Notes: generated by a model not told the origin, from the letters alone. A DNA stretch of 49,626 bases from an uncultured bacterium (GCA_964386525.1 CAYLSO010000008.1:1-49626), one strand, 5' to 3'; shown: positions 1 to 49,626, counted from the first letter of the stretch. Made by a program: numbers and translations.

Positions 1-1652
1 AGCACGCCCTGGTGCTGGCGCAACGGCTCGGCGGGAGCGCCGCCGCGCACCGGGCGCTGGAGGAGGTCGAGTATCGCTGGAACGAGATGCTCGGCGCGAT
101 CGAGGTCGAGACCCCGGACGACTCGTTCGACCTGGTCATGAACCGCTGGCTGCTCTACCAGGCGGTGAGCTCGAGGCTGTGGGGCCGCACCGGATTCTTC
201 CAGCCGGGGGGCGCATACGGCTTCCGCGACCAGCTGCAGGATGTGATGGCGCTCGGCTTCGCGCGGCCGGACCTCTACCGCGAGCACCTGCTGCGCTGCG
301 CCGCCCGCCAGTTCAGCGAAGGGGACGTGCAGCACTGGTGGCACGAGCCCACGGGCCGCGGCGTGCGCAGCCGCTGCTCCGACGACCTGCTGTGGCTGCC
401 GTACGCGGTGGTCCACTATCTGAAGTGCACCGGCGACCGGGCCGTGCTCGACGTGCCCGTGGCCTTCCTGGAGGCGCCCGCGCTCCTGCCCGGCGAGCTC
501 GAGGCCTACGGTCAACCCGCGGTGGCCGGCCAGGGCGGGACTCTCTACGAGCACTGCATCCGCGCCATCGAGGGCCGCTTGCCCATCGGCCCGCACGGTC
601 TCCCGCTGATCGGCACCGGGGACTGGAATGACGGCATGAACCGGGTCGGGCATCAGGGCCGCGGCGAGAGCGTGTGGCTGGGCTGGTTCCTCTCGAAGAT
701 CCTGCACGACTTCGCCGCCATCGTGGACGCGCGCGGGGACCCCGAGCGCGCCGCCCGCTGGCGCGGCGAACGCGAGCGGATGGGCGCCATGCTCGAGCAG
801 GCGTGGGACGGCGCCTGGTATCGCCGCGCCTACTGCGACGACGGCACCCCGCTGGGCTCCGCCCAGGCCCAGGAATGCCGGATCGATGCGATCTCGCAGA
901 GCTGGGCCGTGCTCTCCGGCGCCGCGCCGCTGGCCCGCGCCGAGCGCGCCATGGACGCGGTTCGCATGCAGCTGGTGCGGCGCGACGCCGGCGTGATCCA
1001 GCTGCTCGCGCCGCCCTTCGACCAGTCGCCGCTCGACCCCGGGTACATCAAGGGCTACGTGCCGGGGGTGCGCGAGAACGGCGGCCAGTACACCCACGCC
1101 GCGCTCTGGACGGTGATGGCGATCGCGCATCTCGGCAGCGGCGACGAGGCGGTCGAGCTCTTCCACATGCTGAATCCGATCAACCACACCCGCACCCCTG
1201 CCGACGTCGACCGCTACAAGGTGGAGCCCTACGTGGTGGCGGCCGATGTCTACACTCACCCGGCGCACATCGGCCGCGGCGGCTGGACCTGGTACACCGG
1301 CTCGGCCGCCTGGATGTACCGGCTCGGGCTCGAGTCGATCCTCGGACTCAGGCGCCGGGGCCGGTGCTTTGCCATCGCACCGTGCGTTCCCGGGTCGTGG
1401 GACGGCTTCGTCGTGCGGTGGCGCCATGGGCAGAGCCTCTACGAGATCAGCGTGGAGAATCCCGGGCGCCGGAGCCGCGGTGTCGCCGAAGCGGTGCTGG
1501 ACGGCGCCCGGGTCGACGCCCGGGCGATCCCGCTGGTCGACGACGGCGCGGTGCACCGACTGCGCGTGGTGATGGGCGAGCCCACGCCCGAGGTCACCCC
1601 GCTGCCGGCGGTCGAAAGCCGGCTTTCATTGGGGAATCCGCGGGAGATCTGA
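1..1652 (+). CDS. GH94-family glucan phosphorylase / cyclic beta-1,2-glucan synthase-like protein, C-terminal catalytic part (5' end outside window)
   Basis: The frame is open from base 3 to the window edge. The 'M' at 12 in the ORF track is an internal GTG. The translation carries [21 protein letters not shown] and [12 protein letters not shown], which are typical of the GH94 (alpha/alpha)6 catalytic domain (NdvB/ChvB, cellobiose phosphorylase). Confidence 0.8.
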
Positions 1653-1755
1653 GCGGCGCGGGCTTCGCGGCGGGGTGACTAGCTTTCTTCCGGGGTTCGG
1701 TCTATACTGGCTTTCGTCTTCGGTTGCCTGTCGATGTGTCGTCGACGTCCAGATT

Positions 1756-1784
1756 CCGCCAGAGACCTTTCTGGCGGTTTTTTG
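1756..1784 (+). terminator. Intrinsic terminator-like hairpin plus U-tract downstream of the GH94 gene and inside the cspA upstream region
   Basis: Stem CCGCCAG (1756-1762) pairs with CTGGCGG (1771-1777) around an 8-nt loop. It is followed directly by TTTTTT (1778-1783). Confidence 0.6.
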
Positions 1785-1896
1785 TTGGTCGGCCACCCGC
1801 GATCGATCGAAGCAACGGTCACGGAGACCGGACGTCGCCGCGACGTGATACGCGGCAAGTGCGGGTCTTCGGACCCGGATACAACAGGAGTTTCAA

Positions 1897-2097
1897 GTGG
1901 CTAGTGGCACCGTGAAGTGGTTCAACGAGGCGAAGGGCTTTGGCTTCATCTCCCAGACGGACGGCGAGGACGTGTTCGTCCACTTCTCCGCCATCGCCGG
2001 CGACGGGTTCAAGACGCTCGCCGAGGGCGAGGCCCTCGAGTTCGACGTGACGCGCGGCCCGAAGGGGCTACAGGCGGCGAACGTCCGCAAGGCCTAA
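1897..2097 (+). CDS. cspA: Cold-shock protein (CspA family, CSD)
   Basis: 66 aa reading [18 protein letters not shown]...VFVHFSAI, so both RNP1 and RNP2 motifs are present. GTG start with AGGAG 6 nt upstream (1886-1890). Confidence 0.95.
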
Positions 2098-2126
2098 GAC
2101 GCCCGAGGCACCACCTCGCGCCGGGG

Positions 2127-2165
2127 GGGGCGGCGTCCGCAAGGACGCCGCCCCTGGCGTTTTCC
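2127..2165 (+). terminator. Intrinsic terminator of cspA
   Basis: Perfect 12-bp stem GGGGCGGCGTCC / GGACGCCGCCCC with a GCAA tetraloop (2127-2154), followed by TGGCGTTTTCC. Confidence 0.8.
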
Positions 2166-2595
2166 ATCGGGCTCCTGCAGATGCGACCTCCTTCCCGGTC
2201 GAGGCGATGGCGCCCCGTCCAGTTGGGCGATTCGGGCCGGGCCCGGCGGGCGCCCCGACGATTCGGCTTCGCCCACGCCCCCCGGGGTGTTAGAGTCCTC
2301 GCCGCGAAGCACCCCGCCTCTTCGCGGCTTCCCCCGGGAAGCCGATAGCGCGCGTTCCTGCTTTCCGGCCGGCAAAGGACCGCGCCTCCAGCTCCGGAAC
2401 GGCCGCGAGACCCACCCTCGCGCACCCCGAATGCGCCCGTGGGGTTCGCCCCGCAGACGGCCCCGCCAGGCAGCCGTCTCCTGCGGGTGCGCGACGTCTC
2501 CCACGAGGTCGTCCGGAGGGCGGGGGTCGTGCGGTGAACCGGAGCGGAAACAGACAAAGCGGCACCGGCAGCGCGCCGGCGCCAAGGAGGCCACC

Positions 2596-2964
2596 ATGAA
2601 GCACATCAGCGTCAAGCAAGTAGGTCCGGTCGTGGTGCTCAAGCCGCGCGGCAACCTCATGGGCGGGAATGAATGCGATGAGTTGCGGATGGCCGCCGAG
2701 GAGGCCGGGAAGCAGGGCCCCCTGAGCCTGGTGATCGACCTACAGGGGGTCGAGTACATCAATTCCAGCGGGATCGGCGAATTGGTGGGGCTCTACACGA
2801 GCTACAAGAAGCGCGGCGGCGGGGCGGTCCTCGCCAATCTCCACAAGAAGGTGAAGGACCTCCTCGTCCTTCTCCACCTGGTACGCGTCTTCGACATCTA
2901 CGAGAGCGAGGAGGAGGCTGTCGCGAGCTTTGCGGCCGCACGGCCCGAGCCCCAGGCCTCCTAG
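2596..2964 (+). CDS. STAS-domain anti-sigma-factor antagonist (SpoIIAA/RsbV-like)
   Basis: ATG at 2596 preceded by AAGGAGG (2584-2590). The sequence (LDLQGVEYINSSGIGELVGL...) matches the STAS fold with a conserved Ser in INSSGIG. The in-frame stretch upstream (2287-2595) is R/P/S-rich and looks non-coding. Confidence 0.85.
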   Translation: MKHISVKQVGPVVVLKPRGNLMGGNECDELRMAAEEAGKQGPLSLVIDLQGVEYINSSGIGELVGLYTSYKKRGGGAVLANLHKKVKDLLVLLHLVRVFDIYESEEEAVASFAAARPEPQAS

Positions 2965-3113
2965 CGGACGGGGCGGCGGCCTGATTCGCACCGCCGGCCG
3001 ACCGCCGAACGGAACTGCGACCCCGTCGCCCGGTGGCCCACCGTCCGGGGGGCTTCGTCGGGCACCGGTCCCGTCTCTGCGGTTCGGTGGTGCTAAACGG
3101 ACTTTACCTAGAC

Positions 3114-3136
3114 TTGTATGACGCCCGTCATATAAT
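3114..3136 (+). promoter_or_regulatory. Candidate promoter for the 3242 gene: perfect TATAAT overlapped by a palindrome
   Basis: TATAAT at 3131-3136 sits in an AT-rich island within about 70% GC DNA. The near-perfect palindrome TATGACG-CC-CGTCATA (3117-3132) overlaps it. There is no well-spaced -35: TTGTAT at 3114 is only 11 nt away. Confidence 0.35.
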
Positions 3137-3241
3137 TCGCTGGCCTTCGACCGCGCCAACCCCCATCATCATCGGTCAAGCCATCCTGGCGCTCGGCGGC
3201 AGGCGCCGAAGCCTCACCCGGTGGCGTGAAGGGAGTCGCTT

Positions 3242-3949
3242 ATGTATCGCAACGTTACTCGGATGGCCGCAATCGCCGGGGCGATCGTACTGCTCGGCCT
3301 CGCTGCCGCTTCCACGGCCGGAGCCTATTCCCTGCGCATCCCGCAGGTGACCATCGGAAGCTCGTCCGAAACCACCCTGCAGGCCTATCTCAACGGCGTC
3401 GGCGAGAGCATCACCGTCGCCACCGACCAGGCGGACGTGCAGGTGCTGACCACGGACGTCTCCGGGAACGTCCTGTTCACGCTGATGCTCGAGATCGCCG
3501 GCAACGCCAACGGCAACGCGATCGGCATCTACAACGCGGATCAGGCGATTCCCGCCACGTTCCCGGTCTTCCCCGGCAGCGCCGGGCCGGGCTACTTCGC
3601 CGTCGTTAGCTTCCAGTCGGGCGGCAACCTCGTGGTGAATCTCTTCAACAGCAGCGCCGGTCTCGTCAGCTCCAACTCCTACGGCGGCGTGAACGCCTCG
3701 GCCTTCGGCTTCTACCTCTCCGGCCCGGGCGGCACCTTCTACTCGGAGGACGGGCGCAACGCCGGCGGGGCCGCGCAGGCCCTCATGTTCGCGGGCACGG
3801 GAGTCAATTTCGGCCAGTGGTGGATGGCGTGGGAAGACCAGCAGGCCGGCGACCGCGACTTCAACGACGCGGTGCTCCTGCTCGAATCGGTGGCCCCGGT
3901 GCCGACGCAGACGAAGAGCTGGGGTGGTGTGAAGGCTTTGTACCGGTAA
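3242..3949 (+). CDS. Secreted DUF4114-domain protein with conserved ...SWGGVKALYR C-terminal tail
   Basis: GGGAG RBS at 3231-3235. Sec signal peptide (AGA/YS). DRDFNDAVLLL is the DUF4114 signature. The protein ends VAPVPTQTKSWGGVKALYR. Confidence 0.85.
   Translation: MYRNVTRMAAIAGAIVLLGLAAASTAGAYSLRIPQVTIGSSSETTLQAYLNGVGESITVATDQADVQVLTTDVSGNVLFTLMLEIAGNANGNAIGIYNADQAIPATFPVFPGSAGPGYFAVVSFQSGGNLVVNLFNSSAGLVSSNSYGGVNASAFGFYLSGPGGTFYSEDGRNAGGAAQALMFAGTGVNFGQWWMAWEDQQAGDRDFNDAVLLLESVAPVPTQTKSWGGVKALYR
3890..3946 (+). other. Coding segment for conserved C-terminal tag, copy 1 (VAPVPTQTKSWGGVKALYR-COOH)
   Basis: The last 19 codons share the pattern VPV..[ST][WL]G.[VL]K.[LT]YR with the C-termini of the genes ending at 5924 and 22410. 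Confidence 0.55.
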
Positions 3950-3974
3950 TCGCCGCAAGCTTCGCGACTCGGAG

Positions 3975-4011
3975 CCGGCGCTGGCGCGACCCGCCAGCGC
4001 CGGTTTGTCTT
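3975..4011 (+). terminator. Intrinsic terminator between convergent genes
   Basis: Perfect 12-bp stem CCGGCGCTGGCG / CGCCAGCGCCGG with a 5-nt loop (3975-4003), followed by TTTGTCTT. Confidence 0.75.
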
Positions 4012-4024
4012 CCCCCCCGGGGGC

Positions 4025-4780
4025 TTAGAACCGGACGCCGGCGCCGAAGGTCAAGCTGGTGCGGTCCAGCGAGTACTTGCTGCTCGGGAAGTAGACCTGG
4101 ATGTTGCCGATGCCGTTGCGCACGTCGTAGGGGCCGTAGCTCATCTCCCCGGCGTACCAGTACTGCGCCGCCGCCTCGGCGAAGAACCGCGAGCGCAGCG
4201 GCCAGGTGGCCGCGCCCTCCGCCAGGAAGCCGAACCGGGTGTCGGAGTTGCCCGGGAACTCGGTCCAGTCGTCGCGGGCCCGCACCTCGGCGCTGGTGAG
4301 CGCCGGCCCGAGACCGATCCGCACCACGGAACCCAGCGGCCGGTAGGCGATCAGCGCCGCGTAGCGCGTGGACGAGGCTTCGAGGGAGAGCTGCACGCGG
4401 TAGAGGACTTGCCGCACGCCGTAGGCGCTCACCTCCTCTTCGCCGCGTACGAGGCCGCGCACCTCCCATTCCGGAGCCAGGGCGTAGCCTAGGGCGACGC
4501 CGTACGCCCAGCGCCCGCCCTCGCTGACCGGGGTCGGGCGCGACTGGTCGCCGCCGCTGCCGTCCGCCAGCGGGAAGTAGTCGTCGGCCAGCGTGGCGGC
4601 ACGCAGCGCGCTCTCGAAATCCTGCCCCGGATTGCCCAGGTTGACGCTCCCGAAGAGGGTCAGGCTGACGCGCTGGTCTTCGGGCAGCGGCCCGGCGGCG
4701 CCGGCCGCTGCCGCGGGCAGACCCGCCAGCAGCGCCACCCCGGCACCCACGGCGATCCACCTCACACTGCGGGCACGCAT
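4025..4780 (-). CDS. Outer-membrane beta-barrel protein (OmpA-like / OmpW-like barrel family)
   Basis: AAGGAG RBS and a signal peptide (AAAGAAG). Alternating amphipathic strands rich in Y/G/A, with a C-terminal ...FGAGVRF ending in Phe (OMP beta-signal). Confidence 0.8.
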   Translation of the reverse strand: MRARSVRWIAVGAGVALLAGLPAAAAGAAGPLPEDQRVSLTLFGSVNLGNPGQDFESALRAATLADDYFPLADGSGGDQSRPTPVSEGGRWAYGVALGYALAPEWEVRGLVRGEEEVSAYGVRQVLYRVQLSLEASSTRYAALIAYRPLGSVVRIGLGPALTSAEVRARDDWTEFPGNSDTRFGFLAEGAATWPLRSRFFAEAAAQYWYAGEMSYGPYDVRNGIGNIQVYFPSSKYSLDRTSLTFGAGVRF

Positions 4781-5090
4781 GGGTTTGCCACTCCTTCCTC
4801 ACGGCTGGTGGTCGACACGGCGGCTACGAAAAGCGCGGCGCCGGGCAGTGCCGGTGCGCCGCGATCGCGAAGGCGGGGAGAACCAGTCATCGGACGTCCT
4901 CAGTGGGCGGCGCTGCGGAGCCGCCCCTGAGCCGTCCCGGTGTGGGCGGACGATAGCGCCGGTGCGGGCGCGACACAAGCGTCGGGTCGGCACCGTGTTG
5001 CGGCCGCGACGCCGGGGGCGCCTGCCGCCCGAGTTGCCTGACACCAAACTCGAGGATTTCGGCCAAGTCGGGCTCCGGGTCGATTCGCAG

Positions 5091-5119
5091 TTGTTGACGC
5101 CCCCCGGTCGGGCTAGAAT
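5091..5119 (+). promoter_or_regulatory. Candidate sigma70-type promoter of the 5172 gene
   Basis: TTGTTG (5091-5096), a 17-nt spacer, then TAGAAT (5114-5119), about 50 nt upstream of the AGGAGG RBS. Confidence 0.35.
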
Positions 5120-5171
5120 CCCATCGCTTACCGGGCCGCACTCTCCACCCATCTCCCAACAGGAGGTCACC

Positions 5172-5924
5172 ATGAGAAACGTTGCGACCATTGCTCTCAC
5201 GGCGGTCGTGGCATCCCTGGCCGTCGTCTCGCTCTGCTCCGTCGCCGGCGCCCAGGTGCCGTTGACGGGGTACGGCGTTCCGGCCGCCGAGAACTTCAAC
5301 ACGCTGGCTTCGACGGGCACCAGCTCGGTCGTGCCGACCGGTTGGGCGTTCCTGGAGACCGGTACCAACGCCAACGCCTTGTACTCGGCGGGCACCGGCA
5401 GCAACAACGCCGCGGATACCTACAGCTTCGGCGCGGCCCTGAGCGCGGAGCGCGCGTTCGGCGGGCTGCGCAGCGGCACTCTCGTCCCCACCATCGGCGC
5501 GTCGTTCGTGAACAGCATCGGCGGACCCATCGGCCGGCTCGACATCGAGTACGTCGGCGAGGAGTGGCGTCTCGGCACTCTCGGCCGCCTGGACAAGCTG
5601 GATTTCCAGTACAGCCTCAATGCCGTGAGCCTCAACACGGGCACCTGGACCGACGTGGACGCGCTGGACTTCATCGCGCCCGTGACGGGACCAACGATCG
5701 GCGCGTTGGACGGCAACGCCGCCGCCAACCGCACGCTGATCTCGGCGGCCATCTCGGGGCTATCGCTCGCACCGACCGCAGTGATCTGGATCCGCTGGAC
5801 GGACTTCGACGGGACCGGCGCCGACGACGGTCTCGGCGTGGACGATTTCCAGATCATCCCGCGCGAGCCGCCGGTGCCGGTGGTACCCGTCACGCTGGGC
5901 GCGGTGAAGGGCACGTATCGGTAG
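5172..5924 (+). CDS. Secreted hypothetical protein with conserved ...TLGAVKGTYR C-terminal tail
   Basis: ATG at 5172 with AGGAGG at 5161-5166. Signal peptide (VAGA/QV). The mature part is beta-rich (ENFNTLASTGTSS..PTGW...). It ends REPPVPVVPVTLGAVKGTYR. The upstream part of the tracked ORF (4593-5171) is R/P-rich and non-coding. Confidence 0.85.
   Translation: MRNVATIALTAVVASLAVVSLCSVAGAQVPLTGYGVPAAENFNTLASTGTSSVVPTGWAFLETGTNANALYSAGTGSNNAADTYSFGAALSAERAFGGLRSGTLVPTIGASFVNSIGGPIGRLDIEYVGEEWRLGTLGRLDKLDFQYSLNAVSLNTGTWTDVDALDFIAPVTGPTIGALDGNAAANRTLISAAISGLSLAPTAVIWIRWTDFDGTGADDGLGVDDFQIIPREPPVPVVPVTLGAVKGTYR
5868..5921 (+). other. Coding segment for conserved C-terminal tag, copy 2 (PPVPVVPVTLGAVKGTYR-COOH)
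   Basis: Same VPV...G.VK..YR-COOH pattern as copies 1 and 3. Confidence 0.5.
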
Positions 5925-5968
5925 CACGAACGGCGGACGCACCAGCGTCCACCGCCCTGCAAAGCACG

Positions 5969-6006
5969 GGCGCCGGGTCCCTCGGGATCCGGCGCTCGGT
6001 GTTTTC
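5969..6006 (+). terminator. Intrinsic terminator after the 5172 gene
   Basis: GGCGCCGGGTCCC / GGGATCCGGCGC stem with one G-U pair and a TCG loop, followed by TCGGTGTTTTC. Confidence 0.7.
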
Positions 6007-6049
6007 AGGCCAGGCAGGTGCGGCCGCGGCCGCGCGCGTCGGGACCCGA

Positions 6050-7081
6050 CTAGGTCCGCACCGGCTTCGGTGTGTTCTCGTTCGACGGCGGCAGGATGGG
6101 GTGGGTCACCTGCGGCTGCTCGCCGGTGAGCGCCTTGAGGAAGGCCACGACCTTGGCCGTCTCCTCCGGCGTCAGGGTGGCGTTGAGCTGCAGCTCGGCC
6201 ATGAGCTGCACGGCCTCGGCGATGGTCCAGCGGCTGCCGTCGTGCAGGTACGGCGCCGTCAACTGGACGTTGCGCAGCGTCGGGACCTTGAAGACCATCC
6301 TGTCCTTGGGATCCTTGGTGACGTCGAAGCGGCCTTGCGGCGAGGCCTTGGTCACGAACGGCTTGTAGACGCCGAATTTCTGGAAGGAACCGTTGCCCAC
6401 GCCCGGGCCGTTGTGGCAACTCGTGCAGCCCTTGTCCTTGAAGAGCTTGTAGCCCTCCATCTCCTCGGCGGTCAGCGCCGTGTCATCGCCGTAGAGCCAC
6501 TTGTCGAAGCGCGAGTTCGGCGTCACCAGCGTGGACTCGAAGGCGGCGATGGCGTCCTGCACCTGGGCGATGGCGATGGTGTCGGTGCCGTAGACCCCCT
6601 TGAACAGCGCCACGTACTCCGGCATCGACTGCAGCACCTGGTCGGCCAGATCGTGCGTCGAGGCCATCTCGCCGGGGTTGGCGATCGGGCCGCCGGCCTG
6701 CTCGACGAGGTCCTTGGCGCGCCCGTCCCAGAACTGGGCGACGGCGTACTTGGCGTTGAGCACGGTGGGCGAATTGATCGGTCCGAGCTGCCACTTGTGG
6801 CCGATCGAGCTGGGCAGCCCGTCGCTGCCGCCGAGGCCGAGGTTGTGGCAGGAATTGCAGCTGATGAAGCCCGACTTCGACAGCCGCGGCTCGAAGAAGA
6901 GCATCCTGCCGAGGTCCACCTTGGCCGAGCTGGTCACCACCGCGGCCTCGATCGGGCCGATGGGCTCGTCGGCGTGGACCAGCTTCAGCTCCCCCTTGGC
7001 GGGGCCTTCCGCCTTCTGCTGCGGGGCGCAGCCGGCGACGACCAGCAGACAGCAGACGGCGAGCGCGGCCAGGATTCTCAT
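6050..7081 (-). CDS. ccp: Di-haem cytochrome c peroxidase (CCP/MauG family), probable lipoprotein
   Basis: Two CXXCH motifs (CNSCH, CTSCH), FKVPTLRNVQLTAPYLHDGS, and an N-terminal MRILAALAVCCLLVVAGC lipobox. ATG at 7081 with a GGAGGG RBS. The longer tracked ORF start (7207) lacks a signal peptide. Confidence 0.9.
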   Translation of the reverse strand: MRILAALAVCCLLVVAGCAPQQKAEGPAKGELKLVHADEPIGPIEAAVVTSSAKVDLGRMLFFEPRLSKSGFISCNSCHNLGLGGSDGLPSSIGHKWQLGPINSPTVLNAKYAVAQFWDGRAKDLVEQAGGPIANPGEMASTHDLADQVLQSMPEYVALFKGVYGTDTIAIAQVQDAIAAFESTLVTPNSRFDKWLYGDDTALTAEEMEGYKLFKDKGCTSCHNGPGVGNGSFQKFGVYKPFVTKASPQGRFDVTKDPKDRMVFKVPTLRNVQLTAPYLHDGSRWTIAEAVQLMAELQLNATLTPEETAKVVAFLKALTGEQPQVTHPILPPSNENTPKPVRT

Positions 7082-7261
7082 CGCTTCCCTCCTGTCGAGG
7101 CGGGTCCGGACCGTGAGCGGGGCGCGGCCGGACTCGCGGGCGGGTGTCGGACTCAATCGCGTGGCGCCGACGGCGCGCGGGGCCACGCCGGCGGCGGATG
7201 ACGGCATGGTGCCACGGGGGGCGGAAAAGGTGAAGCGGGGATTGGCCCGCCGCTCGCGGCC

Positions 7262-7435
7262 TCACCGCCCCAAGAGCCGGTTCACCCTCTCCACCGACAG
7301 GTGCGCCACCGCCTGCGGCTCGATCACCAGCCGCCGCAGGGCCACGCTGTCGCGCTGCGCTCCCGGCGTGGGCTCGATGCGGTACCCCCCGTGGCGCGCC
7401 AGGTACGTCCGCCGGAGCAGGGGAAGCGACAGCAA
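7262..7435 (-). CDS. Possible short ORF or gene remnant (57 aa, TTG start), unknown function
   Basis: Read by hand; it falls just under the shortest ORFs in the supplied track (60 aa). The frame gives ...LLSLPLLRRTYLARHGGYRIEPTPGAQRDSVALRRLVIEPQAVAHLSVERVNRLLGR*. Nearly every third codon position is G or C, as in the real genes here. There is no ATG or GTG and no clear RBS. Confidence 0.25.
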   Translation of the reverse strand: MLSLPLLRRTYLARHGGYRIEPTPGAQRDSVALRRLVIEPQAVAHLSVERVNRLLGR

Positions 7436-7582
7436 GCGGATGTGAAAGACGGTTCCGACGTCCCGGGAGGGCGTATCCGGGCCCGAACAGGGGTGTCTAG
7501 CGGTGTGGGCACGGGAGCCACGCCCCCCGTGCCCACGGAACGTCCGGCGCCGCCAGGCGCGGACGGTGAACCGCGAATCGTC

Positions 7583-10270
7583 CTAACCCTGCTTGACCAC
7601 CCGCTTCACCAGCGTCTGGCTGTCCACCTGCACGCGGATGAAGAACACGCCCACACCGGCGTCGCGCGAGCCTGAGTCGCGACCGTCCCAGGTGAGGCGG
7701 TGGGCGCCGCCGCCGAGCTCTCCGAGATCCTGCCCCGCGACGAGACGGCCACGCAGGTCGTAGACCTGCATCGTCACGCGCGCCGGGCGCGGCAGGTCGA
7801 GCTGTAGGCTGAGCTCGCCCTGGAAGGGATTGCTGAGCGGCCGCAGCGCCAGGGCCTTCGCCCCCACGCCGTCCGGCACGTCCACCAGCGTGTTGGCCAC
7901 GACGGCTTCCTCCATGAGCACCGGCGTCGAGCGGCCGTTGGCCGTCCACAGCGCGTAGAGTTCGTCCCCCTTGGTGTTGGTGGTGTTCTCGTCGCGTAGG
8001 AACTCGACATACTCCTTCGAGGTCGTCTGGTAGTAGAGCCGCGCCTCCACCTGGCGCGTGGCGGCCGGCAGCTCGTACGCGATCGCGTCCCAGTTCTGAT
8101 TGTCGGCGTAGCGCGGCACCGCGCCCTCGTGGTCCACCGGCTGGCCGCCGAACGCCGCGTACGCGGCATTGGTGAAGCCCAGCGGCGGGATGCGATTGTC
8201 CTTGTAGACGGTGTCGTTGAGCGCGAAGTGGAAGGTCGTCCCCGGGCCCTTGCCGATGGCCGCGGCCAGCGCCGGTGAGATCCCCAGGTGCGCATCGTAG
8301 ACGCGCGTGTCGTTGGCCAGGCTCAGCACGCCGGTGGCCGCGTCGTAGGCGCCCGACTCCCAGATGACGTTGCCGCCCCCATCGCGGGCGACGACGTTGA
8401 CCCACATGCGCCGCCCCTCGGGGTAGCCGGTCGGCAGCTTGTGCCCCGAGCGGTTGGTCAGCGTGACGTGGGCGACGAAGTGGTCGGCGACCCACTCGGT
8501 GGTGAGGTCGAGCACCGCGGCTTTGCGTAGGATGGTGATCGCCCGGGTCTTGGCGTCCGAGAGCGCCAGCGCGCTGGTCTCGCCCGGATAGAGAGCGCCG
8601 ATGAGCGGCGGCATCCAGGCGTTGCCCCCCGTCATGTCGTGGTAAGGCAGGTCGGCGCGGGTCGGCGCCGCCGGGTCGTTGCACCCCTTCCCGGAGACGT
8701 CGGACATGTGGCAGTCCTGGCAGATGGCGACCACGCCGCCGGGCTTGTTGCCGGCGAACTCCGGCGCATAGACGCCGGCCGGGAAGGCGCTGTGCAGCCA
8801 CTCGCTGTAGGTGCGCTCGAGCGGCAGCAACACTTCGGGATCGAACGAGGCGGCCGCCTGGTCGAGCGGGCCGGGCGCGTAGTCGGCGCCCGCCACGCGG
8901 TTGAACGCCGGATTCGAGACGTTGTGGCAGGTGCCGCAGAACTCGCTCGAGCGGTGGAACGCCGACTGCAGGAACGGATGCGGCGCCACCGCGTCGGCGA
9001 ACGGCCCGCGCTTGCGCGGGTCGGGATCGACGACGAACTGGCCCGTGGTGTAGTGCCCCGGGGTGTGGCCCGGCAGCAGGTTGGCGAGCACCGCCTGGTC
9101 CACGAGCGGGCTCACCCCCGGCTTGTAGATGGGATCGACCGCACGGTGGCAGAAGTCGCAGGCCACGCCGTCGCGGTCGAGAGCCGTGAGCTGGCTGCCG
9201 TCGGTGGGCGTGCTGCGGCCGGAGAGCCAGCCGCCGGGCGTATGGCAGCGGATGCAGAGGTCGCCGGACGACGGCGCGTCCTGCTCGGCGACGGCCACGC
9301 AGGCGAAGAAGAGCGGGTCGCGCGCCGCCTGCCCCATCATGCTGCCCAGCCAGCCGTGGCCGGGCTCGGCCGCCGTGTTGTAGCCACCGTGGCAGGTGAT
9401 GCAGGAGGCGGCCTCCTGGAACTGACCGCCGCCCAGGGGCTGCGTGCCCGGCTGCTTGAAGTCGCGCAACGTCGTGGCCACCACGCCGCCCGGCGTCTGC
9501 TGGATGGTGAAGTTGGCGTTGCTCGAGTCGGCCCTGCTGTTGCCCGCCGCGTCGCGCGCCAGGACCTTCACCCGCGCCTGCAGCGTCGGCGTGTTCTGCA
9601 CGAACCACTGGAAGGTGCCGGTGTTGGCCACGCTGAGCGCCAGCGGCTCCCACGAGTGGTCCGCGGCGTCGCGGTAGAAGATGTCCACGTTGGCCACACC
9701 GACGTTGTCGGTGGCGGTCCAGGCGATCTGGTGCCCCGTGCCGCCGACCCACGACTCGCCGCCGTTGGGCGTGGTCACCGTCACCGTGGGCGCCTGCGTG
9801 TCGCTGCCGGTGGTCGGCACCAGGTAGTTCGTGATCTCGTTGACGTTGGGGATGTTGGAGCAGCTGCCGACGTTGCCCGGCGTGAGCCCCGGGAAGGTCG
9901 GGGTGTTGGTGTAGGTGGCGGTGTTGGTGACCTCGGTCAGCGTGCTGAAGCCGTCGCTGTCGGAGTCCTCGTTCTGGATGGCGGTGATGGCGGCCTCGGT
10001 GTTCGGATAGCTGTTGAGGACCGCGGCGACCCGGTTGCCGTAGGGGTTCTTGGGCCCCCCGCCGTTGAAGTCGAAGTGGCAGACGCCGCAGTGCGTGGCG
10101 TGGCTCGGCAGGTTGTCGAGCTTGCTGCCCACCGCGCTCGGATAGACGGTGAAGAAGGACCGGCGGATCGTGGGCCGCGCGAAGGCGGTGACCACCGAGC
10201 CGAAGCAGGCGATCGCGGCCAGGGCGAGGCCGATCCGGAGGGGCGACCAGCAGGTAGTGGACCGATTCAT
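7583..10270 (-). CDS. Secreted six-haem c-type cytochrome with Ig-like module and T9SS-type (Por/FlgD-Ig-like) C-terminal sorting domain
   Basis: Signal peptide present. Six CXXCH motifs: CGVCH, CITCH, CIRCH, CDFCH, CGTCH, CQDCH. Asp-rich DSDSDG motif and a PNGGESW...beta-sandwich module. The last roughly 80 aa (NPFQGELSLQLDLPRPARVTMQVYDLRGRLV...FFIRVQV...) resemble a type A T9SS C-terminal domain. Confidence 0.85.
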   Translation of the reverse strand: MNRSTTCWSPLRIGLALAAIACFGSVVTAFARPTIRRSFFTVYPSAVGSKLDNLPSHATHCGVCHFDFNGGGPKNPYGNRVAAVLNSYPNTEAAITAIQNEDSDSDGFSTLTEVTNTATYTNTPTFPGLTPGNVGSCSNIPNVNEITNYLVPTTGSDTQAPTVTVTTPNGGESWVGGTGHQIAWTATDNVGVANVDIFYRDAADHSWEPLALSVANTGTFQWFVQNTPTLQARVKVLARDAAGNSRADSSNANFTIQQTPGGVVATTLRDFKQPGTQPLGGGQFQEAASCITCHGGYNTAAEPGHGWLGSMMGQAARDPLFFACVAVAEQDAPSSGDLCIRCHTPGGWLSGRSTPTDGSQLTALDRDGVACDFCHRAVDPIYKPGVSPLVDQAVLANLLPGHTPGHYTTGQFVVDPDPRKRGPFADAVAPHPFLQSAFHRSSEFCGTCHNVSNPAFNRVAGADYAPGPLDQAAASFDPEVLLPLERTYSEWLHSAFPAGVYAPEFAGNKPGGVVAICQDCHMSDVSGKGCNDPAAPTRADLPYHDMTGGNAWMPPLIGALYPGETSALALSDAKTRAITILRKAAVLDLTTEWVADHFVAHVTLTNRSGHKLPTGYPEGRRMWVNVVARDGGGNVIWESGAYDAATGVLSLANDTRVYDAHLGISPALAAAIGKGPGTTFHFALNDTVYKDNRIPPLGFTNAAYAAFGGQPVDHEGAVPRYADNQNWDAIAYELPAATRQVEARLYYQTTSKEYVEFLRDENTTNTKGDELYALWTANGRSTPVLMEEAVVANTLVDVPDGVGAKALALRPLSNPFQGELSLQLDLPRPARVTMQVYDLRGRLVAGQDLGELGGGAHRLTWDGRDSGSRDAGVGVFFIRVQVDSQTLVKRVVKQG

Positions 10271-10508
10271 TACCCACCCCCGTGGATGATGGGCGGCCTC
10301 GGGCAGGCCGTCCGGTGGATTCGACGCATGACTCGCGCCTTGAGGGGTTGCATGTATCGGGCCAGGCGAGGGGAGCGGCCTCGCGGCCCCTGCGGCGGCG
10401 AGAGACGCCTTTCAGGCGCGTGGCTTGCGGCCGCGACTCGTCCTGGGACAGGTCGATCCGGCGGCGGACCGGCGCCACAGCGGCGACAGACTGTCTGCGG
10501 CTGCGGCC

Positions 10509-10572
10509 GGAATGTCGGTCGGCCGGCTGGAATGTCGGTCGGCCGGCCCCGCCGGAATGCCGGTCGGCGGCC
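10509..10572. repeat. Three direct repeats GGAATG(T/C)CGGTCGGC in a divergent intergenic region
   Basis: Identical 19-mers GGAATGTCGGTCGGCCGGC at 10509-10527 and 10529-10547. A degenerate third copy lies at 10554-10572. The inverted repeat CCATACC-TTGT-GGTATGG (10574-10591) covers the EamA start codon. Confidence 0.6.
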
Positions 10573-10587
10573 ACCATACCTTGTGGT

Positions 10588-11541
10588 ATGGATTACCAAG
10601 TGAGCCCTTCCCCCGCGCCCGTGCCGCCCCTGGCCAAGTCCGCCGCCGTCGTCGCCACCACGCTCATCTGGGGAAGCACCTTCCTGGCCATCAGCATGGG
10701 CAACGACACGGTGCCGCCGGCCTGGGCGGCGACTCTGCGCCTGGCGATCGCGGCCGTGGCGCTGTTCGCCATCCTCGCCCTGCGCCGCCAGCCCCTGCCG
10801 CGCGGTGAGGCGATGGTGAGCGCGGTGCTCTACGGCTTCTTCCAGTTCGGCCTCAACCTACCCCTGCTCTACTGGGCGGAGACCCAGGTGCCCTCGGGCC
10901 TCTGCGCCATCATCTTCGCCACCCTGCCGCTCAACAACGCCGTCCTGACCCACCTGTTCGGGCTCGAGAGGCTCACCCTCGCCAAGATCGCGGGCGCCGT
11001 GCTGGCCCTGGCCGGCGTGGCCGTCATCTTCTCGGCTCAGGTCACGCTCGCCGTCGAGCCGCGGCGCCTGTTCGCCGTGCTCGTGGCCACCTGGGCGGCG
11101 GGCCTGGGCAGCGTGTTCTTGAAGCGCGGCCCCCGCCAGTCGCCGATCGGCGCCAACGCGGTGGGCGCCACGGTCGGCCTCGTGGTCTGTGCCTTCACCA
11201 GCCTGCTGCTCGCCGAATCCCAGGCGTTGCCGCGCGGCGGCGCCGCCTGGTTCCCCATCCTCTACCTCGCCGTCGCCGCCTCGCTCGGCGCCTTCGTCCT
11301 GTGGGCCTGGCTCCTGAACCACTCGAACATCACGCGGCTCAGCTACATCTCCGTGGTCGTGCCGCTGGTGGCGCTCGTCCTCGGCGTGCTGGTGCGCGGC
11401 GAGCGCCCGGCGCCGGCCAGCTTCCTGGGGGCCGTCATCGTGCTGGCCGGCGTGGCCCTCGGAGTGCGCGTCCCGGCGAGGCTCGCCAAGGACCCGACCA
11501 AGACCCCCGCCGACCTTGCCCCGCCCTCGGTAGCCGAGTAG
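10588..11541 (+). CDS. EamA/DMT-superfamily transporter
   Basis: About 10 hydrophobic helices and a duplicated EamA-like pattern (LIWGSTFLAI..., FVLWAWLL...). ATG at 10588. The upstream part of the tracked ORF is R-rich and non-coding. Confidence 0.8.
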   Translation: MDYQVSPSPAPVPPLAKSAAVVATTLIWGSTFLAISMGNDTVPPAWAATLRLAIAAVALFAILALRRQPLPRGEAMVSAVLYGFFQFGLNLPLLYWAETQVPSGLCAIIFATLPLNNAVLTHLFGLERLTLAKIAGAVLALAGVAVIFSAQVTLAVEPRRLFAVLVATWAAGLGSVFLKRGPRQSPIGANAVGATVGLVVCAFTSLLLAESQALPRGGAAWFPILYLAVAASLGAFVLWAWLLNHSNITRLSYISVVVPLVALVLGVLVRGERPAPASFLGAVIVLAGVALGVRVPARLAKDPTKTPADLAPPSVAE

Positions 11542-11628
11542 CCTGGCTCCGACGACCGCCTCACGGCCGGGGCCCTATCCCGGCCGCCCGTGCGGCCACC
11601 GCTCCCGGCTTTCGAGAGGAGTCCCGCA

Positions 11629-14064
11629 ATGCCAGGGATCCGCCCGTTGCCCGTCGAGTCTCTCCGCCGCGCCTGCGACCCGGCGCAGTTCCGGTTCGCG
11701 ACCACCGCCGAGCTCAAGCCCGTGCACCTGCCGATCGGCCAGCCGCGCGCCGTCGAGGCGCTGCGCTTCGGCCTCGGCATGCGCGCCGAGGGCTACGACC
11801 TCTTCGCCCTCGGCCCCCAGGGCAGCGGCAAGCACACCACCGTCGTGCAGTTTCTCGAAGCCCAGGCGGCGGGCGAGCCGGTGCCGCCCGACTGGTGCTA
11901 CGTGAACAACTTCGCCACGCCGCACCGGCCGCGCGCGCTGCGCCTGGCGCCCGGCCTCGGCGCGGTGCTGCGCCGCGACATGAACAAGCTCGTCGAGGAG
12001 CTGCGCGCCGCCATCCCCGCCGCCTTCGAGAGCGAGGCCTACCGCTCGCGCAAGCTGACCCTCTCCAAGGGCCTCGAGGAGACCCAGGAGCAGGCCTTCG
12101 AGGCGCTGCGCGAGCAGGCGAAGGAGCGCAGCATCGCGCTCCTGCGCACGCCCATCGGGCTGACGCTGGCGCCCATGAAAGGCGAGGAGGTGCTCGACCC
12201 GCAGGAGTTCGCCAAGCTGCCGCCGGCCGAGCAGGAGCGCCTCCAGAAGGAGGTCGAGGGGCTGCAGGAGCAGTTGCAGGAGTTCCTCCACAAGGTGCCG
12301 CGCTGGGAGAAGGAGCACCGGGCCAAGCTGCGTGAGCTGCGCCGCGAGGTGTCGCGCTACGCGGTGGAGCGCGCCATGGAGGACATCTACGAGGACTACG
12401 GGGAGCTGCCCGAGGTGCTAAACTACCTGCACGACGTGCAGAACGACGTGCTCGAGAACTTCCCCCAGTTTCTGCAGTCTGGGGCACAGCCGCAGTCGCC
12501 GCAGCCGGAGGGCGCCCCGCCGCTGCCGCCGGCGGTGGCCGAGCTGTTCGGGCTGTTCCGCCGCTACCAGGTCAACGTCATGGTGGACCACGACGACTCG
12601 AAGGGCGCGCCGGTGGTCTACGAGGACCAGCCGAGCCTGCCCAACCTGCTCGGCCGCATCGAGCACATCTCGCAGATGGGCGCCCTGGTCACCGACTTCA
12701 CGCTCATCAAGCCCGGCGCGCTGCACCGCGCCCACGGCGGCTACCTCATCCTCGACGCGCGCCGCCTGCTGATGCAGCCCTTCGCCTGGGAGGACTTGAA
12801 GCGCGTCCTGCGCTCGCGCGAGATCCGCTTCGAGTCGCTGGCCGACCGGCTGAGTCCGGTGTCCACCGTCAGCCTCGATCCCGAGCCCATCCCGCTCGAC
12901 TGCAAGGTGATCCTCATCGGCGAGCCCTGGCTCTACTACCTGCTGACCGAGGCCGACCCCGACTTCGACGAGCTCTTCAAGGTGGCGGTGGACTTCGACG
13001 ACCGCACCGACTGGACGCCGGAGACGGCGAACATGTACGCCGGGTTCTTCGGCCACGTGGCGCGCGAGGAGGGCCTGCGGCCGCTCGACCGCGACGCCGT
13101 GGCGGGCGTGCTCGAGCACGCCGTGCGCCTGGCCGGCGACGTCGAAAAGCTTTCGACGCGCATGCAGCACCTGGTGGACCTGGTGCGCGAGTCCGACTAC
13201 TGGGCCGGGCAGGCGGCGCGCGAGACGGTCACCGCCGCCGACGTCGAGCGCGCCATCGCGGCACAGATCCGCCGCGGCGACCTGCTGCGCGAGCGGATGC
13301 AGGAGGAGATCCGCCGCGGCACGGTGCTCATCGACACGCGCGGCGAGGTGGTCGGCCAGGTCAACGGCCTGTCGGTGTACTCGCTGGGCGGGCTGGCCTT
13401 CGGGCGCCCGAGCCGCATCACGGCGCGCGTGCGCCTCGGGCGCGGCGAGGTGGTGGACATCGAGCGCGAGGTGGAGCTGGGCGGGCCGATCCACTCCAAG
13501 GGCGTGCTCATCCTCTCCGGCTTCCTCGGCGAGCGCTTCGCCACGCGCCGGCCGCTGGCGCTGTCGGCGAGCCTCGGCTTCGAGCAGTCCTACTCCGGCG
13601 TCGAGGGCGACAGCGCCTCCTCGGCCGAGCTCTACGCCCTGCTCTCGGCGCTGGCCCAGACACCGGTCAAGCAGTCGTTCGCGGTCACCGGCTCGGTCAA
13701 CCAGCGCGGGCAGGTGCAGGCGATCGGCGGCGCCAACGAGAAGATCGAGGGTTTCTTCGAGGTCTGCCGGACGGCCGGCCTCACCGGCGACCAGGGCGTG
13801 CTCATCCCGGCGTCCAACGTCAAGCACCTCATGCTGCGCCGCGAGGTGGTCGAGGCGGTGGCCGCGGGCCGTTTCCGCGTCTACGCCGTGGAGACCGTGG
13901 ATCAGGGCATCGAGCTGCTGACCGGCGTGCCCGCCGGCGAGCGCGAGGCCTCCGGCCTGTACCCGGAGGGCTCGATCAACCGGCGCGTCGAGGACCGGCT
14001 GACCGAGCTCGCCGAAGCCGCCCGCCGCTTCGCCCTGCCGCACAAGGAGGAGCGCCCGTCATGA
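11629..14064 (+). CDS. Lon-like ATP-dependent protease (COG1067/LonB-LonC-like) with long coiled-coil insertion
   Basis: Walker A GPQGSGKHT, followed by a roughly 150-aa helical E/K/Q-rich insert. The C-terminal Lon proteolytic domain has VEGDSASSAE (Ser) and GANEKIEGFF (Lys). ATG at 11629 follows GAGAGGA. Confidence 0.85.
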   Translation: MPGIRPLPVESLRRACDPAQFRFATTAELKPVHLPIGQPRAVEALRFGLGMRAEGYDLFALGPQGSGKHTTVVQFLEAQAAGEPVPPDWCYVNNFATPHRPRALRLAPGLGAVLRRDMNKLVEELRAAIPAAFESEAYRSRKLTLSKGLEETQEQAFEALREQAKERSIALLRTPIGLTLAPMKGEEVLDPQEFAKLPPAEQERLQKEVEGLQEQLQEFLHKVPRWEKEHRAKLRELRREVSRYAVERAMEDIYEDYGELPEVLNYLHDVQNDVLENFPQFLQSGAQPQSPQPEGAPPLPPAVAELFGLFRRYQVNVMVDHDDSKGAPVVYEDQPSLPNLLGRIEHISQMGALVTDFTLIKPGALHRAHGGYLILDARRLLMQPFAWEDLKRVLRSREIRFESLADRLSPVSTVSLDPEPIPLDCKVILIGEPWLYYLLTEADPDFDELFKVAVDFDDRTDWTPETANMYAGFFGHVAREEGLRPLDRDAVAGVLEHAVRLAGDVEKLSTRMQHLVDLVRESDYWAGQAARETVTAADVERAIAAQIRRGDLLRERMQEEIRRGTVLIDTRGEVVGQVNGLSVYSLGGLAFGRPSRITARVRLGRGEVVDIEREVELGGPIHSKGVLILSGFLGERFATRRPLALSASLGFEQSYSGVEGDSASSAELYALLSALAQTPVKQSFAVTGSVNQRGQVQAIGGANEKIEGFFEVCRTAGLTGDQGVLIPASNVKHLMLRREVVEAVAAGRFRVYAVETVDQGIELLTGVPAGEREASGLYPEGSINRRVEDRLTELAEAARRFALPHKEERPS

Positions 14065-14912
14065 GCGAGCGCGCGACGGACGGGCCCGCCGTCCGGCGCA
14101 TCCTGGTGGCGCTGGACGCGGCGGCGCACGACCCGGCCCTGCTCGATGCCGCCGCGGCGCTGGCCGCCCGCCTCGAGGCGGAGCTGATCGGCCTCTTCGT
14201 CGAGGATCTCAACCTCTTGCGCTCGGCCGGGCTGCCGTTCGTGCGCCAGGTGAGCTTCCTGACGGCCAGCGCCGAGGAGTTCGACGCGCCCACCACCGAA
14301 CGCGAGCTGCGCGTCATGGCCGAGCGGGCCGAGCGCCGTCTGGCCGCGGCGGCGCACGAGAACGGCGTGAAGTACTCGTTCCGCGTGGTGCGCGGGCACG
14401 TGGCCCACGAGGTCAGCGCCGCCGCCGAGGAGGCCGACCTGGTCATCGTCGAAGAATCGGCGAGGCCGCTGACCCGCCACCTGCGCCTGCCCGCGCCCTG
14501 CCGCGACGCGACCCTGCAGGTGAGCCGCTCGGTGCTGCTCTACCGCCGCGGCGCCGACACCGAGGGGCCGATCAGCGTGGTGTACGACGGCTCGCCGGAA
14601 GCCGACCAGGCGCTGGCCATGGCGGGAAAGCTGACGGGCGACGGCGAGCGCGGGCTCGAGATCCTCCTCGTCCCCTCCCCCGTGGCCCGCGGCGCCGACC
14701 TCGAGCACCGGGCGCGGCAGCGGCTCATCGACCACCGCGGCGAGGTGCACATGCGCGCCCTCGGCCCCGCCGGGCTGCCGCAGATCGGCCGCCTGCTGCG
14801 CGACGTGGGCGCCGGGCTGGTGGTGCTGCACGGCAGCTGCGCGGCGGCCCGCGGCGCGGAGATCGAGAGCATCATCAAGGACCTAGGCTGCCCGGTGCTG
14901 CTGTTGAGGTAG
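14061..14912 (+). CDS. Tandem universal-stress-protein (USP)-like domain protein
   Basis: Two repeats of the USP-like pattern (RILVALD...LVIV; ISVVYDGS...LVVLHG...PVLLL). ATGA start/stop overlap with the Lon-like gene. Confidence 0.7.
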   Translation: MSERATDGPAVRRILVALDAAAHDPALLDAAAALAARLEAELIGLFVEDLNLLRSAGLPFVRQVSFLTASAEEFDAPTTERELRVMAERAERRLAAAAHENGVKYSFRVVRGHVAHEVSAAAEEADLVIVEESARPLTRHLRLPAPCRDATLQVSRSVLLYRRGADTEGPISVVYDGSPEADQALAMAGKLTGDGERGLEILLVPSPVARGADLEHRARQRLIDHRGEVHMRALGPAGLPQIGRLLRDVGAGLVVLHGSCAAARGAEIESIIKDLGCPVLLLR

Positions 14913-15115
14913 GGTCGCAGGGGCCGGGCCACCCGTGCAGTCTGCGCGAGACGGGCGTGAGGCCGGTGTGCTTCGCAGGTCAGGGCGCCGTGAAGTCGGC
15001 TTCCCAGCGCCTTCTTGCCGGCCCGGCAGCGCTGGCGCGCCGCTTGCTATTTCTCCGAACAGGCGAGCCTGGCCGCAGGCGGCGCCTTCTCCCCCAAACC
15101 ACAGGAGCTTCTCGA

Positions 15116-15523
15116 ATGAAAAGGAACCGCTCGCTTCCGCTGACCGTCGCCGTCCTGCTCGGCGCCGCCCTGCTGGCCGGCTGCGGCGACTCGCCGACCA
15201 CCCCCGGGATCCAGCCGCAGATCGTCAACAACACGGACAGCTTCGAGTACCAGACCTCGAGCGTGCGCAACTACTCCGGCTCCGCCACCTACACGTGGCA
15301 GAACACCGGGGTCGCGGCCAACGTGAATCAGGCCACCACGGTGACCGCGGGCAGCATCAGCGTGGTCATCACGGACGCGGCCGGCACGCAGGTCTACTCG
15401 CGCTCGCTGTCCGACAACGGCACCTTCGTCACCGCGGACGGGGTGGCCGGGGCCTGGAAGATCCGGGTCGTCTACAGCGGCGCCAGCGGCACCGTGAACT
15501 TCCGCGTCGAGAAGAAGACCTAG
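15116..15523 (+). CDS. Small lipoprotein, unknown function
   Basis: ATG at 15116 after ACAGGAG. Lipobox LLAGC. The mature part is beta-rich and T/S/N-rich. Confidence 0.7.
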   Translation: MKRNRSLPLTVAVLLGAALLAGCGDSPTTPGIQPQIVNNTDSFEYQTSSVRNYSGSATYTWQNTGVAANVNQATTVTAGSISVVITDAAGTQVYSRSLSDNGTFVTADGVAGAWKIRVVYSGASGTVNFRVEKKT

Positions 15524-15532
15524 CCCGCGACC

Positions 15533-15563
15533 CGGGGCCCGCTCCCTGGCCGGCCGGGCCCCG
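15533..15563 (+). terminator. GC hairpin downstream of the lipoprotein gene (weak terminator candidate)
   Basis: 9-bp stem CGGGGCCCG / CGGGCCCCG with a 13-nt loop. The trailing sequence CTCCGGGTTCTCC has a poor U-tract. Confidence 0.3.
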
Positions 15564-15671
15564 CTCCGGGTTCTCCGCGCTGTCGGCCGCGCGCCTGGCA
15601 CGTCAGGCCAAACCCAGGTATCTTCCCCGCGAACCGACCGCCGACCGTTCCGTTTCTCGGAGACCGTCCCG

Positions 15672-16721
15672 ATGACCCCAACCGCCCCCCACCCGTCCGA
15701 GCAATCCCCCTTCATGAAGGCCTGCCGGCGCGAGCCGGCGCCCCACACGCCGGTGTGGCTCATGCGCCAGGCCGGCCGCTACATGAAGGAGTACCGCGAC
15801 GTGCGGGCCCGCGTCTCCATGCTCGAGCTGTGCAAGTCGCCGGCGCTGGTGAGCGAGGTCACGACCTACGCCGCCCGGCGCATCGGGGCGGACGCGGCCA
15901 TCCTGTTCGCCGACCTGTTGCTCATCGTCGAGCCGCTCGGCCTCGCCCTCGAGTACAGCCAGGGGGAGGGCCCGGTGATCGCCCCGGCGGTGCGCGACGC
16001 CGCCGCCGTGGAGACGCTGCGCGAGGTGGACCCCGAGGCGCTGGGCTACGTCTACGCGGCCGTGCGGCAGACCCGCGCCGACCTGCCCACGACGCTGCCG
16101 CTCATCGGCTTCGCCGGGGCGCCCTTCACCGTCGCCTCGTACCTCATCGAGGGCCGCGGCACCCGCCACTTCGAGCGCACCAAGCGCTTCATGCACGGCG
16201 ACGAGGGCGCTTGGCGGGCCCTCATGGAGAAGATCGTCCGCGGCACGGCGGCCTACCTGAACCGCCAGGCCGCGGCCGGCTGCCAGGCCCTGCAGATCTT
16301 CGACAGCTGGGTGGGCTGCCTCTCGCCCGCCGATTACCGGCGCTACGTGCAGCCTTTCTCGGCCGCCCTCATCGCCGCCCTGCCGCCGGGCGTGCCGGTC
16401 ATCCACTTCGGCACCGACACGACTTCGCTGCTTCCTGACATGAAAGCGGCCGGCGGCACGGTCATCGGCCTCGATTGGCGTGTAGAATTGGACCGCGCCT
16501 GGCAGGGCCTCGGCTACGACGTGGCGGTGCAGGGCAACCTGGATCCCATCGTGCTGTTCGCCGAGCCCGCGGTCATCCGCGCGCAGGCCCAGCGGATCCT
16601 GACGCAAGCCGCAGGGCGCGACGGGCACGTCTTCAACCTCGGCCACGGCATCCTGCCGGGCACCCCGGTGGACCACGTGGTCCGCCTGGTGGAGACGGTG
16701 CACGAGCTGAGCCGGCGCTGA
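15672..16721 (+). CDS. hemE: Uroporphyrinogen decarboxylase
   Basis: PVWLMRQAGRYMKEYR near the N-terminus and full-length similarity to the HemE/UroD pattern (...FDSWVG...NLGHGI). Confidence 0.95.
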   Translation: MTPTAPHPSEQSPFMKACRREPAPHTPVWLMRQAGRYMKEYRDVRARVSMLELCKSPALVSEVTTYAARRIGADAAILFADLLLIVEPLGLALEYSQGEGPVIAPAVRDAAAVETLREVDPEALGYVYAAVRQTRADLPTTLPLIGFAGAPFTVASYLIEGRGTRHFERTKRFMHGDEGAWRALMEKIVRGTAAYLNRQAAAGCQALQIFDSWVGCLSPADYRRYVQPFSAALIAALPPGVPVIHFGTDTTSLLPDMKAAGGTVIGLDWRVELDRAWQGLGYDVAVQGNLDPIVLFAEPAVIRAQAQRILTQAAGRDGHVFNLGHGILPGTPVDHVVRLVETVHELSRR

Positions 16722-16790
16722 CGTTTTCGCGGATCCCGATCCGGCCGCCACATCCGAAACCCGCCGCACCCCCCGCGGGGGGCGCGGCTC

Positions 16791-18278
16791 TTGGGCACGC
16801 CATCCGAGACCGTGAACGAACCTTCGTCTCCCCTGCACATCGCCGTCGTCGGCGGCGGGATCACCGGCCTGACCGCCGCGTACCGCTCGGTGGAGCGGGC
16901 CCAGGAGAGCGGCCGCGCGGTGCGCGTCTCGCTGCTCGAGGCGGGCCCGCGCCTGGGCGGGGTGGTCTCCACGCGCTCGCGCGACGGCTTCGTGGTGGAC
17001 GACGGGCCCGACTCCTTCCTCACCGACAAGCCGTGGGCCCGCTTCCTCGCCGAGCGGCTGGGCCTGGGGCCGCGGCTGATCGCCACCGACCCCGCCTACC
17101 GCGCCAGCTTCGTGGTCCGCGGGCGCCGCCTGTGGGCAGCGCCCGAGGGCTTCCAGGTGCTGGCGCCGGGGCGGCTGCGCCCGGTGTGGCGAAGCCCGCT
17201 GTTCAGCCCGCTGGGCAAGCTGCGCATCACCCTCGAGGCGTGCATCCCGCCGCGCCACGCCAGCGGCGACGAGAGCGTGGCCAGCTTCGTGCGGCGGCGC
17301 TTCGGGCGCGAGGCGCTCGAGCGCATCGCGCAGCCGATGGTCGCCGGCATCTACGGCCTGGATCCCGAGGATCTCTCGCTCGAGACCACGTTCCCGCGCT
17401 TCCTGCTGCTCGAGAAGGAGCACGGGAGCATCCTGCGCGCCCTGCGCTCGGCGCGCGGCTCGCGCGGCTACGCCATCGAGTCCTCGCCGGCCGAACCCGA
17501 CCGTGAGGGCCGCTTCGCGCACAAGAGCGGCGGCCCGCGCCTCGGGTTGTTCGAGAGCTTCGACGGCGGCATGCAGGTGCTGGTGGACGCGCTGGCCGCG
17601 CGGCTGCCGGCCGGGGCGGCGCGCACGCACCTGCGGGTGGAGGAGCTGCGGGCCGGGCCCGGCGGTGGCCGCCCGCGCTGGCTGCTGCGGACCTCGGCGG
17701 GCGAGCAGGCCGCCGACGCCGTGGTCCTGGCCCTGCCGGCCTACGAGGCCGGGCGGCTATTGGCCGCGGTGGATGCCACGCTCGCGGCCGACCTGTCGGC
17801 GATCGCCTACGGCTCGTCGGCCGTCGTGTCGCTGGCCTACCCCGAGGGCGCCATCGCCCACCCGCTGGGCGGCGCCGGGCTCGTCATCCCGGCGCGCGAG
17901 GCGCGGCGCGTGCTGGCCTGCATCTTCTCGCACCGCAAGTTCGCCGGCCGCGCCCCGGGCGGCCAGGGCCTGCTGCGCGCCTTCATGCCAGGCGAGGCGG
18001 CGGAGTCTCCGGATGCCGAGCTGGCCGCCGGCGCGCACGCCGAGCTGCGCGACCTGCTCGGCATCTCCGGCGAGCCGCTCTTCTCCCGCGTGGCGCGCTA
18101 TCCCCGCGCGACCCCGCACTACCGCGTCGGCCACCGCGATCTGGTGGGCCGCATCGAGACCCGTGCGGCCGCCCTGCCGGGACTCTTCCTGGCCGGCAAC
18201 GGCTACCGCGGCGCCGGCATCCCCGACTGCGTGCGCAGCGGCGAGGCGGCGGCGGAAGCCGCCCTGGCGTCGCTCTAG
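16791..18278 (+). CDS. hemY: Protoporphyrinogen/coproporphyrinogen III oxidase (HemY/CgoX family, FAD)
   Basis: HIAVVGGGITGLTAAY dinucleotide-binding motif, size about 490 aa, C-terminal ...GNGYRGAGIPDCV, located directly after hemE. The start is uncertain: TTG at 16791 or GTG at 16812. Confidence 0.85.
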   Translation: MGTPSETVNEPSSPLHIAVVGGGITGLTAAYRSVERAQESGRAVRVSLLEAGPRLGGVVSTRSRDGFVVDDGPDSFLTDKPWARFLAERLGLGPRLIATDPAYRASFVVRGRRLWAAPEGFQVLAPGRLRPVWRSPLFSPLGKLRITLEACIPPRHASGDESVASFVRRRFGREALERIAQPMVAGIYGLDPEDLSLETTFPRFLLLEKEHGSILRALRSARGSRGYAIESSPAEPDREGRFAHKSGGPRLGLFESFDGGMQVLVDALAARLPAGAARTHLRVEELRAGPGGGRPRWLLRTSAGEQAADAVVLALPAYEAGRLLAAVDATLAADLSAIAYGSSAVVSLAYPEGAIAHPLGGAGLVIPAREARRVLACIFSHRKFAGRAPGGQGLLRAFMPGEAAESPDAELAAGAHAELRDLLGISGEPLFSRVARYPRATPHYRVGHRDLVGRIETRAAALPGLFLAGNGYRGAGIPDCVRSGEAAAEAALASL

Positions 18279-18625
18279 GGCCGGCTTCGACAGCCCCGCG
18301 GCCGCACCGCGGACCGCTTGAAGAAAACTTGACCCGGCCGGGTCCGCAACCATTCCGCCGACCGCGCATCCTAGTCAGCGAACCGACGCAGCCGGCCCGC
18401 CTCGCGGCGATCCGGCCCACCCATCGAGATCAGAGCTTGTCTCAGGCCCGGGCGGGGCGTGCGGAACCCGCCGGGCGGCGGCCCCGTCGGCTGCGTCCCG
18501 CAGGCGCGGCGGTGGCCGCGGATGGAATCGACGTCATCGGCACTTCGCCGCCGTAAGCGGTGGGGTGATGCGGGTTCGGGGGAGCACCGCGCGGTGACGT
18601 CGACTACTCCTGATGCACCTGACAC

Positions 18626-18650
18626 GCGGCGCCCGACTGGCGGGCGCCGC
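18626..18650. terminator. Perfect 10-bp GC hairpin in the convergent hemY/hppA gap (possible terminator)
   Basis: GCGGCGCCCG-ACTGG-CGGGCGCCGC. On the + strand it is followed by GTCCCTGTTT. There is no U-tract on the - strand. Confidence 0.3.
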
Positions 18651-18701
18651 GTCCCTGTTTAACCGGGGCGGACGGGCCGCCCGCGCCGGGAAGGCGGCCG
18701 A

Positions 18702-21152
<2,451 letters not shown>

Positions 21153-21334
21153 CGGTGGACTCCTTCAGTTGGCTTCCGGCTGGGTCGGATACCGGAGGCT
21201 GCCGGCGGGCGGAACCGCCGCGGCGGTGCGCGGTCGCATGGCCTCAACCCATGGTGCCGGCAGCAAGTAGCGTGGATCGGGGCAAGACCGAAGCGCCGTC
21301 CCGGATACGGGGCGGCAGCCTAGCGGGTCAAGGC

Positions 21335-21375
21335 GGGGAAAACAAGGGGAGCCCCCGGGCGACACCCGGGGCTCG
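21335..21375 (-). terminator. Intrinsic terminator-like hairpin within the hppA upstream leader (minus strand)
   Basis: The minus strand reads GAGCCCCGGG-TGTCG-CCCGGGGGCTC (one bulged G), then CCCTTGTTTTCC. It lies about 185 nt upstream of the hppA ATG. Confidence 0.5.
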
Positions 21376-21658
21376 GCTCAGCCCGCCGCTAGCGCCCGGC
21401 CGCCGGCAGGCATTCGAGGGTCTGGCCCGCGGAAGTTCGTCAGGATCACACCGGCCGCGGTGCCAGCGATCCCCCCCAGCACGAACCCCAGCGCGGGTCG
21501 GTGATTCCCCGGCGCACGCGACAGGTGACCTTCCCCATGGGCGCCTCCAGAGGATCGAGGTAGAGGCGACGGGAGCCCCGATCGAGACCCCATACGCCGG
21601 TCGGGGCGGCCGGGCTCGATAGGCGAGCAGTTTCTCCGCACTGAACAGCCGAACTCGC

Positions 21659-21686
21659 TTGCATCGTCGGTAGCGGGTGCTAGACT
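21659..21686 (+). promoter_or_regulatory. Candidate sigma70-type promoter of the 21760 gene
   Basis: TTGCAT (21659-21664), a 16-nt spacer, then TAGACT (21681-21686), about 70 nt upstream of the ATG. Confidence 0.4.
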
Positions 21687-21759
21687 CGCGGCGCGGAAGG
21701 AACCGCGCGAGGCCCTGTTCGGCACCCTCCAACCACGCCCATCCAAAGGAGTGACCCTC

Positions 21760-22410
21760 ATGAGAAGACTGGCTACTGCGTTTCTGGTGCTGGCCGGACT
21801 GGCTGTCGCGTCCATCGCGTTGGCGGTGGACTTCGACCAGAAGACCGTCATGCCCGAAGGCATCACCCCCAACTTCACGCTGGCTCAGGTGCTCGCCTGC
21901 GACAACGGCACCGCGAACAACGCCTACTTCCAGGCTGACGTCGCCCGCTACGGCAACCTCTTCAACCTGGGCAGCAGCGCGCGTCTGAGCCACCTCGAGT
22001 TCGCCCACTACGGCTTCGGATTCTCGGGGCCGTACAACTACGACATCGAGCTGTGGGATCCGACGAGCTGCACCGTGATCGCGACCGTGGACGGGCTCGT
22101 CGCTCAGGACGCGGCCGACTTCTTCGTGGTGGAGTCGGTGGATCTCTGTCCGCGGCAATTGGTCGCTTCGGGCAACGTGATCGTCGCGATCGACGCGAAC
22201 AGCTGCGCCGTCCCCTCCGACTGCTACCCTGACGTCCTCTTCGACACCCAGATCAACGTCCTCTGCCCGTTCATCGTGGATGCGGCAGGCGGCGTTTGCA
22301 TCGATGTCAGCGATCAGTCCGGGCCATTCTTGCTCCGGCTCGAGATCGACAACTGCGCCGTCCCCGTGAAGCCGGGCACGTGGGGCGCCCTGAAGCAGCT
22401 CTACCGCTAA
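21760..22410 (+). CDS. Secreted Cys-rich hypothetical protein with conserved ...TWGALKQLYR C-terminal tail
   Basis: ATG at 21760 with AAAGGAG upstream. Signal peptide (IALA/VD). Nine Cys in the mature part. It ends CAVPVKPGTWGALKQLYR. Confidence 0.8.
   Translation: MRRLATAFLVLAGLAVASIALAVDFDQKTVMPEGITPNFTLAQVLACDNGTANNAYFQADVARYGNLFNLGSSARLSHLEFAHYGFGFSGPYNYDIELWDPTSCTVIATVDGLVAQDAADFFVVESVDLCPRQLVASGNVIVAIDANSCAVPSDCYPDVLFDTQINVLCPFIVDAAGGVCIDVSDQSGPFLLRLEIDNCAVPVKPGTWGALKQLYR
22357..22407 (+). other. Coding segment for conserved C-terminal tag, copy 3 (AVPVKPGTWGALKQLYR-COOH)
   Basis: Same VPV..[ST]WG..K.LYR-COOH pattern as copies 1 and 2. Confidence 0.55.
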
Positions 22411-22460
22411 GCTCGTTGGTTTCTCGAGCGCCGTTGCAGGGCAGACACACGAGGGAGGTC

Positions 22461-24410
22461 GTGACGCGCCGCGACCTCCCTCGCTCGCGTTTGGGGACCC
22501 GGCGCGGGTTCGCCACGGGCCTGGCGCTGCTGGTGGCCGGGGCGGCGGCGCTCGCGCCCGGGACCGCATCTTCGGCGGCCGCGGCCCCCCGCCCCGAGCG
22601 CCTCCTCCTGATCTCGATCGACGGCCTGGGCGAGGAGCGGGTCGACGCCGCCCGCATGCCGGCGCTCGCCGCGCTGCTCGAGCGCGGCGCGCGTTGCGAG
22701 AGCGCCCGATCGCCCTCGGGCCGCACCTTCCCCGCGCTCACCGCTCTGCTCTCCGGCCGCTCACCGGCCTCGACGGGGGTGAGCACCGAGGGCGCAGTCG
22801 GCTTTCCTCCTGCGGGCGCGGCCCTCGCTGCCGCACTCGGCGCCCTGGGCTACCGGGGGCTCGCGCTTCCGGCCGACCCGTTCGCGCATTCGGGAAGCGG
22901 GATCGGCCGAGGCTTCGCCCGCTTCGTGGCGGAGTCCCCCGCCCTGTCCGACAGCGCCCGGGCGGACACGGCCCTGGCATGGCTGGCGCGTCCCGGCCGG
23001 CACTTCGTCTGGCTCGGGCTCTCCTTCGGCGAAGCCGAGACCGCCTGGCGCCGTGAGGACGGTCCCGCGTTCGCCGACGCCCGCGCCCGCGAGGCTCGGG
23101 CGAGAGACCTCGACGACGCGATCGCCCGGTTGGCGGTGGGCCTCGAGCGCGCCGGGCTCGCCCCCGGCACCCTGCTCGCCGTGGCGGGCACCCACGCACT
23201 GCCGGGGGATGCCGACCCGCGCCGCGTGCCCATCGCGTTCATCCGGCTCGACGGGCCGGGCGGGGATCCGATCCCCGGCGACGCCAGCCTCGTGGACGTG
23301 GCGCCATCGCTCGTCCGGGCCGCCGGCGGGAAGCCCGCGGGCTTCGACGGCCGCGCGCTCCTTGGCGCGCCGGGCGCGGCGCCGGCCGGCTCGGCCGAGA
23401 CACCCGCTGAGAGTCCGTCGCCGTGCCGGGGCGAGCTGCGGTCCGTGATCGGCGACGGCAAGGCGGCCCCCGACAGCGCCGCTCTCGAGCGCCTGCGGGG
23501 GCTGGCCGAGCGCTGCCCCGAGGACCGGCGCGTGGCGATCGAGGAGGCCGACGGGCTCTCCCGCGCGGGCCGCGAGGCCGATGCGGCCCGCCGCTTCCTG
23601 GCGGTTCGCGAACGCTGGCCGGAGGACCCCGCGAGCGCGCTGGCCTACGCGCAGCACCTGGTGCGCCACCAGCGGTTCGAGATGGTGGGTGCCACGCTGG
23701 CGGCGATCCCGCGCACCAGCCCGTTCGCGGCCGAGGCCGCCTGGCTCGAGGTGATCGCGCTCGCCGGCGAGCTGCGCTTCACCGCCGCCTCCGCGGCGGC
23801 GCGCCGCGCGGCCGCGCTCGCCGTGCCCCGTGGGTCGTTCGCCGAGGCGCCGGCCACGCTCGACCGGCTGCACGCGGCCCAGAGCGTGGCCGAGGCGCAA
23901 CCGGACGATTTCGCGGCGCAGATGGCGTTCGGCCGCCAGCTGGGCGAGTTCGGGCTCACCGAGGAAGCTTACCGCCACCTGCACCGCGCGCGGCTCGCCG
24001 ACTCGACGAGCGCCGAGCCCGACTTCTGGATCGCCACCTTCCTGCTGCGCCAGGGGCGTCTCAAGCCTGCCGCCCAGACCTTCGAGCGTGGGCTCGTGAC
24101 CGACCCGGGCCATCGCGCCTCGCGCGTCGCCCTTGCCGAGGTGCTGATCCGGCTCGACCGCTGGCGGGAAGCGATCCCGCAGCTCGAGCGCGCCGTGGCC
24201 GAGGATCCGGGCGACGCGCGCTCCGGCTACAACCTGGCGTGCCTGCTCGCCAGGGATGGCCGTTCCGAGGAGGCGCTGCGCGCGTTGCGGCGCGCGCTGG
24301 ACGCGGGCTACGGCGACTGGGATCGGCTGGCGGAAGACGCGGATCTGGCCCCGCTCCGGGACCGTCCCGAGTTCCGGGCGCTGCTGGCCCGGCGCCCCGG
24401 GGGGCCCTGA
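22461..24410 (+). CDS. Alkaline-phosphatase-superfamily (phosphodiesterase/pyrophosphatase-like) domain fused to C-terminal TPR repeats, exported
   Basis: GTG at 22461 after GAGGGAGG. N-terminal signal/TAT-like region. LLLISIDGLG...PSGRTFPALTALLSGRSP matches the metal/nucleophile (Thr) motif of the ENPP/AP fold. The C-terminal roughly 300 aa are TPR-like helices. Confidence 0.7.
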   Translation: MTRRDLPRSRLGTRRGFATGLALLVAGAAALAPGTASSAAAAPRPERLLLISIDGLGEERVDAARMPALAALLERGARCESARSPSGRTFPALTALLSGRSPASTGVSTEGAVGFPPAGAALAAALGALGYRGLALPADPFAHSGSGIGRGFARFVAESPALSDSARADTALAWLARPGRHFVWLGLSFGEAETAWRREDGPAFADARAREARARDLDDAIARLAVGLERAGLAPGTLLAVAGTHALPGDADPRRVPIAFIRLDGPGGDPIPGDASLVDVAPSLVRAAGGKPAGFDGRALLGAPGAAPAGSAETPAESPSPCRGELRSVIGDGKAAPDSAALERLRGLAERCPEDRRVAIEEADGLSRAGREADAARRFLAVRERWPEDPASALAYAQHLVRHQRFEMVGATLAAIPRTSPFAAEAAWLEVIALAGELRFTAASAAARRAAALAVPRGSFAEAPATLDRLHAAQSVAEAQPDDFAAQMAFGRQLGEFGLTEEAYRHLHRARLADSTSAEPDFWIATFLLRQGRLKPAAQTFERGLVTDPGHRASRVALAEVLIRLDRWREAIPQLERAVAEDPGDARSGYNLACLLARDGRSEEALRALRRALDAGYGDWDRLAEDADLAPLRDRPEFRALLARRPGGP

Positions 24411-24426
24411 GTCCGGGGCCGCCCGC

Positions 24427-25313
<887 letters not shown>

Positions 25314-25317
<4 letters not shown>

Positions 25318-25916
25318 CGGCGACCCCGCTCGGCGGTCTTGGCCGCGCGCCGCTTCGCCGGCGGCTTCCGCGCCGGGCGCTGGGCCGGCTGCTTCTCCGC
25401 CGGTTTCTTCCCCGCCCGCGGCGCCGACCGCTTCTCTGGTTGCTTCCCCGCCCGGGCCGCGGCCCGCACCGCGTCCACGATCTTCTGGTAGCCGGTGCAG
25501 CGGCAGAGGTTGCCGGCCAGCGCCTCGCGCACCTCGGCCTCGCTCGGCACGCGGCCCCGCGCCCGCGTCAGCAGCTCGTGCGCCTGCACCAGGATGCCCG
25601 GCGTGCAGATGCCGCACTGGGTGCCGCCGCGCGCCACCATCAGCTCCTGCAGCGCCGAGAGCCGCGCACCATGCGCCAGGCCCTCGACGGTGAGGATGCG
25701 GGAGCCGTCGGCCTGCACCGCCGGCACCAGGCAGGAGTTCACGGAGCGCCCGTCGAGCAGCACGGTGCAGGCGCCGCACTCGCCCTCGCCGCAGCCCTCC
25801 TTGGTGCCGGTGAGCCCGCAGTCTTCGCGCAGCACGTCGAGCAACCGCTTCAAGGGCGGCACGCGCACGCGGCGCGCCTTGCCGTTGACGGTGAATCGCA
25901 GGGTGACGGCGGCCAT
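25314..25916 (-). CDS. Molybdenum hydroxylase [2Fe-2S] (small) subunit with about 50-aa Lys/Arg/Pro/Ala-rich C-terminal tail
   Basis: CGEGECGACTV and GTQCGICTPG...NLCRCTGY cluster motifs. The tail reads AGKQPEKRSAPRAGKKPAEKQPAQRPARKPPAKRRAAKTAERGRR. ATGA overlaps at both ends. Confidence 0.9.
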
Positions 25917-28270
25917 CAGCGGCGCTCCTTGGCGGCCAGCGCCCGCAGCACCCGCTCCGGCAGCACCGGGAGTTCGTCGAAGCGCGCCCCGGTCGCCTGC
26001 TCCACCGCCGCCACCACCGCGGGAGCCGGAGCGTCGAACGGCAGCTCCCCCACGCCCTTGGCGCCGAACGGCCCGCGCGAGTAGGGCTTCTCGACCAGGA
26101 TCACATCGATGGGCGGCGTGTCGGCCGCGGTCGGGATGATGTAGTTGGTGAGCTGCTGGTTCCACACGCGCCCGTCCTTGACGCGCACCTCCTCGAGCAG
26201 CGCGTAGCCGAGCGCCTGCGCCGTGCCGCCCTCGATCTGGCCCGCCGCCAGCACCGGGTGGATCGCCTTGCCCACGTCCACCGCCGTGGTGACGTGGAGC
26301 AGGCGGACCTCGCCGGTGTCGAGGTCGGCCTCGGCCTCGACCACGCAGCCGTCGTAGCCGAACACGCCGTAGGCGTCGCCGCGATAGGCGGCGTCGTCCC
26401 ACGCGATCCCCGGCGGCGGCTCGTAGCGCCGCTCGACGCGCAGCGGCCCGCGCCGCGCCAGGTGGCGCCGCGCCAGGCGCCGGAACCCCTCGCCGTCGGC
26501 CCAGCCGCGCCCGGCGAAGGCCTCCAGCTCGGCGCGCATCCCCGCGGCGCAGCGCCGGACGATCTCGCCGACCACCATCACCGTGCGCGACGCCACCGTC
26601 GGCCCGCTGTCCGGGACCTTGGCGGTGTCGGGCGTCTCGACCACGACCAGCTCCGCCGGCACGCCGAGCGTCTCCCCCGCGATCTGCGCGAAGGCGGTGA
26701 TCGTCCCCTGGCCGATCTCGGTGTTGGCCATGAGCACGCGCGGCCGCCCGTCGCCGGTCAGGTCCATCGCCGCCCGCGAGGCCAGCCGCACCTCGCCGCT
26801 GCCGGTGAAGCCGCCGCCGTGGTAGACCAGCGACACGCCGATGCCGCGGCGCAGGCGCCGCTCTCCCGGGCCGAACCGCCCGGCGCGCTCGGCGCGCGCC
26901 GCCGCCGCATTGTCGCGCGCGTAGCGGACCCGCTTGGCGGCGTAGCCGGCGCGCTGCGCCGCCTGCTCGAGCACGTCCAGCGCGCCGACGCTCTCGCGCA
27001 GGGTCTGCCCGGTGGGCGTGACGTCGCCGACCTCGTAGGCGTTGCGGCGGCGCAGCTCGAGCGGATCGAGGCGCAGACGCTCAGCGATGCGGTTCATCTG
27101 GCACTCGATCGCGAACTGCGTCTGCGGAGCGCCGAAGCCGCGGAAAGCGCCCGCCGGCGGCAGGTTGGTGGCCACGGCGCGGGCCCGGATGGCGACGTTG
27201 GGGCAGACGTACGGGCCGGCGGCGTGGATGGCGCCGCGCGACAGCACCACCGGCGTCAGCGTCAGGTACGCCCCGCCGTCCATCACCACGTCGATGTCGT
27301 GCGCCAGCAGGATGCCGGCGGCGTCCACGGCGCTGCGAATGCGCACCATCGCCGCGTGGCGCTTGGTGGTGGCGGCGATGTCCTCGCCGCGGTCGTAGAC
27401 GATCTTCACCGGGCGGCCGCTCTTCCACGCCAGCAGCGCGGCGTGGCCGGCGATCATCGACGGGTACTCCTCCTTGCCGCCGAAGCCCCCGCCGGTGACC
27501 GTCTGGATGACCCGCACCCTCTCCGGCGGCAGCGCGAAGACGCGCATCAGCGCCGCGTGCACGTAATACGGGCACTGCAACGAGCCGCGCACCGTGATGC
27601 CGCCGGCGCCGTCGGGCTCGGCGATCATGCCTTGCGGCTCGATGTAGATGTGCTCCTGGGCGCCGGTGCGGTAGCGGCCCTCGACCACGATCGCGGCGCG
27701 GGCCAGGGCTGCGGCCGCGTCGCCGCGGGCGATGCGGACCTCCTTGAAGACGTTGTCGCGCTTGTAGAGGACCGCCTTGCGGGCCAGCGAGTCCTCCATG
27801 GTCAGGACCGGGTCGAGCGGCTCGTACTCGACGCGCACCGCCTGGCGCGCCGCCTCGGCGCGTTCGGGGTCCGCGTGGGCCACGAGCAGGATGGCCTCGT
27901 CGGCGTGGCGCACCTCGCCGGCGGCCAGCAGCGGCTGGTCGTCCTCGATGAGTGCGACGACGTTCTCGCCGGGGATGTCCTTGTGGTCGGCGAGCACGAC
28001 ACCGGTCCAGTCGAACGCGGGGTCGAGCTCGATGCGCCTGATGCGGCCGCGCGCGATGGTCGAGCGGACCGTGCGGCCGTGCAGCGCGCCGGGCACGCGC
28101 AGGTCGTCCACGTAGAGGGCCCGGCCGGTGACCTTGTCGTAGCCCTCGAGCTTGGGGACGCTCACGCCGACGGAACGCGTAGACGAGGCGGACGGCACGC
28201 GCCGTGCCCCGCGGCGGCGCGGCGCGGCGGGTGGGCGGGGCGGGGAACCGCGTCTGGATCCGGTAGGCAT
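25916..28270 (-). CDS. Xanthine-dehydrogenase-family molybdopterin-binding (large) subunit
   Basis: KLEGYDKVTG, VTGGGFGGKEEY, AFRGFGAPQ and GAKGVGELP motifs. The start is uncertain: ATG at 28270, or GTG at 28165 which would remove the Arg/Pro-rich N-terminus. Confidence 0.9.
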   Translation of the reverse strand: MPTGSRRGSPPRPPAAPRRRGARRVPSASSTRSVGVSVPKLEGYDKVTGRALYVDDLRVPGALHGRTVRSTIARGRIRRIELDPAFDWTGVVLADHKDIPGENVVALIEDDQPLLAAGEVRHADEAILLVAHADPERAEAARQAVRVEYEPLDPVLTMEDSLARKAVLYKRDNVFKEVRIARGDAAAALARAAIVVEGRYRTGAQEHIYIEPQGMIAEPDGAGGITVRGSLQCPYYVHAALMRVFALPPERVRVIQTVTGGGFGGKEEYPSMIAGHAALLAWKSGRPVKIVYDRGEDIAATTKRHAAMVRIRSAVDAAGILLAHDIDVVMDGGAYLTLTPVVLSRGAIHAAGPYVCPNVAIRARAVATNLPPAGAFRGFGAPQTQFAIECQMNRIAERLRLDPLELRRRNAYEVGDVTPTGQTLRESVGALDVLEQAAQRAGYAAKRVRYARDNAAAARAERAGRFGPGERRLRRGIGVSLVYHGGGFTGSGEVRLASRAAMDLTGDGRPRVLMANTEIGQGTITAFAQIAGETLGVPAELVVVETPDTAKVPDSGPTVASRTVMVVGEIVRRCAAGMRAELEAFAGRGWADGEGFRRLARRHLARRGPLRVERRYEPPPGIAWDDAAYRGDAYGVFGYDGCVVEAEADLDTGEVRLLHVTTAVDVGKAIHPVLAAGQIEGGTAQALGYALLEEVRVKDGRVWNQQLTNYIIPTAADTPPIDVILVEKPYSRGPFGAKGVGELPFDAPAPAVVAAVEQATGARFDELPVLPERVLRALAAKERR

Positions 28271-28350
28271 GGGCGTAGGGTAATGCGAACCCGGCCCGGC
28301 GCCAAGACGAACGAGGTCAGCCTCGGCCCGGGCTGGGAAGCGGCCGGCGG

Positions 28351-28953
28351 CTAGGTGAGCGGCGAGGGGCCGCCGCCCGGGCCTCCCTGGTAGTAAGGGT
28401 TCGTCCCGCCGGCGTGGTCGGTCTGGTCCACCACCTGCTTGATCTCGGGGATGGCCCGCTTGATCATCACCTCGACACCCAGCTTGAGGGTCGCCTCGGC
28501 CTGTCCGCAACCCCGACAGCCGCCGCCGAGCTGCACGTAGGCGACGCCGTCCTTCACCTCGAGGAGCTGGACGAATCCGCCGTGCCCACCCACCGCGGGG
28601 TTGATCTGGGAATCGAGCAGCTTCTGCACGGCGGCCGAGACGGGATCGTCCCAGATCGAGTTGGGATTGTCGATCTTGAAGCCGCTGTCGTATTCGTCCT
28701 CGGTGAAGTCGATGACCGATCCCTTGAGCTTCTCGGCGCTCTCCCCGTCCACCACGAGCAGCAGCCCGCCGGCGTCCACCTGCACGTCGCCGACCGCCGG
28801 CGTGCCCGCCTCGATCAGCTCCATCTCGTAGCCGAAACCGCCGGGGCCGCGGCCGGGACCGGTGATGGCCAGGCGCAGGGCCGCGCCCTCCTGCTTCCCC
28901 TGATGCATGTGCTCGAGTACTTTCTGCTTCGCCAAATCGGTGATGGTGATCAT
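28351..28953 (-). CDS. nfuA: Fe-S cluster carrier NfuA-like (A-type/HesB-like N-domain plus Nfu C-domain)
   Basis: N-terminal ITITDLAKQKVLEHM...LRLAI (IscA/HesB-like). C-terminal NifU domain with GGGCRGCG (CXXC). Confidence 0.85.
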   Translation of the reverse strand: MITITDLAKQKVLEHMHQGKQEGAALRLAITGPGRGPGGFGYEMELIEAGTPAVGDVQVDAGGLLLVVDGESAEKLKGSVIDFTEDEYDSGFKIDNPNSIWDDPVSAAVQKLLDSQINPAVGGHGGFVQLLEVKDGVAYVQLGGGCRGCGQAEATLKLGVEVMIKRAIPEIKQVVDQTDHAGGTNPYYQGGPGGGPSPLT

Positions 28954-29105
28954 GTTTCCCCCTGGCCGCTGGTCCCTAGGTGGTCCCTACCCGGCCATCC
29001 TAACCCGACGGGCGCCGCGCCCGAAAGTGGGCGTTGAGTTTCGCGCCGCGCGGGCGCATCCTCGGTGCCGCAGTCCCCTCCCCCACAGACGGAAGGAGGC
29101 CCGCC

Positions 29106-29594
29106 ATGGCTCTGTGTGAACGTCTCAAGCAGTTCCTCGCCCAGGAGAAAGTGCCGTACGACCTGCTGCCTCACACCCAGGTCTTCACCGCCCAGGAGGT
29201 CGCCGCCCAGAGCCACGTGACCGGCTGGCACCTGGCGAAGATCGTGGTCGTGCGCGACGAGGCCGGTGGCGCCTACATGGTGGCCATCCCCGCCCCGAGC
29301 CTCCTCGACATCGCCGCCGTCCAGAGGGCGACGGGCAAGGCCAAGCTGCGTATCGCCCACGAAGAGGACTTCCGCACCCTGTTCCCCGACTGCGAGACCG
29401 GCGCGATGCCGCCGTTCGGCAACCTCTATGGCGTGCCGGTGTACGTGGACGCGTCGCTGACGCGGTCGCGCGAGTTCGTGTTCCAGGCGGGGAGCCACAA
29501 GGAAGCGGTGCGCATGAGCTACGCGGACTACGAGCGGCTGGCCAAGCCCGCCGTCGGCGAGTTCGCGGCGCGCGAGGCGGTCAAGCGGGCGTAG
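29106..29594 (+). CDS. YbaK/EbsC-family aminoacyl-tRNA editing-domain protein
   Basis: ATG at 29106 after GGAAGGAGG. A roughly 160-aa protein with the pattern H..VFTAQEVA...AKIVVV...AMPPFGNLYG.PVY.D, typical of the YbaK/ProX fold. Confidence 0.7.
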   Translation: MALCERLKQFLAQEKVPYDLLPHTQVFTAQEVAAQSHVTGWHLAKIVVVRDEAGGAYMVAIPAPSLLDIAAVQRATGKAKLRIAHEEDFRTLFPDCETGAMPPFGNLYGVPVYVDASLTRSREFVFQAGSHKEAVRMSYADYERLAKPAVGEFAAREAVKRA

Positions 29595-30093
29595 GCGCGC
29601 GAGGCGGTCCAGCGGGCGGCGGCTTGCCCGGCCGCGCGCCGCCCGCGTAGGCGGCCGCCAGCCGGTCCGCCACGGCGCGCACCTCGGACTCGACGCCGGC
29701 GTCGAAGGCGGCCACCTCGTGGCTGTCGATGTCGATCTGCGCGTGGATCACGTCGGCGCTGCGCACCAGCACGACCAGCTCGGAGCGCGTCTGGAGGCTG
29801 CACGCCAGATAGTTGCCCACCTCGCGCACGTCCGGCACGTTGAGGTCGCGCCGCTCGGCCACGGCCGTGCCGCACACGCCCTGCCCCACGGGGATGGCGG
29901 TGTGCTCCGTGGGCGCCCCCACGAAGGGTCCGAGGCGCAGCACGCCGTCGGAGCCCAGCTCGTAGATCCCCGTCCAGTGGAAGCGCGGGCTCAGCCCGTG
30001 CACGCCGTGCACGGCGGCGCGCAGGAGTTCGTCGAGCGGGGCGCCGGCGGCGGCGAGTGCGTCGAGTCGGACGATGATCTCGCGGGCGTTCAT
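29581..30093 (-). CDS. GAF-domain protein, free methionine-(R)-sulfoxide reductase (fRMsr/YebR)-like
   Basis: WTGIY...GPFVG....IPVGQGVCGTA......NVPDV.....YLACS..TRSELVV matches the fRMsr GAF pattern. It has a Pro-rich C-terminal tail and overlaps the convergent ybaK-like gene by 14 nt. Confidence 0.7.
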   Translation of the reverse strand: MNAREIIVRLDALAAAGAPLDELLRAAVHGVHGLSPRFHWTGIYELGSDGVLRLGPFVGAPTEHTAIPVGQGVCGTAVAERRDLNVPDVREVGNYLACSLQTRSELVVLVRSADVIHAQIDIDSHEVAAFDAGVESEVRAVADRLAAAYAGGARPGKPPPAGPPRAPTPA

Positions 30094-30140
30094 GGGCGGT
30101 CGGGTCTCCCTGGGGTGGTGTGGCGCGCCGGAGCGCGGCC

Positions 30141-31298
30141 TCAGAGGATCGTCCCGCCGCCCAGCAGGCGGTCGCCGTCGTAGAGCACCGCCGACTGGCC
30201 GGGGGTGACGGCGCGCTGCGGGGCGTCGAAGACGATGCGGGCGCCGGCCGCCGGGTCGAAGGGCGCGGCGGTGTCCGGGTCGGCCGCCGCTCGCCCGCTC
30301 CCCGCCTCCCCCGGCCAGAGCGTCGCGTCCGCCGCCCCCGCCCGGTAGCGGATCTGCGCCTGGAGGCGGCGTCCGGCTTGCGGCGGGTCGGCCGGCAGCC
30401 AGTTCAGCGGCCCGGTGCGCGCCTCGCGGGCCAGCAGCGCCGCCTCGGGACCGACCGTGACGGCGTTGCGCTCGGCGTCGAGGGCGACGACGTAGAGCGC
30501 GCCTCCGCCCGCCACCCCGCGGCCGAGCCCGCGCCGCTGCCCCACCGTGTAATGCGCGAGGCCGCCGTGCTCGCCCAGCTCACGCCCCTCGAGGTCGAGG
30601 ATCGGGCCGGGCCGCTCGACCCGCTCGCGCCCCGCCGCCTCGGCGAGGAACGCGGCGTAGCCGCCCGGGCCCACGAAGCACAGATCCTGGCTCTCGTGCT
30701 TGTCCGCCACGCGCGCCAGGCCCAAGCGCTCGGCGTGCGCGCGCACCTCGTCCTTGGTGAGCCCCCCGAGCGGGAAGAGCAGCGACGGCAGGCTCGCGCG
30801 CGCCACCCCCCACAGGGCGTAGCTCTGGTCTTTGGCGCGGCCGACGGCGCGCCACAGGGCGGGCTCTTCACCGCCGCCGGCCAGGGGCGCGGGGGCCCGG
30901 CGCGCGTAGTGGCCGGTGGCCACGAAGGCGGCGCCGATGCCGCGCGCCTGCTCGAGCAAGCGCCCGAACTTCAGGTCGGCGTTGCAGGCGGCGCAGGGGT
31001 AGGGCGTGCGGCCGGCGAGGTAGCCGGCGACGAAGGGCCCGGCGATGCGGGCCCGGAAGTCGGCGGTGTAGTCGAGGACGTGGTGGGTGAAGCCCATGCG
31101 CAGCGCCACCGAGCGGGCGTCGGCGATGGCCTCGAGCGAGCAGCAGGGGCGCGCCACCGGCTCGCGCTCCTCGTAGCACCAGAGCTTGAGGGTCGCCCCC
31201 ACCACCTCGTAGCCCTGCTCGGCGAGCCGGGCGGCCGCCACGGAGGAATCCACTCCCCCGGACATGGCGACCAGAACGGTGGGACGGCGCGCGGTCAA
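30141..31298 (-). CDS. mnmA: tRNA 2-thiouridine(34) synthase
   Basis: VLVAMSGGVDSSVAA PP-loop, CCS...AR, PCAACN..LKF, and ATGHYAR. The only plausible start that preserves the N-terminus is TTG at 31298, which overlaps the stop of the upstream TPR gene (TTGA). ATG at 31265 would start at the PP-loop itself. Confidence 0.9.
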   Translation of the reverse strand: MTARRPTVLVAMSGGVDSSVAAARLAEQGYEVVGATLKLWCYEEREPVARPCCSLEAIADARSVALRMGFTHHVLDYTADFRARIAGPFVAGYLAGRTPYPCAACNADLKFGRLLEQARGIGAAFVATGHYARRAPAPLAGGGEEPALWRAVGRAKDQSYALWGVARASLPSLLFPLGGLTKDEVRAHAERLGLARVADKHESQDLCFVGPGGYAAFLAEAAGRERVERPGPILDLEGRELGEHGGLAHYTVGQRRGLGRGVAGGGALYVVALDAERNAVTVGPEAALLAREARTGPLNWLPADPPQAGRRLQAQIRYRAGAADATLWPGEAGSGRAAADPDTAAPFDPAAGARIVFDAPQRAVTPGQSAVLYDGDRLLGGGTIL

Positions 31299-32023
31299 GG
31301 AGTCTTCATCAACTCGCGCAGCGTGGCGATGCTCTCCTTGGCCGAGAGCGCCTCGGGCGTGTTGGGCGCCACCTCCACGACCTTCTCCCAGGCGCGGATC
31401 GCCTCTTCGTAGATCTGGGCGTCGGCGAACGCCACGCCGAGCGTGAAGTAGGCGCAGTACGAGCGCGGGTGCTTGGCCAGCGCGACGCGCAGCGTGTCCA
31501 TGGCCGCGACCTTGCTGCCGCCGGCGTAGAGCGAGGCGCCCAGACGGCAAAGCGCGATCTCGTCGCCGGGGGCGTGGCCGAGCGCGGTGCGGTAGGCAGC
31601 GCGGGCCTCGTTCCCCTTGCCGATGGCGTCGAGAGCGGCGCCGAGATTCACCCACCCCTTGACCTCGGCGGGACGCAGGCGCGTGCAGCGCTGGAACACC
31701 GACACCGCCTCCAGCGCGCGGTCGTGGTCCAGGTAGGCGACACCCAGCCGGTAGCCCTTGTCGAAGCTGGCAGTGTCCTTCTGCGCCGCGACCTCGAGCT
31801 GGCGCACCGTGTCGGCGGCGGCGGCCTGGGCCTTCGTGGCGGCGGCCTGGGCCTTCGTGGGGGCCGCCGTCTGCGCCCCGGCCCCGGCGGCCAGCAGGGC
31901 CGCGAGGGCCACGCCGGCGACCGCCAGGGCGGCGGCCGGCGCCCACGCCGATCCGCGGCGCCCCGGCGCGATCCCCGTGCTAATCTCCCGACGGCCCTCT
32001 AAGCGCTCGGCCACTGTGCGCAT
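31295..32023 (-). CDS. TPR-repeat protein with N-terminal membrane anchor or signal
   Basis: A hydrophobic segment (AAALAVAGVALAALLAAGAGA) followed by about 4 TPR-like repeats. Translationally coupled to mnmA. Confidence 0.75.
   Translation of the reverse strand: MRTVAERLEGRREISTGIAPGRRGSAWAPAAALAVAGVALAALLAAGAGAQTAAPTKAQAAATKAQAAAADTVRQLEVAAQKDTASFDKGYRLGVAYLDHDRALEAVSVFQRCTRLRPAEVKGWVNLGAALDAIGKGNEARAAYRTALGHAPGDEIALCRLGASLYAGGSKVAAMDTLRVALAKHPRSYCAYFTLGVAFADAQIYEEAIRAWEKVVEVAPNTPEALSAKESIATLRELMKTP
31818..31859. repeat. Perfect 21-bp tandem duplication inside the TPR gene
   Basis: GCGGCGGCCTGGGCCTTCGTG occurs twice (31818-31838 and 31839-31859). On the minus strand it encodes TKAQAAA twice, in frame. 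Confidence 0.9.
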
Positions 32024-32132
32024 GCGAATCCTCCCCGGGCCTCGGCCCGCGAAACGGTGGCCCGCCGGGCGGGCGGGCGGCTTGGCAGGTGGGTGCGATC
32101 AGCTGGAGTTCGTTCACGAGCGTAGGAAACGC

Positions 32133-33239
32133 ATGGCGAACCTGTCAAGGAAGCCACCCGACCCCCCTCTCGATCCCCGCGGCGTGCGGCGGGCGCTGGT
32201 GATCCGGCCGCGCTTCGTCGGCGACCTGTGCCTGACGCTGCCGGTCGTGGACCATCTGCGCCGCCACGCCCCGCAGGCCGCGATCGATTACCTCACCGAG
32301 GAGGCGTACGCGCCCCTGCTCGCCGGCGACCCGAGGCTGGCGCGCTTGCTGGCCGCCCGCCGGGGCGCCTCTCCGGCCGCGAGCGCGGCGCTCTTCGGCA
32401 CGCTGGCGCGCGGTGGCTACGACCTGGTGCTCGACCTGTTCTGCAACCCGCGCACCGCGCTGTGGACGGCGGCCACCGCCGCCCGCGTGCGCGTCGGCTA
32501 CGCCGGCAAGGGCTGGCGCAGCTCCGTGTACAACCGTTTCCCGCAGCACCAAGACAAGAGCGCGGTGCGCTTCCACCTCGCCTCGATCGCCGCCCTCGGC
32601 TGGGAAACCGACCCCGCGGCCGTGCCCGACCTGCGCATCGGCGTGGCCGAGGCGCGCGTGGCGCGCGGCGGCCTGGCGCGCTTCGGCGTGGACGCCGGAG
32701 ACGGCGCGCGGCTCGTCGCCATCCACCCCGGCGCCCGCTGGCCGACACGCCGGTGGCCGCCCGAGCGCTACGCCGCGGTGGCGCGGCGGCTCGTCGAGCG
32801 CCGACCGGAAGCCTGGGCCCTGATCCTCGCCGGCCCGGGCGAGGAGGCGGTCGCGGCCGGCATCGTGACCGCGGTCGGCCACCCCCGCTGCGTGACGGTC
32901 ACCGGCCTCGCTCTGCGCGAGCTGGCCGCGCTGCTGGCGGCGTGCGCGGCCTTCGTCGGCCCCGACAGCGGGCCGGTGCACATGGCGGTCGCCGCCGGCA
33001 CCCCGTCGGTGGGCATCTTCGGGCGCAACGAGCCGGAGCGCTTCTTCCCCTACCCCGCCTCGCGCGGGCACCGCGCCGCCTACGCCGGCGTGTGGTGCAG
33101 CCCGTGCCACCTCGACGTCTGCCCGCACACCTCGTGCCTGGCGGCGCTCACCCCGGAGTGGGTTTGGGGCGCGCTGGCGGAGATCCTGGAACGAACCGGC
33201 CCGTGGCCGGCGGCGTCCGCCGCAGGAAGCGACGCATGA
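32133..33239 (+). CDS. Glycosyltransferase family 9 (ADP-heptose:LPS heptosyltransferase-like)
   Basis: RPRFVGDLCLTLPVV at the N-terminus and GPDSGPVHMAVAAGTPSVGIFG near the C-terminus are GT9 hallmarks. ATG at 32133. Confidence 0.8.
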   Translation: MANLSRKPPDPPLDPRGVRRALVIRPRFVGDLCLTLPVVDHLRRHAPQAAIDYLTEEAYAPLLAGDPRLARLLAARRGASPAASAALFGTLARGGYDLVLDLFCNPRTALWTAATAARVRVGYAGKGWRSSVYNRFPQHQDKSAVRFHLASIAALGWETDPAAVPDLRIGVAEARVARGGLARFGVDAGDGARLVAIHPGARWPTRRWPPERYAAVARRLVERRPEAWALILAGPGEEAVAAGIVTAVGHPRCVTVTGLALRELAALLAACAAFVGPDSGPVHMAVAAGTPSVGIFGRNEPERFFPYPASRGHRAAYAGVWCSPCHLDVCPHTSCLAALTPEWVWGALAEILERTGPWPAASAAGSDA

Positions 33240-33281
33240 GCGGGCAGGCGCGGGAGCGCGCCGGGGCGGGCGCCCGGGCCG

Positions 33282-34925
33282 CTAGCGCCGGCCGGTGGTC
33301 GCGGTCTCGTCGAGCGGCGGTTTCCCCGCCTTGCCGGGCAGCGTGCCGGCGCTCGAAAGCAGCTTGGAAGCCTCGGGGAACAGCTCCAGCGCCCGTTGCA
33401 GCTGCTTGTCGCCGGTGATGTCCACGCGGTAGCGCGCGTCGAGACCGAAGAGATTGCCCCCGATCTCCGCCTTGAGCCGCCGCGAGACGTACTCCCGCTC
33501 GTTCTGCCAGTCGTCGTCGCCGAACCGCGCCGAATCGGCCTCCAGCTCCTGGCGCAGCTGCGCGAGGGCCGTCTCGTCCGGCTGGTAGCTCTTGAGGAAA
33601 TCCTCGAAGCGGGCGTACCGGCCCTGGAGCGGCGGCGCCAGTCGCGTGGCCGTCTCGAAGAGCGCTCCGGCCTGCTCGATCTGCGCCTGGCGCTGGCTGA
33701 CGCGCTGGCTGGGCACGACCACGTCGGGCGTGATGCCGCCGCCGCCGTACACCGTTCGCCCGCCGGGCGTGGTGAATTTGGGCCGCGCGGCGAGCACGCT
33801 CTCGGGCGCGGCGTCCTCCTTCCAGGCGTCGATCTGATAGGACTCGCGATCGGAGTAGTCGCGCTGGATGAGCCGTCCGCTCGGCGTGTAGTACTTGGCC
33901 ACGGTGAGCAGCAGCGCCGAGCCGTCCGACAACTGCATCTGGTTCTGGACGAGCCCCTTGCCGAACGACGTGGTGCCCACGACCAGGCCGCGGTCGAGGT
34001 CCTGCACCGCGCCGGCGAAGATCTCCGAGGCCGACGCCGAGCCGTGGTCGATGAGCACCACGAGCGGCAGGTCGGTGTACTTGGCGTTCTTGTTGTCGGT
34101 GTAGTAATCGGCGCTCGCCGAGCGCAGGCGACCGCGCGTGTACACGATGCGCTGCCCCGCCGGCAGGACCAGGTCACTCACCTCCACCGCCTGGTGGAGC
34201 AGCCCTCCGGAGTTGAAGCGCAGGTCGACGAGCAGCTGCTTCATGCCCTGCGCCTTGAGCTTCTCCAGGGCGCGGTCGAGCTCCAGGCCGGTGGCCGACG
34301 CGAAGCGGATGACGCGCACGTAGCCCACCCCCGGCCGGATCATGTGCGCGTAGCGCACGCTCTCCTGCGGGATGCGGGCCCGCACCAGATCGAAGGCGAT
34401 GAGCTCCGGCTGGGCGCCGCGCCGCACGTCGACCTTGACGGTCGAGCCCTCGGGTCCGCGCAAGAGCCGGAAGACCTCCTCGTTGTTGATGGTCGGCGGC
34501 ACCGGCTTGCCGTCCACCTTGACGATGCGGTCGCCGGCCCGCATGCCCATGCGGAAGGCCGGCGTGCCCTCGAGCGGCGAGATGACGATGAGCTCGCCGC
34601 GGCGCACCTCGAACTGGATACCGATGCCCGAGTAGTTCTCGCGGAACTGCTCGGTGAAGCGGGCGTAGCGCTCCTTGGGCAGGTAGACGCTGTGCGGGTC
34701 GAGGGTCTCGAGCAGGCCGGTGATGGCGCCCCGCACGAGGTCCTGGTTGTCCACCGTTTCGACGTACTGCGTCTGGATCTCGTAGAGCACGACGCCGAAG
34801 AGATCGAGCTGGGCGCGCAGGTCGTCCTGGGCGCCGAGCAGGCGGGCCGCGCCGAAGCCGACGCCGAGAGCCAGGGCCAGCGCGTAGGCGGCGCGCCGGG
34901 CGCGGCCGGGCCGGGCGGGGCTCAC
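33282..34925 (-). CDS. ctp: S41 C-terminal processing peptidase (Ctp/Prc-like) with PDZ domain and about 150-aa C-terminal extension
   Basis: GIGIQF, a PDZ domain (PAFRMGMRAGDRIVKVDG), DLRFNSGGLL, GSASASEIFAGAVQD and GGGGITPDV. GTG start at 34925. Confidence 0.9.
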   Translation of the reverse strand: MSPARPGRARRAAYALALALGVGFGAARLLGAQDDLRAQLDLFGVVLYEIQTQYVETVDNQDLVRGAITGLLETLDPHSVYLPKERYARFTEQFRENYSGIGIQFEVRRGELIVISPLEGTPAFRMGMRAGDRIVKVDGKPVPPTINNEEVFRLLRGPEGSTVKVDVRRGAQPELIAFDLVRARIPQESVRYAHMIRPGVGYVRVIRFASATGLELDRALEKLKAQGMKQLLVDLRFNSGGLLHQAVEVSDLVLPAGQRIVYTRGRLRSASADYYTDNKNAKYTDLPLVVLIDHGSASASEIFAGAVQDLDRGLVVGTTSFGKGLVQNQMQLSDGSALLLTVAKYYTPSGRLIQRDYSDRESYQIDAWKEDAAPESVLAARPKFTTPGGRTVYGGGGITPDVVVPSQRVSQRQAQIEQAGALFETATRLAPPLQGRYARFEDFLKSYQPDETALAQLRQELEADSARFGDDDWQNEREYVSRRLKAEIGGNLFGLDARYRVDITGDKQLQRALELFPEASKLLSSAGTLPGKAGKPPLDETATTGRR

Positions 34926-35202
34926 CGCTCGCCTCCAGGCTCGAGGCCGGAAGCCGCCGGGGCGGTAGCGCCTGGGATGCGGGTGTCGGTGGTCACGTCG
35001 TGCGCTCTCCGCGGCAGCGGGGCCGGATGCCGGCGGCGCGCGGCCGGCGGAGCCGCACCGCCGGGATCCCGCGCGCCCGGGACTGGGTTACGATGATACG
35101 CCTGCGATGATTGTAAGGCCACCGCCGGGTCGTCCCGCGCGGCGCAGCGCGTGGCCCGGCAAGGAAATCGTGAACCTTGGCCGGCGGCGCGCGCCGGGGC
35201 TC

Positions 35203-36189
35203 TCAAGTCGCATGCTCCGGGCTGGGTCCGCCCTCGAGCAGCAGCGCGTCGGCGAAGAACTTCGCCCCCCAGTTGGGGTACTCGAAGGGACCGTAACCAC
35301 CCCACAAGGGATGTGAGCCCTTGATGGCGCCGCGCACGCCGGGGTTGGGATCGTCCAAGCGCTGGGTGCGCATGAGGAACCGGTTCATGGCGAGCCCCGC
35401 GTCGCGGTATCGCGTCTCGCCGGTCAACTGGAAGAGGCGCAGCCAGACGATCGAAGTCTGGGCGTCGCCGGTCAGGCAGCTCCAGCCCACGGCCGGCCGC
35501 CAGGCGGAGTCGAAGCGCCCCGGCAGGCTGCCGTCGGCGCGCTGCAGCGGCAGCAGCGCGTCGGCCGCGCGCCGCGCCGATTCCAGGAAGCGCGGTTCGT
35601 CGAGCAGCACCCCGCCCTCGAGCAGCCCCTCCATGGTGTAGGCGAGCGTGTGCAACAACGGCTCCCGGTCGTCGTCCAGGCAGCACTCGGCGTACCAGCC
35701 GTTGGCCGTCTGGCGGGTGAGCGCGAACTCGAAGTTCCTGGAGGCGACAGCACGGAACGTGTCGTCCTCGGTCTCCTCGTAGGCGCGTGCCCAACCGAAC
35801 AGCACCTGCCCGGTGTTGAAGATCGCCGGCGCTTGGGGAAAGCCGATGACGGCGCCCTGCACCGCCCCGCTCTCCATCTGCACCGCGGCCTCCCAGCGCG
35901 CCATCTGCTCGGCGCGCTCCCGGTACTCCGCCTTCCCGGTCAGCTTCGCGTAATTGTAGAAGGTCTTGATGATGTAGCCGGTGGTCTCGGGGTAGGCCGG
36001 GTGCCAGCCGGCGCCCCGATAGGCGCGCTGCCACTTGAGCGAGTAGCTGCGCGCCACGCCCTGCCGCCCGGTGGCATCGTGGGCGCGGCAGAGCCAGCCC
36101 ATGGCGGCGTCGAGGTGTTCGCGGACCGACGCCCTGGTGGGCGGCAGGCCTGCGAGGTCGCGCAAGACGATGCGGGTCAAATCGATCAT
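35203..36189 (-). CDS. Hypothetical protein, predicted (alpha/alpha)-barrel (prenyltransferase/terpenoid-cyclase- or six-hairpin-glycosidase-like)
   Basis: Repeated helical hairpins with W/Y/G-rich turns (GWHPAYPETTGY, ANGWY, ADGSLPG, HPLWGGYGPFEYPNWGAKF). ATG at 36189 (MIDLTR). The functional assignment rests only on fold-level resemblance. Confidence 0.6.
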   Translation of the reverse strand: MIDLTRIVLRDLAGLPPTRASVREHLDAAMGWLCRAHDATGRQGVARSYSLKWQRAYRGAGWHPAYPETTGYIIKTFYNYAKLTGKAEYRERAEQMARWEAAVQMESGAVQGAVIGFPQAPAIFNTGQVLFGWARAYEETEDDTFRAVASRNFEFALTRQTANGWYAECCLDDDREPLLHTLAYTMEGLLEGGVLLDEPRFLESARRAADALLPLQRADGSLPGRFDSAWRPAVGWSCLTGDAQTSIVWLRLFQLTGETRYRDAGLAMNRFLMRTQRLDDPNPGVRGAIKGSHPLWGGYGPFEYPNWGAKFFADALLLEGGPSPEHAT

Positions 36190-36350
36190 CGATGGGATCC
36201 TGGCCCGTGGCTCGAAGCTGACATCCCCCACCCTGCCGGTTCCTGCGGATTCTCGCGACGGCGGCTCCGGGATGCGCGGCGTGCGGAGCCGGAAGCGCAC
36301 GTGGCCCCTGCGAGTTGACAGTCCGCGCGGGCGGTGTTTCCCTGCGCCTC

Positions 36351-37826
36351 ATGCGCGGCCTCTCCGCGGCGGCTTCGGTCGCCATCACAGGTCTACCGCG
36401 AGGCGGGATCACCGCCGAGTTCGAGCGCTTCCTCTCCGAGACCCCGCCGGCGGGAATCCTGCTCTTCCGGCGGGACTTCGGGATTATCGGCAGGCTGCCG
36501 GAGCTTGTCCAGCGCCTGCGCGGGCTCGCCGCGCCGCATTCCCTGCTCGTGTGCATGGACGAGGAGGGCGGACTCGTCTCGCAGCTGGCGCCCGATCTGC
36601 CGGTGCCCCCCGCGGCGCGCGTCCTCGGCCGGGCGTCCGATGAAACCGAAGTCGCATCGCTTGGAGCCTACACCGGCCGCTGTCTGCGCGCCCTCGGCGT
36701 GGACGTGGACTTCGCGCCGGTGCTCGACGTCGATTCCGAGCCGGTGAACCCGGTGATCGGCCCGCGGGCTTTCTCCGCCGACGTGGACGCGGTCTGCCGC
36801 CTCGGGCTCGCCAACGCCCGCGGCCTGCTCTCGGGGGGCGTGATCCCCTGCGCCAAGCACTTCCCCGGACACGGCGACACGCGCCTCGACTCGCATCTGG
36901 TGCTGCCCCGCTGCCCCGCGCCACGCGAGCTGCTGGCAGAACGCGACCTGGCGCCGTTCCGCGCCGCCGTGGCGGCGCAGATCCCACTCGTCATGGTGTC
37001 GCACGTGCACTACCCCGCGATCGATCCCGAGGAGACTCCCGCGACTCTCTCGCCGGCGGTGGTCACCGGCCTGCTGCGCGGAGAGCTGGGCTACCGGGGC
37101 GCGGTCGTCACCGACGCCATGGAGATGCACGCCGTCGCCCTGCGCTACGCGCCGGAGCGTGCCGCCCGGCTGGCGCTCGAGGCCGGCTGCGACCTGCTGC
37201 TCTACGGCGCCTTCACTCCGGAGCTGCAGGCGGCGCTCGAGCACATCGCGGCCAGTCTCGAGGCCGGTGACGAGGCGCTCACGCGGCGAGTCAAGGAGGC
37301 CCGGGCCCGCATCGAGGCGCTCCGCGGCCGGTGCGGGACGGGTCGGCCGGAGATCCCCGCCGCCCCGCCTGTCGATCTGGTCGCGCTCTGCCGCCGCGCC
37401 CTACGCTGGGTGGGCGGCCCGCCCCGGCCCTCCGCTCCGCCGGCCGGAGCGGGCCCCCGCTGGCTCGTCGTGGAGCCACGGTGGGCAGCCGGCCCCTCGC
37501 TCGCCGAGCTGCTGCGGGAGGTGGGCTGGCAGGTGAGCAGCCGCCCCTGGGAGGAGGTGGGCGGGACCGGCCAGGCGGAGGCCGATCTGGCCGGTTCCGA
37601 CCGAGTCCTCGCCGCGCTGGCCCGCCGCACGCCCCCCACGGCGGCCGAGGCCGCCCGCCTGGGCGAATTCGTCGCCGCCCGACCCTCCTGGGTCGTGGCC
37701 CTCGGCCAGGACGCGTTCCTGGCCGATCTGCCAGGGGCGGCCGGCCGGCTTTCGGCCTGCGATCCGGGCGAGCCGATGCGCCGGGCGGTGGCCGCGGCCC
37801 TGGCGGAAGCGGCCGCCGGCGTCTGA
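36351..37826 (+). CDS. nagZ: GH3 beta-N-acetylhexosaminidase (NagZ-like) with C-terminal extension
   Basis: MDEEGGLVSQL, KHFPGHGDTRLDSH and VVTDAMEM motifs of the GH3 N-terminal domain. ATG at 36351. Confidence 0.85.
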   Translation: MRGLSAAASVAITGLPRGGITAEFERFLSETPPAGILLFRRDFGIIGRLPELVQRLRGLAAPHSLLVCMDEEGGLVSQLAPDLPVPPAARVLGRASDETEVASLGAYTGRCLRALGVDVDFAPVLDVDSEPVNPVIGPRAFSADVDAVCRLGLANARGLLSGGVIPCAKHFPGHGDTRLDSHLVLPRCPAPRELLAERDLAPFRAAVAAQIPLVMVSHVHYPAIDPEETPATLSPAVVTGLLRGELGYRGAVVTDAMEMHAVALRYAPERAARLALEAGCDLLLYGAFTPELQAALEHIAASLEAGDEALTRRVKEARARIEALRGRCGTGRPEIPAAPPVDLVALCRRALRWVGGPPRPSAPPAGAGPRWLVVEPRWAAGPSLAELLREVGWQVSSRPWEEVGGTGQAEADLAGSDRVLAALARRTPPTAAEAARLGEFVAARPSWVVALGQDAFLADLPGAAGRLSACDPGEPMRRAVAAALAEAAAGV

Positions 37827-37994
37827 GCCGCAGGCTTGACGACGTCCAGCCCCGGCCAAGATTCCAGCCGCCACGAAACCTCCGCCCCCGCCGGGGCGTA
37901 GCACGACCGGAGCGGACCCCAACTCCCTTCCCTCCGGCTCGCGCCAGGCGGCCCACTCCAACCTTTTCCCCCGCCCGGCTATCGAATCGGGCGC

Positions 37995-38570
37995 ATGCAC
38001 AGACCCGGTCCTGGGGCAGTCATGGCGGACGCAGAACCGGAAACGGTGGCGCGGAAACCGGACGAGAGCGACGCCTCGCTGGCCGCCGGCGGCGATGCCC
38101 GCGCCTTCGAGCGCCTCTACCGGTCGCATGTGGCGCGCGTGCACGGGCTGGCGCGACGCATGGCCGGCGACGAACTGGCCGACGAGCTGACGCAGGAGAC
38201 CTTCGTGCGCGCCTGGCAGAAGCTGTGGAGCTTCCGCGGCGAGTCGGCGTTCGGCACCTGGCTCCACCGGGTGGCGGTGAACGTGATCCTGGCGCGGCGC
38301 GCCTCCCAGGCGGGCGAGCGTTCGCGACGGGTGGACGGGATGGAGATCCTGGAGATGGCCGCGGCCCGGCCGGCTGCACCCGACCTGGCGATGGACTTCG
38401 AGGCGGCCATCCGGCGCCTGCCCGACGGGGCGCGTCAGATCTTCGTCCTGCACGATGTCGAGGGCTACAAGCACGAGGAGATCGCCAGGCTTCTCGGTAT
38501 CGCCTCGGGCACGTCGAAGGCCCAGCTGCACCGCGCGCGGATGCTGCTGCGCGGGCATCTCGGCAAGTGA
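37995..38570 (+). CDS. ECF-type RNA polymerase sigma factor (sigma-70 regions 2 and 4)
   Basis: FERLYRSHVARVHGLARRM...ELTQETFVRAW (region 2). RQIFVLHDVEGYKHEEIARLLGIASGTSKAQLHRAR (region 4 HTH). Start is ATG at 37995 or 38022. Confidence 0.9.
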   Translation: MHRPGPGAVMADAEPETVARKPDESDASLAAGGDARAFERLYRSHVARVHGLARRMAGDELADELTQETFVRAWQKLWSFRGESAFGTWLHRVAVNVILARRASQAGERSRRVDGMEILEMAAARPAAPDLAMDFEAAIRRLPDGARQIFVLHDVEGYKHEEIARLLGIASGTSKAQLHRARMLLRGHLGK

Positions 38571-38613
38571 GAGCGCGGCGCGGGGGACGCGGCAGGGAGA
38601 ACGGAGCGCGGCG

Positions 38614-39315
38614 ATGAGCGACCGCTGGACGGACCGCCTTTCCGAGTACCTGGACGACGAGCTCGGAGCGCAGCAACGGCGCGAGCTGGCCGCCCACCTC
38701 GACGGCTGCGCCGAGTGCGCCGCCGCCCTGGCCCAGCTGCGCCAGGTGGTCGTCCGGGCGGGGACACTGACGGACCGCGAGCCGGCGACCGACCTGTGGC
38801 CGGACATCGCGGCCCGCATCCGCGGCGAGGACGGATCGCCGGCGGCGGTCCCGGCGCCCCGTCCGACCCGCGCCGGCCGTCCCGCGCGGCGCCTGCCGCG
38901 CCCGGTGTTCTCCTTCACGCTGCCGCAGCTGGCCGCCACCGCCCTGGCTGTGGCGCTGGCCTCCGCCGGCCTGATGTGGCTGTTCGGCGCGGCCCTGGAC
39001 GCACGCCTCGGCACGAGGCGCGGCGCCGTGCCGCCCACCCTGGCCCTGCCGGCCGGCAGCGGCGAGGACCTCTCGTACGACCGGGCCATCGACGAGCTGC
39101 GCCGGGCGCTGGCCGAGGGGCGGGGCGAGCTGGACAGCACCACCGTGCGGGTGCTCGAGCAGAACCTGGCAGCCATCGAGCAGTCCATCGGCCAGTCGCG
39201 GCGCGCGCTCGCCGCCGATCCGGCCAATCCGTACCTGCGCGAGCACCTGCAGGAGACCATGCGGAGCAAGCTGGCACTGCTGCAGCGGGCGACGCTGGTC
39301 GCCAGCGCCCGGTGA
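38614..39315 (+). CDS. Anti-sigma factor (zf-HC2, single-pass membrane)
   Basis: The N-terminal H-x3-C-x2-C motif (AAHLDGCAECAAAL), a central TM helix (LPQLAATALAVALASAGLMWLF), and a position directly after the ECF sigma gene. Confidence 0.8.
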   Translation: MSDRWTDRLSEYLDDELGAQQRRELAAHLDGCAECAAALAQLRQVVVRAGTLTDREPATDLWPDIAARIRGEDGSPAAVPAPRPTRAGRPARRLPRPVFSFTLPQLAATALAVALASAGLMWLFGAALDARLGTRRGAVPPTLALPAGSGEDLSYDRAIDELRRALAEGRGELDSTTVRVLEQNLAAIEQSIGQSRRALAADPANPYLREHLQETMRSKLALLQRATLVASAR

Positions 39316-39328
39316 GGGACGGGAGACG

Positions 39329-40249
39329 ATGCCTCTGAATCTCGCGATCATGGTCCTGGCGGCGGCTGCCGCGGCCTTCCCCACCGACACCACGCTGGCG
39401 GTGGGCCCGGAGACCCGCCTGCAGCTACACAACCTGCTCGGCGACATCGACATCCAGACCTGGAGCCGAGACGCCGTGCGCATCCGCGCGGCGCACTCGC
39501 CGCGCGAACGCATCGTGATCGAGCGCCGCGGCCCGGTGCTGGTGGTGGACGCGCGCCCGCGCTCGGGTCCCCCGGGCGAGGTGGACTTCCGGCTCGTCGT
39601 GCCGCGCGGCATGCCGGTGAGCCTCGACGGCGTGCGCACCTCCGCCAAGGTCCGCGACCTCGACGGCGACGTCTCCATCCAGACGATCAACGGCGAGATC
39701 GCGGTCCTGGGCGGCGACGGCAACGTCCTGCTCAGCACCATCCAGGGGCTCATCTCGGTGGTCGGGACGCGCGGCCGCCTGGAGGTCAACTCGGTGGACG
39801 GCGAGATCCGCCTCCTGGAGATCGCCGGACACATCTTCGCCGAAACGGTCAACGGCGCCGTGGCGCTGCGGCGCGTCGTCTCGGACAGCGTCGAGGTCAG
39901 CACGGTCAACGGCGACCTGTGCTACGACGGCGCCATCGCCGGGGCCGGCCGCTATCGCTTCCGCACGCACAACGGAGACATCGCCGTGGGCCTGCCCGAG
40001 CAGACCGGGGCGACGGTCACCTTGGCCACCTACCGCGGGGAGATCGATTCCGACTTCCCGCTGCGCGTGGGCGAGAAAGGCGAGCACAACCGGTTCAAGC
40101 TGCGGCTCGGAGACGGCCGGGCGCACCTCGATCTCGAATCGTTCGGCGGCGCCATCCGCTTGCGCCGCCCGGGCGCCGACAGCACGGCCGCCTGGCTGCC
40201 TTGTCGGCTCCCCGAAGGGAAGGACAAGAAAGAGGAGGGCAAGAGATGA
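39329..40249 (+). CDS. DUF4097-family (putative adhesin/beta-helix, LiaG/YvlB-like) protein
   Basis: GGGAG RBS. Repeated [ST]-[VI]-[ND]-G-[DE]-[IL] strands (IQTINGEIAV, VNSVDGEIRL, ETVNGAVAL, STVNGDLC, RTHNGDIAV). Confidence 0.8.
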   Translation: MPLNLAIMVLAAAAAAFPTDTTLAVGPETRLQLHNLLGDIDIQTWSRDAVRIRAAHSPRERIVIERRGPVLVVDARPRSGPPGEVDFRLVVPRGMPVSLDGVRTSAKVRDLDGDVSIQTINGEIAVLGGDGNVLLSTIQGLISVVGTRGRLEVNSVDGEIRLLEIAGHIFAETVNGAVALRRVVSDSVEVSTVNGDLCYDGAIAGAGRYRFRTHNGDIAVGLPEQTGATVTLATYRGEIDSDFPLRVGEKGEHNRFKLRLGDGRAHLDLESFGGAIRLRRPGADSTAAWLPCRLPEGKDKKEEGKR

Positions 40250-41097
40250 TCCGCAATCACGAATGGGCGAGGGTGCTGTTGGCCCTGGCCCTCACGCTGG
40301 CCCTGGGCCTCGCTCTGGCGTTCGCCGTCGGGGCGCTGGCGGCGCCCGCCGCCGCCGCTCCCGCCGCGGCGGCCGCCAAGTCGTCCGCGGTGGACTTCTC
40401 CTGGAACGGTGCGCTCACCGCCGGCCAGACGGTCACGATCCGGGGGATCAACGGCGGCATCCACGCCGAGCTGGCCCCCGGCGGCCAGGCGTCGGTGACG
40501 GCGCGCAAGAAGGCGCACCGCTCCGACCCCGACAAGGTGCGGATCGTGGCCGAGAAGAACGGCGACGGCGTGACCATCTGCGTGCTCTACCCCGACCGCC
40601 AGGGCAGGACGGGCGACGATTGCGGGTCCACCCACAACCAGGACACCGGCAAGAACGACGTCTCGGTGGACTTCCAGGTGCGGCTGCCGAAAGGCGTCCG
40701 GTTGTCCTCCCACACGGTCAACGGGTCGCTCGACGGGCAAGGACTGGCCAGCGAGGTGGTGGCGAACACGGTCAACGGATCCGTCCATCTCAGCACATCC
40801 CTGTCCGCCGAGGTCAGCACCGTCAACGGCAGCATCGAGACCTCGGTGGGGTCGCTCGACGGGAAGGGATCCCTGGAGTTCTCCACGGTGAACGGCTCGA
40901 TCGTCCTCAAGCTGGCCAAAGACGTCGGGGCCGAGGTCGAGGCGAGCACCGTGAACGGGCACCTCTCCACGGATTTCCCGCTCACGGTGTCGGGGAAGTT
41001 CGGCCCCCGCGCGATCCGGGGCACGATCGGGGCCGGCGGACGCACGGTGAAGCTCTCGACGGTGAACGGCGACATCCGCCTGGAGAAGATCGAATAG
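40246..41097 (+). CDS. DUF4097-family protein, second copy
   Basis: ATGA overlap with the previous gene. Signal/TM helix. Repeats NTVNGSVHL, STVNGSIET, STVNGSIVL, STVNGHLST and STVNGDIRL. Confidence 0.8.
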   Translation: MIRNHEWARVLLALALTLALGLALAFAVGALAAPAAAAPAAAAAKSSAVDFSWNGALTAGQTVTIRGINGGIHAELAPGGQASVTARKKAHRSDPDKVRIVAEKNGDGVTICVLYPDRQGRTGDDCGSTHNQDTGKNDVSVDFQVRLPKGVRLSSHTVNGSLDGQGLASEVVANTVNGSVHLSTSLSAEVSTVNGSIETSVGSLDGKGSLEFSTVNGSIVLKLAKDVGAEVEASTVNGHLSTDFPLTVSGKFGPRAIRGTIGAGGRTVKLSTVNGDIRLEKIE

Positions 41098-41179
41098 GAT
41101 GCGGCGCGGCGATCCCGACGGACCGGTGAGCTAGGAGCGGGCGGAGAGCGGGCGGGCCGCGAGGGCGGCCCCGTGCCGC

Positions 41180-42829
41180 CTAGCGCCGCCGGCCCGGCTT
41201 CCCGTAGCCCCCGCCGCCCGGCGTCTCCACGACCAGCCGGTCGCCGGCGGCGAGCTGCGCCTGGAACTTGCCGGGCATCGACTCGACGCGTCCGTCGCGG
41301 TGCCGGATGAGGTTTCGCCCGCGCGCCCCCGGCCCGCCTCCCTCCACGCCCCACGGGGCCAGCCGCCGCCGCTCCGCGATCACCGTCGCCTCGCTCGGCA
41401 CCAGCACCTCGATCTCCCGCACCAGCCCCTCGCCTCCGCGGTGGCGGCCGCGCCCACCGCTGCCGCGCCGCAGCCCGTAGCGCCGCACGCGCAACGGGTA
41501 GGCGTGTTCGAGCGCCTCGATCGGCGTGTTGAGCGTGTTGGTCATGTGCGACTGCAGGCCGCTGGCGCCGGCCGCGTCGGCCGAGCCGCCGTGCCCGCCG
41601 CCCATGGTCTCGTAGTACGTGTAGCGGCCGTCGGCGGAGCCGAGCAGGACGTTGTTCATGGTGCCGGCGCTGGCGGCCGGGATCCGCCCCGGCAGGGCCC
41701 TCGCCATGGCTCCGAAGAGCGCGTCCACGATGCGCTGCGAGGTCTCCACGTTGCCGCTCGAGACCGGCGCCGGGTAGCGCGCGTTCACGACCGTGCCGGC
41801 CGGCAGCACGATCGAGACCGGGCGCAGGGCACCCGCGTTGGTCGGCAGCTCGCCGCCGGACTGCGCCTCGGCCAGGCAGCGCAGCGCGTAGAGCACACAA
41901 GACAGGGTGATCGCCTCGACGGCGTTGAGCGGGCCGGCCACCTGCGGGGCGCTGCCGGTGAAGTCCACGACCGCCGTGCCACGGCCGCCGGCGCCGGGGA
42001 AGCGCAGGGTCACGACGATCGGCACCGGCCGGCTGCCGATGCCGTCGTCGTCGAGGTGATCCACGAAGCGGTAATGACCGGGCCGCACGGCGGCGAGCAC
42101 GGCGCGCAGGCCGCGCTCCGCGTAGTCCAGGAGGTGACCCGCGTAGGCCTTGAGCTCGGCGCGCCCGGCCCGCCGCGCCAGCTCGACCAGCCGCCGGGCG
42201 CCCAGGGCGTTGGCCCCCACCTGGGCTTCGAGGTCCGCCTGGCGCTCGTCCGGGGTGCGCACGTTGGCGAGCACCAGCTTCCACACGTCTTCCTGGAAGC
42301 GCCCGGCGCGCGCCAGGAAGACCGGGGGGATGCGGATGCCCTCCTGCACGATGTGGGTGGCGAGCGGCAGCGACCCCGGGCTCATGCCCCCCACGTCGGC
42401 GTGGTGGGCGCGGTTGGCCACGAAGAACGACGGCCTGCGGTCGCCGGGCAGGAAGACGGGCTCGACCAGGGTGATGTCGGGCAGGTGCGTGCCGCCGGCG
42501 TAGGGGTCGTTGACCATCACGACGTCGCCCGGGGCCAGCCGGCCCAGGCCGAGGGCAGCGCGCACCGACAGCGGCATCGAGCCCAGATGCACCGGGATGT
42601 GCGCCGCCTGCGCGACCAGATCGCCGCCCCCGTCGAAGACGGCGCAGGAGTAGTCGCGCCGCTCCTTGATGTTCACCGAGAAGGCGCTGCGGCCGAGGGC
42701 CACGCCCATCTCCTCGGCGACCGCGGCCAGTAGGTGCTGGTAGAGCGAGAGACGGACCGGATCCCAGGGCGGACGGGCGGCGCGGGGCGGGTGGGCAACG
42801 CGGGACGGGCCGGCGGTTCTGCGTCTCAT
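41180..42829 (-). CDS. hyuB: Hydantoinase B / 5-oxoprolinase / acetone-carboxylase-family subunit B
   Basis: DPVRLSLYQHLLAAVAEEMG...SVNIKERRDYSCAVFD...HIPVHLGSM...NDPY.GGTHLPD, typical of the Hydantoinase_B family. ATGA overlap with hyuA. Confidence 0.9.
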   Translation of the reverse strand: MRRRTAGPSRVAHPPRAARPPWDPVRLSLYQHLLAAVAEEMGVALGRSAFSVNIKERRDYSCAVFDGGGDLVAQAAHIPVHLGSMPLSVRAALGLGRLAPGDVVMVNDPYAGGTHLPDITLVEPVFLPGDRRPSFFVANRAHHADVGGMSPGSLPLATHIVQEGIRIPPVFLARAGRFQEDVWKLVLANVRTPDERQADLEAQVGANALGARRLVELARRAGRAELKAYAGHLLDYAERGLRAVLAAVRPGHYRFVDHLDDDGIGSRPVPIVVTLRFPGAGGRGTAVVDFTGSAPQVAGPLNAVEAITLSCVLYALRCLAEAQSGGELPTNAGALRPVSIVLPAGTVVNARYPAPVSSGNVETSQRIVDALFGAMARALPGRIPAASAGTMNNVLLGSADGRYTYYETMGGGHGGSADAAGASGLQSHMTNTLNTPIEALEHAYPLRVRRYGLRRGSGGRGRHRGGEGLVREIEVLVPSEATVIAERRRLAPWGVEGGGPGARGRNLIRHRDGRVESMPGKFQAQLAAGDRLVVETPGGGGYGKPGRRR

Positions 42830-44916
42830 CGCGCCGTCCCCGCCCGCTCGGCCAGGCGCAGGTTGCCCCACGCATCCACCCGCAGGCGCAAGCCCGGCGG
42901 CAGATACGTCGTGGCCCCGTACTCCACGATCAGGGCCGGGCCCTCCACCGCTGCCCCGGACCCCATCGCCTCGCGCCGGTAGACCGATGCGCGGACCACG
43001 CGCCGGCCGGTATCCATCCCCACGGTTCCCCACGCAGCGCCAGCCCCGCCGCGGCGAAGGCGCGCCAGCGGCAGGACCGGCCCGGCCCGCCGCGCCTCCA
43101 CGTTGAGATTGACGACCTCGATGGCGCGGCCCGCTCGGGCGTAGCCGTAGAGGCGCCGGTGGGCCTCGTCGAAGGCGGCCACCGCGCGCGCTCCCCAAGG
43201 CACCTCGATCTCGAACGACTGGCCGCGGTAGCGCAGATCGGCGCTGCGCCGGAAGGCGAGGCCCGCTCCCCACAGCGAGCGCGCCCGCCGCTCCATCTCG
43301 GCGAAGGCCCGCGCGGCGCGCCCCGCGGTCGGTGGATCGTCGAGCGGCCACAGCACGGTACGCGACAGCGGGTGCACGGCGTCCGCTCCCAGGAGCCCCC
43401 ACGCCGACAGCAGCCCGGCGCGGGGCGGCACCAGCACCTCGCGCACCCCGAGGGCGCGCGCCAGTTCGGCGGCGTGCAGCGCGCCTGCCCCGCCGAAAGC
43501 CACGAGGGCGAAGCCGCGCACGTCGTGGCCCCGCGCCACGGAGATGACCCGCAGCGCCCGTTCGATCGAGACGTTGGCCACCGCGACCACGCCGCGGGCG
43601 GCCCGCCGCGCGCCCACCCGGCCGCGGCCCAGGCCCAGCGCGCCCCCGAGCCGCTCCATGCCGCGCCAGGCGGCGTCCACGTCGAGCCCCATCTCGCCGC
43701 CCAGGAACAACTCCGGCACGATGCGGCCGAGCACCACGTGCGCGTCGGCCACCGTCGGCCCGCCGCCGCGGCCGTAGCACGCCGGCCCGGGATCGGCGCC
43801 GGCGCTCTCCGGCCCCACGACCAGCGCCCCGCCGCGGTCGGCGCGGGCCAGAGAGCCGCCGCCGGCGCCCACCGTCTCCATCTCGAGCATGGGCACGCGC
43901 AGCGGGTGGCCGCCGACCACCGACTCCTTGGTCGTGCGGACCTCGCCCGGCACGACCGACACGTCGGTCGAGGTGCCGCCCACGTCCAGGGTCAACACGT
44001 CCGCCAGCCCTGCCCGCCGCGCCACGCGCGCCGCCCCGAGCACGCCGCCCGCGGGACCCGAAAGGACGCACAGCACGGGCCGCTCGGCGGCGGCCCGCGC
44101 CGCCACCGCCCCTCCGTTCGACTGCATGACGCGCAGCCGGGGCCCGGCAGCGCGCGCCAGCCGGACCAGGTATTCGCGCACACGCGGCGACAGGTAGGCG
44201 TTGATCACGGTGGTCGAGGCGCGCTCGTACTCGCGGTACTCGCGCGACACTTCGCTGGAGACCGAGACCGGGACCCCGGGCGGCAGCGCGGCCGCCAGCG
44301 CCCGCGCCAGGGCCCGCTCATGCGCCGGGGCGGCGTAGGAGTGCAGGAGGCAGACGGCCACCGCCTGGGGCCGCAGCCCCGCCACCGCCCGCGCCACGCG
44401 CCGCGCCTCGGCCGGAGCCAGCGCCATCTCGGCCCGCCCGTCCGGGTGTAGCCGCTCGCGGGCGCCCACCACGCGGGGGCGCGGCACCAGGGGCTCGACG
44501 GCGCGCGGCGCCAGCGCGTAGAGCGACGGCCGCGCCTGCCGCCCGATGGCCAGCAGGTCCTCGTAGCCGGCGGTGGTGACGAAGGCGGTGCGCGCCCCGG
44601 CCCGCGTCAGCAGGGCGTTGGTGGCGACGGTGAAACCGTGCGCGAGGACATCCGGGGCGCGCCCCAGCCGCCGGCGGGCCTCTTCCAGCCCCGTGAGGAA
44701 AGCGCGCGCCGGGTCGTCCGGGGTGGACGCGACCTTGAAGGCTTCGGTCCGCCCGCCCTCGACGACCAGGAAATCGGTGAAGGTGCCACCCGTGTCCACA
44801 CCCACGAGCGCGGGCGGCCGGGTCTCCGGACGGCGCGTCGAACCCGCTCCCGCGCGGCCCCGGGCCGGCCGCTCGCGCCGCGGCGGACGCGGTCCGCGAG
44901 CCCGCCCCCGGGTCAC
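42826..44916 (-). CDS. hyuA: Hydantoinase A / 5-oxoprolinase-family subunit A
   Basis: VGVDTGGTFTDF, LDVGGTSTDVS and the overall Hydantoinase_A pattern. The GTG at 44916 overlaps the nrfA stop (GTGA) and adds an Arg-rich 37-aa N-terminus. Alternative GTG starts lie at 44805 and 44799. Confidence 0.88.
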   Translation of the reverse strand: MTRGRARGPRPPRRERPARGRAGAGSTRRPETRPPALVGVDTGGTFTDFLVVEGGRTEAFKVASTPDDPARAFLTGLEEARRRLGRAPDVLAHGFTVATNALLTRAGARTAFVTTAGYEDLLAIGRQARPSLYALAPRAVEPLVPRPRVVGARERLHPDGRAEMALAPAEARRVARAVAGLRPQAVAVCLLHSYAAPAHERALARALAAALPPGVPVSVSSEVSREYREYERASTTVINAYLSPRVREYLVRLARAAGPRLRVMQSNGGAVAARAAAERPVLCVLSGPAGGVLGAARVARRAGLADVLTLDVGGTSTDVSVVPGEVRTTKESVVGGHPLRVPMLEMETVGAGGGSLARADRGGALVVGPESAGADPGPACYGRGGGPTVADAHVVLGRIVPELFLGGEMGLDVDAAWRGMERLGGALGLGRGRVGARRAARGVVAVANVSIERALRVISVARGHDVRGFALVAFGGAGALHAAELARALGVREVLVPPRAGLLSAWGLLGADAVHPLSRTVLWPLDDPPTAGRAARAFAEMERRARSLWGAGLAFRRSADLRYRGQSFEIEVPWGARAVAAFDEAHRRLYGYARAGRAIEVVNLNVEARRAGPVLPLARLRRGGAGAAWGTVGMDTGRRVVRASVYRREAMGSGAAVEGPALIVEYGATTYLPPGLRLRVDAWGNLRLAERAGTAR

Positions 44917-46243
44917 CGGCCGGCCAGCGCCGGCACGGCCCGGGCCACCGTCTCACCCTGGCGGGCGTAGTCGATCGCCTCGGCAAGGATGCGCGCCGCC
45001 TCCTGTGGGGCGTGGAAGCCCAGGGAGTTCTCCGGGAGACGAAGTCCAGCCGCCACTGCGCCCGCCGTTGCAGCGCCAGGGCCGCCTGCAGATCCCGGTC
45101 GCCCGCCCCCCGGCCACGCGCCGCCTTGACCTGGTCCATGAGGTCGAGCAAGGCCCGCTCGGCGCGCGTCAGCAGGGCGCGGGTTCGCTCTTGTATGGCC
45201 TCGGCCCGCGCCAGCATCTCCGCCTCGGGGAAGTTGTGGCAGTTGAGGCAGGAACGCGACGGGTCGAGCAGCGGGCTGCGCACGTGGTGGTCGGTGATCT
45301 TGAGCGCGCCCTCGCGCTTGTAGGGCATGTGGCAGTCGGCGCAGGCCACGCCGCTGCGGGCGTGGATGCCCTGGTTCCACATCTCGAACTCGGGGTGCTG
45401 CGCCTTGAGCACCGGGGCGCCGGTCTCGGCGTGGGCCCAGTCCTTGAAGCCGACGCTGTCGTAGTAGGCCTCGATCTGCTCCACCTCGAGGCCGTTGTGC
45501 CACGGGTAGGTCACCAGCTTGCCGTCGCCCTGGAAGTAGTACTCGACGTGGCACTGGCCGCAGACGTAGGAGCGCATCTCCTGGCGGGTGGCCATGGTGT
45601 TGGGGTCGTAGTCCCGCACGCCTTGCACGGCCTTGAGGACCCGGATGCCGTTGAGGAAGCCCGGGCGCGTGACGCGCAGCCGCATGGTCTTGGGGTCGTG
45701 GCAGTCCACGCAGGCGATGGGGTGCTTGACGAGCTTCCAGGCGTCGGCAAGCGGCATGGCGCAGACCTTGGCGAAGCCCGCCATGAGGTCGCCGCCGCCG
45801 GCCTTCTCGTAGACCGACTTCATGCCGCCGGCGTGGCAGTGCAGGCAGGCGCCCGGCTGCTTGAACTGCTGGGTGCGCAGGGTGAGCTGCTGGTCGATGA
45901 GCGAGTAGGCGTGCCCGCGCTCCTCGCGGAAATCCACGCCGAAGGCGTAGCCGGCGTAGATGCGCTTGAGCGCCGGGTCGGTCTCGAGCTTGGAGAAGGC
46001 CTCGCTGCCGCCGTAGCGCGTGCGCAGGGTGTCCACGGTGCGCAGGTAGCCGTCGTACTCTCGCGGGTAGTTCTTCCCCCAGAGCGCCGGGTCCACGACG
46101 GAGTCGGCCAGCTCGGCCAGGGGCAGGAAGCGCGAGCGCCCCTCCTCCTTGCGCTGCCGGATGTTGCCGAGCAGGGCCAGCACCGCCGCCGTCAGGACCG
46201 CGGTCGCCACGATGATCGCCAGATACGTCCAGGTCCGCCTCAT
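44913..46243 (-). pseudogene. nrfA: Pentahaem cytochrome c nitrite reductase NrfA, interrupted by an apparent 1-nt deletion near 45033-45035
   Basis: The frame from 46243 encodes a TM anchor and five CXXCH motifs (CLHCH, CVDCH, CGQCHVEYYF, CADCHMPY, CLNCH), up to ...AQWRLDFVS. The conserved continuation PENSLGFHAPQEAARILAEAIDYARQG...* is in the -1 frame (ORF ending 44913). The switch maps to a GGG run (CCC on the coding strand) at 45033-45035. Confidence 0.85.
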
Positions 46244-46340
46244 GGCGCGCGCTCCCCTCTCCCTTCGGTCGCTGCGGGCCCATCGTCGCCGGGGCGCCGC
46301 CGTCGGCGCCCCGCGGCCGACCACCCCGCGGTGCCCGCCC

Positions 46341-46805
46341 CTACAGCCTCGCCATGTGCCCCACGTTGGGATGGCAGGCCGAGCAGCGGGCCTCCCCACG
46401 CCCCACGTCGACGTGCCCGGCAATCTCGCTGACCAGCGTGGCATGACACGCGATGCAGTTGTGCTGCAGATCGCTCAGATTCGGCGGCGTGATGCGGATC
46501 GGCTCCGGAAAGTCCTGGGCGGTGAAGGCCCGCGAGTGGTTCCAGCCGTTGCGCGCCTTCGCCAGGTACTTCTCCGGGAAGGCGTGCGGCACGTGACAGT
46601 CGTTGCAGGTGGCCGCCGCGTGGTGGCTGGACTTGAGCCACGAATCGTAGGCGTCGTCCATGACGTGGCAGTTGTCGCAGGCGGTGGGGTCGTTGCTCAG
46701 GTACGCCAGGCCCTCGGCGTAGTCGGCGGTGTAGGCCCCCGCCCCCAGGAGCGTCCCCAGGGCCACGGCCACGCCCCAGGGCAGCCATGGACGAAGCCTC
46801 TCCAT
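46341..46805 (-). CDS. nrfH: Tetrahaem NapC/NirT-family quinol dehydrogenase NrfH
   Basis: N-terminal TM helix and four CXXCH motifs (CDNCH, CNDCH, CIACH, CSACH). About 154 aa, located directly upstream of nrfA. ATG at 46805 after GGGGGAG. Confidence 0.9.
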   Translation of the reverse strand: MERLRPWLPWGVAVALGTLLGAGAYTADYAEGLAYLSNDPTACDNCHVMDDAYDSWLKSSHHAAATCNDCHVPHAFPEKYLAKARNGWNHSRAFTAQDFPEPIRITPPNLSDLQHNCIACHATLVSEIAGHVDVGRGEARCSACHPNVGHMARL

Positions 46806-46926
46806 CGTGCCCGCTCCCCCATCTCGTTGCGGCGGTAGGTGCGACGGCGGCCCGGCCCCACCGCCCGCAAGAGACGGGGCCGCCGGGTCGCGGGGAATCG
46901 TTGCCGTGCGGGACAGGAACACACGC

Positions 46927-46954
46927 GGGGCCGGCGGGTCAAGCCGCCGGCCCC
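46927..46954 (-). terminator. GC hairpin downstream of the 47022 gene (terminator candidate)
   Basis: 11-bp stem GGGGCCGGCGG / CCGCCGGCCCC with a 6-nt loop. On the minus strand it is followed by GCGTGTGTTCCTGTCC, a weak U-tract. Confidence 0.4.
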
Positions 46955-47021
46955 GGGATGGCGGCGGCGCGCCGGGACCTCGGCCGCGCCGCCGATCTGC
47001 TCTGCCGCCTGCCGCTTCCCG

Positions 47022-48221
47022 CTAGGCGGAGGTGTCGCCCGGGACCGGGGGTAGCGGCGGCATGGCGGGCGGCGCCGGAGGCGCGGGCGGCGCCGGCGGG
47101 ATCCCGGCGCCCGGCGCGGCGAAGCCGGCCGCCGCCCGCGGCGCCATCCCGCCCCGCGTGGCCAGGATGGCCCCGATGCCGAGCAGCGCCACGCAGCTCG
47201 AGAGCACCCAGTTGAGCACGCTCAGGGCGATGCCGAGCCCGGTGGCCACCGGTGCCAGGAAGCCGAGTGACTGGAGCGCCGCCGACAGCAGCGCCGGCAG
47301 GAAGAGCGCCGCCACGCCGAAGAGCAAGGACCGCCACAGCCCGGGTTCCCCGTCCTGCGGCTTGAGGCGCCGCACGGCCCACTGCCCGACGATGAAGGCG
47401 CCCGCCAGATAGCCCCAGAGCAGCAGCACGGCCAGGGCGACCGCATAGCCCACCCAGAGCAGCACCGCCACCGGGATCCCGATGATGGTGATGCAGAGCA
47501 GCGCGCCCACCAGGACCACGGCCAGCGCCGACGGGGCCAGACCGATCAGGGCGGCCACGCCCCAGAGGAACGCGGGGCCGGGCTTCTCCCTGATGTAGGC
47601 TGCGGCCCGCAGCGTGCGGTCGGGCGCCACCTGCGTGGCGACCCAGGCGAGCAGCAGGGTCAGCAGGAGGAAGACCAGCAGCTGCACGACCTTGATCCCC
47701 TGCCCCACCAGGTTCATGACGTTCAGGTCGAAGAGCCACGGCGGCAGGCCGGGCATGGAAACCGAGGAGCCGCGCAGGGCGCCGGAGCCTTCGTGCAGGA
47801 CCTTCCCGCCGAGGCTGATGGCCTCGCCGCGCACCTCGCCCCCGGGCCGGATGCGCACCCGGCCCCCGAGGGAGACCGCGTCTCCGTCCACGGTGCCGAG
47901 CACGTCCACCGAGCCGCCGATGGCCACGACGTCGCCGCGCACGCGCTGCCCGGGCTGCACGACGATGTCTTCGCCGAACCGCACCAGGTCGCCGGTGGAA
48001 CCGTCGTGCCGCCAGCGGACCGGGATGGTAGTGCTGTCGCCGAGATCCGACACCCCGACGCGGATGACCGATTCGGGCTCGTCGCTGAAGTTCAGTTCGA
48101 TGTGATCCGCATGGGGCGGCTGCGGCGGCTGGGGCGCCGGAGGGGCGCCCTTGGGCGCCGCCAGCGCGACGGCGCTCAGCGTGGCCAGCAGGATCAGGAA
48201 TCCGATCGTGGCGCGTTTCAC
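47022..48221 (-). CDS. Membrane protein with N-terminal bactofilin-like (polymer-forming, beta-helical) domain and polytopic C-terminal domain
   Basis: GTG start with an AGGAGG RBS and a signal peptide. GDVVAIGGSVDVLGTVDGDAVSLGGRVRIRPGGEVRGEAISLGG resembles bactofilin/DUF583 repeats. About 6 TM helices follow, then a Pro-rich tail (PPAPPAPPAPPAMPPLPP). Confidence 0.7.
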   Translation of the reverse strand: MKRATIGFLILLATLSAVALAAPKGAPPAPQPPQPPHADHIELNFSDEPESVIRVGVSDLGDSTTIPVRWRHDGSTGDLVRFGEDIVVQPGQRVRGDVVAIGGSVDVLGTVDGDAVSLGGRVRIRPGGEVRGEAISLGGKVLHEGSGALRGSSVSMPGLPPWLFDLNVMNLVGQGIKVVQLLVFLLLTLLLAWVATQVAPDRTLRAAAYIREKPGPAFLWGVAALIGLAPSALAVVLVGALLCITIIGIPVAVLLWVGYAVALAVLLLWGYLAGAFIVGQWAVRRLKPQDGEPGLWRSLLFGVAALFLPALLSAALQSLGFLAPVATGLGIALSVLNWVLSSCVALLGIGAILATRGGMAPRAAAGFAAPGAGIPPAPPAPPAPPAMPPLPPVPGDTSA

Positions 48222-48242
48222 TGCTGCCTCCTACTGCGGGTC

Positions 48243-49427
48243 TCAGCGCTCGCTGGCGAGGCCCACGTGGACGTCCCCTGAAGCGGTGTGGACCGCGATC
48301 GTGGCCGACCCGGGGCCGAGCACCCCGACCAGCCGGCGGCGATTGGCCTGCTCCAGCGTCATGGGGACGCGGGCCACGATGTCCCCGCTGGCCGTCACGA
48401 TCTCCAGGCGACCCTGCGCCGGGTCCGGCAGGCCCAGGATCACATCCCCGCTGGTCGTTTCCACCGAGACGCTCAGCAGCGGAGCCTCGATCCGGGCGTC
48501 CACATCGCCGCTGGCGGTGGCGACCCCGAGGCGGCCGGCCGTGGCCGACAGCGACACGTCGCCCGAAGTGGTCGAGACGGCCGCCGCCCCCCGCACCCGC
48601 TCCGCCGAGATGTCGCCACTGACCGAGGACACGGTCAGGGTCCCGCCCACTTCCTCGGCCGCCAGGTCGCCGCTGGTGGACTCGTAGCTCAGCGCCCCGG
48701 TCACCAGGTCGGCGCTCAGGTCGCCGCTCGTGGTATCCATCTCGAGGGAGCCGTCCAGGCGTTCCACCGACAGGTCGCCGCTGGTCGAGTGCATGACCAA
48801 CTTGCCGGTGTGGGCGTCCACCCGACCGTCGCCGGACGTGGTCCAGAATTCGAGCGGTCCGGTCGAGCCTTCGAGCGTCAGGGCGCCGTTCTTGGTGACC
48901 ACCTTGGTCGGGACGTCCCGGGGCACCGCGATCTGCAGGTCCACGTCGGCCCGCCGGCGCAACACCTCCCGTCCCAACACCCGGACTCTGACGCTCGACG
49001 AGGAGATCCGCTCCGGGTAGTGGACCACCAGCCGCAGGTCGGTCCCCTCGCGGACCACCTCCACGCGGACCTCGCGGGCCAGGGCCCGCGCCTCTTCCTG
49101 GTCGCCCGCCGCGGTCTGCTTGCGCGCCTCGACCCGCACCACGGTCGTATCGCTGGTCCGCAGCCGGACGGTGCCGCGCGCGTTCTCGATGACGAGGCGC
49201 GTCTGAGGCGCCAGGGGCAAGGTCACCTGGCTCGTCTCTTCGTAGCGCGCATCTCGGCGGTCTCGATTGCAGCCACCGGCCGCCGTGGCGGCCAGCGCCG
49301 CCGCCAGCAACGCCAGCGCGAGCTTGCCCCCGCCGCCGCCGGTGGATCGCGGGTTCGCGCCCCGGCTGCCGGGGGGCGGTCCGTACCCGGGCCCCGGTTC
49401 GGGCCTCATGCGGATGGTCTTGTCCAT
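48243..49427 (-). CDS. DUF4097-family lipoprotein, third copy
   Basis: Lipobox AAGGC. At least eight repeats of T[ST]SGD[LVI]S (TTSGDLSA, STSGDLAA, SVSGDISA, TTSGDVSL, TASGDVDA, TTSGDVIL, TASGDIVA, TASGDVHV). There is a 21-nt gap to the downstream 47022 gene. Confidence 0.8.
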   Translation of the reverse strand: MDKTIRMRPEPGPGYGPPPGSRGANPRSTGGGGGKLALALLAAALAATAAGGCNRDRRDARYEETSQVTLPLAPQTRLVIENARGTVRLRTSDTTVVRVEARKQTAAGDQEEARALAREVRVEVVREGTDLRLVVHYPERISSSSVRVRVLGREVLRRRADVDLQIAVPRDVPTKVVTKNGALTLEGSTGPLEFWTTSGDGRVDAHTGKLVMHSTSGDLSVERLDGSLEMDTTSGDLSADLVTGALSYESTSGDLAAEEVGGTLTVSSVSGDISAERVRGAAAVSTTSGDVSLSATAGRLGVATASGDVDARIEAPLLSVSVETTSGDVILGLPDPAQGRLEIVTASGDIVARVPMTLEQANRRRLVGVLGPGSATIAVHTASGDVHVGLASER

Positions 49428-49626
49428 TGGGTCCCTCGCAGTTCGAGACGCCGTATCCTAGCTGGCATACGGCGAGGCCGGGCCTGGGGTTGCAGCCCGA
49501 CGGGGCGGGGATGGGCGACCGTGGGTGGGAAAGGAGGGAGACTTCGGGCTCGGGGTCTGGGGCCGCCGACCCGGGAGTCCGGGCCCCGCCCTCCGAAAAC
49601 GCGCAGGGAGAGGGTCAAGAACATCT

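Follow-up and report, generated by a model that had tools for sequence, protein, structure and literature searches.

The window, by which we mean the whole 49,626-nucleotide stretch of DNA analysed here, has a GC content of 72.7% and holds three genes, P1, P3 and P4, whose products begin with a signal peptide and end in the same short tail, called the tag below. These genes and the neighbours that matter for the argument are the following.

3242–3949, + strand: P1, tagged gene, 235 aa; signal peptide, LecB-like or weakly DUF4114-like beta-sandwich, Pro-rich spacer, tag
3242–3325, + strand: P1 signal peptide, residues ~1–28, read by eye
3893–3946, + strand: P1 tag, last 18 aa, APVPTQTKSWGGVKALYR
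4025–4780, − strand: outer-membrane beta-barrel-like gene, 251 aa, ending in ...GAGVRF; Pfam OMP_b-brl 23.8 against a cut-off of 28.7, E = 5.5e-5
5172–5924, + strand: P3, tagged gene, 250 aa; signal peptide (residues ~1–27, read by eye), then a beta-rich domain
5868–5921, + strand: P3 tag, last 18 aa, PPVPVVPVTLGAVKGTYR; a divergent copy with L for W and T for L
7583–10270, − strand: gene with a canonical T9SS type A / FlgD_ig C-terminal domain, 895 aa; Pfam FlgD_ig at residues 818–881, E = 3.4e-8
21760–22410, + strand: P4, tagged gene, 216 aa; signal peptide (residues ~1–22, read by eye), Cys-rich jelly-roll lectin-like beta-sandwich, spacer, tag
22354–22407, + strand: P4 tag, last 18 aa, CAVPVKPGTWGALKQLYR
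22461–24410, + strand: gene directly downstream of P4; alkaline-phosphatase-superfamily domain and TPR repeats (Pfam Phosphodiest, Sulfatase, TPR)
33282–34925, − strand: S41+PDZ gene

The P1, P3 and P4 reading frames close with ...VAPVPTQTKSWGGVKALYR, ...PPVPVVPVTLGAVKGTYR and ...AVPVKPGTWGALKQLYR, respectively, each followed by a stop codon, which confirms the three ORFs and tails delimited in the first-pass annotation of this DNA. Common to all of them is [ST]-[WL]-G-x-[VL]-K-x-[LT]-Y-R directly before the stop. This shared core stands as annotated, while the "VPV" placed ahead of it does not, being merely a loose spacer rich in P, V and T. The proteins had also been called unrelated apart from the tail, and their bodies, stripped of signal peptide and tail, indeed show no significant pairwise similarity (best BLASTP E-values of 0.011–0.13 over 26–30 residues).

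The body of P1 scores 23.0 bits against Pfam DUF4114 (PF13448; gathering score 27, E = 1.6e-4, residues 156–213), and precomputed PF13448 matches are present in several of its homologues. Its AlphaFold2 model has a mean pLDDT of 89, and LecB lectins head the Foldseek matches (probability 1.0, target-normalised TM-score ~0.5). The P4 model (pLDDT 79) resembles lectin-like, CBM and PHR domains, all of them weakly (E ≥ 1.6e-3), and nine Cys residues are invariant or nearly so in the family alignment. P3 has no match in Pfam or in NCBIfam (the latter at E ≤ 0.1); its body has 4424 homologues among representatives and recurs widely as the N-terminal module of large secreted proteins, elsewhere in combination with other C-terminal anchors. 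The P3 tail is among the lowest scorers against the tail profile (19 bits), and L or F is found at the W position in P1 homologues too.

Conservation and spread of the tail

The regular expression G.[VLIM]K..[YF][RK] has three matches in the six-frame translation of the window (99,248 residues), and all three abut a stop. Composition alone predicts 0.042 motif matches and 0.0005 motif-plus-stop matches, so that finding three of the latter has a probability of ~2e-11. Across 119 genome loci, 21 of the 22 motif matches that the search pattern had not selected fall within one residue of a stop, so the strict C-terminal position extends to other genomes. The tail is also retained by orthologues: it is kept in 117 of 120 P1 homologues and in 34 of 34 P4 homologues, down to 44–50% identity.

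It is the protein sequence of the tail that is conserved: DNA identity over the last 10 codons is just 60% per pair, and 40–50% at third positions. Positions that the DNA pattern did not force are conserved as well, namely [ST] at −10 (126 of 141 tails) and the spacer preferences for P/V/T and E/R/K. Most tails have Arg as their last residue. Although the genome scan imposed a CGN codon at this position, Arg is also the usual end of the P1 and P4 homologues, which were free of this constraint. As a rule, one R, K, H or N closes the tail, but two basic residues occur now and then, and some tails lack any (...SLY). Among homologues, the tag may end one residue earlier or later, which speaks against recognition of an exact C-terminal carboxylate, not against the tag itself.

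Degenerate DNA scans of genome and metagenome collections returned at least 261 tagged ORFs which, with the tail removed, fall into at least 121 sequence clusters (86 singletons among the matches listed). At least 100 further protein families, from Eisenbacteria and uncultured phyla related to them, end in the tag. Among the matches listed, the phyla are Eisenbacteria, Krumholzibacteriota, Latescibacterota, Fibrobacterota, Gemmatimonadota and Zixibacteria, and all carriers are uncultured. The same list contains no convincing match from Bacteroidota, where one Mucilaginibacter locus lacked a tagged ORF; because the scan is codon-biased, this absence is weak evidence. Domains found in tagged proteins with Pfam and NCBIfam include LTD, NHL, CHRD, beta-helix, PD40, DUF7450, DNRLRE, choice-of-anchor W and J, ScyF-like, ExeM-like and M36, and the carriers comprise beta-propellers as well as beta-helices.

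Signal-peptide-like N-termini were seen in 96 of 120 tagged ORFs versus 87 of 358 untagged ORFs from the same loci (Fisher 2e-27), and a lipobox is present in roughly one tagged protein in ten; the many invariant Cys of P4 likewise fit export. As first proposed from the window, the tail is an exclusively C-terminal module common to signal-peptide proteins that are otherwise unrelated, and its range is broader than the window could reveal. Findings that might have spoken against it came out in its favour: the motif is C-terminal across genomes, P1, P3 and P4 are not paralogues, and orthologues keep the tail. Tagged genes also occur on bona fide phage contigs. One phage-encoded tagged metallophosphoesterase apparently has no signal peptide, a case that a purely post-Sec role of the tag does not explain.

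The tail and known C-terminal signals

In the AlphaFold2 model of P1, residues 227–234 (WGGVKALY) form a detached helix (pLDDT 58–61) beside the confident core, and in that of P4 a helix spans residues 208–215 (pLDDT 51–57). Two unrelated proteins thus give the same pattern, in which a core modelled with confidence leads through a low-confidence spacer to a helix at the end, over W..Y. This helix is moderately amphipathic, no better than shuffled sequences, and only 4–5 residues follow the invariant Lys. The 15-residue Kyte–Doolittle maximum within the last 30 residues of 133 tails reaches 1.48 (median 0.49), against 1.7–2.8 in the PEP-CTERM and IPTL-CTERM homologues of P3 that served as controls. 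The tail accordingly has neither a transmembrane helix nor, as shown below, a T9SS fold.

No Pfam, NCBIfam or PDB entry matched the tail, no NCBIfam model matched eight isolated tails at E ≤ 10, and none of the families matched by 113 tagged proteins (E ≤ 0.01) was a sorting-domain model. In P3 homologues, the same scan does detect sorting-signal models of 24–27 residues (PEP_CTERM, IPTL_CTERM) and Por_Secre_tail. These results bear out the first-pass view that the tail lacks a membrane-spanning segment, is not a PEP-CTERM, LPXTG, GlyGly-CTERM or T9SS C-terminal domain signal, and does not correspond to a described sorting signal.

The place of the tail is, at the same time, the one that such signals take. 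Above curated cut-offs, homologues of the P3 body end in PEP-CTERM (P0243, 248 aa), IPTL-CTERM (P0189, P0247 and P0127) or T9SS type A domains (P0136 and P0190), in agreement with the placement suggested earlier. Similar tail swapping occurs at locus L065, where of two adjacent LTD-domain genes one has a T9SS domain and the other the tag. Many tagged families (choice-of-anchor, LTD, ScyF-like, M36) elsewhere end in PEP-CTERM, IPTL-CTERM or T9SS domains. The tag, then, occupies the place of cell-surface sorting signals, yet matches no signal described so far.

The closest functional parallel is offered by the tripartite signals and their sortases (PEP-CTERM/exosortase, IPTL-CTERM, GlyGly-CTERM/rhombosortase, MYXO-CTERM/myxosortase, LPXTG/sortase), as defined in bioRxiv 10.1101/2023.06.07.544157. 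Like them, the tag is short, modular and strictly C-terminal on unrelated Sec-exported families, is present in several copies per genome over a lineage-restricted range, and sits in the same slot on homologous "choice-of-anchor"-type domains. Unlike them, it has no hydrophobic membrane-spanning segment, usually shows one basic residue rather than an Arg cluster, and matches no curated sorting-domain HMM (TIGR02595, TIGR04174 and the like). The core starts with W-G, as does WGxxGxxG-CTERM (NCBIfam NF038039), an orphan putative sorting domain; however, NF038039 did not match the isolated tails even at E ≤ 10. WGxxGxxG-CTERM is a broadly distributed C-terminal domain with no known sorting enzyme and resembles the tripartite signals, which include a transmembrane segment (10.1101/2023.06.07.544157).

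The T9SS type A domain (Por_Secre_tail / FlgD_ig-like) is likewise C-terminal, free of a transmembrane segment and borne by Sec-exported proteins of the FCB superphylum, and it shares genomes, often adjacent genes, with the tag. It is, however, a beta-sandwich of 60–100 residues with motifs B, D and E, whereas the tag has ~18 residues and a predicted 8-residue helix; PF18962, TIGR04183 and PF13860 gave no match on tagged proteins. As for the outer-membrane beta-signal of BAM substrates, in which a terminal aromatic residue closes a beta-barrel, the tag ends in R or K and its carriers are soluble beta-sandwiches.

Two envelope anchors deserve a comment as well. The C-terminus of Braun's lipoprotein Lpp (...K-Y-R-K) is linked to peptidoglycan by L,D-transpeptidases. 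The tag is similarly a basic, Tyr-containing extreme C-terminus with an invariant Lys near the end, and some carriers are lipoproteins; yet it mostly ends in Arg instead of the C-terminal Lys of an outer-membrane lipoprotein, most of its carriers are not lipoproteins (lipobox in roughly one in ten), and Lpp has no counterpart of W-G-x-[IVL]. PBP5 and PBP6 are anchored by a C-terminal amphipathic helix, which in PBP5 has ~18 residues, is clearly amphipathic and is poorly conserved in sequence. In tagged proteins too, a Sec-exported soluble domain leads into a terminal helix that might rest on a membrane surface, but this helix is shorter (8–10 residues), weakly amphipathic and highly conserved.

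Interpretation and alternative explanations

Overall, we believe that the tail is a new modular C-terminal sorting or retention tag, and we would give this reading a probability of about 0.6. The tag is an autonomous module of ~16–18 residues, made of a Pro/Val/Thr-rich spacer, often placed after the last Cys of the folded domain, and a core, [ST]-W-G-x-[IVL]-K-x-[L]-[YF]-[RK], reaching the C-terminus give or take one residue. It has been appended to more than 100 unrelated exported families in Eisenbacteria and also to proteins of allied lineages of the FCB (Fibrobacterota–Chlorobiota–Bacteroidota) superphylum. To judge solely by its GC content and by the lineages in which the tag occurs, the window itself probably comes from Eisenbacteria. 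Tagged proteins would cross the inner membrane via Sec, about a tenth of them also being lipidated at an N-terminal Cys, and their beta-sandwich bodies would fold in the periplasm. The terminal helix of 8–10 residues, presented by the flexible spacer, would then act as an address label recognised by a common envelope component, the gene for which would lie elsewhere in the genome. This putative component would set the final location, most likely by holding proteins on the outer membrane or cell surface or by delivering them there, making the tag the counterpart of the PEP-CTERM, IPTL-CTERM or T9SS domains found on homologous domains in other organisms. Against this reading speak the neighbour clustering described below, which yielded no partner, a helix no more amphipathic than shuffled sequences, and the low AlphaFold2 confidence in the tail.

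It is tempting to go further and suppose that the tag is the address label of an undescribed sorting or surface-attachment pathway, served by dedicated machinery for recognition or processing that differs from the sortase-type (tripartite) systems as well as from T9SS. Such a pathway, which we put forward tentatively, would be specific to Eisenbacteria, Krumholzibacteriota, Latescibacterota, Fibrobacterota, Gemmatimonadota and relatives, and would be exploited by phages too, given the tagged genes on phage contigs.

An unlikely alternative is that no dedicated sorting machine is needed and the tail simply tethers proteins to the envelope, either by binding peptidoglycan or outer-membrane lipid or by being covalently joined to one of them through the invariant Lys, much as the C-terminus of Lpp or the amphipathic helix of PBP5 does. 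The terminal Y-R, at times Y-R-K or Y-R-R, recalls the YRK of Lpp, the lipoprotein fraction of tagged proteins would be held at both ends as Lpp is, and W and Y beside K and R are typical of interfacial helices. A tether would also suit the neighbourhood of tagged genes: clustering of neighbours at 246 loci (1.6 Mb) gave no nearby partner gene, that is, no recurrent untagged family except T9SS-domain proteins, linked by their C-terminal domains only, PD40 proteins (11 loci) and ABC ATPases (8 loci). Genes of exosortase, rhombosortase or CPBP type were not seen among the ~34 window genes scanned with Pfam. Against a tether, the terminal residue is mostly Arg instead of Lys, amphipathicity is non-significant, and eight residues are very few for a membrane anchor. 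Moreover, W, G and K hardly vary across six phyla, as one would expect of recognition by a protein more than of binding to lipid, and the carrier domains are of extracellular type.

Rather improbable, in our opinion, is a minimal T9SS signal, by which small proteins would use T9SS components such as a PorV-like shuttle without the full C-terminal domain. The gene at 7583–10270 shows the classical T9SS signal to be in use in this genome as well, and, among the matches listed, the tag is confined to FCB-superphylum lineages with loci encoding T9SS type A domains (35 of 119 tag-bearing loci plus the window gene, judged by cargo domains). Tagged genes often lie 34–110 bp from T9SS cargo genes, and tagged proteins are small (median 231 aa) where T9SS cargo is large. 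However, such adjacency could reflect the mere commonness of T9SS cargo genes in these genomes, and profile–profile alignment (hhalign) between the tail and T9SS domains from these loci yielded a probability of 0.15%. No Por_Secre_tail or FlgD_ig match covers the tail, even the "short" T9SS domains described so far have ~60 aa with motifs B, D and E (PMC11969387), and the lack of convincing Bacteroidota matches in the listed, codon-biased scan weakly points the same way.

We find it very unlikely that the tail is a degron or processing tag, read by a periplasmic PDZ protease of the S41 Ctp/Prc or DegP type that controls stability or maturation. Its strictly C-terminal position would fit, as would the S41+PDZ genes at 33282–34925 and, at locus L121, close to three tagged genes; but S41 proteases are near-universal housekeeping genes, unenriched near tags. 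PDZ recognition usually needs a fixed terminal residue, at odds with an end that shifts by one residue, and one would not expect homologous domains to carry a degron in place of PEP-CTERM or T9SS anchors.

The first-pass proposal that the barrel encoded at 4025–4780 is the receptor or anchor of the tag is not supported and seems hardly credible. Two tagged genes do flank the barrel gene, as they also do in L001, a contig of the same organism, but none of the 119 other tag-bearing loci has a barrel homologue. Different genes lie beside the P1 orthologues in L121, L122 and L124, none of them for an outer-membrane barrel, and the third tagged gene of the window is 17 kb away. A barrel of a single lineage, moreover, cannot serve a tag spread over six phyla. 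Finally, although P1, P3 and P4 are all beta-sandwiches with weak lectin-like fold matches, a functionless tail, stemming from hidden paralogy (as the last structural element of a common fold) or from chance, is contradicted by the chance probability of ~2e-11, by bodies in at least 121 clusters and many Pfam families, beta-propellers and beta-helices included, and by the low-confidence Pro-rich spacer that parts the fold from a helix predicted in all-beta proteins.

Promoter-like sites and the gene downstream of P4

An AT-rich −10-like box had been noted ahead of each tagged gene, and all three boxes are present in the sequence. The promoter scan called a single site, TATAAT at 3131–3136 with a −35-like TAGACT, leaving TAGAAT at 5114 and TAGACT at 21681 uncalled. 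These boxes are ordinary promoter candidates, uninformative on the tag.

We would also like to mention the gene at 22461–24410, which has a GTG start at 22461 and a twin-arginine-like leader (TRRGFA). A TPR gene of ~610–640 aa takes the same position beside P4-family genes in L139, L140 and L141, and this gene and the P4 family form a conserved gene pair. Homologues of the gene also adjoin tagged genes in L075 and L026, and the link may be specific to the P4 family rather than to the tag.

The tail in the window and in its orthologues

Reading of the open reading frames (ORFs) bore out the three tail-bearing genes of the first-pass annotation, with their coordinates and ends. Their products finish in a common tail of about 18 residues with the core [ST]-W-G-x-[IVL]-K-x-L-Y-R:

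3242-3949, forward strand: P1, 235 aa, ending ...APVPTQTKSWGGVKALYR*
5172-5924, forward strand: P3, 250 aa, ending ...PPVPVVPVTLGAVKGTYR*
21760-22410, forward strand: P4, 216 aa, ending ...CAVPVKPGTWGALKQLYR*

Each gene starts with an ATG preceded by a Shine-Dalgarno-like GGAG, and all three N-termini, judged from sequence, resemble Sec signal peptides. GC-rich hairpins followed by a T-run lie 3' of P1 (read from the sequence) and 3' of P3 (called by a scan). In the six-frame translation of the window (G+C 72.7%), the pattern G.[VLIM]K..[YF][RK] occurred three times, always directly 5' of a stop codon; the numbers expected from six-frame composition were 0.042 matches and 0.0005 matches with a stop (P for three such about 2e-11). 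Over the last ten codons, any two copies shared only 60% of their DNA (40-50% at third positions), which indicates conservation of the protein and not a DNA repeat. The bodies, already taken to be unrelated in the first-pass annotation, indeed gave no significant similarity once the signal peptide and tail were removed (best BLASTP E 0.011-0.13 over 26-30 residues). With such a P value and such dissimilar bodies, hidden paralogy or chance is a barely credible source of the common ending.

Far from being routinely lost in orthologues, the tail was kept in 117 of the 120 listed P1 homologues (identity down to 47%), which end in [ST]-[WLF]-G-x-[LIV]-K-x-x-[YF]-[RKHN], and in 34/34 P4 homologues (identity down to 44%), which end in C-x-x-P-x-x-x-x-[ST]-W-G-x-[VLI]-K-x-x-Y-R. 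From the Lys to the protein end there were four residues in 97 P1 homologues, five in 16 and three in 7. Across 141 tails, positions that the search pattern left free were conserved as well, namely [ST] before W (126/141), I/V/L before K and A/S/G after K; the spacer was rich in P, V and T, with E/R/K at -13 and Cys at -18 in 27 tails. Among 22 motif matches in genome loci that the seed pattern had not selected, 17 abutted the stop, four lay one residue further away and one was internal. This sole unseeded non-C-terminal motif (locus L107) reads ...STWGRVKASYR followed by RCPDVR...; its position may stem from a frameshift or from read-through, or the copy may be truly internal.

P1 matched DUF4114 weakly, under the Pfam cut-off, and its AlphaFold2 model (95-homologue alignment) was a confident beta-sandwich (mean pLDDT 89) whose closest solved relatives are LecB-type lectins. 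No family match was found for P4, modelled as a Cys-rich jelly roll (pLDDT 79) with weak matches to lectins, CBM and PHR. P3 had no match in Pfam or NCBIfam; 4424 cluster representatives are homologous to its body, which in most of them forms the N-terminal module of a large secreted protein with several domains. In the P1 and P4 models, the core is followed by a low-confidence Pro-rich stretch and then by an 8-residue helix that runs precisely from the W to the Y of the motif (227-234 in P1, 208-215 in P4), AlphaFold2 confidence being low in the tail. In both models, the tail thus lies outside the body fold.

Carriers of the tag and their distribution

At least 261 tagged ORFs, with the tail removed, fell into 121 clusters, of which 86 were singletons; the median length of 113 complete tagged proteins was 231 aa. 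Pfam recognized LTD, NHL, CHRD, beta-helix, PD40 and other propellers, DUF7450, MAM-like and CBM domains among them. NCBIfam added DNRLRE, choice-of-anchor W and J, ScyF-like (a PEP-CTERM family) and ExeM-like proteins, M36 peptidases of both the rhombosortase-dependent and the myxosortase-dependent kind, and nucleases of a T9SS-dependent family. By a simple heuristic, a signal-peptide-like N-terminus was present in 96/120 tagged ORFs versus 87/358 ORFs without the tag in those loci (Fisher 2e-27); the basis was a fixed rule applied to the first Shine-Dalgarno-preceded start, not SignalP, while a best-of-all-starts variant was discarded because it called 63% of controls positive. About a tenth of the tagged proteins carry a lipobox. 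Overall, we consider it close to certain that this is a real, modular and conserved C-terminal tag on exported proteins.

Tagged genes often stand in tandem, as in loci L059 (six), L050 (four) and L121 (three), and some lie on viral contigs:

L059, 1649-6325, forward strand: six tagged ORFs in tandem, of which four or more have a lipoprotein-type leader (...LGALVSGCGDDD...)
L121, 6846-7556, 8001-8696 and 8892-9650, forward strand: tagged genes on a 1.7-Mb contig
L129, 7893-8663, forward strand: tagged metallophosphoesterase on a viral contig
L131, 4347-5144, reverse strand: tagged metallophosphoesterase on a viral contig

The L059 array shows tails such as ...ESKSWGEIKGLYR; a possible seventh gene (6199-6972, forward strand) ends in ...PGTWGQIKLLFSP, a variant with two extra residues. 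In L121, the P1 orthologue has a further tagged gene on either side (236 and 252 aa), and a sensor kinase and sigma-54 activator pair is found directly downstream of the tagged genes. The contigs classed as viral in IMG/VR were L126, L129, L131, L133, L134, L135 and L138. L129 encodes DNA polymerase A, primase, dCMP deaminase and a tail protein and is genuinely a piece of phage; its tagged metallophosphoesterase appears to have no signal peptide. On L133, the neighbour of a phage tail protein is a tagged protein whose leader is lipoprotein-like. The host tag may be used by phages of these bacteria.

One genome per GTDB species was scanned with a degenerate DNA pattern for W-G-x-h-K-x-L-Y-R(CGN)-stop, which yielded at least 119 loci, and metagenomes were scanned with the AGR-codon version, which yielded at least 127 matches; both scans are codon-restricted, so that the resulting distribution is a lower bound. 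The sources among the genome matches listed were Candidatus Eisenbacteria (about 30), Krumholzibacteriota, Latescibacterota, Gemmatimonadota, Zixibacteria, Fibrobacteraceae-labelled MAGs and many unclassified MAGs. Matches in Isosphaeraceae, Planctomycetales, Elusimicrobia, Mucilaginibacter and Humidesulfovibrio were chance-like, and mis-binning is the probable source of the tagged ORFs on 2-kb contigs that bear the labels Polyangiaceae, Verrucomicrobiia and Limnocylindria. The absence of Bacteroidota among the matches listed is weak evidence, given the codon-restricted patterns. In 96 of the metagenome matches listed, an ORF of at least 100 aa ended in an [ST]WG tail; the contigs concerned span 35% to 75% G+C, which shows that the tag extends beyond GC-rich lineages. 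Taken together, the tag is sharply conserved in at least six mostly uncultured phyla and abundant in metagenomes of soil, sediment and wastewater; all carriers found are uncultured. A 40-column tail profile run against a 5.8-billion-protein collection returned 17 candidates, which do not amount to a census.

The tag and known C-terminal signals

More than once, a short sorting signal at the C-terminus has pointed the way to new envelope machinery, as in the case of sortases, exosortases, archaeosortases, rhombosortases, myxosortases and type IX secretion (T9SS). We believe, with a probability of about 0.6, that the tail serves exported proteins as a modular C-terminal tag for addressing or retention, functionally analogous to PEP-CTERM and T9SS signals, built differently and recognized by a putative reader.

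Among the 150 best of the 4424 P3-body representatives, many end in other C-terminal signals. By NCBIfam, above curated cut-offs, the homologue P0243 carries a PEP-CTERM domain within 248 aa and the same signal peptide-domain-tail layout as P3, while P0189, P0247 and P0127 carry IPTL-CTERM, and P0136 and P0190 carry T9SS type A domains. Two adjacent Lamin-tail-domain (LTD) genes of one MAG present a similar picture:

L065, 4077-6290, forward strand: larger LTD gene, ending in a T9SS/FlgD_ig domain
L065, 6392-6982, forward strand: smaller LTD gene, ending in the tag

Here, two different C-terminal signals stand side by side on related domains. The NCBIfam scan of P3 homologues also served as a positive control, as sorting domains of 24-27 residues were detectable. 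No NCBIfam model matched P1, P3 or P4 at E <= 0.1, no sorting-domain model appeared among the 113 tagged proteins at E <= 0.01, and eight isolated tails had no match at E <= 10; likewise, no Pfam family covered the tail in the window proteins or the tagged set. A tail-profile search of the PDB gave nothing similar (one chance match, E = 1.1), and no description of the tag was found in the searchable full-text literature. The tag, carried by more than 100 protein families, is absent from all of these sources.

Tripartite signals consist of a signature motif, a TM helix and an Arg cluster (10.1101/2023.06.07.544157). The tag has no Arg cluster, and its 15-residue Kyte-Doolittle mean reached at most 1.48 in the last 30 residues of 133 tails, versus 1.7-2.8 in PEP-CTERM/IPTL-CTERM controls, which rules out a signal of this kind. 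With no TM-like segment, no sorting-domain HMM match and no similarity to T9SS profiles, the earlier view that the tail is not of the PEP-CTERM, LPXTG, GlyGly-CTERM or T9SS type stands.

It is unlikely that the tail tethers its carriers to peptidoglycan or membrane in the manner of Lpp or PBP5. Amphipathicity of the helix is no more than moderate, and the tag end can shift by one residue; both features are more in keeping with a protein that recognizes the W-G-x-h-K-x-L-Y core than with lipid insertion or clamping of the terminal carboxylate. An amphipathic-helix anchor was retained only as a minor rival, since the hydrophobic moment of the tail helix (0.39-0.56) did not exceed that of shuffles.

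Returning to the address or retention tag, a tag with neither a membrane anchor nor a T9SS fold makes it likely that its partner works differently from known systems. With a simple tag profile, 'hypothetical proteins' could be assigned in large numbers to the envelope or surface, and such a profile offers a clean handle for phylogenetic profiling toward the partner.

Neighbouring genes

In the partner search, all ORFs of the 119 loci and then, with stricter criteria, of 246 loci (1.6 Mb) were clustered. Genes discussed below are:

4025-4780, reverse strand: outer-membrane beta-barrel-like gene between P1 and P3
7583-10270, reverse strand: T9SS cargo gene, 895 aa, Big_7 plus canonical T9SS type A/FlgD_ig C-terminal domain (...GVFFIRVQVDSQTLVKRVVKQG)
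22461-24410, forward strand: gene downstream of P4, alkaline-phosphatase-superfamily domain plus TPR repeats, twin-arginine-like leader
33282-34925, reverse strand: S41+PDZ C-terminal processing protease (Pfam)
L121, 13653-14885, reverse strand: S41 peptidase, 5 kb from three tagged genes

The first clustering gave one large untagged group (35/119 loci), joined solely by canonical T9SS type A/FlgD_ig domains and including 7583-10270. These genomes thus use T9SS, and the organism of the window also has classical T9SS cargo. That such cargo in tag-bearing loci often lies 34-110 bp from a tagged gene might speak for an accessory T9SS signal, which we regard as quite unlikely: cargo genes of this sort are common in these genomes, so that their adjacency shows no functional link, and the tail is far shorter than a T9SS domain and predicted to be helical. 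A comparison with 30 T9SS domains of the same loci by hhalign (probability 0.15%) also dismissed a truncated T9SS domain; even the 'short CTDs' of Prevotella, in which motifs B, D and E are retained, still measure about 60 residues (PMC11969387).

The second clustering left PD40 proteins (11 loci) and ABC ATPases (8 loci) as the sole recurrent families, both of them common, and Pfam found no sortase-like, rhomboid-like or T9SS machinery gene among about 34 window genes. The S41 peptidases of the window and L121 might suggest that a PDZ protease reads the tail as a degron. This is very unlikely, as S41/PDZ genes are not enriched near tags; the family is ubiquitous, and its proximity is probably coincidental. 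It is scarcely plausible that the barrel gene is the receptor or anchor, as the first-pass annotation had proposed from its position between P1 and P3: the other 119 loci lack a homologue of it, and no barrel gene adjoins the P1 orthologues in L121, L122 or L124, so the bracketing is local, and its OMP_b-brl match is sub-threshold only. Any partner of the tag would be encoded in another part of the genome; signal peptidases, BAM and T9SS are likewise encoded away from their substrates.

Further along the window, there are an ECF-type sigma factor (37995-38570) and two DUF4097 ('toastrack') proteins (39329-40249 and 48243-49427), which may form a sigma/anti-sigma-like module with no evident link to the tag. 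The P4-family gene and the phosphatase/TPR gene constitute a conserved pair, the latter (about 610-650 aa) regularly lying 23-80 bp downstream of the former in the window, L139, L140, L141, L075 and L026.
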